Source: Eledone cirrhosa (lineage: Eukaryota). Taken from it: 64,000 nucleotides of DNA. Below, in pieces: positions 1 to 64,000 of the stretch. The notes below the pieces were generated by a model that made no database searches, was not told the origin of the DNA, and was given only the letters and a program-made list of their open reading frames with translations. The position numbers were made by a program, and so were the translations under genes. The stretch spans positions 39,556,001-39,620,000 of the forward strand of contig OZ024746.1 of assembly GCA_964016885.1 (NCBI GenBank), given 5' to 3'. How positions within the stretch are numbered: position 1 is the first letter of the stretch; each line of letters starts with the position of its first letter.

Positions 1-63
1 AATAAAGTACCAGTAATACACTGGGTAATTGCTGACCTTGTGCCAAAAGTAGAAACAATTATT
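1..63 (+). mobile_element. 3' end of tRNA-derived SINE (family A), cut by window edge
   Basis: AATAAAGTACCAGTAATACACTGGGTAATTGCTG..CTTGTGCC.AAAGTAGAAACAATTAT, same as 3' ends of the copies at 7314 and 49345. Confidence 0.8.
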
Positions 64-485
64 AGTAATGTTATAATTGTAGTTTTACATCCAGTTCAGT
101 GGAAAGAAAGACTAATATTTGTCGACTAGTATGATTTGTGACATCTATACCTAAATATATATAAATAAACATATATGTACAAATCTAACTTTCTGAATCT
201 CAAAACATACTCAAAATGAGTAAAATATATAAATACATGAATGATTATATATTTAAAACCAAAACAAATATATAAGGATCCCAATCTAAATTATATATAT
301 CTAAAAGGTGTGCATATTCATCAAGAGAACAAGTTAACAAATAATATGTTTATATACCTAAACAGGACCCTTCAGACTAACATTAATTCTATTATAAATG
401 AATAGAAAATAACATTTTTAAAGTTTTAAAATCTGTTATAACGTTTTAGGTTGATAAGAGACGTCAAAAATTAAAACTTGTTTAT

Positions 486-660
486 TTAGTGTTTTTCCTG
501 ACTTTTTGTGAGGCTTTGAATGTAGTTTGAGAATAATTCACTTTTTTTGTTAATTAAGTTTTCCAAATTCCTCTCAGGAAAACCAATACTGTTGAGTGCT
601 TCCAATCTATTGTAAAACTCATTCTTTGATTTATTCATTGAACCTTGTTTAACCTTTAAA
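486..660 (-). pseudogene. Degenerate PLE C-terminal coding remnant
   Basis: LENLINKKSELFS resembles the LLNKRSE..S.CRH C-terminal motif of invertebrate PLE ORFs; similar motif at 13460 and 22380. Confidence 0.4.
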
Positions 661-683
661 TATATATATGAAAGATTCGGCAA

Positions 684-840
684 CCCGACGGCTGAGCTCT
701 TGTCGTTTGAACAGATAGATCCGAACAGTCTTCGTATCTAGCTGTTGAAACGACAGGAGCTCAGCCGTCGAGATGCCAAATCTTTCATATTACCCACTCT
801 ACTACCCCAGGTATCGAGTACTCTGGTGAGTAATGGTCTA
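684..840 (+). mobile_element. Fold-back PLE-like tail (family T)
   Basis: Palindrome CGACGGCTGAGCTC...GAGCTCAGCCGTCG, then ATTACCCACTCTACTACCC, reverse complement of the copies at 15617 and 47172. Confidence 0.55.
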
Positions 841-1355
841 AATGGTTTTTACCGCTTCCAATCTGATATGAGAAAAACCACAAACCCTCCATCTCGATTG
901 AAAAGGATAAGAACTGTGAAACCGGTAAAGGAAACAAATAAATATTCTTAAAAAGACTACAGTTGCATTTTCGATTTCTTTTCCTTATATATATATATAT
1001 CCTGAAGAAACCTAACTCTGGAAATTCATATTATTTGGATGTCCTAAATAAGGAAGAAACCATCGTAGAGATATAATTACGGTATGTGCGCATTTCTTCT
1101 AAGTTTAATTTTACTACTAATTGTGTGTGGTTGATGGTATATTTGGTCGGATTCTGCATGCTGCCGAAATGTTGGATAAATAATGGAACGGGGCTGCCGC
1201 GAAGTGGCTGCGATCAATTGTTTGTCGGAGATTTCCCCATAAGAAAATTTATTCTTAAAGCTTGCTAGATTTGATTTTGTATATGGTTAATTACGCTAAT
1301 TAGAAGAAGAAATAGTATATATTTTAATATCTGATGATTCTATTGACATGATTTA

Positions 1356-1926
<571 letters not shown>

Positions 1927-2249
1927 ACAGAGAACCATTTTGTTTGTTTACCCTAGCGTCCCCTTTATTTACGTGTCCCGACGACTTTTTTTTAGCCGTT
2001 GCTCGCACCAACCTGAGGTATACGGCCTTTAATGCGACGAAATGCCTACGACGGTTGGATGGCCACTGATGAGGACAAACTGTTTCATATATATATATAT
2101 ATATATATATATGATTTCATTTGAATGATACAGTTCTACTCCTGGAGAAGCCATTTCTATATTAAACACGATATTTACACTCTTAATATATTGAGTGCCT
2201 TACTGTGGTTACACCCGATTGAACCCGAACACACACATGTACACACACA

Positions 2250-2294
<45 letters not shown>

Positions 2295-2572
2295 TCACAA
2301 TTTTATATCACCATTTGCTCTCCTTTGTTTTCAAAACACCTCCTCCTGTCGCTCTCTCTATATTGTCTCATTTTCTAAGTCTCCCTCTCTCATTCTCTCT
2401 ATTACTCTCTTACTCACTATCTCTGTCTTACATCAATCTACCCCTTCCTCCTCTTTCCCCTTCTTTCTTTCTCTTACTGTCTCTTTTCTCCATACATCTT
2501 ACAATTCTCTCATTTATTATATTCACACTTTCCGAACCTCCTCCTCTTATATTCTCACTATAACCCTCTCCC

Positions 2573-2653
<81 letters not shown>

Positions 2654-3347
2654 TCTCCATATTCCTTCCTCTGTAGTTCTCACTATTTCTGTCTATCTGA
2701 TTCGTACTACTTATTATTTTCTGTTGTTGAATATTATTTTCTTACTATTTCTGTCTGTTTCACACACTTACTCTCTCTCTCCTCTCTCTTCTCTCTCTCT
2801 CTTTCTCTTTCTCTCCTCCTTCTCCATATCCTTTATATATATTTTGTTTCATTCCATCTTTGATCTTATCTTTCTTTATTCACTTTCTATCTTCATCTAT
2901 TCTCAGTTCCTGCACTTTTTATTTCTATCTCTCCCCCTCTCCCCCTCCCCTCACCCTCTCTTCTTTCTATGTCTATTTCTACCCATCCACCTTACCATAT
3001 ATTTTGTAATGTAATATGAATATTTCAAAAATTGGTTTGTACTAAAGTATTATTATTAAACACATATGAAATAAGTACCAGTAATATGATGATCTTTAAA
3101 GTTCATGGCCTAATTTAATAATTCTAGTTTGATTCATTTCATTTCATGCTTCATGTTAATATCCCTTAGACAAGCATGAACGTCACAACATCACAAGTAT
3201 TTTCTCCTTCTTGGAAGTCAATAAACATGATCAATTAGTAATCGATATTACTATGTTTAACAGACAGAAAATATAGACATTTGACATTTGACTATATTTA
3301 TCCTAGTTTAGTGGAAAAGGTAAATGTCATCATAAATATTTTAATAG

Positions 3348-3385
3348 AATTGTGTACAAAACAATGTTCCAAAATAACTTTCAAG
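3348..3385 (+). CDS. Candidate short exon of host gene
   Basis: ttttaatag| ... CAAG|gtaagg; joins 4569-4615 in frame as IVYKTMFQNNFQAYDLHWPNVSLRGYPE. Confidence 0.3.
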
Positions 3386-4568
3386 GTAAGGACTTAGATC
3401 AAAACAAATTTAAAGCAGAACTGTTCAGCTAGAGAATTGGTTGTAGGTGGCAGATATGATGGCTAGTTGCGATATAAACGGATACCTGCCGGACGAGTAA
3501 GCAGCTCAGGACCAATAGTGATAAACTACTAGGAGAGATGGAGCAATGGATGACAACTTTAGCTCCCAAGAAGTCTCTCACAATCCAATGATATGACGAG
3601 GCGAGTAAAAGCCTCCTCTAAAGAAGCCTAGTGTTCGTCGGTCTGAAAACGTACCATATTGGTGACTGACACGAATGAGACAACAAAAACAATCATGCCA
3701 TATCGTTCTTCAAGTGGCTCAACAAGGGATGCATTCAGGCATCCTTAGGTACAAGGGACTGTTCGAAAAATATATTAGTCTTCATCTCATGCTGTGGAAA
3801 CTGGCGATGGGCTTGCGGCATGTCCTAAGAGGCGTGGGTGGACGCACAAAGATTACGTATCCTGAGAGCCCAAAGAGAGTTTAAAAGGGAGCAAACTGTA
3901 AAAGCAAAACTAAAAATAAAATTATTTTCAATAGTACGATCTTTTTCTTTTTCGGCTTAGCTTTGTCGCATCATTGAAGACTGGGACACATACATGACTG
4001 AGTGGTTAAGAATATTGCTTGTGTGGTATTTTGGGCTAGTGTCTATATCATAGTCTAGGGTCGACTTAAGCTGTGTGAGAGAAATTTGCTTAGATGGGAA
4101 TTGTGTGAGAGCTGGTAAGATGGTTCCTTCCTGTAATTAAATTATATTGTATCATGCTGATTCGGCTTGGGAATTACGTTAAGGGTACTCGTATCTGTGA
4201 AACACTCAACCACTTACACGTTGATACATGAGTTGGATGTTCGGTAGGTTTAACAACTGAATGCTCATCGTTGAACTCGACGGAAGATCTTTCTGTCACA
4301 CCAATTCGGTATCTTATAGCCAAATACATAATTAAAAAGATAATAGTCATATAATTGTTTATTTCACACATATATTGATGGTGTTGGAACTTTCTAATTT
4401 ATTTTCACACTCCATAGAAAAGATCGATGTCGTATTAAAAATACTGTAGTGTACAGAAGTATTTTTTCTTCTGAATATATTTTGGAAATATCTCAAAATG
4501 CAACAATTGTCTACACATTGATAAGTCTCATTGAACGAAGCCACTTGACAATTTGGGTTTTCACTTAG

Positions 4569-4615
4569 CTTATGACCTACATTGGCCTAATGTGTCATTG
4601 AGAGGCTACCCTGAG
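4569..4615 (+). CDS. Candidate short exon of host gene
   Basis: tttcacttag| ... GAG|gtaatg; open frame AYDLHWPNVSLRGYPE. Confidence 0.3.
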
Positions 4616-4844
4616 GTAATGTGGCATTATTTAGTGAATCATTAGAGAGTAAGTATTAAATATATTTCATATTTAACAGAAAAGTGTCAGACAACATACC
4701 TTCAAATATATAGATTCGTTTTAATGTAGTTTAGATTCAAATTCTAGTGTGTTATTCTTCCGTTCTTATCTCTCTAGGATCTTTGAAATAGTATCAGGTG
4801 TTTGCTGGAGTCGATTCAAGCGATCTTACTTAATCATAATACTG

Positions 4845-5030
4845 TGGGTTCGATTCCTGGACTGGGTTGTGAGTTGTGTTCTTGAGCAAAACACTTCATT
4901 TCATGTTGCTCCAATACACTCAGCTGAAAATGAGTACCAGCAATAGCTGTGGGTTTAACCCTGTGTTGTACTGGCGCCATGACCAGGGAGGAGTCTTGCA
5001 CTCTCCGTCGCTTAACGCATTCGGGCTCGG
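4845..5030 (+). mobile_element. tRNA-derived SINE (family B, CORE/V-like body), degraded
   Basis: B-box GGTTCGATTCC then TTGTGTTCTTGAGCAAAACACTTCATTTC; second copy at 43177. Confidence 0.6.
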
Positions 5031-6020
5031 AAAAACGTAGAAAGGGAGATAATTTTAATCTTAGTTAACTAAATTTACATTTGAGTTTGTGTATTATTAA
5101 AGCAAATATTGAACCGAATGTTGAATGTTCAATGTAAAATTCTGTAGATATCTGTATTAAAAAATAAAAGTTTATTATCATATCATTTTGAGCTAAATAA
5201 CAACGTCAATACTTGTATAATTTCTTGAAAGATTTTCTTAGATTTTTAATATTTAAACAAAAGTTTCTTTTGTGACTTGCCGAATCACAAGACCAAAGAG
5301 GTTGATTAATTTTTGTTTTTAGTTTTGCTTTTACAGTTTGCTTCCTTTCCACCTCTCTTAAAAAACCGGACCTTTTCATAGATGTCAACTTGGTTAAATT
5401 AAACTATGCGTTTAATTGCTCCTGAGCAAGAAAACTGCTAGCAATAAAGCAGCCAACTGGAAATTTTTTTTATCCGTCATTCCTTTTCGTAACAGAAACA
5501 AGAGATGATCAACATCTGAATACATTCTCGTGTTTCGAAAATGGATTAATTTACCTTAGCCTTATCCAGTCGACAGTGACAAAGTTACTAAAATTTATAG
5601 ATGACTTGTATAATATCTATTTCAGATGACCAGAAAATTCTAAGATAACCACGTAAAAACAGGAGATATGTTATAAGTTTCTCCATGAAAATAACTTACA
5701 TGGTTCCATGCGAGTAAAATGAGGCAACGACTTGCTGTGATTCTCTTGAATAAATATATGGTGCCAAATAAAATACTATGAAGTTGGAATGATGCCAAAA
5801 AACCTGAAGCTAAGATTCTTATTTGACTGAAGTTGTATTACAAAGGCTACAGACATCATGTTACAACAGAGCAAACGGCAATTCTAAAGTCTTGCTTTAT
5901 AAGCATATCTACCGCAAGCCAACTAACTAGACACTCAAAACAAAAATAATAATATTTTAGCTGAATCTGTATGTGAACACACACATGCCACCCCCTATAT
6001 ATATATATATATATATATAC

Positions 6021-6115
<95 letters not shown>

Positions 6116-6289
6116 GACACACACTTTTACTAATTTTATTCATAAGAGTGAACATTATGAAATAATTGAATTATAGAAAAGAACATAATATATAAATATA
6201 GATATAAATATAAAGAATTGAAGAAAATATTGTTGACGCACTAAGAAAAGGTTTCTCCGACGTTCGACCACAATCAAGTTAATAAATAG

Positions 6290-6515
6290 AATTTACTGCA
6301 TATCAAAACATTTTTACATTATGGGGCAGATAATGTATGTGAAAACCATTTTTTACGAAAGTGAAAACAGTAAGTTATACTGGAATATCATTGAAATAAG
6401 AGCATAACATTTACAAAATAGGTCTAAGATTCATATCGATTCTCGTGCTTGATAAGCATAGAATTTTTGAGATTTTTGGATTTCAGGATTTCGGATAAAG
6501 GAATACAATACCCGC
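6290..6515. mobile_element. Possible pogo/Tigger-type MITE remnant
   Basis: End GGATTTCAGGATTTCGGATAAAGGAATACAATACCCG resembles MER2-like termini (recognition only). Confidence 0.3.
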
Positions 6516-6629
6516 TATGTATAGTAAATGTTATTGTTAACAAGCGTCTTGGATGTCTCCATAATTTCATGAAATATTTTCTTCAAAATTTTCCAGTTTT
6601 TTACTTTACAATTTCAAATTGGAGGCAGA

Positions 6630-6740
6630 AAAGAGAACATATAGTCATTGAGGAGGTCACAGAATGTGTGACGAAAGAACTTCGATGTATTAACGAATAA
6701 ATAGTAATAAAGATAAAGGGTAAAACTACAAATCATATGG
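6630..6740 (+). mobile_element. PLE 3' fragment with degenerate hammerhead
   Basis: GAGGTCACAGAATGTGTGACGAAAGAACTT identical to 59237-59266 in the Penelope-like element. Confidence 0.65.
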
Positions 6741-6839
6741 TGATGGTGTTTCTTTCTGTTTGCAATACTGACAACATGACCATCCCCAAATATAACGATA
6801 AAGGTCTCATCACACGATTTCACATCAAGAATCAAACAT

Positions 6840-7000
6840 TCGGACGCCATGCTTTCCAGCATAGTTACGTCCCTTTACGGTCTGAGTTCAAATCCCGCCG
6901 AGGTTGACTTTGCCTTTCATCCTTACGGGGTCGATAAAATAAAGTACCAGTAATGCACTGGATAATTGCTGGCCTTGTGCCAAAAGAAGAAACAATTATT
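6840..7000 (+). mobile_element. SINE family A
   Basis: B-box GAGTTCAAATCC; body GCCTTTCATCCTTACGGGGTCGATAAAATAAAGTACC (Meta/MESC-like domain by recognition). Confidence 0.85.
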
Positions 7001-7313
7001 TTCAAAATAAACCTAATTTCAAAATGATTTTCTATTTTCTTCTGAAGTACAGTATTTGTAGTTCTAAGTAAGCTCATATCACTTCGAAGTGAAAATAACG
7101 ATTTGAAAGTCATTACATTCCAGCTCATAATTTCAAAGTGAGCACATTTCACTTCAAATTGAGAATAGCGATTTCACTGAAAAGGATTTGACTGTGAGGT
7201 TATGAGAAATGAACAGAAAACATGAAATAATTTTCTGATAAGAAGGAAGTAGACAAAAAATTATGTTTAAAAGAAAATATAGCATTAATACATAACATTA
7301 TTTGTATAGTTAG

Positions 7314-7484
7314 CCGGTAGAGGGTCGGACGCCATGCTTTCCAGCATAGTTACGTCCCTTAACGATCTGAGTTCAAATCCCGCCGAGGTTGACTTTGCCT
7401 TTCATCCTTACGGGGTCGATAAAATAAAGTACCAGTAATGCACTGGGTAATTGCTGGCCTTGTGCCTAAAGTAGAAACAATTAT
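7314..7484 (+). mobile_element. SINE family A
   Basis: Near-identical to the 6840 copy. Confidence 0.85.
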
Positions 7485-7693
7485 TTGTATAGTTAGCAAG
7501 TTTTTTTCGTCTTTTTCGGGTGTAAATAAAGCAATAGCACTGATTCACGATCATAATAATTTATGAGCTGATTGCAAGCAACGTTGTACACTTGTGTCTT
7601 TTTTCAACATTTTCTTGAAGCTGTTTGTCTAAACATTACAAAAACACAGCTCAAAGAATGGGCCCTTTAACTCGATTAGTGCTGCACTATGCC

Positions 7694-7922
7694 TCAATCC
7701 TTTAGCATTTAAACCAGCCGTATCCAGCCAAATTTCTCTCATCTCTTTCACTTCAAACCTGCCATAACCGGCCACTCATACTGATGTTAAGGTGTGGTTT
7801 CCAAAATAAATATTATCAAAATCTCATAGATTCGATATTATGTGAGATAATTATATGAGGTAATGCCTTTAACATGGAAATACATTAGTAACTATAGAGT
7901 AATGTAAATGCTAAAAGGTTAA
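7694..7922. mobile_element. piggyBac-type MITE
   Basis: Ends (T)CCTTTAGCAT ... ATGCTAAAAGG|TTAA; reverse-orientation relative at 46084-46280. Confidence 0.55.
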
Positions 7923-8494
7923 ACAATCGTTTGTTTCATTAAAAATACTGGTTTTCTGCTAGCATGTGTAGTGTGTATATTGATATTATACGCAAGTATA
8001 TGTACATGTAGATATGATACATCAAATAAAATCGTAATTGACAATATATAATACATAGAAATTGAGCGAAGACTACGTTACACTGTCTTATGTAATCAGT
8101 AGCGTAATCCATGATACATTAAAAAAGATGATATTATATATAAACTGCCCTAGGAGAAAATTAGTATGTTTTTTTAAGCGATGGCCAACCGGAAGTGTTG
8201 ACATTTCAGAAATTTTAAAGAAGTGAATCGTTAAATAAACAGAATATATTTAATCAATAGCCACGAAATTTAGTAGATAAATTATGTAATATTCATTCAT
8301 TACTTATTCAAAGTAATCCAACTTATTTTAATAATGGGATAAACAATTATAAACCGTACGCAGTCCCGCGCTCCGCCCTTTATTATAGTTTAGATATTCT
8401 TCAACTGACCAAACTTTTCCTGCAATATTTTCTCAGCACTATGTACTCTTTGCTAATCAAATCAATTATTTTTAGGTTTTATTATAAGTGATAT

Positions 8495-8706
8495 GAGGGC
8501 AGTAAATTAGTAGCATCGGTAGAGTGTCGGACAGCATGTTTTGCGGCATACCTTTACGTTTTAAGTTCAAATCCCGTCGAGGTTAGCTTTGCCTTTTATC
8601 GTTATGGGATCAATAGAATAAAGTACTAGTAACGTACTGGGGTCGATTTAATCGATTTCTCCCTCCCCCAAATTGTTGGCCTTGTGCCTAAATCAGAAAC
8701 AATTAT
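8495..8706 (+). mobile_element. SINE family A, full length, diverged
   Basis: A-box-like head, B-box, conserved body, tail GGCCTTGTGCCTAAATCAGAAAC. Confidence 0.8.
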
Positions 8707-8820
8707 AAATTATATGAGCTCACTATGAAATCCTTATTCTCACTTTCAAGTAATATGTGATCATTAAGAATTATTTCAACCATCCCAGAATATCTCAAAA
8801 GTTCATTCTTTCTTCTACAG

Positions 8821-8870
8821 AGATCCGGAGGAAGATGCTTCACTTTTATCTATGATTCACAAAGTACTAG
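8821..8870 (+). CDS. Candidate short exon of host gene
   Basis: Strong acceptor ttcattctttcttctacag|, donor AG|gtaata; open frames DPEEDASLLSMIHKVL or RSGGRCFTFIYDSQST. Confidence 0.4.
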
Positions 8871-8972
8871 GTAATATTCCCATGGGCATAAAGCTAGTCC
8901 AGTTCAGGCAACTGTTTTTATAAAATATATTTGAGCGACAAAACGCAATTATGGCTTCTATTCCTCGGGAAA

Positions 8973-9669
8973 CTAGCAGAATGGCCCGGCGTTGCTCGGG
9001 CTTCTAAACATAGATTGGCATGTTTATCCCTCCTTTCTGAAACAGTACAGAGAAGTACGGAATACCTCGGCCTGGGGATGGTGTCTACATTTTGTGCTTA
9101 TAAAAAAATTCGTCGTAGATTACCAGGGGTTTAACTTAATTGGGTGGCTGAGAGTAAAATGTTGAACCCACGAAAGCCAAGACGATAGGGTTAAGTAAAA
9201 AGGCATTCGACAAACCGAAATGTATTTGTTGTGCTATGGTACAATGAAAGCAATAGTTACAGAGCAGTAAGCATGTGGGACTGCAGAGAGGATGAAGGAA
9301 TTTAGTTGAATACTTTTAAGGTTACAAAAATCTACCCAATCTGATATAGACCGAACTGTTATATCGGATGCCGAACGCTTCGGAGTTACTATTGGGGTCA
9401 CCATCAACAATTTCAAGGGATGTACGTTTAAGTAGGGATAATATAGTCTATAAAGAGAGGTAACACTTTCAAAATACTAAAAGTTTTAGTGAAAAAGACG
9501 TCTTTAACAACAGAAAATTGAAAAGTAAAAGCTGCAGTTAATATCTTTAGACCGCAAGGAATATATAAAAGTTTGAAGTCAATCGGAGTAGAAATGTGAA
9601 TTTGTATAGACTTTGCCCAAATTAGGACACACACACATACACAACTTCAGTTTTATACATATGTATAGA
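8973..9669 (-). mobile_element. Non-autonomous Helitron
   Basis: Minus strand starts A|TCTATAC, ends with hairpin CCCGAGCAACGCCGGG and CTAG|T: 5'-TC, 3'-CTRR, A|T target. Confidence 0.75.
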
Positions 9670-9799
9670 TACGTTACCTAGGTAGCTGTAACATTGATTG
9701 CGTAGAATACAAGCTATAAAACGAGAGAAGAATTGATGTCTTCTTACGGTCGACTTTTCAAATATAAATATTTGTTTTGACCAACCTCCATCCCTATTT

Positions 9800-10720
9800 A
9801 AACTGAAAATGTGGTTACCAAATCTCAGCATAGTAGATATTTCCAGTTTACACTTCAGGATCATCAACAACGAAATTGTGGGTTAGATTTATGATTTTCT
9901 TTCTGTTGACAATAAAACTGGATTTGTGTTTAAAGAAATGAATGGATTCGATGCCAAAATAAACAAAAGCACAAACAGGTTGTTTCTTTCATAAATTTTT
10001 TATAAAAGATTTCTAAAATGGTAGACAATCGTTGTGCTTTTAGTTACAAGGGTGTGGGTGTTTGACAATGTTTCCGTAAGTCTTTCGATGGCAGCATCTA
10101 AAATAACATGTACAGTTACTTGCTGTCTAGGTTGCAAATGTAGTTATTCCAGCAGTCGTGAACGAGGAATAACGTCAAACGCTCGTGTAATAAAGCTATA
10201 AGATAAGATTTATACCTTGTTTATCGTTTTACTCCCGACAGGACAGGTTTATTATATACAAGATGTTTCACATATCCCCACATTCCCTCTTTTTAAATGT
10301 TTACTCAATATTAACTCATGATGGTCTTGGAGGTTTAAACGTTGCGTGCGATGCGTGTATTCTGCCAAGTCTGTGTTTCATTGTTAGCTATAGTTTTATC
10401 TGTTATGGTAAACTAGATTGGCATGTTAATCTGGTCTTCCATAGTTCTTTTAAATAAACATGGGAGTCTTCTGTAGAACATTAATATTTTGCATTATTTG
10501 GTCTCTTACTAGTGCCTTCTCATTATGTAGCTTTCCCACGGCTTTAGTATAAATGTTGGTGTGGTACTGTTGATGTTGGTACAATATTCCTTCATGCTTT
10601 TATTCAGCCATGACACATTTTCTTTTCATTCCAGATGTTAGACCCAAATTATTTAAGATCTTCCTGTATCGGGGTTCTTTTTATTGAGATGCTGTTATTT
10701 TTCATGCTCCCACACCGGTA
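9800..10720 (-). pseudogene. Heavily decayed non-LTR RT, R4/Dong-like
   Basis: Colinear degenerate motifs FGSNIW, KLHNEKA..RDQI, RAFDVIPRS, LLFILASNP, THNFVVDD. Confidence 0.5.
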
Positions 10721-11356
10721 GCATATAGTTTATATATGTATGTATACATGTGTTTATAGGTATCTATTATTGTATGTTTATATCTCTGAGCATTTATTTA
10801 TCTATGCGTTCTGAATTTTAAAAAAAAAAATTGTTTCGTAATTGTAAGCAGGAGCGAGGGAAGTGCTGGTGGGGGAAGATCTGTAACCGAATTCAGGAGT
10901 GGATATAAATTGTATAAACGTTCGTTTATCAGCTCATCAAGTCTAACGTAGTATGAGAGAAAGAAAGAAAGAAAGAAAGAAGGAAGAGAGAGACAGATAA
11001 TGTCTGCATTTATTTGTCGTATGTATTTATGATCTGACCCATTATTTCAACACATATTTCTGTATTTGTTTCCTTTATTTGCTCTACTTCTCTTCTTGTT
11101 TAAATAATTTTCTAATTATCTCTGAATTCGTTATCAATTAAAGACATTTAGTAGGAATGCAGGGAACTAATTATTACATCCTATTAACATTATTCCCTAT
11201 CCTTGAAATCGATGCTAAATTAATTATGTTATCATAGTTTAGAGAGAGAGGGAGAGAGTAAGACAGTGACAAACACACACGCTCACACACACACACACAC
11301 ACACAAACACGCACGCACGCACACGCACATACATACACGCAGACAGTGGATTTATA

Positions 11357-11507
11357 CTTTGCAGCAAAGAGTTACGGCCCTTTATGGTCTGAGTTCAAAT
11401 TCCGCCGAGTTTAACTTTGCCTTTCATCCTTACGGGGTCGATAAAATAAAGTACCAGTAATACACTGGAATAATTGCTGGCCTTGTGTCAAAAGTAGAAA
11501 CAATTAT
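11357..11507 (+). mobile_element. SINE family A (5'-truncated)
   Basis: B-box, conserved body and tail. Confidence 0.8.
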
Positions 11508-12087
11508 TTATTATATATTATTTACAATTTGCATTTAGACAGGTCTCCCTGGAAATAGGTGGGGGCGCTGATGGGATTACGTGGCCTTGAGGAGGGTGGG
11601 TGGGCAAACGTTTGATAACCTCTGCACTAATATAGTAGCAAAATAATGATTAGACATTCTAATATTTCAATGCTATGGAGAGAGAGTAATTGATACATGG
11701 AGTAAAACACAGGACAATATGGTTTCCAGTAATTAATTTTTTCACTCTATCTTCTAAGATTTAATCTTTCCGAGTCAGCTTTGCTTTTATATTTTCAAGA
11801 TCGAAATAAATGACAAAGTTAGTACTTCAGCACAAAACAATTTCTGCACAATTTTAGAAGCCTTTGGCAATGCAAGAAATCAATACTTTAATGCTGGAAC
11901 GCGGTTGCCATAATATGACGCTTGTTGTTGGTGAAGCAAGCCAGTGATAAAATTTAATTTGGCAGAGAGAATCGCAGCACGAACATCACAATATATGCTG
12001 TACTCATTAATAATATATTTACAGTTTCATATTCTTGTGAAAGATTGTATTTTAAAAGTTGGCTGAGAAGATAGAACGAGATGTTAA

Positions 12088-12125
<38 letters not shown>

Positions 12126-12194
12126 TTAAGGTATATACATACATACACACTTATAAAAACGGACACACACGTACTCGCACACATATATATGGGC

Positions 12195-12244
<50 letters not shown>

Positions 12245-12249
<5 letters not shown>

Positions 12250-12982
12250 AGATTTGAATGGATACAGTTTAGTTGAAAGGAATTTATTGACACGTGTTTC
12301 TATAACAGTTACATAACCTAAAACAGCTATCTACAAACTTTTAGTTATGCAGACATTCAATATTTCAATGTTATTATTTACTGTCATTTCATCAGAATAA
12401 TATTACTGAGGACCTATTTAGTTTTTATAGAGAATATTAGGAGGGAGGGGTGAAGTTGTTAGAAGAATAGTTGAAGGAGTGGTTTTTCGATAGCAGTGAG
12501 AATTCTTGGTGGCAGTGAGTAATTAGATTCCCATCTGTTGTTTTGACATTTTTTATAGAATATATTATTGGTTATTTTTCTAAATCTATAGAAGGATTAG
12601 AGATAGTAAAGATATGCGTGGTTGGTTTTGTGTTTGCACTTAATTAACATTCAGACTTAAATTTTTCTTTCAAGTGTACGTATCCTTTCACCCACGCATT
12701 CACACACAAATATATTTGCACACCTCTACAAAATACATATACTCACAATTCACATATTCATACTTACATATATATACACATGCATACACATATATATACA
12801 CACATGTATTCATGTACATACATACGCGCTCATGTGTATACATTTTCATACTCAACTTATCTTTATATACACACGTATAGACACACACATATATACATAC
12901 ATACTCTAGTCCATGTGTACACACATACACATACTTACACATCCATATACACATATATACATACATATATACATACACATAC

Positions 12983-13035
<53 letters not shown>

Positions 13036-13864
13036 TACATATATATACACATACACATATATACATATACATATATATATAAGCACTTTAATACATGAAT
13101 ACACTTACATCTAACTATACACATCAAACATATATATATATTTACTTATTTATATACATTTTCACATATATATACATACTTATGGACGTTTTTAGACACA
13201 TTCATTATCGCATATTTGTACCTATTCTCATCAGCATATCTTTTCATTATTAGTATGGTAATTTAAGGTTATTAATATATGTTGAGAAGAGATTGTTTTT
13301 ATATTTTTCTAACTAGATTAAGGTTTATATAGTTGGGGGATGTCCCTCTTTTATGTAATATTCGGCTTGTAGTGGGAAAAAAGGGTTTTAGTTCTGTGAC
13401 GGCAGAATAATGTTCGTTCAATTCTGTTATTCAGCAGTTTCATAATCACACACAAGAAGAAACTGCTGAATAACAGAATTGAACGAACATTATTCTGCCG
13501 TCACAGAACTAAAACCCTTTTTTCCCACTACAAGCCGAATATTACATAAAAGAGGGACATCCCCCAACTATATAAACCTTAATCTAGTTAGAAAAATATA
13601 AAAACAATCTCTTCTCAACATATATTAATAACCTTAAATTACCATACTAATAATGAAAAGATATGCTGATGAGAATAGGTACAAATATGCGATAATGAAT
13701 GTGTCTAAAAACGTCCATAAGTATGTATATATATGTGAAAATGTATATAAATAAGTAAATATATATATATGTTTGATGTGTATAGTTAGATGTAAGTGTA
13801 TTCATGTATTAAAGTGCTTATATATATATGTATATGTATATATGTGTATGTGTATATATATGTA

Positions 13865-13909
<45 letters not shown>

Positions 13910-14755
13910 GTATGTGTATGTATATATGTATGTATATATGTGTATATGGATGTGTAAGTATGTGTATGTGTGTACACATGGACTAGAGTATGTATGTATA
14001 TATGTGTGTGTCTATACGTGTGTATATAAAGATAAGTTGAGTATGAAAATGTATACACATGAGCGCGTATGTATGTACATGAATACATGTGTGTATATAT
14101 ATGTGTATGCATGTGTATATATATGTAAGTATGAATATGTGAATTGTGAGTATATGTATTTTGTAGAGGTGCGCAAATATATTTGTGTGTGAATGCGTGG
14201 GTGAAAGGATACGTACACTTGAAAGAAAAATTTAAGTCTGAATGTTAATTAAGTGCAAACACAAAACCAACCACGCATATCTTTACTATCTCTAATCCTT
14301 CTATAGATTTAGAAAAATAACCAATAATATATTCTATAAAAAATGTCAAAACAACAGATGGGAATCTAATTACTCACTGCCACCAAGAATTCTCACTGCT
14401 ATCGAAAAACCACTCCTTCAACTATTCTTCTAACAACTTCACCCCTCCCTCCTAATATTCTCTATAAAAACTAAATAGGTCCTCAGTAATATTATTCTGA
14501 TGAAATGACAGTAAATAATAACATTGAAATATTGAATGTCTGCATAACTAAAAGTTTGTAGATAGCTGTTTTAGGTTATGTAACTGTTATAGAAACACGT
14601 GTCAATAAATTCCTTTCAACTAAACTGTATCCATTCAAATCTTTCTATTTTTCTCCGGATTACTTTTGGAACTACAACTGGAACCGTCGAGCAAACTCTA
14701 CGTGAGCTGATAATCTACTGTGTGTAATATTTATATTACAACACAACGGAAAATA

Positions 14756-14758
<3 letters not shown>
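12245..14758. mobile_element. 5'-truncated PLE 3' end with ~1.2-kb inverted duplication, flanked by (TA)n
   Basis: Arms 12245-13440 and 13460-14646 are near-perfect reverse complements; right arm encodes KLLNNRIERTLFCRHRTK..* and carries a hammerhead motif. Confidence 0.75.
14492..14608 (+). ncRNA. Hammerhead ribozyme motif with long stem II (mirror copy on minus at ~12283-12400)
   Basis: TTATT-CTGATGA-aATGACAGT..~70 nt..ACTGTTATa-GAAAC-ACGT-GTC-AATAA. Confidence 0.6.
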
Positions 14759-14800
<42 letters not shown>

Positions 14801-15075
14801 TATAATTAAGCAATCGATAATGGTATGCATATAATAAAGCACTCCGGCGTAGAAGCCTGTAGGTTAGAATCTACATCATTATACTGATTTCATAATCGCT
14901 GCTATACGTATTTCGATGGTAACTGTTATGTAACAATCACGATCTCATTAGACAGTTATTTCATGAACAAAAAATTTCATGAATAAATATTACATATCAA
15001 TAAAAATTACTCATGCAGTTTACATACAGTGAATTGACACGGACGGGTTAATGGTGTTGTTTCCTCAAAGCCCTG

Positions 15076-15293
<218 letters not shown>

Positions 15294-15404
15294 CGTCGTT
15301 AAATGAATATTTAAACTCTACTTCGGTATTAAATACTCTTTCTCGCATCCGTCTTCATTTTTAATAGATATCAATTTCAAAATTTATATCCAAAACATAA
15401 TTAT

Positions 15405-15471
15405 CTTATCTGATGAACGGGCTGGACGTTTCTGTAAGCATCGTCTAGTTTCTTGAAACCCTTGTTAAAGG
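15405..15471 (+). ncRNA. Degenerate hammerhead motif in PLE tail remnant
   Basis: CTGATGA..GCTGGACG/CGTCTAGT stem..GAAAC-CCTT-GTT; stem I imperfect. Confidence 0.4.
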
Positions 15472-15537
15472 AATAATTATACTGTGTTTTTTATTATGTA
15501 ATTATATACACACACACAGACATATATATATATATAT

Positions 15538-15616
<79 letters not shown>

Positions 15617-15617
<1 letters not shown>

Positions 15618-15774
15618 CGGAGGAAATGTGGTAAGGAACCAGGTGGACCATAACGCACCAAAGTACTCAATACTTAGGGTAGTAGAGTGGGTAATAGGAA
15701 CGAGTAGGACCCCGACGGCTGAGCTCAAGCCGTTTCGACGGCTAATGAGCTCAGCCGTCGGGGTCCTACTCGTT

Positions 15775-15777
<3 letters not shown>
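15617..15777 (-). mobile_element. Fold-back PLE-like tail (family T) in (TA)n
   Basis: ATAGGAACGAGTAGGACCCCGACGGCTGAGCTCA repeated in inverted orientation; (TA)n both sides. Confidence 0.65.
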
Positions 15778-15812
<35 letters not shown>

Positions 15813-16198
15813 GTGGACGGAATCTCAAATGAACTGCATCGAATTCGTCCGTTCCTTTGACGATAGCCTGTATTGCATTAGAAATGTTACATAACCTTAT
15901 TACTTAAGATGCTGTCTGAGAAAGTCGTGCTGGAGGTTGCGTGATGACAACATTACTATGTATTATGCCAAAATATGAATAAAATGAATAAATATACATC
16001 TGTTATGAATCGCCAGATCGGATTTGAAAGGATTCACATGTCGTTGAGTGATGAATCTAATTGCAGCATCGTTTACAGATTAATGCGTTGCATACACAAC
16101 ACTTGTTAGTCATCAATATATATATATATGTATATTTGAATCTCTCTCCCCCTCTCTCACTCTCTTTCTCTCTCTCTTTCTCTCTTTCTTTTTCTCTC

Positions 16199-16294
<96 letters not shown>

Positions 16295-16669
16295 TGTGTG
16301 TGTAGAAGCGACGCTTCTATTTCTATTTCAATTCTAAAACTTTGCTCGCCACGTTCCAAACATATTTCCTTTATATATATAATTGGCGACGAGGACCTGA
16401 AAACGACTGGGAAAATTGTCTAGAAGTAACTATTGATTAGATAAAATAACAATAAACAGTAGAGATATGTAGAAATAAAGGCCATGAGTGGAGCCATTTT
16501 TCACACAGAGATACACATGCACGCACACACACACACATACTCTCTCTCTCTATTTCTCTCTCTCTTAATTACATACTCGCACATTACAAACACATACATA
16601 CATACACAGACACGAGTATAAGTAAAGGAAAAACAAAAGCATAAATAGAGGAGAGAGAGATAGATAGAT

Positions 16670-16734
<65 letters not shown>

Positions 16735-16967
16735 AGTTAGAAAGAGGAGAGATTAAATGATTAAGACGGAAACGACGAGAGGAGTAGGTGAGAATGTAAA
16801 GAAAAACCAACAAAAAACAAAAAAAAACAGAGACCCTGATGGAGTGAGGAGAGATGGCAAACAGCCGGGGAAAGAAGCAATGAAGAAAGTTAGTGTTGGT
16901 GAGGAAGTAATGGGAAATGGATAAGGAGATTGCATGATGTTGCAAACAGATTAACAGACAAGGTGGT

Positions 16968-17044
<77 letters not shown>

Positions 17045-17586
17045 AAACTAGAGGAGGAAGAGAACAAGAGAAACAGAAAGATTGTAGTGAGAGTGTGTCG
17101 TAAGACCAGGGCCTAAAAGAGGGGGCCTAGCCAGTACTTTGTTCCGGGACCCAAGAGCTAAGAAGACTCCTGGGTCTCCTGCCCGTAAAATCTGTCCAGC
17201 GATTCTTTCCTGAGACATTCTAACCAGCTGTGATATCTCAATTCGGAAACAATAACAACATATATCGTGTTAACTTAATAATTAACTAAACTCTCTGTCT
17301 GAAGATATCAGTATTTCTGTCTTTTTAGAAGCTATCAATGTAGATTTGATATTTGGAAACTTGGGAATAAAAAAGATTCTTAAGAATTACGTTGTTGAGA
17401 AAGTATAGAAAAAATAATAAAAAAAATAAAAAAATTAGATAGGAAGTTCTAGAAAAGAAATTGTCAATTACAGATGCATAAGAATTTGTAAAAATGTCTA
17501 TGATGAGCAAAAGATACAATCTCTAATTTTACAAATTCTATGTTTTGGCCTTGAAATAAATCTTTTTTTCCCATTTTCTTTCAAAG

Positions 17587-17627
17587 AGACTCTTTCAGCG
17601 GATGGTTTTAAACAACTTTGTCAGCAG
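17587..17627 (+). CDS. Candidate short exon of host gene
   Basis: Long pyrimidine tract ..ttttctttcaaag|, donor CAG|gtgaga; joins 8821-8870 in frame (..HKVLETLSADGFKQLCQQ); frame RLFQRMVLNNFVS also open. Confidence 0.4.
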
Positions 17628-18044
17628 GTGAGAGTTTCTCTGCTCATACTCTACTCATTGCTTGAGAAATATTTATTCATTGTATTTGTAACATCTTTTA
17701 CTTGAGTATTTATCACAATGCACAGTTAATTCTGTTAATTCTAAAATAAATATTTCTTGACATGCTCGAAGATAATAATCTTGAGGTTATATAACCTCCA
17801 AGGATGAGAGTTTAACTTCAGTTTCATGGCCTTTAGTAGATGGCAGGTGAAATATATGGCACTTTGAACAAGATACAAGTCTAATTCAAGTAAAATCCTT
17901 AGATGATATGGTGCTCTTTCTTAACAGCTAGGTCAACCGAGCTGTGTAGAATGAAGTACACTTACCAATATATTGATTTCTAATTTAGACACGAAACTAG
18001 CATATTTGGGAGAAGAACAAAGTTTAACAAAACACCCCCATATT

Positions 18045-18177
18045 CAGTGCTGAGTTTAGGACAAATGAGGCCCAGAAAGAGATAAACAAATTTTTTGGTA
18101 GAAAGATGACTTTTTTGCCCCTACCAACAGAGCACTGTGTTTAAGCACGCCTAAGCACAATGGTAAATCCGGCACTG
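18045..18177. mobile_element. hAT-like MITE
   Basis: Termini CAGTGCTGAGTTTA ... TAAATCCGGCACTG; relative at 21847-22022. Confidence 0.55.
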
Positions 18178-18886
18178 CTTAATTGTTTTCAACCTTGGAA
18201 GAATGAAAGTCAAATTCGACCTTGACAATATTTGAACACTCAACGTAGAAAGTCGCAACTAAATACCGACTTTTCCCAAGTCAAGAAACGCCTGATGGAT
18301 TTGAACTTAAAACCTATGAACAAGCCATCACTCAGCTTTTTAACTGCTACATTATAATTTATTTATTTGGCCCCACTTAATTACTAGTATTTATTTTAAG
18401 AGATAGCGATAGCCAAGTGGATAAGGAATTGAATAACATATATCTTTATTTACCACTTTCACATTTTCATAAACTATACTATTTACAGTAGAAACATTAT
18501 TTCTTACATCTTAAGCAAGGATATTTCCCTTTCTGAAGTAAATTGTATAATCATACAGAAGAAAAACAAGGGAAAGGATGTGAATACACAAAAGTGAAAT
18601 AATAATATTTAGAGAAACTGTTGAAGCATTGAAAAGAAGCGACTGTTTATTTCCCATTCTAATGCTTCCAAATTAAATTAGTAATGAAAGTATTTTGTTG
18701 TAATTCTAGTAGATTTGTTTTAGTTGGCCCATGAGAAATGATGTTCTGGCAAAGAATTACCAGCTATGAGTAAAACCTTATATAGATGTAAAAATAATCA
18801 TTATAATATGGTTAGAATAGACAATGCTTCCTCATTGCAAAGGTTATATTCTGCGGGTATGTCAACATTTATAAAACAAATTTTGT

Positions 18887-18950
18887 ATTTTATCTGATGA
18901 AAGCGCACCAAAATTTGCCTTGGTTGCCCTTGAAATATATATAATAAAAT
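18887..18950 (+). ncRNA. Minimal type I hammerhead ribozyme motif
   Basis: ATTTTAT-CTGATGA-stem II (AAG..CCAA/TTGG..CTT)-GAAA-TATATA-TA-ATAAAAT; 7-bp stem I, palindromic stem III. Confidence 0.6.
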
Positions 18951-19063
18951 AATTATGGTTTTATAAATATAGTTTCCATTTATTAATATAATATATATAT
19001 ATATATAAATTTAGTAGAATCGCAGTCAGTGTTACAACATATATAGTTACACACCTAGCACAC

Positions 19064-19102
<39 letters not shown>

Positions 19103-19749
19103 TAATGATTTCTAATATTCGTTAGTGTTCTAATCGATAGAAATGCGCTTTGTTTTTTGTTTTTTTATTATTGGGCATGCGTAACCGGAAGCTTCAGACA
19201 GAGCATTACATTTTATATTATATAATATAAAAATGGATATATTAATTAGATCTTAATTAAAGGAAAGTGCTTTTGCTAATTTCTGAGAAATAAATATAAT
19301 CACCCACCATTCAATAGTAATTATGACAGCGTTTAATTAATGTATTCGTAACCTCTTTCTAGCGTCTGGGGGGAGCAACTAGACATGCATCAAGTCTTTG
19401 ATATTTTAAATGCTTCAAGCGTGATAATGATAATGTATTTAATAGTTTAATATGTGCTGATATTTCACATGAATTAACAATTCTCAATTCGTTATATTTC
19501 CATTCCATTACTTTAATCTTTAAATGATATTTTTTATTCCATAAGATTTTCTGTTATCTTCATGAGACACCAGCTTGTTCTTAGCATATGCTCTTACAAT
19601 TTAAATCAATCCATAACCAGTCTGTGAAAGTAACATGTTTGGGTCGCCTTGGTTTCTCCCGCCGTCAATTCTGTGGGCCTAAAATAAAAATGACGTGCCA
19701 ATCCATAATGACCTCATATCCATGATCCCGAAGTTTCCCGAAAATTTCC

Positions 19750-19890
19750 GAAGTTTCCATCTATCAAATTCCACTCGCAAGGCATCGATCAACCCCAGGC
19801 TATAAAAGAAGTGTCGCACAGCAGGATTGAACTCAGAACCACGTGTTTGCGAATTGACCTCCTGAACCACACAGTCCCATGCCTGTGCTT
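19750..19890 (-). mobile_element. Degraded tRNA-derived SINE (family C)
   Basis: A-box-like start, GAGTTCAATCC B-box, tail GAATTTGATAGATGGAAACT; relative at ~3990-4110. Confidence 0.5.
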
Positions 19891-19989
19891 ATATTAAGCA
19901 ATAATGGATGACAGGCTAAAAATTACTTATTGAAGAAAGAAATATTTTGTCCACAAATCTTTGCCTTGTGAGATTAATCGTGTCACATT

Positions 19990-20297
19990 ATTGGCAGTAA
20001 AGACAGAGCATGGGGTAACATGCTTTGCAGCATATAGTTACGTCCCTTTACCGAGGTTAGTTTTTGCATTTTATCCTTAGGGGATCGACAAAATAAAATA
20101 CAATTTACGCAATTGTGGGGGTGGGATTTATTCGACTTTCCCCTCCCCCAAAATTGTTGATGTTGTGCTAAATCAGATACCGTAAGGATGAAAGGCGAGG
20201 TTGACTTTGCCTTTCATCCTTACGGGGTCGATAAAATAAAGTACCAGTAATGCACTGGATAATTGCTGGCCTTGTGCCTAAAGAAGAAACAATTATT
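19990..20297 (+). mobile_element. Two SINE family A pieces with a short inverted junction
   Basis: Degraded copy then CGTAAGGATGAAAGGC..GCCTTTCATCCTTACG hairpin and normal 3' end. Confidence 0.7.
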
Positions 20298-20693
20298 TTT
20301 GAAACAATTTATTGAATGCATTACATTAAAGGTAGTTGAAACGGTTTCACCTCTAAATACTGATTTGTGGATCCTTGAAGCATTTTTATTTTATTTTATG
20401 ATATAAAAGTTAAAATCGTTTTTATGTAAAATATCAAATTCGTTTTTGTTTTCGAAACTTAATATTCTTTTATGGCGTCTTTGATTTATTGAATACCTTC
20501 AGCTAGTGGACGGAAGTTGTCGACGCCATTGTTTTTGGCCCATAGGAAATGTTTCTAAAAATATACTAACATTAAACTCTTGCCTGTCTATTTATAGAAC
20601 CATAAGAAGTGAAGTATCAGTCTCACAATTTGCAAGGCGTCTAAAGCGTTGTTCCTTCACTATCACACACGAATACATACCATATATCCACCT

Positions 20694-20727
<34 letters not shown>

Positions 20728-20816
20728 GCGCGCGCACCACGAACGCACATACACACACATAAGTACGTATCTAAGTAAAGCTTAGATATATATATATACT
20801 CAAATAGTCACACATA

Positions 20817-20875
<59 letters not shown>

Positions 20876-21369
20876 AGTAGGGGTGGGAGAGAGAAGCATA
20901 AAAGCAAAAGTATAGTGATATACATACATGCACACATCCACCCAACTCATCAAATCTCTTCTAACTTAGCCCCTCTCTCTTCTATCTAGCATATATCTCC
21001 TGTCCTTGCTTCCAGTAGGATTGTTTTCTTTATCTTTATTATATTACTGGCTGTAAAAAGGCACAGATTATTTCTAATATTTTTTTTTTTGTCTTCCTAA
21101 CAATAACATCATTGCTTTAACGTTTAAACCTAACATACTTAACGACACAAGTGAGTGCTATCAAATACTGATACTCTTGTACACATGCACGCACAGAAAA
21201 CAAATACACATACATACACGCACAGACAAATACACACACATGCACGCACAAACAAATATACATACATACACAGACACAAATGCACACACATGCACGCACA
21301 AACAAATACGCACGCACACACATACAAGCGCACTCTGGAAAACACGTGTATGCCGGCGTGTGTGTGTGA

Positions 21370-21447
<78 letters not shown>

Positions 21448-21607
21448 GTATGTATTCCATTTCCCTAATAACTGAGTATTTTTGCATCCCTGTGTTTGTT
21501 TTGTTTCATTTATCAACTATGTGTGTATGTATGTATGTATGTATGTACACATACAAACTGGTATTTCAATTTGTGTATATACATAAGCTAGATGTGTATA
21601 TTTACAG

Positions 21608-21710
21608 CTTTTATTCTAGAGTAGACCAAGTCAGAAATTTCCTTCATTTTGATTTGGGGTGTGCTCATACATTACTTGATACTATGGAAGAATTATTTGG
21701 AAACATTTAA
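21608..21710 (+). CDS. Candidate terminal coding exon of host gene
   Basis: tatttacag| then FYSRVDQVRNFLHFDLGCAHTLLDTMEELFGNI* in non-repetitive DNA. Confidence 0.4.
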
Positions 21711-21846
21711 ACATCATTTAATCTTAGAAGCAATATTGGTTTAAATATAATTGGTTATTCTATTTGTTTTATTATATTGTATATGAGATATGTTTTTCTT
21801 TAGATGTTAAACAACTTTAGATGGTAGGCAGTAGATGTGTATGACA

Positions 21847-22022
21847 AGTGCTGGATTTAGGACAAATGAGGCCCTGTGCTATAATTAAGTTATGAGGCCC
21901 CTTACTTGGGCCCTGAAGGAAAAATTCATCGTAAAAAAAATTGTTCACAGGAAGATGGGCCGCCCTGGTAAACGAGGTTCTGTGCTTAAGCACTTCTAAG
22001 CACAATGGTAACTTCGGCAATG
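21847..22022. mobile_element. hAT-like MITE, same family as 18045
   Basis: Shared TTTAGGACAAATGAGGCCC and TAAGCACAATGGTAA. Confidence 0.55.
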
Positions 22023-22329
22023 ATATTCTCTATTTTTATCCATGTTAGCAATCTTGTTTATTATTGGTTCATTCACGATATATACTGCCTTATTCTATCC
22101 TGAGTACAGGAACAACTAGTGTGCATTTTGAAATGAATATTCTTGTTTATGATAGTTGTATTAAGATAGATTTTAGAGATAAAATATTTATATAAATAAT
22201 GTGATAATAATGAGAACTGAAAATATGATATACTAATTTTAGAGGTGGTAGTATTTGGTTTTGCTCCTAGTGTTTTATGTATGTATGTATGACTTGCAGG
22301 GAAGGTTGTGGGATGAACTGTGAAGAAGT

Positions 22330-22560
22330 GTTATTGTTTCTATCTGGATATATTATTGGATTTAAATGTTTTATGAGTTTTCTGTCTGCATGTAGATATT
22401 TTCTCGAAATGTCTGTTTATATTTCATTTCTTACTGTATATAAAAGCAAAATGTTTCGGTCGTGCGAAGGTCACAAGCCTTTTCATTTCCAATTATATAC
22501 TTTAGTTTTTGCTATTATACTCGATTTTTTGTGTATAAAGATGTATCATTACATCTATTA
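22330..22560 (-). pseudogene. Decayed PLE endonuclease C-terminus
   Basis: SIIAKTKVYN..KACDLRTTE..INRHFEKISTCRQK with frameshifts. Confidence 0.45.
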
Positions 22561-23426
22561 AAATATACACCTACGAAGTCACAAATCTCAGCTGAATCGT
22601 GAGTATTTATATTGATGTCGAATAGAGCTGTTGACGATAGGAAATATCATAGTGCAAGTCTGTTTGTCGAGAAAACTTCAATAAGTCTATTCCTTTCTCT
22701 TTTGCGCTAGAAATGGTTTTAACATAGTAAATAGTATCCATAAGTAAAATTTTAGTGATAAATAAGTAGTATTTTAATGTTTAATTGAAGAACTTGCACT
22801 ATTCCGTTCCCAGATTAGATTAAAAAATTCTATTACTGTATTGTGGTTCCTTTCGGTATATAATATTTAATCCACATGTTATGTTTGACCCTTGGTTGTT
22901 TATTTCGTTGAATTTGTTCCATATAACTTTCCTGTGTGTCAAGGATTTTCTTTCGTTGTTTAATTCTCTTTATCCTTTTTTTCTTTCCTATTCCTTTTTT
23001 GCTCCATTTAAGTATTATTATTTTTTTAATTATTCGTACATATACGTTACTTTTCCAGCTGCAGTTCGCTAGATGGGGAAGGCAGCAAAAAGGCCCCTTG
23101 TGGTTTTGGAGTAGGAGAGAGAAATAAGCTGAAAGCAGAAGATAGTAATTTGGCCAGGACTGCTGACTCACCAGCGAGAGTGTGTTACGGTTGAAGGTCG
23201 ACGAAAGACCCACTGAAAGATGGATATCAGCACCTCCTAGCTGAGGCTATGTTCACCGGAGGTGAATGAATGTGACGCATCTTGAAGATGAAATTATGCC
23301 TACACGTCACATTTCCAGCTATGACGGAATTCAGGAACTCAAGATCCTCGTTGGTAATATCGGGTGAAATGAATATGAAACGAATAAGTAATACAGCTCA
23401 ATATACGCTGACGCATCCAGCAAGCT

Positions 23427-23457
<31 letters not shown>

Positions 23458-23729
23458 AAACACGAATGTACATTAATGTTTGCGGCTCCACTCGGCACAA
23501 TAACGCTATTACATCCCACGGGAAATATATCTCCACCCCACCTCCTCTCTCTATGTATATATATATAGTTTATTTGTGTCTTTACTGGACCGTTTTCTGT
23601 TTCTCCATTGTGATCCTGTCTCTATTTTGTACTGCTGTAGAAGGGCTTAAGCCCAATACATCCAACTCTCTTTGTTCTTTCCAATATAAAGCGTAAAAGA
23701 CTTTTTGTATCTCTGTTTGTTGATATATA

Positions 23730-23856
23730 TAAGGGATAACAAAATATCGTTATATGTAATCCAGTTAGAGGTTGTGAATACTCCGTATTGTGGATCGTTA
23801 ATACTGTAAATAAAAGCCTTTTTTGTACTGTTGACCATGTTATTCTTCACTCTTTC
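23730..23856 (+). mobile_element. Dispersed repeat tail ending in (TA)n, probably PLE; relative at 47583-47786
   Basis: Shared GGATAAC..TATCGTT..GTAATCCA.TTAGAGGTTGTG and GTTAATACTGTAAATAAAA..GACCATG.TATTC.TCACTCTTTC. Confidence 0.5.
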
Positions 23857-23890
23857 TATGTATATATATATATATATGTGTGTGTGTGTA

Positions 23891-23944
<54 letters not shown>

Positions 23945-24334
23945 TGTGTGGGTGCATATGAAATGTCTCTGTATATGTGTATTGTTGCGTGTATTGGAAA
24001 GTTCAATGCCTCACAGTCATAGTTAGTTTCATTCACAGTCATAGTTAGTTTCATTCCGCACAGAAATCCTTGGGCTCTCTTTGTGATCTTTTGAAATACA
24101 GGTTTTATTTATATGGTTCAGAAGTATGAGGCGTGTGATTGTTTCTTTGGAAATATGTTTTATTTTTACTAGGTTTTGTTTGTCGCTAGTGAGTGTGAGT
24201 AAATAAGATTTTGGAAGTGTGACTGAGTTGGTCATGTTTGGGTTGGTATCAGAAAAAGTTGGATATCTTTGTCAGTGTGGTAATATATGAATGGGTGTAG
24301 TGAGTGAAATGACGATTAAACAGGCACTTTTATT

Positions 24335-24893
24335 TAGCGGGGGTGAGTTTTTTATTTGGGGGGGAGGTCCGTTTTTATTGGGGGTTCCGTTTTATATTGC
24401 GAGGTCCGTTTTTTATTTGAGGTGGGGGGCTCCGTTTTTTATTGGGGGGGGGGGGCCTTGGGGAGGTCCGTTTTTTATTGGGGGGGGGGGGTTATTTGGG
24501 GGGGGGCGTTTCTTATTTGGGAGGGGGCATATTTTATTAGGGGGTCCGTTTTTTTATTTGGGGGTCGTTTTTTATTGGGGAGGGTTCGTATTTTATTTGG
24601 GGTTCCGTTTTTTATTGGGAGGTCCATTTTTTTTATTTGGGGGGTCCGTCTTTTATTGGGGGGACCATTTTTGAGGGGGGGGGGGGGGGTTATTGGGGGT
24701 CCATTTTTTATTGGGGTGTCCGTTTTTTATTTGGGGAGGGTTCATTTTTTAATGGAGGAGTTCATTTTTTATTGAGCCCCCTCCAAATAAAAAGATGAAC
24801 TCCCCAACATAACAAAACGGCCCCGCCTAATAGAAAATGGATTCCCCCCAATAAAAAAGGACCCCCCCTATAAAAAAAACAGTCCCTCCCCAA
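24335..24893. repeat. G-rich ~20-bp minisatellite with strand switch
   Basis: Units like GGGGGGTCCGTTTTTTATT to ~24775, then reverse-complement units. Confidence 0.85.
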
Positions 24894-25365
24894 TAATATA
24901 TGAATATGTGTAATGTGTGAAATGACGATTAAAGAGGCACCAATATTTGTGAAATTGAGATTTATTAGGGCATAAAAAGCTTATGGTATAGAATTCAAAG
25001 TATATGCACTCACGCGTTTGCACATAAAGACACACTCACATATACACACACACACATACACGCATACACACATATACATATACATACAAGCACACATGCT
25101 CACACACACATAGATACATATATGTATGTATGTGTGTGTACTATGTGCCACCGTAAGCTCATATGTGAGTACATTTGACGTATCAAAAATAATAAATTTA
25201 CCCATTGAAAAACTTCTCATCAATAATCTTTGAGGACCTAAAAGCAAACACGCACAAAACTTTCACATACACATGCGACACGCGCACACACAATCCCACA
25301 TATACACGCATAGTCAAGCACACTTGCGTAACCGACAGAGTGCTAGTTATGTATATAGATAGATA

Positions 25366-25839
25366 TATTTCTTTATTAGCCACAAGGGCGCACAAGAAAA
25401 GGGGACAATACAAAGACATGCCGGGGATTTTACATACAGTCGTGTAAAAAATATAAAAACAAACAACAATCGAAATCCCCAATAGGGGGGAGGCTCCACA
25501 AATGGGTTGTTTAATACCCCGTCGATAGAACAACCCTCAACTCCAGGAGCGTGTTGTGCAAGTGCTCCTTTCTTCCTTTTGCTCTCTTCTTCAACCTACA
25601 GGCTTATAAACAGAGAAGGCCCAATCACTCGGGCCATTTTCGCTTCATTCACCCACCTTTCAGTAAATTTACTGGGATGCAGTGTCTCTCTCTCCACCCT
25701 GATTCTCCTTCTAAAGTGATACTTAAAGAAGGGAATCAATTGTTGTCCGGAGAGAAAGGCATCTGTTCTCAGTTCTCTCAACCTCGTCCACCATATAACT
25801 TCTTTCACCATAGCCACCTACTCTCTTTCGTTTTTGAAA
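25366..25839 (-). mobile_element. Tx1-like copy C, 5'-truncated (ORF2 end + 3'UTR)
   Basis: AMVKEVIWWTRL..GPSLFISL* homologous to A and B; ends GTGGCTAATAAAGAAATA(TATC)2. Confidence 0.9.
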
Positions 25840-26084
25840 GAGATAGATAGATATATTTCTTTATTAGCCACAGGGGCACAAAAGAAGGGGACAAATACAA
25901 AGGTATACAATAAAAACGTGTAAAATGTTATCACAAATGGAATTTAAAAAGTTAGTCGATTTTCCCCAATAGAGGGAGACAGTTTATATGGGTAACACAT
26001 ACCCCCGAAAAAAAATGTGCAACCCTCATCTCCAGGAGTACGAAGAGTTTGTACTCCTTTCCTCTCCTCCTCCTTTTCCTCAAC

Positions 26085-29000
26085 CTACAGGCTGATATAG
26101 AGAGAAGGCCCATTCACTCGGGCCATTCTCGCCACTTTCACCCACCTTTCATAAAACTTGCTGGGGTACAGCACCTCTCTCTCCATCCTGATTCTTCTTC
26201 CAAAGTGGTATTTGAAAAAAAGAATCAGTTGTTGGCCGGAGAGAAAGGTGTCTGACCTCAGCCCTTTCAACCTTGTCCACCATACAACCTCTTTCGCCAT
26301 AGCTATCACACAAAGGAAAACCGCCTCTCCTTCGTTTTTGAAGGAGGGTGGCGGTTTGATCATGACAATGGATTCGGTGGTCAACTGGATTGGTCCCACC
26401 CGCGACAATAGTCGTTCTACATAGCCCCACAGGTCAGTGACGCCAGGGCAGTGTATGAATGCGTGCGCGACGGTTTCTTCGTCTCGCACGCACCTCGGAC
26501 AGATCTTTTTTGCATGGTCCCTGCCCGGGCGCCCATGTCTGTAGAGCTTGTCTCGAACTGGTAGAGCTCCTCGGTAGCACTGCCAGGCCAGGGACTTTTG
26601 GAAGTTGTCCATCGGTCCCGGGCGGAAGGTCCTACCGAACAGACTGGCCAGTTCATCTTCCTCTACGCCTAGAGTTTCACCGAGCGCGTCGTCGCACTTG
26701 CTGCGGACCAACCCTCTATAGAATGACGAAGTGGAGTCTCCACTGATCGCCGGGTCCGCCTGCCAGAGGGCTGTGAGCGCCTGAGCACATTCGATGTGCC
26801 AGTCGCCCATTTTCCTCGGTCTTTGCTTGACCCAGGACTGCAGCTCGGTCAACGAGATGAGTCGTGGGAAGGCTCGCCTCACGAACGGGGCCCACACCGG
26901 TTGTCCGATGAGGAATACGTAGAGATGCCGCAGCCTGAGCACGTGTTTGCGCATCGTCAACCACGGCATCCCCAGCCCTCCGTTAGAAGGGTGTTGGCAG
27001 CAGATGGATCTTCTCACCAAAGGAGCCCGCCTCTTCCAAAGGAATCGGAAGAGCGCGCGCTCCATTTTGGCGAGCGTTTTGGCTGGACAAGGCACGACGG
27101 TCAAGCGGTAGTAGATGGCGGACGCTATAAAAGTGTTCGCCACCTCCGCTCGACCTTTCAAGGATAGTTTGCACTCGGCCCACTTCTGGGTGAGTGCAAA
27201 CACCTTGGCCGTCACTTCGTTCCAGTTCTTCTCCACCTGGAGGTCCGGACCAAACCAGACCCGAGCAGCTTTACCGGTCCAGAGGGATGCCCTGCAATAG
27301 CTCCAGCTTCCGCAGTAGTGGCTCGAGAGTCAGTACGTACAGAAAGGAGGAGAGAGGGCATCCCTGTCGAATGGATCGCGTAATATGGAACGGCTCCGAG
27401 AGGTAGCTGTTCACCTTGACCCTTGAGCAGATGTTGCTGTTGTGCATTGCAGCAATCCAGCCCCTAAACACGGGTCCGAAGCCTGCCGCCTCGAGCACCA
27501 CATCCAGGTAACGATGGTCAACCCTATCGAAAGCCTTAGACTGATCCAAGTTGATCAGGGCCCCACCGAAGCCGGGTTTACACCCTACCCTCTCTATGAT
27601 GTATCGCATGAGGTGGAGGTTGTCGTGTATGGACCTGGTCGGCATTGCGCATGTCTGCGCTTCTCCCACCAGGTTCTCGACGACAAGCGCCAGCCTCTTT
27701 GCCAACACCTTGGCCAAAATCTGTAACTCTGTGTTTAGCAGAGTTATGGGCCGGAAGTTGCCTATGTCATCCCCCTTATTCTCGTCCTTCCTGATTAGTG
27801 TGACCACGCCCCCGGTTACAGAACTGGGAATTCTCCCGTTCTGTTGCCAGTTGCAGTAGATCGCTTCCAGGAGACCGGAGAATAAGTCCGGCATTGCTAC
27901 GTAAAATTCGTAGGGTAGACCGTCGAGACCTGGAGATTTGCGTCTGCCGCATTGGCTCAGCGCGTCCCCTATCTCAGTGGCTGAAATCGGCTTTTCGCAG
28001 AACTTTGCCTCGCTGTCCGAGAGTCGCGGTAGGCCGTCGAGGTATGGACCGAAATCCATAGCCTCTCCCGGCGCGCCGCTCCCCCCCGAACAGCCGAGCA
28101 AAGTGCCGCTGAAAATCCGCACACATCTGCTTCGGCTCACGTATCACGCGTCCGTTTTGGTCCTTCAAAGACCGAATCGTGGACTTGTTGCCACTTTTTG
28201 CCTCCGTCACTCGGGCCCAGCTAACAGCTTTGGCTCCCTCGTTTCCCAGAGCACGTATTTTGCTTCTGACAACGCAGCCCTCGTGCTTTGCGTCGAAGAA
28301 CTGGTCCAAGGCCGTTCTCGTTGCAAGCACGCTGGCTACGTTGCCACTTCTAATTGCCTCTTCTACTTTATCTACCAGTTCCTTCTCGGTTCTATTTCTA
28401 TCTAACGCTAATTCTTTACTAAAAACTATCGAGTCTAATCTAACTGCCCTCTTGAGAGAGTACCACCATCTGTTGTTGACAATGGCCCCTGTCAAGTGCT
28501 GTTTAACTAAAGTGCTAATCCGTCTACTGTAGGCTTTGCTTGTCGGTAACGACAAGTTCAGCTTCCAGTAGCCGGGTCCTTGTCTATGGGTTCTATCAAG
28601 GTTGGCCATGCAGGTCACTAGTTTGTGATCTGAATAGGCAACCATGAACATTTGTGGACAGCTTAACATGTCCCTATCCTTATTTCTAACTAGAACCCTA
28701 TCTAGGTACGATCTAGATGTTCCGCTACGATTACTCCACGTTCACAGTGGCGCAGTCGGAAAATCTAGTCGATATCTATCGGCCAGGTCAAATCGGTCGA
28801 TTAACTGTTTGAGGCTGTTACACCCCCCTTTATCGGGACATGCTCCCACATAGTCCCAACGTGCATCTAGGATTCCATTCCAGTCCCCCACTAAAAGCAA
28901 GGAGCGGGACGTTCCCAGAAAAGCCTCTAGACGTTTGAAGAAGTCTGGCCGCGGTGTCCCGGATGGGGCATATGCGGCCACCAGCCTGAAGGCTCCACCT

Positions 29001-29305
29001 TCACTACCGTCAACGTCTAGGACCACCAGTCGACCCTCCGGGCCCAGATGTACCGTCTGTGTTACGAGGCCCAGGTGTTTCCGCAGCAAAACGGCAACTC
29101 CGCCCCCACCCCCCGGTTGACAGAGAGATGCGTAGATCTCAAAGTCATCGAAGATGGGGGCCAGCTGTCGCTCGCCGTGGATCCTGGACTCGCAAATGGC
29201 TACCACATCCATACTGTGCGACCTGAGGTCGTTTAAAAGTTTTCCCTGTTTCCAGGGCATCCCCAGGCCGCGTACGTTCACACATCCAACTCTTATATTC
29301 GCCAT
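26085..29305 (-). pseudogene. Copy B ORF2 (APE endonuclease-RT-CCHC), disrupted
   Basis: Trp>TGA at ~28742, frameshift near G-run ~28085, ~216-bp deletion at ~27275 removing YADD relative to copy A. Confidence 0.9.
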
Positions 29306-29338
29306 GTTGGTGCTGAAAAGTTAAAAGAGGAAAAGAGA

Positions 29339-31234
29339 TCACTCACCCTTCGCCTCTTGGGGACCAGGCCGCACGATTTCCATGGGGGTGTTGGAGGGGT
29401 TGTCTGGATGGGTGGTGGTTTCCGGCGGGGTGGGGACGCAGATGTTTGGTGGGGTGGGGTCTGGTGGGATGGGGGTGTCTGGGGTGGGGAGGCATTTGAG
29501 AAGGACGCGGTTGAGTGGTTTCACGCAGGAATTACCCACATCCTTCTCAAATGTTTCTTTTAGGGACCTATAAGTTTGTATAGGGACCCTAATCAGTTTT
29601 AGGTTCAGTTTTTTGCTATTTTTAATAGAGTGGGCGAAAGTTTTCCCTGCGGTGAAAACCGAAGGGTCGTTCGTGATGGTCTCCATTAGTCTTTTGTTTT
29701 CAGTGTTTATGTAAGTGTAAGTGTAATTTTCTTGTGTTGTGTTTGTTTTTGTCTGTAGTTCTTGTGTGTGCTTTCGTTTTGTTGTAGGTATTTTGTTTTC
29801 AGGAGGTGGGGGTTTTGTTTGTGATATTTTTGTTGTTTGTGTTGGTGGTTGTATGTTTGTGGTAGTGTTTGCTGGTTTTTTGCTTTTGTGATGTCTTTTC
29901 TTTCTTTTCGAGCGATGGGGTTCTCCCTCGTCTTCACTGGGTGATGGCGAGATAGCCTCATCTGTTGTATCGTCTGTGTGATTGGGGAGGGGTATGTCTT
30001 GGGGAGCTGTTGTGTCTGTATGTGATTTTGCAGTGGTTTTAGGTGGAGTGGGGTTGGGTGGGACTGTGTTTGTTGTGGTTATTTTTGTGTGTTGGTGTTG
30101 TTGTTGTTGTGGTGGTGTTGGTGGTTGCGTTGTTTTGATGGGTGTCGGCAGAAGAGCCTTTTTTTGGTTCATTAGTTTAGGACAGGAAGCCCTCAGGTGA
30201 CCCCTGCTAAAGCAATGGTAACATGAAGGCCGCCTACCCTCAACCGAAAGGTTTATGTAGGTGAGTCCGTCCAGGAGTACACGCTGTGGGATCATAGCTA
30301 TTCGCTCTGGGCTCATTTGCACCAGAACTTCAATGCTAGTCCCATTGAATACATCTCTGGGGGACTTTCCTACTGACAGTATTCTGTCTTCATCAAAATT
30401 GATGAAGCCGCACAGTATCCACCATATGTTCACCTTTGGTGTGACACTTGTGATTCTGATCTTTTGTGTCCTTTTTCCCATGTATGTAGGGAAAAGGGTG
30501 TACAGGTTGGATACAATTGGCGACACAGAGTAATTTTGGGCCGTCAATTGATCCTTCATGAGTACCGAAATACTCCCAAAAAGTTTGCTTCTTTGAATGA
30601 ATGCAATATCATTCATTGAATTTTTGAAAACCAGTCCAATTTCTTTCTGTGACAATTGGACTGGTTTTCGGGTAGAATTGGAAACTGTCCTAAAAACTAT
30701 CGTTTTGAGAGCAGTTTCCTTGCGAATTTCTACCGGAGAATTGATGCTGAAAGCACCATTTTTTTCGAAAGTGACATATCTCTTAGCGTCCTTTAAAAGT
30801 TGTTCAGCATTTGTTATGTCGAGATATATCAATTCTTCTTTCTTTTGAACTTTCTCTGCAAAGGAGATTTTTGGTTTCTTCGTGGAATCCGTATTGGTGG
30901 TGTTGTCATTATTGTTGTTATTCTTGTTGTTATTCTTGTTGTCACCGATGTTGGTATCATCCGTATTTTCCTTGGTGTTGTTGTTGGCGTTATCTTTATT
31001 TTTTTCTTTGTTGTTGTTATCATTGTTGCTTTTATCATCATTATTGGTTTTGCTGTTATTTTTGTTGTCATTGAACTGTTTGGTGTCATTTGTGTTGTTT
31101 GGATATGAATTCGTTTTTTTATTTTCATTTTGTCTTTCCATCTCTATAGTATCTAGTGAAGAAGACGTTGTTGACTGCGAGCTTTGTAGTCTTACCGCCT
31201 CTCCACCACCATTATCGTTGGACGCAGTGTTCAT
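29339..31234 (-). CDS. Copy B ORF1 (nucleic-acid-binding, gag-like zinc knuckle)
   Basis: CYHCFSRGHLRASC (CX2CX4HX4C), Asn-rich N-terminus, Pro/Thr/Gln-rich tail, KRKKR; first ATG at 31234. Confidence 0.88.
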   Translation of the reverse strand: MNTASNDNGGGEAVRLQSSQSTTSSSLDTIEMERQNENKKTNSYPNNTNDTKQFNDNKNNSKTNNDDKSNNDNNNKEKNKDNANNNTKENTDDTNIGDNKNNNKNNNNNDNTTNTDSTKKPKISFAEKVQKKEELIYLDITNAEQLLKDAKRYVTFEKNGAFSINSPVEIRKETALKTIVFRTVSNSTRKPVQLSQKEIGLVFKNSMNDIAFIQRSKLFGSISVLMKDQLTAQNYSVSPIVSNLYTLFPTYMGKRTQKIRITSVTPKVNIWWILCGFINFDEDRILSVGKSPRDVFNGTSIEVLVQMSPERIAMIPQRVLLDGLTYINLSVEGRRPSCYHCFSRGHLRASCPKLMNQKKALLPTPIKTTQPPTPPQQQQHQHTKITTTNTVPPNPTPPKTTAKSHTDTTAPQDIPLPNHTDDTTDEAISPSPSEDEGEPHRSKRKKRHHKSKKPANTTTNIQPPTQTTKISQTKPPPPENKIPTTKRKHTQELQTKTNTTQENYTYTYINTENKRLMETITNDPSVFTAGKTFAHSIKNSKKLNLKLIRVPIQTYRSLKETFEKDVGNSCVKPLNRVLLKCLPTPDTPIPPDPTPPNICVPTPPETTTHPDNPSNTPMEIVRPGPQEAKGE

Positions 31235-31452
31235 AACGTAATCAAAATTTTTACAATATTTTTCCAAGATTCGATGGAGAAAATGCTTTTAAATGGATAT
31301 TCCGCCCCTGTAGGGGGCGAAAATGAGTTGACCCACCACCTGAAGGTCCAGACGGGTGGTCAAGTTACACAATGATATAAAATTTAACTAAAAACTCACG
31401 TTTTTTTCTGACATAAATTAACGGAAACTTCTCCGCGAAGTGACACACGTCT

Positions 31453-31488
31453 GATAGAGAGATAGATAGATAGATAGATAGATAGATA
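31453..31488. repeat. (GATA)n spacer between copy A 3' end and copy B 5' end
   Basis: Direct reading. Confidence 0.95.
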
Positions 31489-31752
31489 AGTTTCTTTTAT
31501 TTGCCACTAGGGCATCAAAAGTGGGACAAGTACAAAGGGGGGAGTTTACACAAAAAGGCGTCCTCAATAAGGAGGAGGCAATAACAAAATATAAAAATAA
31601 AATAAGATATAACAAAAAATAAAATTTTTAACAAAATCCTCAATAGAGAGGAGGCGCCTTGGGGGGTCGCACACACCCCCGAAAAAAGTGTGCAACCCTT
31701 TTCCTCAGGAGCACAGAGAGGGGGTGCTCCCTCGTTCCTTCCTCTTTTCCAC

Positions 31753-34700
31753 CTACAGGCTTATGTAAAGAGAAGGCCCATTCACACGGGCCATTCTCGC
31801 CACTTTCACCCACCTTTCATAAAAACGACTGGGGTGCAGCACCTCTCTCTCCATCCTGATCCTTCTTCCGAAATGATATCGGAAGAAACGGACCAGTTGT
31901 TGGCCAGAGAGAAAGGCGCCCGACCTCAGTCCTTTCAGACGCGTCCACCATACAACCTCTTTCGCCATGGCTATTACGCACAGAAACACCGCCTCTGCTT
32001 CATCTTTGAAGGGGGGAGGCGGCTTGATCATTACAATAGACTCGGTGGTCAACCGGATCGGTCCCACCCTTGACAGCAGTTGTTCGACATAGCCCCACAG
32101 ATCGGCTACGCCCGAGCAGTGTACCAATGCGTGTGCAACGGTTTCCTCGTCGCACACGCATCTGGGACAGATCTTTTTGGCGGGGTCCCTACCCGGGCGC
32201 CCGTGTCTGTAGAGCCTTTCTCGAACGGGTAAAGCCCCTCGGTAGCACTGCCAGGCCAGGGACTTCTGGAAGTTGTCCATAGGTCCCGGGCTGAATGTCC
32301 TACCGAACAGGCTGGCCAGTTCGTCCTCCTCCATGTCTAGGGCTTCTCCGAGGGCGTCGTCGCACCTGCTGCGTACCAGCCCTCTATAGAATGTTGCGGT
32401 GGAGTCTCCACTGATAACCGGATCCGCCTGCCAGAGGGCGGTGAGCGCCTGGGCACACTCAGTGTGCCAGGCGCCCAGTTTTCTCGGTCTCTGCTTGACC
32501 CAGGATTGTAGTTCGGTGAGTGAGACGAGTCTGGGAAAGGTTCGTCTCACAAACGGGGCCCACACCGGTTGTCTGGTGAGGAATACGTAGAGGTGCCGTA
32601 GCCTTAATGCGTGTTTACGCATCATTAGCCACGGCATCCCCAGCCCTCCTTTCGAAGGGTGTTGACAGCAGATGGATCTCCTCACCATAGGAGCCCGCCC
32701 CTTCCAAAGGAATTGGAAGAGCGCGCGCTCCATCTTGGTGAGGGTTTCCCTTGGGCAGGGCACTACGGTCAGGCGGTAGTAGATGACGGACGCTATATAA
32801 GTGTTCGCCACCTCCGCCCGACCTTTCAGGGATAGTTTGCAACTGGCCCACTTCTGGGTCAGTGCAAACACCCTGTTCGTAACCTCCGCCCAGTTTTTCT
32901 CCACCTGGAGGTCCGGTCCGAACCAGACCCCGAGCAACTTCACCGGGCCCTCCGTCCAGCGTCCGACGACGCCATCGGAGGGCATCGGTCTGCCCCTCCA
33001 CGTGCCGAGTTGCAAACCGATCGACTTGTCCCGGTTCAGCTTAGCCCCTGTGAACTTTTCGTACTCCTCCAGTAAGGTGCCGACCGCCTCGATTTCGGAG
33101 GCCGTCGACACCATTACTGTCACATCATCGGCGTAGGCTGACACCGCTTTCCGCAATCCCGGTTCCAAAGGGATGCCCTGCAACAACTCCAACTTCCGCA
33201 GTAGTGGCTCGAGAGTCAACACATACAGAAGGGAGGAGAGAGGGCACCCTTGTCGGATGGACCGCGCGATTTTGAACGGCTCCGAGAGGTAGCCGTTCAC
33301 CTTGACCCTAGAGCAGATGCGGCTGCTGTGCATAGCAGTGATCCAGCCCCTGAAAACGGGTCCGAAGCCTGCCGCCGCTAGCACCGCATCCAGGTAACCA
33401 TGGTCGACCCTATCGAACGCCTTAGATTGATCCAAGTTGATCAGAGCCCCACCAAAGCCGGGTTCGTTCCCAACCCTCTCTATGATGTATCGCATGAGGT
33501 GGAGGTTGTCATGGATGGACCTGGACGGGATAGCGCATGTCTGCGCATCTCCCACCAGGTTGCCCACGACAAGCGCCAACCTCTTTGCTAGCACCTTGGC
33601 CAAAATCTGTAACTCTGTATTTAGCAGAGTTATGGGCCTGAAGTTACTTATTTCGTCCCCCTTGTTCTCGTCCTTCCTCACTAGCGTGACTACGCCCTTG
33701 GTCACAGTACAGGGAATTCTCCCGTTCTGTTGCCAGTTGCAGTAGACCGCCTCGAGGAGATCGGGGAACAAGTCCGGCATAGCTAGATATAATTCGTAAG
33801 GAAGACCATCGAGACCCGGGGATTTGCGTTTGCCGCATTGGCCCAGCACGTCCTCTATCTCAGCGGCCGAAATCGGCTCCTCGCAAGACTTCGCCTCCCT
33901 GTCCGAGAGGCGCGGCAGGCCGTCGAGGTATGGACCGAAGTCCACGTTTCCAACCGGCTCCCCGCCCCTCCCGAACAGTCGGGCAAAGTGCCTTTGAAAG
34001 GCCTCACACATCTGCTTAGGCTCAAGAATCGCCCGTCCATCCAGGTCTCGCAAAGACCGGATGGTGGATTTAGTTCCACTGTTGGCCTCTGTCACGCGGG
34101 CCCAGCTAACAGCTTTGGCCCCCTCGTTCCCTAGAGCACGTATTTTACTTCGGACAACGCAGCCTTCGTGCTTCGCGTCGAAAAACTGGCTCAAAGCCGT
34201 TCTCGACGCTAGCACTCTGGCCACGTCGCCGCTTCTAATTGCCTCTTCTACTCTATCTATTAGCTCCCTTTCCTTCCTATTCCTATCCGCAGCTAGAACC
34301 TTACTAAATTCAATCGAGACTACTCTAATCTCTCTCTTTAGAGATACCCACCACCTGCTGTTGACGATCGCTCCAGTCAACCGTTCCTTAACTAACGTAC
34401 TAATCCGATTCCTGTAGGCTCTACTTGCCGGCAAGGACAAGTTGAGCTTCCAGTAACCGGGGCCCTGTCTATGCGTTCTATCAAGGTTGACCATGCAGGT
34501 CACCAACTTGTGGTCTGAATAGCCAACCATGAGCATTTCTGGACAACTTAAAAAGTCCCTGTCCTTATTTCTAACTAAAAATCTATCTAGGTACGATCTA
34601 GATGATCCGCTGCGATTTGACCAAGACCAGGTTGGCACCGTCGGAAAATCTAGTCGAAATCTATCGGCCAGGTCAAATCGGCCGAGTAACCCCTTGAGGC

Positions 34701-35190
34701 TGTTGCACCCCTCTCTATCGGGACATGCCCCTGCATAGTCCCAACGTGCATCCAGGATACCATTCCAATCCCCCACTAAAAGCAGGGAACGGGACGTCCC
34801 TAGAAAAGACTCCAGACGCTGGAAAAAGTCGGGCCGCTCTGTCCCAAAAGGGGCATATGCGGCTATCAGCCTAAAGGCTCTACCTTCACCACTGCCAAGG
34901 TCCAGCACCACCAGTCGACCCCCTGGGTCCAAGTGAACTATCTGTGTTGCAAGGCCCATATGTTTTTGCAGCAGAACGACAACCCCACCCCCACCTCCGG
35001 GCTGACAGAGAGATGCGTGCATCTCAAAGTCGTCAAAGGTGGGGGCTAGCTGTCGCATGCTGCTGATCCGGGCCTCGCAGATAACCATCACATTTATAGA
35101 TTGTGACCTGAGGTCATTTAGAAGCATTGCTTGCTTCCAAGACGAGCCCAGGCCACGCGCATTTAGACACCCTACTCTTAGCACAGCCAT
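31753..35190 (-). CDS. Copy A ORF2: APE endonuclease, reverse transcriptase, C-terminal CCHC (1145 aa from ATG)
   Basis: CLNARGL, GDWN, YLDRFLV, SDHK; PGLDG, FRPITLLN, KAFDRV, QGCPLS, YADD; GGLG; CPRC..ETVAHALVHC. Confidence 0.95.
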   Translation of the reverse strand: MAVLRVGCLNARGLGSSWKQAMLLNDLRSQSINVMVICEARISSMRQLAPTFDDFEMHASLCQPGGGGGVVVLLQKHMGLATQIVHLDPGGRLVVLDLGSGEGRAFRLIAAYAPFGTERPDFFQRLESFLGTSRSLLLVGDWNGILDARWDYAGACPDREGCNSLKGLLGRFDLADRFRLDFPTVPTWSWSNRSGSSRSYLDRFLVRNKDRDFLSCPEMLMVGYSDHKLVTCMVNLDRTHRQGPGYWKLNLSLPASRAYRNRISTLVKERLTGAIVNSRWWVSLKREIRVVSIEFSKVLAADRNRKERELIDRVEEAIRSGDVARVLASRTALSQFFDAKHEGCVVRSKIRALGNEGAKAVSWARVTEANSGTKSTIRSLRDLDGRAILEPKQMCEAFQRHFARLFGRGGEPVGNVDFGPYLDGLPRLSDREAKSCEEPISAAEIEDVLGQCGKRKSPGLDGLPYELYLAMPDLFPDLLEAVYCNWQQNGRIPCTVTKGVVTLVRKDENKGDEISNFRPITLLNTELQILAKVLAKRLALVVGNLVGDAQTCAIPSRSIHDNLHLMRYIIERVGNEPGFGGALINLDQSKAFDRVDHGYLDAVLAAAGFGPVFRGWITAMHSSRICSRVKVNGYLSEPFKIARSIRQGCPLSSLLYVLTLEPLLRKLELLQGIPLEPGLRKAVSAYADDVTVMVSTASEIEAVGTLLEEYEKFTGAKLNRDKSIGLQLGTWRGRPMPSDGVVGRWTEGPVKLLGVWFGPDLQVEKNWAEVTNRVFALTQKWASCKLSLKGRAEVANTYIASVIYYRLTVVPCPRETLTKMERALFQFLWKGRAPMVRRSICCQHPSKGGLGMPWLMMRKHALRLRHLYVFLTRQPVWAPFVRRTFPRLVSLTELQSWVKQRPRKLGAWHTECAQALTALWQADPVISGDSTATFYRGLVRSRCDDALGEALDMEEDELASLFGRTFSPGPMDNFQKSLAWQCYRGALPVRERLYRHGRPGRDPAKKICPRCVCDEETVAHALVHCSGVADLWGYVEQLLSRVGPIRLTTESIVMIKPPPPFKDEAEAVFLCVIAMAKEVVWWTRLKGLRSGAFLSGQQLVRFFRYHFGRRIRMEREVLHPSRFYERWVKVARMARVNGPSLYISL

Positions 35191-35214
35191 GTTGGTGGTA
35201 AAGAGAAAAGGCAC

Positions 35215-36857
35215 TTACCTCTCTGCGTCCCGGGAAACGGGCCGCTCAATTTCCATGCTGGTTGGGGATGGGTTGTTGGGTGGGGTTGTGGTTTGTGGAA
35301 GTGAAGGGGCATCGGTGTGTTGTGGGGTTGGGGTGTTTGTCGTTGAGTGGGTGTCTGGGTGAGGTGGGGGGGTGAAATTTTTTAGGAGGACGCGGTTGAT
35401 TGGTTTGGCGCAGGGGGGGCCCACGTCCTCCGTGAAATTTATTTTCAGTGTTTTGTACAAGTGCATTGGGACTTTTATCATTTTCAAATGAGGTAGTCCC
35501 ACAGCAGTTATAAAGTTTGGCCCTTCGGTTTGGACCGAAGGGTTTGCTGAAATTGTTTTCCGTAATTCTTTGTTGTCTGTGTTCATGTATGTGTATTGTA
35601 ATGTCTTTTTTTGTGTAGCAGTTAGTGTTGTGTGACAGGGAGGGGTGGTTTGTGTGTAGTTTGTGTTCTCTTGGGGGGGATTAAAGTTAACATGTGTGTC
35701 TGTGGTGCGTCTCCTCTTCTTTCTTTTTACTTGTTGGAAGGGATCTTTTTCGTCTTGCGACGAAAGAGGTTCGTCTTCCTTGTTGGGTGGGAGGGGTATG
35801 TTTTCTGGTAGTGTTTGCGGTGTGCGTGTTTTTGTATTTGTTTTGGGTGGGGAGGGATTGGGTGGGACAGTATTCTGTGTTATTTTTTCACGTGTTTGTT
35901 GTTGTTGTTGTTGTGGTGGTGGTGGTGGGGTTGTTGGTTTTTGTTGTTGTTGTGGTTGTTTTTGTTGTTGTAGTTGGGGTGGTGTTGGTGTTGGTAGCAG
36001 TGTTTTTTTCTGTGTGAGCTGGGGACAGGCAGCCCTCAGGTGACCTCTATTGCCACAGAGGTAACAGGAGGGACGCCTACCCTCCACAATAATGTTGAGG
36101 TGGGTACGGTCATCCAGCATGACGCGCTCAGGGATTTGGGCGATGCGTTCTGGCCTTATTTGGGTCAGAACTTCGATGCTCGTTCCACTGAACGCGTCGC
36201 CGGATGCCTTCCCTATTGAGATGAGGTTGTCCTCGTCTAAATTGAGGAAACCGGTTAGTAACCACCAGTAGTTTATGTTTGGGGTGATGGTGGTTATCCA
36301 TATCCTCTGGGTTTTTTTACCCATGTAGGTAGGGAAGAAGGTGTAGTGTGTGGACCGAATTGGCGACACAGAGTATTTTTTTGCCGCCAATTCGTCTTTC
36401 ATCAATATGGATAAACTCCCATAGAGTTTATCCTTTTGTATGAAAGTGATGTCTCTCATCGCGTCTTTCAAGACTAACTGAGTTTCCGCTTGAGATGGTT
36501 GCGCTGGTTTCTTTGTTTTATTTAAAATTGTTCGGAATACGACAGTTCGTAATTCCGTCTGTCTTTTTAGCTCCGGAGGTGAATGTATAGAAAACGATCC
36601 GTTTTCGCCAAAAGACACATATTTCTTGGCTTTTTCCAGCATTTCTTTTGCTTTTGAAATATCTTCCAGCACATAAGCGACTGATAATTTAGCCGTTTGT
36701 GCAAAAGATATTTTGTTTTCGTTTTGGATATTAGTATTGTTTTGTTTCTCGTCGTTTGAGTTGTTTTCATCTTTGTTGTTGTTGTTGTCTTTCTCGTTTC
36801 GTGTGTGGATACTTGTGACGTTTGTGTTGTTGTTGTTTTTGTTGTCTTTATTGTTGC

Positions 36858-36888
<31 letters not shown>

Positions 36889-37065
36889 GTTTTCAAATTC
36901 TTGTGTAGTTGTGGTTACATCTAGTGGTCGGTCAACAGGTGAAGACAATTCTTCCTCTCTCTGACCTCTGCCTTTGGCATCTGCTGCTGTGACAGTGGCA
37001 GGGGGAAGCTGTGAGTATGACTTCCCCTTTCCTTCTTTGATTGATGGTGAAGATGATTCAGCCAT
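35215..37065 (-). CDS. Copy A ORF1 (zinc-knuckle protein)
   Basis: CYLCGNRGHLRAAC; core alignable with copy B ORF1; KRKKRRR; ATG at 37065. Confidence 0.9.
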
Positions 37066-37323
37066 TTTTCTCAAAATAGGGTTTTTCGAAGTTTTTCGAA
37101 AGATAAAATGTTCACAATACTATTTCGCCCAAAGGCGCAGAATATTTTGAGAGACCGACCAGATCAAAATTTGACCTGGCAGTCCCTCTACAAAATGATA
37201 CAAAAATGAAAGTTTACAGTTTACAATTTCCGTATGAATTTAAACAAAAACTTACCGAGCGAGCTCAGCACATGTGTCCATCAGATAGATATAGATAGAT
37301 AGATAGATAGATAGATATAACAT

Positions 37324-37627
37324 AACTGGCACTCCTTCAGTTACGACGACGAGTGTTAAAGTTGATAAGATCGTAAAATAAACGCTCAAGTGAGCATTCC
37401 ACAGACACGTACTTTTAATATAGTTCTTAGGAAGATTCAGCGTAGATTCTTAGGAAGATTCAAATTTCACAGAATGTGAAAAATCTGGCCCTTCGAATTA
37501 CAGGCGCAACCCAATTTTGCTAGCTGTGTGGACTGGAGCAATGTGAAATAAAGTGTCAAGGACACAACGCACCACGGGGAATCGAACTCACGTCCTTACG
37601 AATATTCTAACAACAAATCTAAGCGCC
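37324..37627 (-). mobile_element. tRNA-derived SINE (family B-like)
   Basis: Minus: GAGTTCGATTCCCC B-box, TTGTGTCCTTGAC..TTCACATTGCTCCAGTCCAC body. Confidence 0.6.
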
Positions 37628-37630
37628 TTT

Positions 37631-37714
<84 letters not shown>

Positions 37715-37721
37715 TGTGTGT

Positions 37722-38400
37722 ATATTAGGATGCATTCAATTTCAAACTCCTTCGAGGTGATATCCAGTTTGACCGAATGTCAGGCTATTTACCCAATAGC
37801 CGTAATAGGGGATTGTTCCTAAGACACGTGAAGAAATCTGACTACACTGTCCGAATCGGAATATAAACGCTACTAGTCCGAAGGCATGGATTTCGTTTCA
37901 GTTTATAATCAGGACCACGGACATACCAACCAGCTCCAGGAAAATCGTTCGTTTTTCGAGAACCAGCTTTTTCCAAAATAACTTTTCCCTTTTACTCGAT
38001 CCGGCCGATCGAAAGATGTGTTTACTTTATAGTCGTTGAAAAGTATAAGTCACTAGGTACAGAAATTCTTGGCCTGTCCGATGACCAACTCATAAATATG
38101 AAATAAACTGACGTTGTAAAATTAGTGAATTTGCTTCCAGGTTAACTCTAGGCCAGGTTATTTTTGACGGGGAAAAGCAAGCGAGATCATTTTCCGCGGC
38201 CTGGAAATCCGAACTTCTTGACGGGGTCCTTGACTAGCCTCTCAAAATATTTCTTCACTGCTATCTTTCGAAACATGTTAACGTCTTATAGAAATATTTT
38301 CCCTGAGACTTTTAGTTTTCATCAGAGGTCTATGACACCGTCTTTGTAGAACAAACTGCTTCAAACCCTCCTACATAGTATTTTGACGCAGTCCCTAAGT
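37722..38400. mobile_element. Possible DNA-transposon remnant
   Basis: Imperfect inverted ends TTAGGATGCATTCAA / TTGACGCAGTCCCTAA; no ORF recognised. Confidence 0.25.
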
Positions 38401-39334
38401 TGTTTCGCACTGTAAGAAAGAGAGGTTTATTGTGTTGTGGTGTTGTTGTTGTTGGTGGTGGTGGTGGGATTGCTGTGCTAATCATCCTTTTGTTTTGTTG
38501 CTGTTTTTATGTTTTTTTAAATGTTTATTTTTATGTTTTTTGATTGTTGTTATTGCTTTTATGTGTTTTCCTATTGTTTTTGTTCTTTTTTATTTTCGTT
38601 GTTGCTTTTTATGTTTTTATTGAGGTTGTATTTATATTTATGGTTATGATGGTTGAGGGTGTTGTTATTGTTGCTACTGCTGTTTTTGATGTTTTGGTTG
38701 CTGCTGCTGCTGCTGTTGCTGCTACATACGGTTATGATGGCCGTGACAGCAATTATATGGTTACTGGAGGTGGAGGTGTTATTTATTGAGAACACCAATC
38801 TTTGCTGCCATTTTTTTTTTATGCTATCGTGACTACCACCATCTTAAACATCACTAATGTTAGTGTTGCTGGTAACGATAATGATGGTGGTGATGGTGGT
38901 GGTGGTGGTGGTGGTGGTGGTGGAATTGCCTGTCGTAACGTCATTGTTTCTGCTACAGCCTGTTAGAATGAGAGAAGAGAAAATCGCATGATCCTCTCCC
39001 CTTTCTGTTGTTTTACTGAAAGCGAGTTACTGACTTTGTATCTTCACCTTCCTATTGCGGTTTGCTCTTCCTTTACTCTCTTTGTCGTTTGTATAAACAG
39101 CAGATGTCATATGAAAATAAATATACACGTAATTCTTCAAATGATCATTTTTTCCAAGATTGAAAATCGAAAGTGTGGCCCAAATAAGTGCCGAAATATT
39201 AGACAACCAACGAACTGCATTCTTGGTTAGATCTGTAACAAGACAGAGCATATTAAAGGGAATAAAGGGCAATATAATAATTTCACAGAGCGCTACCAAT
39301 TCATAACTCACCGTTCAGCTATAATAATTATTTT

Positions 39335-39430
39335 TATTTCTTTATTGGCCACTAGGTCCGAAACATAAAGGACAATACATAGGGACAGTGGGTATTTACA
39401 TAAAAGTGCAGAGAAATAATTTGGGGACAT
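39335..39430 (-). mobile_element. Tx1-like 3' tail remnant
   Basis: Minus ..TTGTCCTTT..CTAGTGGCCAATAAAGAAATA resembles 3' ends of copies A-C. Confidence 0.5.
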
Positions 39431-40079
39431 AATCAGTCGTAACATAAACGCTAACACTATTGATGTAGTGAGCAAAATATTGGCTATGGCCTAATCAGTA
39501 TATGATCAAACCTTCCATCATTAACATCTGTTTATCTTCCTGGTTGTGGTTTTTAATGCTATCGATAAAACATGATAGTAGATTATAGCAATGATTAAAT
39601 AAATATGAAATAATAGAATCGTTAAGAATAACTAAACAAATACAGTTGATTTAAAACAAAAATGGGGTTCTAAAGAAGTGAAGTGAAGGATTTTGCCCAA
39701 GGACAATATCACGACTTCAGTACAATATAAATGCTTGATTCACAAGTTTATAAACTCGATCATTTTACTTCTCAATAAGTGTTGCTTTTTGGTGCAAGTT
39801 AATGTTGTTTATCTTCAGGTCAGACCTGAATCAATAGACCTATAACCAAATATCTCGGAGTTGTCACCGATAGATTGTATCAGCAATGGAGAGTCCATTG
39901 GAAACATTGTTTCCTTGTTCCGATTTGACGAGTTCCACCCCACTCGGTAATCGAATGAATGAAGTCTGGTATTGTGTCGATCGAACACTATCTACATTAT
40001 TTAATGTGACCTGACTTATTTAAGAGGACAAGATTCAATTTGAGCGATGTTTGGTTGTTATTTATTAATAAAATGGTAG

Positions 40080-40465
40080 ATAATTGTTTCTACTTTAGGC
40101 ACAAGGCCAGCAATTACCCAGTGCATTACTGGTACTTTATTTTATCGACTCCGTAAGGATGAAAGGCAAAGTCAACCTCGGCGGGATTTGAACTCAGATC
40201 GTAAAGGGACGTAACTATGCTGGAAAGCATGGCGTCCGATCCTCTACTGATACTGCAAATCCACTGCTGGTAGATAATTGTTTCTAATTTAGGCACAAGG
40301 CCAGCAATCACCCAGTGCATTACTGGTACTTTATTTTATCGACCCCGTAAGGATGAAAGGCAAAGTTAACCTTGACGGGATTTGAACTCAGACTGTAAAG
40401 GGACGTAACTATGCTGGAAAGCATGGCGTCCGACTCTCTACCGATACTGCCAATCCCCCGCCCTA
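40080..40465 (-). mobile_element. Tandem pair of SINE family A
   Basis: Head-to-tail copies at 40080-40265 and 40273-40465. Confidence 0.85.
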
Positions 40466-41615
40466 ACTGGTAGATAATGTTGGGCAAAAAGTATGCTTCT
40501 GGTAAACCGAGAACCCGATCCAATTCCAACGACAGTTGAAGTAATTTGATGCTATTGGCTACGTTGATACTATCGATAAAAGATAAGGATGCAACACGTT
40601 AGATCTCTATACTTCCAGCATACAGATCCTTTGTGCGCATTCTAAAATAAATCAATTGAAATTAAAGAAACTTTCTTGTGTAGACATGAAGCAGAGAATT
40701 TTAGAGAGAAGCAAACTGGAAATTATAATGTTCATTTTTTCCCACTAATAAAGTATTAGAAGAATAAATTAAGTGAAAAAATTCATATCATTAATTGAAA
40801 CTAGTTTGTGCACTACGTTTACCGGAAATTTCACTTTACGGCATCCGGCAGCACTAATGAGGAGTGTAAGATTGTGTGATACCCATGTTTTATGAAAGGT
40901 ATTAGGGAGATAAGTGAAATAATATGGTCTCAAATAAAACTATATAAAAACAAATTTGACATCATGTTGCTTCTACTTTTTCTCCTCAAACTTAGACTGG
41001 AAAAACAACTAAAATAATATATACTGCAGTGATTGTAACAGCACAAGCAGACAACACATAAGCCTACACAGTTATCGTTCTTGAAATTCTCACTTCTGCC
41101 GCCTCTCTTTGTTATACGTTGTTCGCAACTTCTCAGTATAAGCTGGCCTGTGTAAATCAACGTTATGTAGAATATCCATGAGGCCATATATGGCCAGCGT
41201 TTACCCCCAGCCATCTACTTGTTCTACTGGGTGCCTGGTATTCAAATGTAATCCGAGAAAACATGCTGTCGGTCTATTTGAGAACTCGTAAAGAATGTGC
41301 GGGTACTTTTTTCTTTTTCTTTTTCATCTTACGACTTACTGCTTCACTGCTGCTGATGCTACTGCTAGTACTGCACAGGAAACTATAACAAAACAAGAAA
41401 GTGAGAGAAAATAGATAGATAAATAGATAGATAGATAATAAGTAAATAAATATATAAATAAATAAATAACGGCTATGGTTAGTAACCTAGATGCTTGCAT
41501 GTGTTTAAGAACCGTAAATATTTCTCCGTCTATAGAAACCACCTCCACACTTGTAAGTATATTGAGGTAACTTGTTATTGGAGAATATGATATATACATA
41601 TATACATACATATTT

Positions 41616-41729
<114 letters not shown>

Positions 41730-41799
41730 GCGTGTATCTGTGTGTATTATTAGATTATGATGATTATTCTCTACGATAAGGAGAATAAGATAAACGGGT

Positions 41800-41884
<85 letters not shown>

Positions 41885-42148
41885 CAGATAAAGAGAGAAA
41901 GAAAGAGAGGGGGGGTGTGAAGGGAGAGATTTGTTTCTTATTGTTTTTATCGTTGTTTTCTCCCGGACTGTAAAGAATAATATTTATTAGATAGAATATA
42001 TTCTTTAATTAACATATCTTTTGTTTTGACTAGACATTTTGCCAAATTTTCTAAGGGAGGTAAGAACCAACTTAAGTAGATTACTGCTGCTCAGTTAATC
42101 GCATCCGAAGCATGTGCAAGAATCGATGCCAGAAGACAAAAGAATCAG

Positions 42149-42339
42149 CAGACCTGTCAACTCTCGCCGTCCGACGGGGACATCTCCCACCCACTTTGGG
42201 GTGGGTGAGAGATGTCTTCTCTTGTGAAAATGGGTATAGCTTTCATTATGTAAAAATCTCTCCATTTTGCCTCATTTTTCACCGTTTGGGGGCACTCTTT
42301 TTCCTGGTACTCCCCGTTTTTTAGCGGTTGGCAAGTCTG
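42149..42339. mobile_element. hAT-like MITE
   Basis: TIRs CAGACCTGTCAAC / GTTGGCAAGTCTG; TSD not evident. Confidence 0.5.
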
Positions 42340-43176
42340 GATCAGATTAAGTACACTATAAGGATGGTAGTGTAAATTTTGTTGTTTCGATGCCCTAAAC
42401 TATCTGTTTTTTTAGAAGGACGACGGAGACGATTGAGACTAGATGATTTGCTGTAACAAGTTTAGTAACTCACTGTTCTATAAAATCTTCAATTCACAAG
42501 AGGTCGATAAATTAAGTATAATTAATATATTCAACCAAATGTTGAGATGTAACTAGGGTATAGCAAGCATGGCACGTGTCGTGGCGCCACTTGGACTAGG
42601 AGTACTTTCTATTAAAGTCAGATAAGCTGTCATCGGAGGGCGGATAAAGAAATTTCTTCAGATGTATGATCTGTCATTGATTATCATATGTGAAAAACAT
42701 TATGTTGGCTGGATCATTAAACCATTTGTATAAATTATTAGGTAAAAAATGCATATATTGTTTTCAATTAGATAATTAACGAACGCGACTCGTATTTCTG
42801 AGCTGATTTTATGGTTATGTGAAAGATGGGTGTCAGATATTTGGGCAGGGGCGCAATTTCACTGCTTACCATAGGTGCTATATTCCTTAGTTACGTCTCT
42901 GAGCAAAGTTAGTCATGTGTTAAGTCACACGAAGTCAATTTCGGAACGTTTAAACCATGAGAGGGAAACATTTTTAGTACGAGAAAGAGATGAGTTACAA
43001 GTGGAAAATGAACTTGTGGACGTGCATCTATACAAAGAAAAATAATGGATCTTTAGCTTCAAACTCATCGATACGGCACATCATATTGAAGTACTGAATA
43101 ATTGCAATGGTTTAAATAATATTTTTCATATAAATTTTTAGAAACTTTGTCAGTAGACGGTTTCTAATATCAACAT

Positions 43177-43310
43177 GGGTTCGATTCCTTGACTGGGTTG
43201 TGACTTGTGTTCTTGAGCAAAACACTTCATTTCTCGTTATTCCAGTATTCCCAACTCAAAATAAGTGCCATCATTAGCGGGAGTTTATCCCTGCCATGAA
43301 CTGGCGTATG
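43177..43310 (+). mobile_element. SINE family B fragment
   Basis: Matches the 4845 copy. Confidence 0.6.
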
Positions 43311-43321
43311 GTTACGATTTG

Positions 43322-43545
43322 TAGGATATTGCCAGAGAAGTAAGCAGAATGTTATACACAAGCTACTATTGTGGGAACCAACACACGAGAGACGCAGTAG
43401 AGGAAGACCTGCTCGAACCTTTATCGATCAACTCTCAAACGACACAAAACCTCACTAGGGAGTAATTACCAGGGAGCAATGGAATTCATGACTTGTGAAG
43501 AGACTTTGTCAGAAATGTTCGACTGTGGCCGCAATGTTGTTGAAT
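43322..43545 (+). pseudogene. RTE-group LINE 3' fragment
   Basis: GYCQRSKQNVIHKLLLWEPTHERRSRGRPARTFIDQLSND. Confidence 0.65.
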
Positions 43546-44449
43546 TTCAAAGCATGAAGTGGATTAAAGAAAAAATATCTTCCTGGATTGGAAGCCAGTC
43601 TATCACAAATCAGATAACTACAGGATCTAATGCCAATTACTGACTATTATGAAAACTAAGACAATATAAAATGAAGTGTTCTGTTCAAAAACAAAATATA
43701 ACATAAGCAGTGGAGTTGGACTTAATATTGTATTCATACTGAGTCTATACTATTTTAATTGCCTCATTGCATTTCACAGTTTCTTGATAGCTTCCTTTAT
43801 ATCAATCTACATTAGTGCTTTCCAGTTTTGGCAAAGATCGGTCAACTCAAAGCATCACAATACACGATCTTCAAACACCATAAGTAATGAAAAGAATCAA
43901 TCGTAATCAAGAAGCCTTGAGTAAATTTTGAATTTTGAAACTATGTTAGCTTAATGTAAGCTGCCCAACTTGTTCAACTGTTTTCCATAGTCTAAAAACC
44001 TACGTTGAAGCAACTAACATGCTTTCAAACTTCCATTGTATTATTTCCAACTTTTATGCACTCGGGTGTACTGAGATGCAATGAAGAGCGTAATGTCTTT
44101 ATCCACTTGGATTAAACAATGTAATCCAAGTATAATACTTCCAAAATGTGTGCACTGAGGTGCATTTAGATGCATGAAATCTTTATGTACCAGTTATGAG
44201 GAAGGAAAAGTTAGTTAATACTGAGCAGAGATTGGAATTGGATCATGGTCTGAGGCTTGCTGAATGTTTATTATTTACTCTCTCTTGTAAGATCACAAAT
44301 GTATAGGTGATAGGAATGGGAATGTATATTTCTCAGGAACATTTAACAGCACGCATAAAATAATCTTATTTCGATTAAGAATCGAAACTGAGTCGAGATC
44401 TGGGACTACTGTGAAACTTATTTTTCAGTTCTACTTTGCTTGCCAATTA

Positions 44450-45020
44450 CTATTTCTAACATTGGTTCAAGACAAGCAATTTGTGGGGGAAAAGGAAAAG
44501 TCGATTATATCGACCCCGGAAAGATGAAAGACAAAGTTGATCTCGGCAGGATTTGAACTGAGAACGAGGTAGCCATCCAAGTGTTCCAAAGCTTTATATT
44601 AGCAACAAAAGTATATTTCAAAAATTGTCAGAATCTTCTAAAGCGCTATTTATTGACACATCCGCTCCCCTCAAAACAACAACTGAAGCAACAGCAGAAA
44701 GAACAGCAATGACAAGAAGAAGAAGAAGAACTTCTGCTATAGGCACAAGGCCAACAATTTGGAGGAGGGGAAAGTCGATTAAATCGACCCCAGTGCATTA
44801 CTGATATTTTATTTTATCGACCCCGTAAGGATGAAAAGCAAAGCTAAGCTGGGCGGGATTTGAACTCAGAACGTAAAGCGATGTATCTCTCTGCAGATAC
44901 AAAGTTACACATGTATGTAGAGAGAGCGCTGTCGGTTTAATTAACCCTCGTTGTTGGCTTCTACTTATTCTATCGACCTCGGAAACATAAAATATAAAGA
45001 CAAAACTTGGCAAGATTAAC
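44450..45020 (-). mobile_element. Cluster of three degraded SINE family A pieces
   Basis: TATCGACC..AAG(G)ATGAAAG..GGATTTGAAC-like motifs at ~44510, ~44820, ~44970. Confidence 0.65.
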
Positions 45021-46083
45021 TCACAATGTAAAGCATGTGATTAAATTGGGTTAGGAAATGAGCTTGCCTGGCATGTATGCCTTTCTCAAGAGTATTAACA
45101 GTAAATGTTGTAAATTAGTTACAACTATAAATCGAAACCGTAGATTTAGATCATAGCAAATTTATAGTTGGCTATACTGGCTCTCAATAGAGGCCGGGGC
45201 GTAGGTACAAATAAACTACAGTTTTAACTGGAAGAGATAAAGTTTGAATTAGTTCATACATGTATCATTATAATCCAGACTGTGAAATATGCAAGCCATT
45301 TAGTTGGCCATCCTGTTGGGCATAAATCTCGTTAGACTTTTGTTTCTATAGCAACGTTATCACGCTAAATGGTGGTGGTGGTGGTGGGGAATTAGTTTCC
45401 CATAACCAGGAAGCACCATCGGTCTTTAACGATGTTACCAGCTGCGATTGGTTAATTGCAATTTCCATAGCAATAAGAACAGTATGAACAACTGCAACTA
45501 CAACTGCTATTGCACCACTAATGAATTAGAAAAACAGCATAGTAAAAAAATTAACAACAACAAAAGTAATACAAAAAACATCTCCAATAGCGCCAAAACA
45601 GTAACAATAGCCAGAGAATCCAGAGAATTGTTAAGCGGTAACTGTTAATATCAAACTGATAAGTATTCCTAAAGGATGTAAAATTTATTTCTAGTCAATC
45701 TGAAATACCAGCAGCCAAATATGGCGCCCCTGTTAGAGCTATTTCCAGCGATGACGTCACCGGCAGGAGTCTATTCCACAGCATCTCTGCTTCCAAGTAG
45801 AATGAGGTGGTAATTTTATACCCCTTCCGTATATTCTATTATATAAAGAAAAACTTATCCTGATTATTCACTACGTCTAAAAAAAACCAGTTCGTGTCAA
45901 AAGTAAGAAACTACTAAGAAAATATGTTAACTTATTACGTAAGTACATCGCATCAAATTTATGGACAGAGGAAATATTAATATTGTGTTACATATTTGTC
46001 TTTCCAAAAGATATCAGATAGCATGATTGTAGGGCACTTTCCCTATATTATATACATCGAACAATCACGTACACGGGATCGTA

Positions 46084-46280
46084 TTAACCCTTTAGCATTT
46101 GGTAAACACTTTATTTCACATAATTATCTCACATAATATTGAATCAACGAGATTTTGATATTATTTATTTCAAGAACAATACCTTAACATCAGTATGAGC
46201 AGCCAGTTACGGCCAGTTTGAACAGAAAGAGGTGAGAGAATTCTGGCCGGATATGGCCGGTTTAAATACTAAACGGTTAA
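46084..46280. mobile_element. piggyBac-type MITE
   Basis: TTAA|CCCTTTAGCATTT ... AAATACTAAACGG|TTAA. Confidence 0.6.
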
Positions 46281-46857
46281 TCAACTATACTCCCCACTTC
46301 GAAAATGTGTTGTCATGCCAATATGATAGGTGATAAATTACCAGAGTCGTTCGAACATCGGATAGAATGATTTGTGGTATTCGTTTCGGCTCTCTACTCT
46401 CTGAGTTCAAATCCTGCCGAGGTCAATAAAAAGTACTAGACCAGTACTAGGGGTCGATTCTTCCTCTATATCACATCCTCACTTCCATTCTCTCACTTTC
46501 TAACTTTGGCTGGAAGAAATCTGCTGTATTCAGACTTGGAGAGGAGATGGGGTCCACCAAGTTAAAAAAAAAACAATCCCTAAAAAGCTAGTATGTCTCT
46601 TCGACGCCCTTATTATTTTATCAGGAATTTCGGGACTATCACATCGCACATCATATCCCCCACTTCAAAAATCTGTTGTTTCATGGCAATATAAGCAATT
46701 AATATTTGTAAATGGTGAGAGTTTTAGGAAGAGGAATCGGCAACGCATATTTTTCGTGTCGTCTGCTCTGCTCCAAGTTCAAATGCCGTTGATATCGACC
46801 TTTTGATAAAACAAACATCAGAAAAATACTCTGGCCGATTCATCCAAATATTTTTTA

Positions 46858-46935
<78 letters not shown>

Positions 46936-46936
<1 letters not shown>

Positions 46937-47123
46937 GTTATTCCGGGTTGAATCGGAGGTAACCACAGTAAGTAAGGTACTCAATACATAGCAGAGTATA
47001 ACAGTTTTAATATAGATGAGATTCTACAGGACTAGAACTGTTTCATTCATTAGAAAGCAATTAATCCTGATGATTTCTAATGAATGAAACAGTTCTAGTC
47101 CTGTAGAATCTCATCTATATTAA

Positions 47124-47128
<5 letters not shown>
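46936..47128. mobile_element. Fold-back element in (TA)n, probable PLE tail
   Basis: ~54-bp perfect inverted arms (47003-47056 / 47074-47128) with CTGATGA in the spacer and GAAAC in the arm. Confidence 0.6.
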
Positions 47129-47171
<43 letters not shown>

Positions 47172-47173
<2 letters not shown>

Positions 47174-47355
47174 CGAAGGAAGTGTGGTAAGGAACCAAGT
47201 GGACCATAACGCACGAGAGTACTCAATACTTAGGGTAGTAGAGTGGGTAATAGGAAAATGTTCAAGACCCCGACAGCAGAGCTCAAGCCGTTTCGACGGT
47301 CCAGAAATAGCCGTCGAAACGGCTTGAGCTCTCCTGTCGTGGTCTTGAAAATTTT

Positions 47356-47358
<3 letters not shown>
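47172..47358 (-). mobile_element. Fold-back PLE-like tail (family T)
   Basis: Homologous to 15617 and 59653; inverted end. Confidence 0.65.
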
Positions 47359-47406
<48 letters not shown>

Positions 47407-47418
47407 TTATTTATTTAT

Positions 47419-47457
<39 letters not shown>

Positions 47458-47920
47458 CGCATATAATATATACAATATATTCATAAGTATGTATCGGTAA
47501 TACAGACGATAATTTTTATGAAAGTAAATGAATAATTATCTTACGGACTACAGAAGGCCCTTGTAATTTAACTATATATATATGGGATAACATGTTATCG
47601 TTTTAGGTAATCCACTTAGAGGTTGTGGGTACACTGTACTATGGATAGTTTTAACGTATTTAAGGTCGAGTAACGCAACTTCGAGTGATTAGCGGCCTTT
47701 AGACTCACCTGATCAATGAAACAATTGTTAATACTGTAAATAAAACCCTTTGTGTACAGCCGACCATGCTATTCGTCACTCTTTCACTATATATAGACAT
47801 AACGACGGACTTGTGGTATGGAACCAGATGGACCATAATGCATCCAGAAATAGACGTTGAAACGGCTTAAGCTCTGCCGTCGCGGGTCAAACAATTTCCC
47901 ATATATATATATATATATAT

Positions 47921-48177
47921 AGTTATGTAATAAACAACATAAGGCAATTATTCCATTTACCAGTGGTTTCTTAAAAGCAAAAGATTTTGCTTTCAATCCT
48001 CAGAATGAAAAAATCCTGGTCATTTTTACATTCTGAGGATTGAAAGCAAAATCTTTTGCTTTTAAGAAACCACTGGTAAATAGAATAATTGCCTTATGTT
48101 GTTTATTACATAACTATTAAGCTCTGTTACCTACATAGAGCACTCTTTTTTCCTGGACTTTTCCGACGGAATTACCT

Positions 48178-48182
<5 letters not shown>
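47921..48182 (+). mobile_element. Fold-back PLE tail in (TA)n
   Basis: ~87-bp inverted arms (47921-48008 / 48028-48115), each containing a hammerhead. Confidence 0.7.
48030..48081 (+). ncRNA. Type I hammerhead ribozyme motif, intact core
   Basis: ATT-CTGAGGA-TTGAAAGCAAAA/TTTTGCTTTTAA-GAAACC-ACT-GGTA-AAT; predicted cut after GTA (48078). Confidence 0.7.
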
Positions 48183-48253
<71 letters not shown>

Positions 48254-48321
48254 GATAGATAGGTAATCCCGACCACATTAAGTACTACCACTATTAATGG
48301 TCTACCCGGTCTCAGCACCGC

Positions 48322-48362
<41 letters not shown>

Positions 48363-49124
48363 ATATATATATATATATCCTTTACGTTGTGTGGTTTAAC
48401 TAATAGATGTGGTATCTCGTGGCGGTTGGTACAGGAATGGAGTTAAATACTTCAATGAAAATATGAGAAGGCCGGATTCCAGTAAGTTGATTTATTGTTA
48501 CATATTATGCAGCAATAGAGCAACTTCTCTATATATAAGTATCAGACATAGTGAATCTTAGACTACATTAGCCAATGAGTCCTTTCTTGTTTTAAGACAG
48601 TAGGGTAGAATTTCGGGGAGAAATGGCTGCAATTGATACCGGATCGAAAAGCAAGAGTTCTTTAGTTATCTATATGTATTATAATTTCAACTGTTTCCTC
48701 GAGGGAAGTGAATTGTATCTCCTGCGATCTTCAGCCGTAATGTGTGACTGTATTAGATTATCTGAACTACAGACATTGCTAATATAATGTATCACTATAA
48801 ATGGACATTTGTAAAGATATATTTTATTGCAATAATTAAAGAAATAATACGTTCTCACCACACAAATACGGATGTTGGAATAAAAAATTCAAATAATCGT
48901 CCAAATCCTTAGGTATTTATTTTTGCTTCGTCTGATTAAACACATTAAAGGTAACAAAATGCTTTAAGGAGAAAGAGGGCGAGAGAGGGAGAGAGAGAAA
49001 GAGAGAGAGAAATTGAGAGAGATAGAGAGAAATAGAGAAGGGCGGGGCGAGAGTGAATACTTGTGAATTGAACAGTCTAGAAAGGAACATTGTCTACCAT
49101 TACATTTATTATCTAAGTCAAGTA

Positions 49125-49700
49125 AGAGCGATGGATTAACAGAATCGTTAGAGCGCCGGACAAAATGCTTCAAAGTATTTGGTTACGGCTCATTACATTC
49201 TGAGTTCAAATCTGTCGAGAGTAACTTTGCCTCTTATCCTTCTAAGATCGATAAACTGAAGTAACAATACTGTTGTCGACTTAATCTGCTTCCCACTACC
49301 GCCAAAATCACTTCTAGCTTTGTGCCTAAATTAGATACCATTATTCCCTTTACGATCTGAGTTCAAATCCCGCCGAGGTTGACTTTGCCTTTCATCCTTA
49401 CGGGGTCGATAAAATAAAGTACCAGTAATGTACTGGGAAATTGCTGGCCTTGTGCCTAAAGTAGAAACAATTATTAAAGCAGGGCGGTGAATTGGCAGTA
49501 TCGGTAGAGGATTGGACGGCATGCTTTCTAGCATAGTTACTTCCCTTTACAGTCTGAGTTCAGATCCCGCCGAGGCTAACTTTGCCTTTCATCCTTACGG
49601 GGTCGATAAAATAAAGTACCAGTAGTGCACTGGGGTCGATATAATCGGCCTTCACCTCACCCCAAATTGCTGGCCTTATGCCTATAGTAGAAATCGTAAT
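49125..49700 (+). mobile_element. Three consecutive SINE family A copies
   Basis: Diverged copy, truncated copy and full copy GGGCGGTGAATTGGCAGTATCGGTAG.. from 49482. Confidence 0.85.
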
Positions 49701-50989
49701 TAGAGTAAAATAGTAACGCCAAGAGACAATTTACGATGAGTACGAATTAAGGATATAACGTACAGATTACAAGAGCAACAACATTTCTTCTCTTTCTTTT
49801 TATCTTTATTTCTTACATTTAGACGAAGGGAAAGGACCAGAAACGTTAGGTTATTCATTCTTCATGGCAAGTGAAATGAAATTATCGGCTTCGGATAATA
49901 CTCAAACAATAAATACGTGCCGTATAGTAAGAACAGTTTGCCGATCGAAAGAAGTCGTTCTTTAGATTGTAGTATTAATTCCAGTACTTGTGGGTATAAC
50001 TGCGAAAGAGTCGAAGCCTGCATCAGGCTGATTTGCCTAAGTTAAGGACATGCCTTAGTAATTATTTGTATCAAGAAAGATCAAGCCAGTAAAAAGAAAA
50101 TCCTGGTTTATTGGTGTGCAGTAAGAAGAAATGTATATTATAAGCAAAACACTTCGTAGGAGAATGAAAGAAGATAAGAGAGCAGCCACTTACTAAACAA
50201 AGAAATAGCAAGGGCTGGTAAGATAAAAATCTATTTAGAATCTATTTAAAGGTTTCTAAATCTGTGTTCGTCTTTTGATAAAGGACCCTGCACAAAATGT
50301 TAGATAATTCTTTTATGAATTATATGTTTGTATATAAGAATGGGTGTGTGTACCCGATACAAATCCACTTTTAACTGACTTAATTATATCCTATGTACTA
50401 AGATAAAGTATGTAGTACTTTCCTTAACATATTGCAGCTTCGCAATGTGGTCTTGCTTTGCTCCAACTTGTCTAAATCGGCAACACCCTTTAGAGGGACA
50501 GATCATTCGTGTGACGTAAATCAACTCGAGCTCTTTTAAGTGAAATATAATCATATGCTAACCATTTTCTATGTTTGCTATCACGCCACCACTTTCATCT
50601 TTGCCAGGACAATTTGTATCGGTGTCACTTTGAGGTGAGACCTATTGCTCGTCTCCCATTTCCTCAGATAACCGAGTAGACAGACAAAAGAAACGACAAA
50701 CTACAGTTATCGTTTGCGTAGTTTATATTCTATTACCCTTTCTTATTATTGTCCTCGTTATTTCTGTTATCACTGCCACCAAAGGTCTTTGATTAATTAA
50801 TGCTTCTTACTATAGTATTAGATTAAGGGCCTGCTAGATAATATTTGGTGTTGCTTTTTTGTTCAAGGTTTAAAATATATATTCTAACTACCAAATTCTC
50901 TCTATATATATATTTGATATATATTTATCCTTATCGAGCCCTCTTTGGATTTTAGTCTTCACATTTATTATTATTACTATATATATATA

Positions 50990-51311
50990 TTGTTATACTT
51001 GGGGAGGGTCATATTTGTGTAATATTGCCAGAATTAATAACAGAACACACTCCTTGTTTGGTTGGTTTTCGCTTTTCGCTTCTGTCTTTTATATCGGCAA
51101 TCTAATTTATTCGGTCCTCAATGTTCGGTCCTCAATGCGGTCAAAAATAATACAGATACAATATAGACACAAACACATATATATAGTTTATCAAAGTTCT
51201 TTCGTTGCACATCTGCAACATCGTCAGTGGTGCTATTGTTTCCTCCCGTTACATTGTATGTCTACGCCATTTTTATTTAGTCTGTCTATATACCCTCCCC
51301 AAGTATAACAA
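50990..51311. mobile_element. Short element bounded by 20-bp inverted copies of the Penelope 3' terminus
   Basis: TTGTTATACTTGGGGAGGGT / ACCCTCCCCAAGTATAACAA; compare 59378-59397. Confidence 0.55.
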
Positions 51312-51352
51312 TATTTGTTTCGACACACGATTTCATATAAAAAACCTCGCAA

Positions 51353-51394
<42 letters not shown>

Positions 51395-51399
51395 GAAAA

Positions 51400-51441
<42 letters not shown>

Positions 51442-52073
51442 CATTTTCATAGAATTGTAGGAATCCCAGCACGGGGGTAGCTGTGAACAGCTGATTGCTA
51501 TGAGCATAGCAAAAGGTCGGGTTTAAAATGTAACCACACATTGAGCGGAAGAACGGAGAGAGGGAGATGGTGGAAGAAAAAGAATCTAAATCATGAGAAG
51601 AGGAGAGAAGAGGAGTAGAGAAAAGCGGGAATGAGATAAATGTAGCAACATTTTTTGGAAAATTGCGAAAGATAAAAAATGATGGAGAAAGGATGAATTG
51701 TACTGGGAGTTGTAAATATGTGTATATTTAGATACACATTGGTGCAGTCTCGGTTACCCACTCTATGTATACAGATATAACTCTGACTTTCTCCAGGTTT
51801 TGTCTTTTCACTTGCTTTCTTATTCATTTTTTCAAAAGATGATTGAATTTTCATGTATGGTGTTCAGCAGAAGATTCACGTACGTAAGTTTTCTGGACCA
51901 AAAACTAAAAATTGATCGTATTACAGTAAAGCAGCTGTCTTAAATATGCCTGTTTTATGGTAGTTTAATAAAATTCACACACATATCTGTCTGTCTATCT
52001 ATCTATCTAGCTACCTAGTTATTGATAGATAGATGGATAGATAGAGAAATAGCGAGTGTGTGCGTGTGTGTCA

Positions 52074-52137
<64 letters not shown>

Positions 52138-52337
52138 TATATATTTTATAAAACTATTTGATGTTTGACTCCCTTACACGTATTCGTACGTCTATGCTTT
52201 TTCGGCCAACACACACTCACACACACACGCACACACACATACACACACACACACACATACACATACATATATATATATGTATGTGTAAATTTAGACATGT
52301 AATTTACTGTGTTTATTTATACATATATATTACTATA

Positions 52338-52850
52338 TAATTGTTTCTACTTTAGGCACAAGGCCAGCAAATACCCAGTGTATTACTGGTACTTTATTTT
52401 ATCGACCCCGTAAGGATGAAAGGCAAAGTTAACCTCGGTGGGATTTGAACTCAGTCCGTAAAGGGACGTAACTCTGCTGCAAAGCATGGCGTCCGACCCT
52501 CTACCGATACTGCCAATCCACCGCCCTCATATATATATTACTATATAATTGTTTCTACTTTTGGCACAAGGCCAGCAAATACCCAGTGCATTACTGGTAC
52601 TTTATTTTATCGACCCCTTAAGGATGAAAGGCAAAGTTAACCTCGGCGGGATTTGAACTCAGAATGGCAAGGGCCGTAACTCTATACATCAAAGCATGGC
52701 ATCCGACCCTCTACCGATACTGCCAATCCACTACTATATAATTGTTTCTACTTTTGGCACAAGGCCAGCAATTATATCAGTGTATTACTGGTACTTTATT
52801 TTATCGACCCCGTAAGGATGAAAGGCAAAGTTAACCTCGGCCTTTCATCC
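52338..52850 (-). mobile_element. Tandem trio of SINE family A
   Basis: Copies begin at 52338, 52547, 52740, each preceded by TACTATATAAT. Confidence 0.85.
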
Positions 52851-53259
52851 TACTATATAATGCTCGGTATTTATACTTTGAGCTTGTTTTAATTGCAGGG
52901 TACCTATATGAGTTAATAACTCTTTATTTTATTTGTATTTCGGCTCCCTGAATTGGGTGAGCTTATCAAGTGAGTGGGATAAGGCTATTATTTCTAGCAT
53001 AACTACTCATACCATGTATAGCATGCAGACCACGAGGAACATATCTTTGGTCCTCAAATTGCTGTTAGAGGTGTTTTGTTTCATTTGATCTGTTACACAC
53101 ACAATTTTTCAGGGCGAAACAGATGAAATGTTTTTGATACGGTCAGTATAAAATTAATATATCATACTGTATTGTTAAGATTAAATATTTAAAAATTAGT
53201 GGTATCTTATACCCTCGTAATTTTAGACACGAAATTTACTGTGTTTATTTATACATATA

Positions 53260-53381
<122 letters not shown>

Positions 53382-53388
53382 TATATAT

Positions 53389-53847
53389 GGTGGCTGCCAA
53401 CTCGTTTTCGAGTACGGCCACTACTTTATATCCATGTAGGAGAACTCCTACCGATGCGCTGAACGAGTGACATTTTAGTCCAGCCAGCGACTTGAAAACT
53501 CTGGTACAAACACTACACTTGTGACAATTATTGACACATAGTGCTGGGCCCATGGTACCATGTGACGACAAGTGCAGAGAGATCTCCAGATATAAAGCAA
53601 TGCCTGTGCCGTGAAGCTTTTATAGTGAGCAAAGTCACTGCACAAAGCCAGTCCCACTCTCTTAACCAAGATGATATTTACCAAAAAGAAGAACAAGTCA
53701 ACATCATTGGATACCATCAGAGTTGCAGGTGTTATATCAGAGTTTTCCTTCTCCTAGAATTCTGCCTTGACAAAGGTTAAGGGGTCATCTCTCCCGGTGA
53801 TTTTGGATGGCCATTGACTCTTAAGAGCTCCTTTGCCCTTTGACAGG
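53389..53847 (-). mobile_element. Bipartite RTE-like non-autonomous element, 5'-truncated
   Basis: Reverse complement of ~61374-61834. Confidence 0.7.
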
Positions 53848-54425
53848 TATATACACACACAGAAATATAGAATAAAATGTTGCTTGAGTGAGAATGTAAG
53901 AGATAAGCTCCTAGCCAACAGACACCGGGAAATAGTTTCCATTACTGTTCAAATTGAAGCCATCCTACGTATGTTGCTAATGTTCATGGAAAAGCCCTAG
54001 ATGTGAGTGTGTATAGATACATACACACTGACACTTAGACACACACACACAGACACATAGCACACACACACGCATACATACATGCACACACACACATACA
54101 TGCACACACACACATACATGCACACACACACACATATGTATATATATTATATATTTATATATATATATAGAGAGAGAGAGAAAGCGAGAGAGAGAGAGAG
54201 AGAGTAGGAGATAGATTGATAGATAGAAAGATAGTTGGATAAATATATAGATAAATTAGATGGAGAGATTTACTATATATAGACTGTATGTATGTATATT
54301 CACAAGCCTGAAATATAAACTTATACATAAATTTGGAAACAAAAGAGGAAGCGAGAATCGCGTTTGTGCGGTCATACACGTATATGTGCATAAATCAGTG
54401 GGATATATATATATATATGTATGTA

Positions 54426-54468
<43 letters not shown>

Positions 54469-54481
54469 GTATATATATATG

Positions 54482-54513
<32 letters not shown>

Positions 54514-54532
54514 ATATATTTATTATTATTAC

Positions 54533-54563
<31 letters not shown>

Positions 54564-54598
54564 GTGTTTGTGTGTGTATATATATATATACATATATA

Positions 54599-54661
<63 letters not shown>

Positions 54662-55049
54662 CAACCTTTACTTTAACAGGAAATGGTTGAAGTGAAATTA
54701 TCTGTTTCTTCAATGTGTATGTGCGTATCTTTTTTTCTTGTATTTTATTTTTATTACAAGATAGACATCTAACACTAAAGAAGCACGATTTTCTCTCGCT
54801 CTGTACAATTCCAATAAAACACTTTCCACTAAGAATGTTTCCCTTCTCTTTAACTCACAATTGTTTATAGTATACCAAACTAAACTGACATGAGAGATAC
54901 ACCAAATGTTCTTATGTTGAGAAGAAGCCGACTTCCTTCAGAAGAAGAGTGGGAAAATTTCCCAGTGATGCTTTCTGCATGAAAAATACAGTTAAGTGTG
55001 GGATAATATATTTAATTAGTAAGTTTAAAACAACCGTCAAGACGAATAA

Positions 55050-55255
55050 AACACAGATGTGCTGGCTACATCTCACGACTCAGTGACAACAGATGGATGA
55101 TCAGAGTGACAGAGTGGACACCAAGAAAATCGACAAGATCAAAATGACGCCCAAGGACGATCTCACCAACCACCTGGGACCCTCATGACCAAGACTGGCA
55201 AGGGACAGAAGTAGGTGGAAGTTTTTCAGGAAGGGGTTCCTCACCCGTGAGTGAT
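55050..55255 (+). pseudogene. RTE LINE 3' fragment
   Basis: AGYISRLSDNRWMIRVTEWTPR..RP..DDL..RLARDRSRWK. Confidence 0.7.
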
Positions 55256-56286
55256 TTCAAGAACTTGGATCAAGAAGAAAGTCAAGAAGTTTAAAAGAAT
55301 GTTTAATCACTTGAAATTACACTCGTAATGAACAGAACAACCATTAGTGTTAATGAGAATTCTTGTAGAATAAGTTTGAGGTCTCTAAATTTTAAATTGA
55401 TTAAACATTAAATAACTATATGCGGTGTGGTGTGAGTTTTATCTTTGTTAGTCGTGCTAAGAAATCTTTTGGTCCATTTAGACCTTTTCAGCGAAGCAAT
55501 TTAATATCTAACTATTGAACATTGTAATGACTTTGAGAGGATATAATTATAAGGTTTGGTTGTCACGTGTTAGACAAGTTCACTGTGGAGTCTCATAAAA
55601 CCAAACTATATCCAGAGTTGTCACCGATTCAACATAGCTTTAGTTTATTTCATAGTTGTTTTGTTTTAGGGTGGCTATAATTGAGCTGACCTGTCATATA
55701 TCCGGGGTATTCCATCCGGGCCATTAGATTTTTGTATATCTAGAACTACACTAATTATTCTATATGTGAAAATATTTTTTTATAACAGAGTAGCGTGCTA
55801 TCCCGTGTGTAACCGAAAACATTCGGACTTACCTTGTCTTCCATTCAGTTTAGGCAGAGTCGTCCACCGGTTTCGCTCTCGCTTCACACTACATGTCCTC
55901 ACTCGACCACGAACTCTGGGGAAAGGGCCAGTCAGTAGCCCCTGAACCCTCATGAGACGTCACTTATCCTCCCGCTTTCGGTCAGGCGTCCCCCAACTTC
56001 CGGCAATCTCCCTCACGGTAACCCCATAACGTGGTAGATTAATCTCTAATCTGCTTAATGCTATAGAGAGCCGAGATAACCACTGGTCATATGATACTTA
56101 TGATTTGGAATAGGATACGACTTTCTCTAGGTTAGAAATACACTAAAATCATAGAATATTATAAGACTTCATAATTAGGACCACAACTTACGGTGTTTTC
56201 AATGTTTCGAAGTTGGGGGAACATTTTGTTCCTTTTTAAAACAATATTAGGCCGTATATATTAGAATGGTTTTTCATTTAGTTAGA

Positions 56287-56831
56287 AGGCCAACAATTTG
56301 TAGGGAAGGGGAAAATCGATCCCAGTTCATTCCTAGTACTTTATTTTATCGACCTCGTAAGGATGAAAGCTAACCTCAGCAGGATTTGAACTCAGAACGT
56401 AAAGGGCCGTAACTCAATGCCGTAAAGCATGGCGTCCAACGTTCTACCAATACTTCCAATTGAACTCGGAACGTAAAGGGACGTAACTCAATGCCGTTAG
56501 CATGTTGTCTGACGTTCTACCGATACTGCCAATTGAACTCGTAACATAAAGGGCCGTAACTCAATGCCGTAAAGCCTGTTGCCTGATGTTCTACCGATAC
56601 TGCCAATTGAACTCAGAACGTAAAGGGCCGTAACTCAAGGCCATTAGCATGTTGTCTGATGTTCTATCGATACTGCCAATTGAATTCGGAACGTAAATAG
56701 CCGTAACTCAATGCCGTAAAGCATGTTGTCCGACGATCTATCGATACTGCCAATTGAACTCAGAACGTAAAGGACCGTAACTCTATACTGTAAAGCATGG
56801 CGTCTGACCCTCTACCGATACTGCCAATCCA
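56287..56831 (-). mobile_element. SINE family A with six tandem tRNA-like heads
   Basis: 73-74-bp units begin at 56386, 56460, 56533, 56607, 56680, 56754; single body/tail at 56287-56385. Confidence 0.85.
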
Positions 56832-57370
56832 CAATCATATAACTTTCTCCGCAGGAAGGACTGTTTGATCACCACATTCTACTTACGCATGCCTTACTAC
56901 AGGCTCTCTTTAGGATTACAATATTTGGATAGGAGATATACGTAATCGAGCCGCTCAAACTACTTTGAATTCAGAGACTCTCTCTCTTTGTTTTTGAGTA
57001 CATAATATATATATATATATATATAAATACAGAAACGGAGAAAGCTAATAGCGATACTCCGGCAAAATTCCAACTCACTCAACAAACATTAGGAAATATC
57101 TGAGTATATTCCTAATTAAACGTTCGGGGTGCTAACTATATTGTATTGTGTGGAGAAATGGCTGTATCATTTCATATGAGATATATTAAATATATCATAT
57201 ATATATATTTCGTTTCTGAATTTGTACTAGTAACTACAGACTTTCCTATTTCCTCTCCCTGATCATACGCCCCATCATTGAAATGTCTCCAGATGTATGT
57301 GACAGCACGGAGGACCTCCTCAGCAGAATCGGCGAGAGTAACCGATCTAGGGACCTAACAAACTGGTAGT

Positions 57371-59026
57371 ATGGATGTTGTGTCCCTGTATCCATCTATT
57401 GACGTGGATTTTGCTGTGGAGAAATGCGTAGAAATGATCAGTGAGAGCAATGTTGAATTCCGTGGGATTGATACCAGTGAGCTGGGACTCCTACTTAAAC
57501 TTACCTATAGTAATAATTATCTAGATACATATTACCTTAGCAACCTGTGCCCTACAATACCAGCAAGAGGCAGATCACCTACCATTACCTCAATGGCCAA
57601 GAAAACCCACACAGATATATGGAACGGGTGGACCAGAGCCATACGGACCCCAGAAAACCACGATGAACTAAAGAAAATGATTGCACATGCGGTGGGGGCC
57701 AGCATAAAATTAACCCTTAAGGAACATATGTTCAAATTTAATGGAAAAACATATGACCAAGAGGAGGGAGCAGCCATTGGTGTTAGCATTGCAGGCGACA
57801 TAGCTAACCTATTCATGGTATGGTGGGACAGTAGACTTAAACTTAAACTTAAAGAACAATTAGAAGACCCCTTAACCCTGATAATGTACTCCCGCTACGT
57901 TGATGGTATAAACATCGTAGTAAAAACACCCCCACTAGAGAACAGTCAGGAATTAGAGAAAAACACAATGGAAAGCATCCAGCAAATAGCTAACTCCATC
58001 CACCAGAGTATTAGAGTTACTATAGACTACCCAAGCAAACACCCCAACCATCGATTACCTGTACTAGACACAGAGCTCTGGTTAGATACCATTAATAACA
58101 AAAAATAAATCCTCCATTCCCATTATGCCAAACCCATGACTTCCAAATATCTGATCCACCGAAACTCAGCTGTTTCGAACCATACCAAAATCAACATACT
58201 GATTGCGGATTTGGTACGAGTGATGAGAAACGTGTCCCGCATGTGCAACCCCAAAGAACTAGAGAGACACATACAACAGTTCATCCACCGTATGCAGTTC
58301 TCTGGTTACAATCAGAGAGATAAAATCAGAGTGTATAGAGGAGCCAGAACCAAATGGGAAAAAATGGTAAATAATGACACAAATGGGACCTGCCCCTTGT
58401 ATAGGAGCAAATTTTGGAATAGAATAGAAAGAACTAGGAATAAGGCTAATAGAATAAACTCATGGTATGATAGCAATAAATACCAGAGTGTAATGTTCAT
58501 CGATACAACCCCTAGAGGTGAATTAGCTTACACATTTAGAAGGGCCCTAGATAAACATAAACTCAATATTAAGATAGTAGAAAGACCAGGTACCTCTATA
58601 AAAATACTTATTAGCAAGACATACCCTTTTCAAAGACCTCCCTGTATAGATAAGAAATGTATAATCTGTAAATTAAGCCCCCCTATTAACTGTAAAACTA
58701 GAAATGTAGTATATAGCATAAGATGTACTGAAGGACAGTGTAGAGATAAAAATATAGTGTACATAGGTGAGACAGCTCGTAGTATAGGGGAACGGATAAA
58801 TGAACACTGGCGAGACCTTCAAGATAGTAAAGAATCATCTATACTCTACCAACATGCTAAAATAGAACATAAGGGTAAATTAGAGAACATAGAAATAAAA
58901 ATAGAATCTACACACAGAAAAGACGCAATGTTTAGACAAATCACAGAGGCAATAAACATAAATGAACTCCAACCAAAATTAAATAGAAAACATGAGTGGA
59001 ACAGCAACATCACAACTTACAATTAA
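57371..59026 (+). pseudogene. PLE RT-GIY-YIG ORF with one in-frame TAA (58106-58108)
   Basis: MDVVSLYP, GAAIG, RYVDGI (YxDD mutated), LPVLD; CIDKKCIIC; NVVYSIRC..YIGETAR..RINEH. Confidence 0.88.
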
Positions 59027-59227
59027 GGACAAAATGAAAACACACACGTACATAGAACAAACAACCAGCCAGTAACATGTAAATAAACAAATAAATAAAC
59101 GAATATAAACACACACAGACACCCGGATGTAACACATGCGCAAACTAAGCACACAACACACACACAAAAACAAGATGGCGTAGGACAGAACAAAGGAGAG
59201 GCACAAAAACAAAGAAAAGAATCCCCA

Positions 59228-59270
59228 GTCACTGAAGAGGTCACAGAATGTGTGACGAAAGAACTTTGAC
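59228..59270 (+). ncRNA. Minimal hammerhead motif in PLE 3' region
   Basis: GTCA-CTGAAGA-G-GTCACA/TGTGAC-GAAAG-AA-CTT-TGAC. Confidence 0.65.
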
Positions 59271-59549
59271 AATATATAAACAATCATCTGGTTGTGGAAC
59301 CAACCAACCAACCGGAAATTTATTATAATAAATTGAAGTGAAAGTAACTGGTGCGTGTGTTTCTTATTGGCAACATGACCCTCCCAAAGTATAACAATAT
59401 ATATATATATATTAATAAATATTTGCTCTACGGTTCTTATATATTTGATATATATTTATCCTTATCGAGCCCTCTTTGGATTTTAGTCTTCACATTTATT
59501 ATTATTACTATATATATATGGTCCATGTGGTTCCTTACCACATTTCCTT

Positions 59550-59883
<334 letters not shown>

Positions 59884-60445
59884 TATGTTACAGAATAATA
59901 GAACAATTGTGGTGGTTATCTGCCTTAGTTTCAAGAATGTCGACAAGGAAATATTCTTACTACATTCTTTCGGATTTTATCACATAGCTAAGTAAATGCT
60001 GCTTTAAATCGTTTTGTCACCAGCGGCTGACGAAACTCGAATCTGATTGTTATTGATGACAGGCAATATGGGTAAACACAACTTTGATTATTATACATTT
60101 GAGCTTATCGTAGATAAACCCTACTTATGTTCTCCTAATTAAATGAATATTGGTTCTGGAATTCTATTTTCGGGACTCAATTTGATATCCTAATGGAATT
60201 TTGATGTAAGAACTTTTTTCACGTGTGTGCGACGTTCGTGTTGAAATGGTTTACAAACAACTGACTAAATAATGTATTTCTATGAAGAGTTAACAAAACC
60301 GTTGAGGTTCATTCGGTTACACTGTAATGGCGGCTGGTAAAACAAACTTGTTGAAATACTGTAGCCTTATAACATTGTGTGCGTGTATGTGAGTCTATGT
60401 GTGTGTGTGTGCGTGTACGTGTGTGTACGTGTGTTAGAATGTGTG

Positions 60446-60481
<36 letters not shown>

Positions 60482-60549
60482 GGTGTGTGTTTGTATGTTT
60501 ATGTTTTTGTGTGTTTGTGTGTGTATGTGTATATATATATATGTGTATG

Positions 60550-60614
<65 letters not shown>

Positions 60615-60929
60615 ATGTGTATGTGTGTGTGTGTGTGTGTTTGTATGTGTGTATAAATATATATATATGTGTGTGTGTGTATGTGTGTGTATGATCAGTA
60701 CCAAGAAATACTGTAGCCTTATAACATTGTGTGCGTGTATGTGAGTCTATGTGTGTGTGTGTGCGCGTGCGTGTGTTAGAATGTGTGTATATATATATAT
60801 TTATGTATGTATATATATATATTTATGTATGTATGTATATATATGTATGTATGTATGTATATATATATGTATGTATATGTATGTATGTATGTATATATAT
60901 ATGTATGTATGTATGTATATATATGTATG

Positions 60930-60970
<41 letters not shown>

Positions 60971-61052
60971 GTATGTATGTATATATATGTATGTATGTAT
61001 ATGTATGTATGTATATATATGTATGTATGTATATGTATATATGTATGTGTAT

Positions 61053-61084
<32 letters not shown>

Positions 61085-61085
61085 G

Positions 61086-61116
<31 letters not shown>

Positions 61117-61159
61117 GTATATATATGTATGTATGTATATGTATGTATATGTATGTATA

Positions 61160-61223
<64 letters not shown>

Positions 61224-61227
61224 TTAT

Positions 61228-61834
61228 GTCAGGTCACCAGTTGGTGCTACTGGTAACATGTATCCCAGTACAACCTGTCCCATGGTCGGGTCGTTGGCGA
61301 CTAAACTGGCAACCCCACCAATGTTTCTTGGTGAGGAGGGTGACTTTGGACATCCTGCAGGACTAAAAACAAAACCTGTCAAAGGGCAAAGGAGCTCTTA
61401 AGAGTCAATGGCCTCCAAAATCACCGGGAGAGATGACCCCTTAGCCTTTGTCAAGGCAGAATTCTAGGAGAAGGAAAACTCTGATATAACACCTGCAACC
61501 CTGATGATATCCAATGATGTTGACTTGTTCTTCTTTTTGGTAAATATCATCTTGGTTAAGAGAGTGGGACTGGCTTTGTGCAGTGCCTTTGCTCACTATA
61601 AAAGCTTCACGGCACAGGCATTGCTTTATATCTGGAGATCTCTCTGCACTTGTCGTCACATGGTACCATGGGCCCAGCACTATGTGTCAGTAATTGTCAC
61701 AAGTGTAGTGTTTGTACCAGAGTTTTCAAGTCGCTGGCTGGACTAAAAAGTCACACTCGTTCAGCGCATCGGTAGGGGTTCTCCTACATGGATATAAAGT
61801 AGTGGCCGTACTCGAAAACGAGTTGGCAGCCACC
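61228..61834 (+). mobile_element. Bipartite RTE-like non-autonomous element (~600 bp)
   Basis: 5' part with CTAGGAGAAGGAAAACTCTGA (RTE 5'UTR-like, by recognition); 3' part encodes C2H2 finger CSVCTRVFKSLAGLKSHTRSAHR*. Confidence 0.7.
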
Positions 61835-61865
<31 letters not shown>

Positions 61866-61935
61866 GGTGTGTGTTTGTATGTTTATGTTTTTGTGTGTTT
61901 GTGTGTGTATGTGTATATATATATATGTGTATATG

Positions 61936-61989
<54 letters not shown>

Positions 61990-62002
61990 TATGTGTGTAT
62001 AA

Positions 62003-62036
<34 letters not shown>

Positions 62037-62599
62037 ATGTGTGTGTATGATCAGTACCAACAAAAGTAAACTATATCTCATCTCCATGAAAGACGTTTTC
62101 AATCCACTTTCGACTATATAGTGTAACCGCTTCACTTAATTTAATAGCTTAATGTTTTCAAAAAAAAAAAGGCTGAACATCAGAAGCCTATAACTCCATC
62201 GAACAGGATTCAAAAGGGCTTATCATCAACCGACAGATACACCTAGGTCATGAAAGGCCAATCAATACAACTATTTCCCACACTATTACATAGATACATA
62301 AACACATATACATACATATACACATACATGCATACATAAATACATACATACATACACACATGCCCACACACATACAAGCAATCATATATATATATATATA
62401 TATATATAAACATATATATATATATTTATATAAACATATATATATATATACACATATACATCCATACATGCATCCATCCACCCATACATGCATACATACA
62501 TTCATCCATCCATCCATCCATACATACATGCATACATACATACATACATAAATACATACATACATACCCACACACATACAAGCAATCATATATATATAT

Positions 62600-63199
62600 A
62601 CCAGTTGGTGCTACTGGTAACATGTATCTCAGTACAACCTGTCTCATGGTCGGGTCGTTGGCGACTAAACTGGCAACGCCACCAAGGTTTCTTGGTGAGG
62701 AGGGTGACTGTGGACATCCTGCAGGACTAAAAACAAAACCTGTCAAAGGGCAAAGGAGCCCTTAAGAGTCAATGGCCATCCAAAATCACCGGGAGAGATG
62801 AACCCTTAGCCTTTGTCAAGGCAGAATTCTAGGAGAAGGAAAACTCTGATATAACACCTGCAACTCTGATGGTATCCAATGATGTTGGCTTGTTCTTCTT
62901 TTTGGTAAATATCATCTTGGTTAAGAGAGTGGGACTGGCTTTGTGCAGTGCCTTTGCTCACTATAAAAGCTTCACGGCACAGGCATTGCTTTATATCTGG
63001 AGATCTCTCTGCACTTGTCGTCACATGGTATCATAGGCCCAGCACTATGTGTCAATACTTGTCACAAGTGTAGTGTTTGTACCAGAGTTTTCAAGTCGCT
63101 GGCTGGATTAAAAAATCACAATCGTTCAGCGCATCGGTAGGGGTTCTCCTACATGGATATAAAGTAGTGGCCGTACTCGAAAACGAGTTGGCAGCCTCC
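62600..63199 (+). mobile_element. Bipartite RTE-like non-autonomous element, second full copy
   Basis: Colinear and highly similar to 61236-61834. Confidence 0.7.
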
Positions 63200-63243
63200 A
63201 TGTATGTATGTATGCATGGCATGAATGTATATGTGTGTGTATA

Positions 63244-63279
<36 letters not shown>

Positions 63280-63285
63280 CCAACA

Positions 63286-63567
63286 TATATAAATGCACGT
63301 AAAAGACGGATATTTGCAGCATCTGGTCGGTTCTCTTTCTTTTCTTTTCTCGCCTGTTTCGTACATTTATGTCTGTATGTATGTATGTATGGATGGATGC
63401 ATGTATGTATGATGTATGAATGTATATACACACATATACATTCATACATCATACATCCATACATACATACATACAGACAGACATAAATGTACGAAACAGG
63501 CGAGAAAAGAAAAGAAAGAGAAACGACCAGATGCTGCAAATATCCGTCTTTTACGTGCATTTATATA
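63286..63567. repeat. ~280-bp palindrome with (TATG)n/(CATA)n centre
   Basis: TATATAAATGCACGTAAAAGACGGATATTTGCAGCATCTGGTCG and its reverse complement. Confidence 0.85.
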
Positions 63568-63582
63568 GACACATTAATACAT

Positions 63583-63668
<86 letters not shown>

Positions 63669-63811
63669 GCACACAGATTAATAGACACTACTGGACAGCC
63701 TTTGGCACTCCTGAGTTCCTGAGTGCATCCGTTCTTTGACAGGTTTTATTTATATTCCCCAAGGGTGTCTAAAAGTCACCCGCATCACTATGCATACATA
63801 TCCACAACGAT

Positions 63812-63828
63812 CTATCTATCTTTCTATC

Positions 63829-63901
<73 letters not shown>

Positions 63902-63958
63902 CCTAACCTATCTATCTATCTATCTATCTATCTACCTATCTATCTATCTATCTATCTA
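63812..63958. repeat. (TATC)n microsatellite, unoccupied
   Basis: Direct reading. Confidence 0.95.
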
Positions 63959-64000
63959 TTTTATTTTTTGTTATATTTTATTTTATTTTTATATATTGTT

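Follow-up and report, generated by a model that had tools for sequence, protein, structure and literature searches.

Stacked Tx1-like retrotransposons in (GATA)n arrays suggest a microsatellite-targeting lineage in a probable cephalopod

Three L1-group (Tx1-like) non-LTR retrotransposons, here called A, B and C, lie head to tail on the minus strand of the window, the whole 64,000-nucleotide stretch of DNA that was analysed. The stack comprises the following features:

25327..25352, plus strand: 26-nt piece of the 3' end of the repeat at 37318..37630, in opposite orientation, forming the other boundary of the stack
25358..25365, minus strand: (TATC)2 (two GATA units on the forward strand) at the 3' junction of C, merging into TATATAC
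25366..25841, minus strand: copy C, 476 nt, 5'-truncated, with the last 80 ORF2 codons and the 3'UTR
25842..25853, minus strand: (TATC)3 (three GATA units on the forward strand) linking the 3' end of B to the truncated 5' end of C
25854..31452, minus strand: copy B, full length, with ORF1 (31234-29339) open and ORF2 (29305-26085) broken
31453..31488, minus strand: (TATC)n array linking the 3' end of A to the 5' end of B, seven perfect units plus TCTCTATC
31489..37283, minus strand: copy A, full length at 5795 nt, with ORF1 and ORF2 both open
31489..31752, minus strand: copy A 3'UTR, containing conserved hairpins, one hairpin duplicated with a T-rich linker in between, and the signal AATAAA (31501-31496)
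31753..35190, minus strand: copy A ORF2, 1145 aa, with APE endonuclease, RT (YADD) and C-terminal CCHC
35215..37065, minus strand: copy A ORF1, 616 aa
37066..37283, minus strand: copy A 5'UTR, a long hairpin followed by a short CGCC/GGCG hairpin
37284..37317, minus strand: (TATC)n array at the 5' junction of A, interrupted once, about 8 units
37318..37630, minus strand: SINE-like host repeat whose 3' end adjoins the array at the 5' junction of A, with a B-box-like motif near 37587

The four (GATA)n arrays reported in the preliminary description were found where it had placed them, and all three elements share the minus-strand orientation it gave. Its count of three stacked elements stands for A and B, which are full length, but not for C, a truncated remnant rather than a whole element. 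The junction repeats are (TATC)n, in phase at all four junctions of the stack; the single TCTC interruption lies at the 5' junction of B, where 31453-31488 reads GATAGAGA followed by seven GATA units on the forward strand, and the two left arrays are short (2 and 3 units). Poly(A) is absent, as had been noted, and AATAAA precedes TATC by 6 nt in B and C and by 7 nt in A, with no A-run. The flanking repeat at 37318..37630, which we take to be SINE-like, matches the 26-nt piece at the opposite boundary in 22/26 positions (BLAST E=0.016; next best in the window 16/26).

The ORFs and catalytic motifs of copy A are intact, and on sequence it appears competent, as first proposed. ORF1 has an Asn-rich N-terminus, a conserved core ending in one CCHC zinc knuckle and a Pro/Gln/Thr-rich tail, and ORF2 follows in the same frame, starting 8 codons past the ORF1 stop. 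Splice-donor-like motifs are present at that stop. Fusion of the two ORFs by splicing there was considered and rejected, as the donor in B leads to an acceptor-like site out of frame and A lacks an AG at that point. The 5'UTR hairpins of A recur at the same positions in B despite only 46 % identity (97/210), with z scores of -4.6 (A) and -2.2 (B). RNAalifold on the three 3'UTRs gave 42 pairs, 10 with two-sided change, from too few sequences to prove a structure. Rfam returned 13 matches over 24000-40000, all below the gathering score, with no ribozyme or known RNA in either UTR; ARAGORN found no tRNA.

Pfam matches in ORF2 of copy A were Exo_endo_phos, RVT_1 and, under its cut-off, zf-RVT, and the best PDB match was human L1 ORF2p (E=3e-48, residues 13-865). 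The predicted endonuclease model (pLDDT 94.8) had the L1 endonuclease as its best fold match (TM 0.85; Z 29.3, rmsd 2.4, 229 aligned). Its target-probing hairpin loop reads SNRSGSSR in A and SNRSGTSR in B and differs in three alignable relatives, a weak signal. The arrangement is thus that of an APE-type L1-group element: N-terminal APE endonuclease, RT and C-terminal CCHC, two ORFs, and no LTRs, with terminal direct repeats in neither A nor B. In a quick RT tree with SH-aLRT support only, A, B and protein P0004 grouped together (100), nested in a 23-row clade (100) that also includes two named cuttlefish proteins; of 83 proteins given, 77 were kept, 4 were dropped as too short and 2 had no hit, and the tree includes no named Tx1 or L1 reference. 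The features of vertebrate-type L1, a Transposase_22 ORF1 and a poly(A) tail, are absent, Transposase_22 having been found in ORF1 of neither A nor B. ORF1 matched zf-CCHC under the curated cut-off (E=0.0012 and 0.083 for A and B) and RRM only as an Atlas lead (0.89-0.90); its predicted fold, from a two-sequence alignment, had a pLDDT of 29, and no homologue appeared among 899 candidates. The Tx1 clade has a type I ORF1 (RRM plus zf-CCHC) and not Transposase_22 (PMC5203782). The elements likely belong to this clade, which their ORF1 type would fit.

Copies A and B share 2696/3220 nt of ORF2 (83.7 %) and 1085/1794 of ORF1 (60.5 %), with a dN/dS of 0.16 over 1070 codons. Copy B ORF2 is disrupted by a nonsense codon near 28742, by one nucleotide inserted into a C-run near 28081 and by the loss of about 218 nt near 27270; the ORF2 part of C has one stop and one 15-nt deletion, and over the ORF2 tail C matches B at 202/246 positions and A at 189/246. 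Because A and B diverged under purifying selection, they represent separate insertions. Tandem duplication, already argued against from the divergence of the copies, was rejected on divergence and dN/dS together. The wider possibility that the stack arose by duplication, tail recombination, 3' transduction from elsewhere or mis-assembly across GATA runs draws on the position of all junctions in simple repeat and on the homopolymer insertion in B, a frequent type of sequencing error. Set against this are the 77-85 % identity of the copies and their dN/dS, the distinct full 5' ends kept by A and B, the lack of any N in the window, and stack arrays of 8-36 nt, short enough for reads to span. Transduction would still need repeated insertion somewhere, and none of these routes explains a further copy, D, at the window end. 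We consider them so improbable as to carry scarcely any weight.

Two more family members lie outside the stack:

39335..39404, minus strand: remnant R, the 70-nt 3' end of a related element, ending AATAAAGAAATA then AAAATAATT
63810..63959, plus strand: (TATC)n array of 150 nt, the longest in the window, directly 5' of D
63958..64000, plus strand: copy D, 5'-truncated, A-like, cut off by the window end

Copy D was absent from the preliminary description. It is identical to the T-rich linker of the A 3'UTR at 41/43 positions, a match well above the best from 5000 dinucleotide-shuffled versions of D (35/43) or from elsewhere in the window (30/43). A terminal-profile search for further family ends returned only A, B, C and R at E<0.5; D, in which the terminal 75 nt are absent and which the 3' profile also missed, was found by BLAST alone. 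The 5'-truncated copies with a common 3' end are represented by the 3' fragments C, D and R. D starts right after its own array, joined to it through a 2-nt AT microhomology, and so supplies the 5'-flank check that had been proposed, through 43 visible T-rich nucleotides only; its 3' junction is not visible because the window end cuts it off. This array is a second (TATC)n locus, 26 kb from the stack. R, an old remnant, had been put forward as a mild counter-example and is a real one: it is 60-68 % identical to A, B and C, a true relative by profile search (E=1.1e-6), and shares the family's 3' end up to GAAATA, with TATC at neither end.

The (TATC)n repeat adjoins four of the five family copies at the 5' junction, the off-target exception being R (1/5 copies, 2/9 visible ends). 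Orientation relative to the repeat is constant in all four on-target copies, the repeat opens with TATC at 3/3 on-target 3' junctions, and TATC precedes both full-length 5' ends. Target-site duplications are unreadable inside a repeat. In CR1/L2/RTE-type LINEs a microsatellite tail is encoded and the repeat stands at the 3' end only, a pattern from which these copies depart. A non-LTR family has been called target-specific when more than 20 % of its flanks are of one sequence type (PMC4494074, in part); here the figure is 4/5 copies, in this window and at two loci. The window has no other on-target locus, and it was the stack that first drew attention to the pattern. As a control, 0/65 ends of 33 other repeat intervals touch (TATC)n, a set that leaves out the two SINE-like ends bounding the stack, which do adjoin the array. 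Even with junction arrays kept in, 8 nt of TATC repeat precede only 222/104158 strand-specific host positions (0.2 %), and at that rate per junction the chance of at least one match among the two copies outside the stack is 0.004. Perfect 2-4-nt microsatellites make up 4458/52087 host bases, and GATA/TATC makes up 271/4458 of these, so that a general liking for microsatellites would give about 6 %. All five runs of at least five perfect GATA/TATC units are in arrays touching a family copy, and three 3-unit arrays, at 16659, 41426 and 51996, are empty.

The off-target R and the microsatellite richness of the window speak for (TATC)n as an element-encoded tail only, with no target preference or with passive collection in a repeat-rich region, and passive accumulation near CA repeats has been described for Drosophila Waldo-A/B (PMC3812793). 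Yet no family 3' end lies ahead of the arrays 5' of A and D, and since an element's own tail cannot supply these, the 5' junction repeat counts for targeting. The 0/65 control, the constant orientation and the conserved end of R without a tail point the same way, and we hold this explanation to be very improbable.

The elements thus have two ORFs, the copies arose independently, and the repeat stands in constant phase at 5' and 3' junctions, at two loci. We consider it likely that an APE-type L1-group (Tx1-like) lineage prefers (TATC)n/(GATA)n microsatellites as insertion sites, entering them in one orientation and by way of target-primed reverse transcription; targeting of (GATA)n, as proposed at the outset, is strengthened by the second array and the control. 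The element would be transcribed from its own 5' end, with ORF2 translated after the ORF1 stop, and ORF2p would bind the structured 3'UTR. The endonuclease would nick the (GATA)n strand, most simply between units (GATA/GATA), given how the repeat begins at the 3' junctions and where the full-length 5' ends start. The nicked end would prime reverse transcription at the element 3' end, probably with the help of base pairing to a few UAUC units gained by read-through; that would account for the absence of poly(A). Truncated copies may join the repeat through short microhomology. Repeat left on both sides would let later elements enter the same array, in the probable order C, B, A, and the empty site would have been a TA/TATC microsatellite between two opposed 3' ends of the SINE-like repeat. 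The further proposal that the lineage regenerates its own target gains no separate support, because any microsatellite insertion leaves repeat on both sides; R ends at GAAATA without TATC, and by lesion load each younger copy lies 5' of the older one, not in its tail.

The same insertion pattern would follow from a different determinant if the RNA ended in (UAUC)n, whether encoded or acquired by read-through, and the endonuclease were relaxed and nicked widely, with only nicks in (GATA)n able to pair with the RNA end and prime. Transcripts are cleaved at a distance past AATAAA; as this signal precedes the repeat by only 6-7 nt, part of the repeat would remain on a cleaved transcript. Poly(A) is missing at 3/3 on-target 3' junctions. 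Flexibility of the L1 endonuclease hairpin loop also counted for more than its sequence (PMC1950540, in part). Against pairing as the determinant, the phase stays the same at 5' and 3' junctions alike, the conserved end of R stops at GAAATA, a swap of the endonuclease domain between SART1 and TRAS1 switches the target (PMC7265360, in part), and the Tx1L endonuclease is described as nicking its own site almost exclusively. We find this reading unlikely, and the present sequences would fit endonuclease specificity and RNA-DNA pairing alike. It is unlikely that a cephalopod lineage gained (GATA)n specificity independently of the fish elements Kibi and Koshi with the site chosen largely through the RNA. 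There the transcript would pass AAUAAA into the surrounding repeat, and this, in place of poly(A), would pair with the nicked DNA; a copy's target would then be handed down from the site at which it had itself inserted, and a changed 3' repeat would redirect an intact L1-group enzyme.

Repeat-targeting APE elements are already known, and the (GATA)n target appears to be new: no (GATA)n/(TATC)n-targeting element was found in the literature covered, with Repbase, subscription journals and Fig. 3 and the supplements of PMC4494074 (the Tx1 target list) outside that coverage. With it, the short list of microsatellite-specific APE retrotransposons would gain a further repeat unit and probably a further phylum; a 2013 review described the targeting mechanism of these elements as 'not well understood' (PMC3812793). 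With an intact A and close relatives carrying other endonuclease loops, target gain by an L1-type enzyme and the share of the RNA end become directly testable. The family is also relevant to GATA microsatellite markers and to the annotation of repeats in cephalopod genomes. To call copy A a site-specific insertion tool was an overstatement: GATA arrays are dispersed and numerous, so A would be repeat-specific and not locus-specific, and as a tool would lack a single site.

Human LINE-1 offers the closest solved structure and shares the endonuclease fold, the two ORFs and 5' truncation, but has the Transposase_22 ORF1 and poly(A) that are absent here, an endonuclease of only about 20 % identity and a weak TTAAAA preference only. 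In Octopus vulgaris, 13 recently active L1-Tx1 families account for 421 insertions, with no target preference reported (PMC13282606); if the host is an octopus these are likely of the same class. SART1 and TRAS1 (telomeric repeats), Waldo ((ACAY)n) and Mino ((AC)n) likewise insert in fixed orientation into short repeats with an APE endonuclease, but belong to the R1 clade, and SART1, which requires at least 3 repeat units (PMC7265360, in part), ends in poly(A), unlike A, B and C. Sequential tandem insertion at one target is known from SINEU-3 (PMC4494074, in part). Within the Tx1 clade, families target (TC)n, (TTC)n, (TTTC)n and (TTCC)n (PMC4494074, in part). The teleost elements Kibi, which targets (TC)n, and Koshi, which targets (TTC)n (PMC4494074 and PMC3812793, in part), are also APE-type and microsatellite-specific, whereas here the target is (TATC)n, none of those four, and the host is probably a cephalopod. 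The crocodilian families (Tx1-1_Crp, Tx1-2_AMi and others), which prefer (TTCC)n or (TTTC)n (PMC4494074, in part), are old copies in reptiles, whereas one copy here is intact and its repeat is not purely pyrimidine; they too use a four-base microsatellite, and a single base per unit separates (TATC)n from (TTTC)n.

Three minus-strand elements of one family of L1-group (Tx1-like) non-LTR retrotransposons, copies A, B and C, were found head to tail between four (GATA)n arrays, which lay where the preliminary description had placed them. On either side of this stack lies the 3′ end of a single host repeat, the two ends in opposite orientation:

25327-25352: 26-nt piece of the 3′ end of the SINE-like host repeat (22/26 match), bounding the stack
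25366-25841, minus strand: copy C, a 476-nt 3′ fragment
25854-31452, minus strand: copy B, full length, ORF1 open, ORF2 broken
31489-37283, minus strand: copy A, 616-aa ORF1 and 1145-aa ORF2, both open
37318-37630: SINE-like host repeat with a B-box-like motif, bounding the stack

Copy A ORF2 comprised APE endonuclease, RT and C-terminal CCHC domains. Its endonuclease retained N10, E39, Y112, D141, N143, D202 and S225-D226-H227, all invariant or nearly so in an alignment of 30 relatives, and the predicted fold (pLDDT 94.8) had the L1 endonuclease as its best structural match. Lesions comprised one nonsense codon, a 1-nt insertion within a C-run and a deletion of ~218 nt in copy B ORF2, and one stop and one 15-nt deletion in copy C. 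In element sense, the 3′ end of copy A reads AATAAAAGAAACT and those of B and C AATAAAGAAATA, each followed directly by TATC, and none of the three carried poly(A). The full-length copies begin directly after TATC, with A possibly starting one base later, and the truncated 5′ end of copy C joins TATC to TCTTTC. Given the opposed repeat ends on both sides, the intervening empty site was most likely a TA/TATC microsatellite. Since 25327-25352 and 37318-37345 are the same repeat end in inverted orientation, that site would form a short palindrome around the microsatellite.

Identity between copies A and B fell from 83.7 % in ORF2 to 60.5 % in ORF1 and 46 % in the 5′UTR; copy C shared 82 % identity with B and 77 % with A. 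Over 1070 ORF2 codons, A versus B gave a dS of 0.58 and a dN of 0.094 (ratio 0.16). This divergence and ratio indicate that A and B diverged as active lineages and rule out a decaying duplicate, in agreement with the earlier view that the copies are not a tandem duplication. Lesion load, a crude clock, suggests insertion in the order C, B, A, with the younger copy always 5′ of the older.

The 5′UTRs of A (37120-37195, minus strand) and B (31300-31375, minus strand) each carry a long hairpin and then a CGCC/GGCG hairpin, an arrangement kept although these regions are just 46 % identical; an Rfam search returned no match for them. The copy A 3′UTR (31560-31660, minus strand) contains the hairpin GCCTCCTC...TATTGAGGA twice, a duplication absent from B and C. 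Copy B has a pyrimidine tract and CAG immediately ahead of the ORF2 ATG. Splice-donor-like GTRAGT motifs occur exactly twice on the sense strand of each full-length copy, in the 5′UTR and at the ORF1 stop, with no overall enrichment in A or B (antisense counts 2 and 4):

37255 and 35218, minus strand: GTRAGT motifs of copy A
31399 and 29346, minus strand: GTRAGT motifs of copy B

Two further family members were identified outside the stack, one of them on target:

39335-39404, minus strand: remnant R, an old 70-nt 3′ remnant ending AATAAAGAAATA then AAAATAATT
63810-63959: (TATC)n array of 150 nt, the longest in the window, directly 5′ of copy D
63958-64000, plus strand: copy D, 5′-truncated, occupying the final 43 nt of the window and matching the T-rich linker of the copy A 3′UTR at 41/43

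The join between D and its array shows 2-nt microhomology, and D is oriented relative to the repeat as in the stack. Because its sequence is of low complexity, D was tested by shuffling: none of 5000 dinucleotide shuffles exceeded 35/43 against A, B or C, and the best match elsewhere in the window was 30/43. No family 3′ end was found ahead of the array in a window search, so the array is not the tail of another copy. The preliminary description had proposed scoring 5′ flanks; copy D, which it overlooked, adds one adjoining (TATC)n, in a single copy known from 43 nt with its 3′ end beyond the window. Remnant R matched a 75-nt terminal profile (E=1.1e-6), was 60-68 % identical to A, B and C and is, on its sequence, a real relative. 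It has TATC at neither end, as the counter-example noted previously near 39335, indicating that the conserved end of the family stops ahead of the repeat. R may have inserted off target through poly(A) priming, or may belong to a sister family with a different target.

Overall, 7/9 visible family ends touched GATA/TATC, on five distinct arrays at two loci. Host positions preceded by 8 nt of TATC repeat numbered 222/104158 (strand-specific, junction arrays included), so that TATC would precede one or both of the non-stack copies, D and R, by chance with a probability of 0.004. GATA/TATC made up 271/4458 bases of perfect 2-4-nt microsatellite in the window; all runs of at least five perfect units (5/5) were within arrays adjoining a family copy, and three 3-unit arrays had no insertion. 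At the ends of other repeats, 2-unit GATA/TATC was found at 0/65 (33 intervals, some simple repeats), a control that left out both SINE-like ends bounding the stack, which do abut the array. It included a 160-nt interspersed repeat with more than 10 copies in the window, 87-98 % identical and some in tandem:

6840-7010, 7315-7495, 11354-11518, 20196-20307, 40077-40478, 49345-49693, 52325-52851 and others: copies of the 160-nt repeat

Elsewhere, a 19-bp G-rich satellite (GGGGGTCCGTTTTTTATTGG-like; 24339-24890) reverses orientation near 24780, and palindromic segments occur at 666-790 (86 %), 1467-1756 (92 %) and 12739-14153, the last seen as mirrored tandem-repeat rows. Two consecutive open frames at 57359-59026 (plus strand) encode a stretch resembling RT (DVVSLYPSI, SRYVDG) and end in a GIY-YIG-like segment; Pfam gave no match under E=0.25 and intron endonuclease 1mk0 matched weakly (E=0.28). 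On these motifs, it is probably a broken Penelope-like element.

The nearest named relatives were two Acanthosepion pharaonis (cuttlefish) proteins, 47-52 % identical across the RT region. In a quick RT tree (83 proteins entered, 77 kept), A, a fragment of B and the protein P0004 formed a clade (SH-aLRT 100) inside a long-branched 23-row clade (SH-aLRT 100) containing both cuttlefish proteins. The host is probably a cephalopod, and the abundant SINE-like repeats of the window may point to an octopus. Membership of the element in Tx1 is likely. ORF1 carries one CCHC knuckle, a domain search found no Transposase_22 in it, and Atlas leads were zf-CCHC and RRM/ZCCHC3-type clusters (0.89-0.92). These features fit a Type I ORF1, a type linked with Tx1 in PMC5203782.

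The family would function in the manner of a target-specific Tx1 element, inserting into (GATA)n by target-primed reverse transcription from a nick on the GATA strand, most simply between units. Endonuclease specificity would be the default targeting determinant by precedent, as the Tx1L endonuclease nicks almost exclusively its own site (PMC1950540) and SART1/TRAS1 domain swaps alter the target (PMC7265360). An endonuclease hairpin loop near-identical in A and B and different in three relatives lends this slight support. Absence of poly(A) and an AATAAA 6-7 nt ahead of the repeat suggest that transcripts bear a few UAUC units able to pair with the nicked strand; if such pairing dominates, the RNA end rather than the endonuclease would determine targeting, against which stand the Tx1L and SART1/TRAS1 precedents. 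The sequence alone is compatible with either determinant, and endonuclease specificity is retained as the default.

In sum, the feature is real and non-random, a (GATA)n-targeting variant of an established element type. Two loci in the window, with one intact copy (A) and one independent on-target copy (D), give the preference good local support. The literature searched described no element aimed at (TATC)n/(GATA)n; such a target may still be listed in Repbase, in subscription journals or in Fig. 3 and the supplements of PMC4494074. Stacking as such is not new, since sequential tandem insertion at a single target, as in the A-B-C stack, has been reported for both SINEU-3 (PMC4494074) and Utopia (PMC4640811). 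Microsatellite-specific APE elements are likewise established, among them Waldo and Mino (PMC4494074, PMC3812793), and from Kibi at (TC)n, Koshi at (TTC)n and crocodilian Tx1 at (TTCC)n/(TTTC)n, described in the same papers, the present family differs by its (TATC)n target.

Follow-up and report, generated by a model that had tools for sequence, protein, structure and literature searches.

A clade of LINE retrotransposons in Eledone cirrhosa keeps a 5' splice-site (donor) consensus at the stop codon of ORF1, and two chimeric subfamilies break exactly at that position and resume directly after a CAG. We give a probability of about 0.5 to the reading, drawn from comparison of sequences, that this is an active L1/Tx1-type clade which keeps the donor at its ORF1 stop and in which the whole of ORF2 would act as an intron that is either retained or spliced.

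The window analysed here, a 64-kb stretch of contig OZ024746.1, contains three LINE copies in tandem on the minus strand, named A, B and C (Table 1). An earlier note on this DNA had counted two full copies; A is indeed intact, while B is decayed, with an in-frame stop at 28742, a frameshift and a deletion near 27275. The C fragment is 91% like subfamily E. Tandem arrays are common, as seen in the 64-kb window and also in a 5.8-kb array on C1. The A family is very young, with at least 150 genome matches to the first 100 ORF2 residues, and those listed are all 98-100% identical at the amino acid level and many of them have a full open frame; A is a member of a young, high-copy L1/Tx1-type LINE clade. 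The A ORF2 protein has Pfam matches to PF03372 (at 33-227) and PF00078 (at 512-755), and its best PDB match is human L1 ORF2p (E-value 5e-48), with R2 at 6e-19. A separate ORF1, a 3' poly(A) signal or simple-repeat tail and frequent 5' truncation are all present, and the element belongs to the L1 group of non-LTR retrotransposons. Its placement in Tx1 is likely, and the search matches included no named Tx1 reference. Of the type I ORF1 (RRM plus CCHC) expected in Tx1, the CCHC knuckle is visible in A; a Pfam search with the A ORF1 was without match, and its look-alikes in Atlas, which carry zf-CCHC, with RRM_1 and ZCCHC3 RBD sets at 0.89-0.92, are a lead only. The repeat (TATC)n adjoins many 5' truncation points and 3' ends, as seen without a control count, and may reflect a target-sequence preference. 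A scan of viral contigs returned no relative, and the P0002 group consists of relatives with approximately 41% identity, known without DNA context.

Table 1. Features of the three tandem LINE copies in the 64-kb window; a slash marks the proposed splice boundary
Feature	Position	Strand	Remarks
Element A, full-length L1/Tx1-type LINE	31489..37282 (ends approximate)	-	intact; (TATC)n runs on either side
A ORF1, 616 aa	35215..37065	-	RNA-binding-like core, one CCHC knuckle, low-complexity tail
A 5' splice-site consensus AG/GTAAGT, contains the ORF1 stop	35213..35221	-	first base of proposed intron 35218, phase 2
A inter-ORF spacer, pyrimidine-rich, Kozak-like context at its end	35191..35212	-	no AG in A
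A ORF2, 1145 aa: APE endonuclease, RT, zf-RVT-like end	31753..35190	-	Pfam and PDB matches
A candidate acceptor: pyrimidine tract and ORF2 stop TAG/G	31752..31780	-	rank 2/115 among downstream YAG sites, score equal to the top site
A 3' UTR with AATAAA	31489..31752	-	78 codons open in frame after a stop-to-stop splice
Element B, decayed copy of subfamily B, tandem after A	25841..31452 (ends approximate)	-	
B donor G/GTGAGT	29341..29349	-	first base of proposed intron 29346, phase 1
B candidate acceptor at ORF2 stop	26084..26112	-	rank 1/107 in the intact B copy L082
Element C, 3' end of subfamily E, 5'-truncated	25357..25830 (ends approximate)	-	ORF2 stop at 25596

Both donors that the earlier note had read from the window are present, with the ORF1 TAA at donor positions +2 to +4 in A and the ORF1 TGA at +6 to +8 in B. 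The wider comparison used the subfamily labels A, A', B, B', Bq, B'', Bt, E, Z, K, D, D2, D', G and F, and the identity of intact ORF2s with that of A goes from 85% (B) down to 64-66% (D and F). The proposed check on conservation across the clade gave a positive answer: a G/GTRAGT donor is located at the ORF1 stop in 11/11 subfamily representatives and also in family F, and its regular variation is limited to A or G at +3. Elsewhere in the 11 representatives (approximately 62 kb per strand) GGTRAGT occurs four times in the sense and seven times in the antisense orientation, which corresponds to a background of about one per 11 kb and a chance of about 0.002 in a 20-nt window, and the copy at the ORF1 end is the sole sense GGTRAGT in 7/11 representatives, including A. 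At the level of single copies, an anchor search on the ORF2 start returned 2127 non-A copies, with the donor state judged by eye in the first 100 listed; in about 85 of these the spacer contains GTRAGT exactly, 14 carry changes seen in a single copy and one is truncated. The ORF1 end of A followed by GTA has 267 exact copies in the genome. The search for B donors by exon end matched the donor itself, and is usable as a count (593 matches, 100 listed), and a query made from the window-specific B variant had three matches, all unrelated. Searches with a terminal wildcard lose approximately a quarter of the sites, and an exact exon end of 15-17 nt is required.

The persistence of the donor despite diverged ORF1 C-termini, first noticed in A and B, extends down to approximately 64% ORF2 identity. 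Three unrelated ORF1 ends (A/B, D/G and F) all finish in the donor, which is perfect in family F (66% amino acid identity), where the ORF1 end is unrelated. The ORF1 stop is found at donor +2 to +4 in A, A', B', B'', E and F and at +6 to +8 in B, D and G, and there are two codon phases across the donor-bearing subfamilies (the phases, like the 3' UTR stops given below, were determined by eye or from single translations). As the position of the ORF1 stop shifts while the donor stays, it is the nucleotides that are kept and not the residues, and the pattern fits selection on pairing with U1 rather than on protein. The donor was absent from the ORF1 stop in 7/7 distant L1/Tx1-like elements (approximately 25-30% identity) with a visible ORF1 stop, and is thus a trait of the clade. 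The motif agrees with the 5' splice-site consensus of U2-type introns, and we regard the donor as real and probably functional.

Fossil joins at the donor had not been foreseen in the earlier note. The genome was searched for ORF1 ends continuing with anything except the donor, and besides point variants this returned two recurrent joins, X1 and X2. In X1a, the ORF1 of lineage Z stops at the base where its parents begin GTGAGT (donor-bearing Z parents were found at 5/30 loci); from there the sequence is that of the final 23 nt of the A' ORF1, which in A' are preceded by CAG. There is homology between the 23-nt tails that were joined in X1. In X2, a B'-like ORF1 is cut at the same donor position and resumes 76 nt upstream in the X1a tail, directly after a C-rich tract and CAG. 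The X2 ORF1 is 89% identical to the B' copy L067 and 67-71% to A/A', and the X2 ORF2 shares 92-94% identity with A' and 79-80% with B'. A third form, X1b (L089 and L204), combines a B' ORF1 and the X1 join; its probable origin is a collapse of X2. A listing of 42 rows contained 18 X1-type joins (two of these inside X2 copies) and three X2 joins (21/42), and a separate search of the B group listed four X2 joins. Because these searches were anchored on the donor, the same test was repeated at two non-donor AGs located 23 and 10 nt upstream, where 0/7 and 0/12 matches were such joins. Both X1 and X2 have their junction where a parent has its donor, and directly behind a parental AG; they are likely to represent retrotransposed splice products with joins of spliceosomal origin, in which case the donor is likely used. 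The fossil events number only two that are independent, both joins have a 2-nt AG microhomology usable for template switching, and neither join uses the acceptor at the ORF2 stop.

With regard to that acceptor, the ORF2 TAG in A, B and C (31753, 26085 and 25596) does have the properties first attributed to it, as in each copy a pyrimidine-rich stretch precedes it, GT and purine-rich sequence come after it, and a further AG lies 7 nt upstream. The proposed intron in A spans 35218-31753. When the downstream YAG sites were ranked on pyrimidine fraction, which is a crude score, the ORF2-stop TAG was at rank 1-3 of 99-131 sites in 9/11 representatives (A 2/115, B 1/107, G 3/115, B'' 1/99, Bq 1/115, B' 1/118, A' 2/103, X1a 3/108, D2 3/131) and 5th and 9th in the other two (D' 5/119, D 9/125), ranks which are not independent because the subfamilies share ancestry. 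The TAG/G form is common to both main branches, the L078-type end has TAG/A, and the pyrimidine tract is weaker in D. Family F has TAA as ORF2 stop and a poor tract, with an AG/GT 7 nt later, which counts against a strict stop-to-stop rule. Overall, the acceptor motif is weaker than the donor and overlaps coding sequence. A stop-to-stop splice would remove the stop codon of ORF1 itself; a phase-matched stop was seen by eye within three codons of the 3' UTR in 7/13 subfamilies (A', B, B'', D, D2, D' and G), the spliced ORF1 would run on for 78 codons in A, 32 in B', 43 in Bq, 27 in E and 71 in F, and Z has a B'-type UTR start, apparently without a near phase-matched stop. The start of the A 3' UTR folds no better than shuffled sequence (z -1.16). 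We consider use of the ORF2-stop acceptor, and with it a stop-to-stop ORF2 intron, likely but unproven, at roughly even odds.

Retrocopies lacking exactly ORF2, which the earlier note had named as a check on its proposal, were absent from the searches of A, the B group and D/G. There were no ORF2-less A copies versus the 267 donor-bearing ones, variant matches for A (9, 9 and 2 in separate searches) were all point changes or 1-nt indels, and none lacked ORF2 among the 21, 19 and 42 matches for the B group or the 17 and 15 for D/G. HAL1 (half-L1) is an ORF1-only form of L1 that is found as genomic elements; the RNA proposed here would likewise be ORF1-only, but no ORF1-only genomic copy was found in the searches of A, the B group, D and G, with E, F, Bt and K left out. 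L1 proteins favour their own RNA in cis (PMC5860796). With such cis-preference an ORF2-less RNA need not be copied, and copying would be confined to products that retain ORF2, as X1 and X2 do; the lack of ORF2-less copies therefore weakens the model without refuting it. The reading of the earlier note, that the whole of ORF2 looks like an intron, is partly supported: it has gained from the conserved donor and the fossil joins, and has lost from the lack of ORF2-less copies and from the TAA at the acceptor position of family F. Its suggestion of a tissue-specific switch found no support.

A spacer mini-intron that would fuse ORF1 to ORF2 was rejected as a general function: B-type spacers finish in a pyrimidine tract and CAG, but that AG is missing in A, D, E, F and G, the spacer is merely about 28-46 nt, and no spacer-less copy was present among the B-group matches. 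Copy L086 goes directly from the ORF1 end to codon 6 of ORF2, and as the removed part is without a terminal AG and there is a GTA microhomology, this was classified as a deletion. Contigs of four sequencing runs (not recorded as RNA) covering 25340-37290 had 15 of 354 joints listed, none of them at either donor, an observation that carries no weight either way.

In the explanation we favour, the ORF1-stop donor is likely used by the spliceosome, and its most likely partner would be the suboptimal acceptor at the ORF2 stop. The combination of a strong donor with a suboptimal acceptor would result in partial splicing. The unspliced full-length RNA would be both template and ORF2 message, and the spliced RNA, being without ORF2, would give ORF1p alone. 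We infer that the ORF2-stop AG is the everyday partner of the donor, that the purpose is an excess of ORF1p, that the spliced RNA leaves no genomic copies since ORF2p acts in cis, and that, on the simplest reading, the chimeras began with splicing from one element into a neighbour, by tandem read-through or in trans, and were then retrotransposed by the ORF2 that they had kept. Splicing would in this way give ORF1 a path from one subfamily to another. The fuller version, in which ORF2 is an alternatively retained intron that sets the ORF1p:ORF2p ratio, and in which an ORF1 in a tandem array is spliced onto the ORF2 of its neighbour and so founds a subfamily (exon shuffling by the host spliceosome), is more tentative and falls a little short of even odds.

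The donor could alternatively be a selected U1 snRNP site which acts mostly without splicing, by guarding the full-length RNA from early 3' end formation or in export or silencing, with the chimeras as occasional accidents. U1 has such a role at the donor of the copia element EVD (PMC5580714), and the stricter conservation of donor than acceptor in family F and the absence of ORF2-less copies from the searches of A, the B group and D/G are both in its favour. We think this unlikely, as it does not account for the ORF2 stop being, in most subfamilies, the best of the acceptor-like sites downstream, or for the phase-matched UTR stops, and no AATAAA was seen by eye in the A ORF2. Regular splicing of the donor to another acceptor, whether within ORF2, shortly after its stop or further down in host or neighbour sequence, would still remove or disable ORF2, and is in line with both fossil joins using acceptors besides the ORF2 stop and with several internal YAG sites scoring equal to it; the bases after the stop are donor-like in D, D2, A' and B'', making re-splicing possible. 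This is quite improbable in our view, since no internal site comes above the ORF2 stop across the subfamilies, and the B-group matches included no product that had lost the spacer, a kind that would retain ORF2 and would be copied in cis. Least probable is a role of the motif in translation (termination of ORF1 and re-initiation at ORF2) or an inherited coincidence, with the chimeras formed by template switching of the reverse transcriptase at AG microhomology: the motif does lie on the stop, adjoining a pyrimidine spacer and Kozak-like start, the X1 tails are homologous and AG flanks both joins on either side, but the variation is exactly the GTAAGT or GTGAGT of U1 sites though the stop position moves, and both joins are at the donor with none at the control AGs.

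The spliced ORF1-only RNA of our favoured explanation would resemble known splicing strategies. The Arabidopsis Ty1/Copia element EVD makes a spliced shGAG mRNA (PMC5580714), and the two systems would share a U1-type donor that is conserved towards the end of the gene for the structural protein, a spliced RNA dedicated to that protein and a donor quality that outweighs acceptor quality. However, EVD is an LTR element with one polyprotein ORF and here we have a non-LTR element with two ORFs, and EVD combines a short intron around the protease with premature polyadenylation, whereas the intron proposed here is all of ORF2 with the normal 3' end kept. The element lacks the LTR and gag-pol polyprotein of the Ty1/Copia subgenomic Gag system, and the likeness is a functional analogy only. 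In human L1, the SpIREs are spliced LINE RNAs that were retrotransposed (PMC5860796), similarly with junctions at a donor and an acceptor; their donors are located in the 5' UTR, and they are described as dead ends. In our case the donor coincides with the ORF1 stop, and the joins link one subfamily to another and went on being copied (18 X1-type and 4 X2-type listed). Chimeras of mRNA and LINE-1 attributed to trans-splicing (bioRxiv 10.1101/2025.02.02.635956) also have a 5' part that ends exactly at a donor and is joined to an acceptor in the LINE, but that 5' part is a host exon and not the ORF1 of another LINE. Finally, the microsatellite-targeting Tx1 elements Kibi and Koshi (PMC4494074) have the same L1-group architecture, microsatellite-flanked copies and tandem insertion; the repeats here are (TATC)n and (ATT)n, and the available part of that source mentions no splice signals. 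A literature search, with most subscription papers and Repbase notes outside its scope, found neither a donor at the ORF1 stop nor an intron spanning all of ORF2 reported for any LINE.

In bicistronic LINEs the level of ORF1p is far above that of ORF2p, and this is usually put down to inefficient translation of ORF2. A clade with a conserved donor at its ORF1 stop would be a case of a non-LTR element that splices in the manner of retroviruses or copia; splicing is viewed as harmful to L1 (PMC5860796). The new evidence in this study lies in the donor-site fossil joins that link two LINE subfamilies. LINEs often replace their 5' ends and ORF1. The two donor-to-CAG chimeras, with their parents identified, offer a concrete mechanism for such ORF1 replacement, and if this is true, splicing would swap ORF1 between LINE subfamilies.

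Splicing from the donor at the ORF1 stop to the ORF2 stop would carry ORF1 on into the 3' UTR, where an open frame follows both in the intact L1/Tx1-type LINE copy A and in an element of family F (see the table). The two predicted UTR peptides each have W-K at the start and a hydrophobic stretch at the end, and as judged from sequence the spliced ORF1p could gain a membrane-anchor-like tail in A and F, or the likeness may be due to chance.

Features in the window and in one fetched element
Feature	Position	Strand	Size
A 3' UTR open frame, spliced frame	window 31751-31518	-	78 codons
F 3' UTR open frame, spliced frame	L331:6131-6343		71 codons
Two ORFs	window 57359-59026	+	
Strong acceptor-like site near 38960, then low-complexity repeats	window 38985-38400	-	
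Tandem array of G-rich units, two opposite orientations	window 24339-24878		19-20 nt units
SINE-like dispersed repeat	window 40074-40456, 52321-52841, 56386-56828 and scattered copies		~120-200 nt

The start of the 3' UTR, just past the ORF2 stop, is itself donor-like in D, D2, A' and B'' (L083, L097, L202 and L080). In D, 8/10 of the bases past the ORF2 stop are identical to those past the ORF1 donor, an arrangement that, at the level of sequence, recalls recursive splice sites. One copy of subfamily K (L259, G000:C5, near 107087400) lacks ~11 nt of ORF1 tail length, and has a donor-like CAG|GTAGGT at its new, shortened ORF1 end.

A single D-type copy (L086, G000:C4:295172784) lacks the spacer and the first ORF2 codons; it was rejected as a splice product, since its ends are non-canonical and show microhomology, pointing to a deletion. 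Two of 30 family A copies (L004, L005) are 5'-truncated within ~10 nt of the ORF2 ATG, and ~ten family G elements lie head-to-tail at G000:C1:423.36-423.42 Mb with a period of ~5.84 kb.

Elsewhere in the window, the two plus-strand ORFs have what we take to be RT-like and GIY-YIG-like motifs, suggesting a Penelope-like element; a Pfam search of these ORFs gave no match at E 0.01. The region with the acceptor-like site may be a host exon, oriented like the LINEs, and a LINE-like 3' tail remnant is located near 39390-39330. The SINE-like repeat also occurs as tandem units of 194, 208 and 74 nt.

Among the fetched elements, (TATC)n closes the 3' end in the A, B and E groups and (ATT)n in D and F, which suggests that microsatellite targets differ within one clade.
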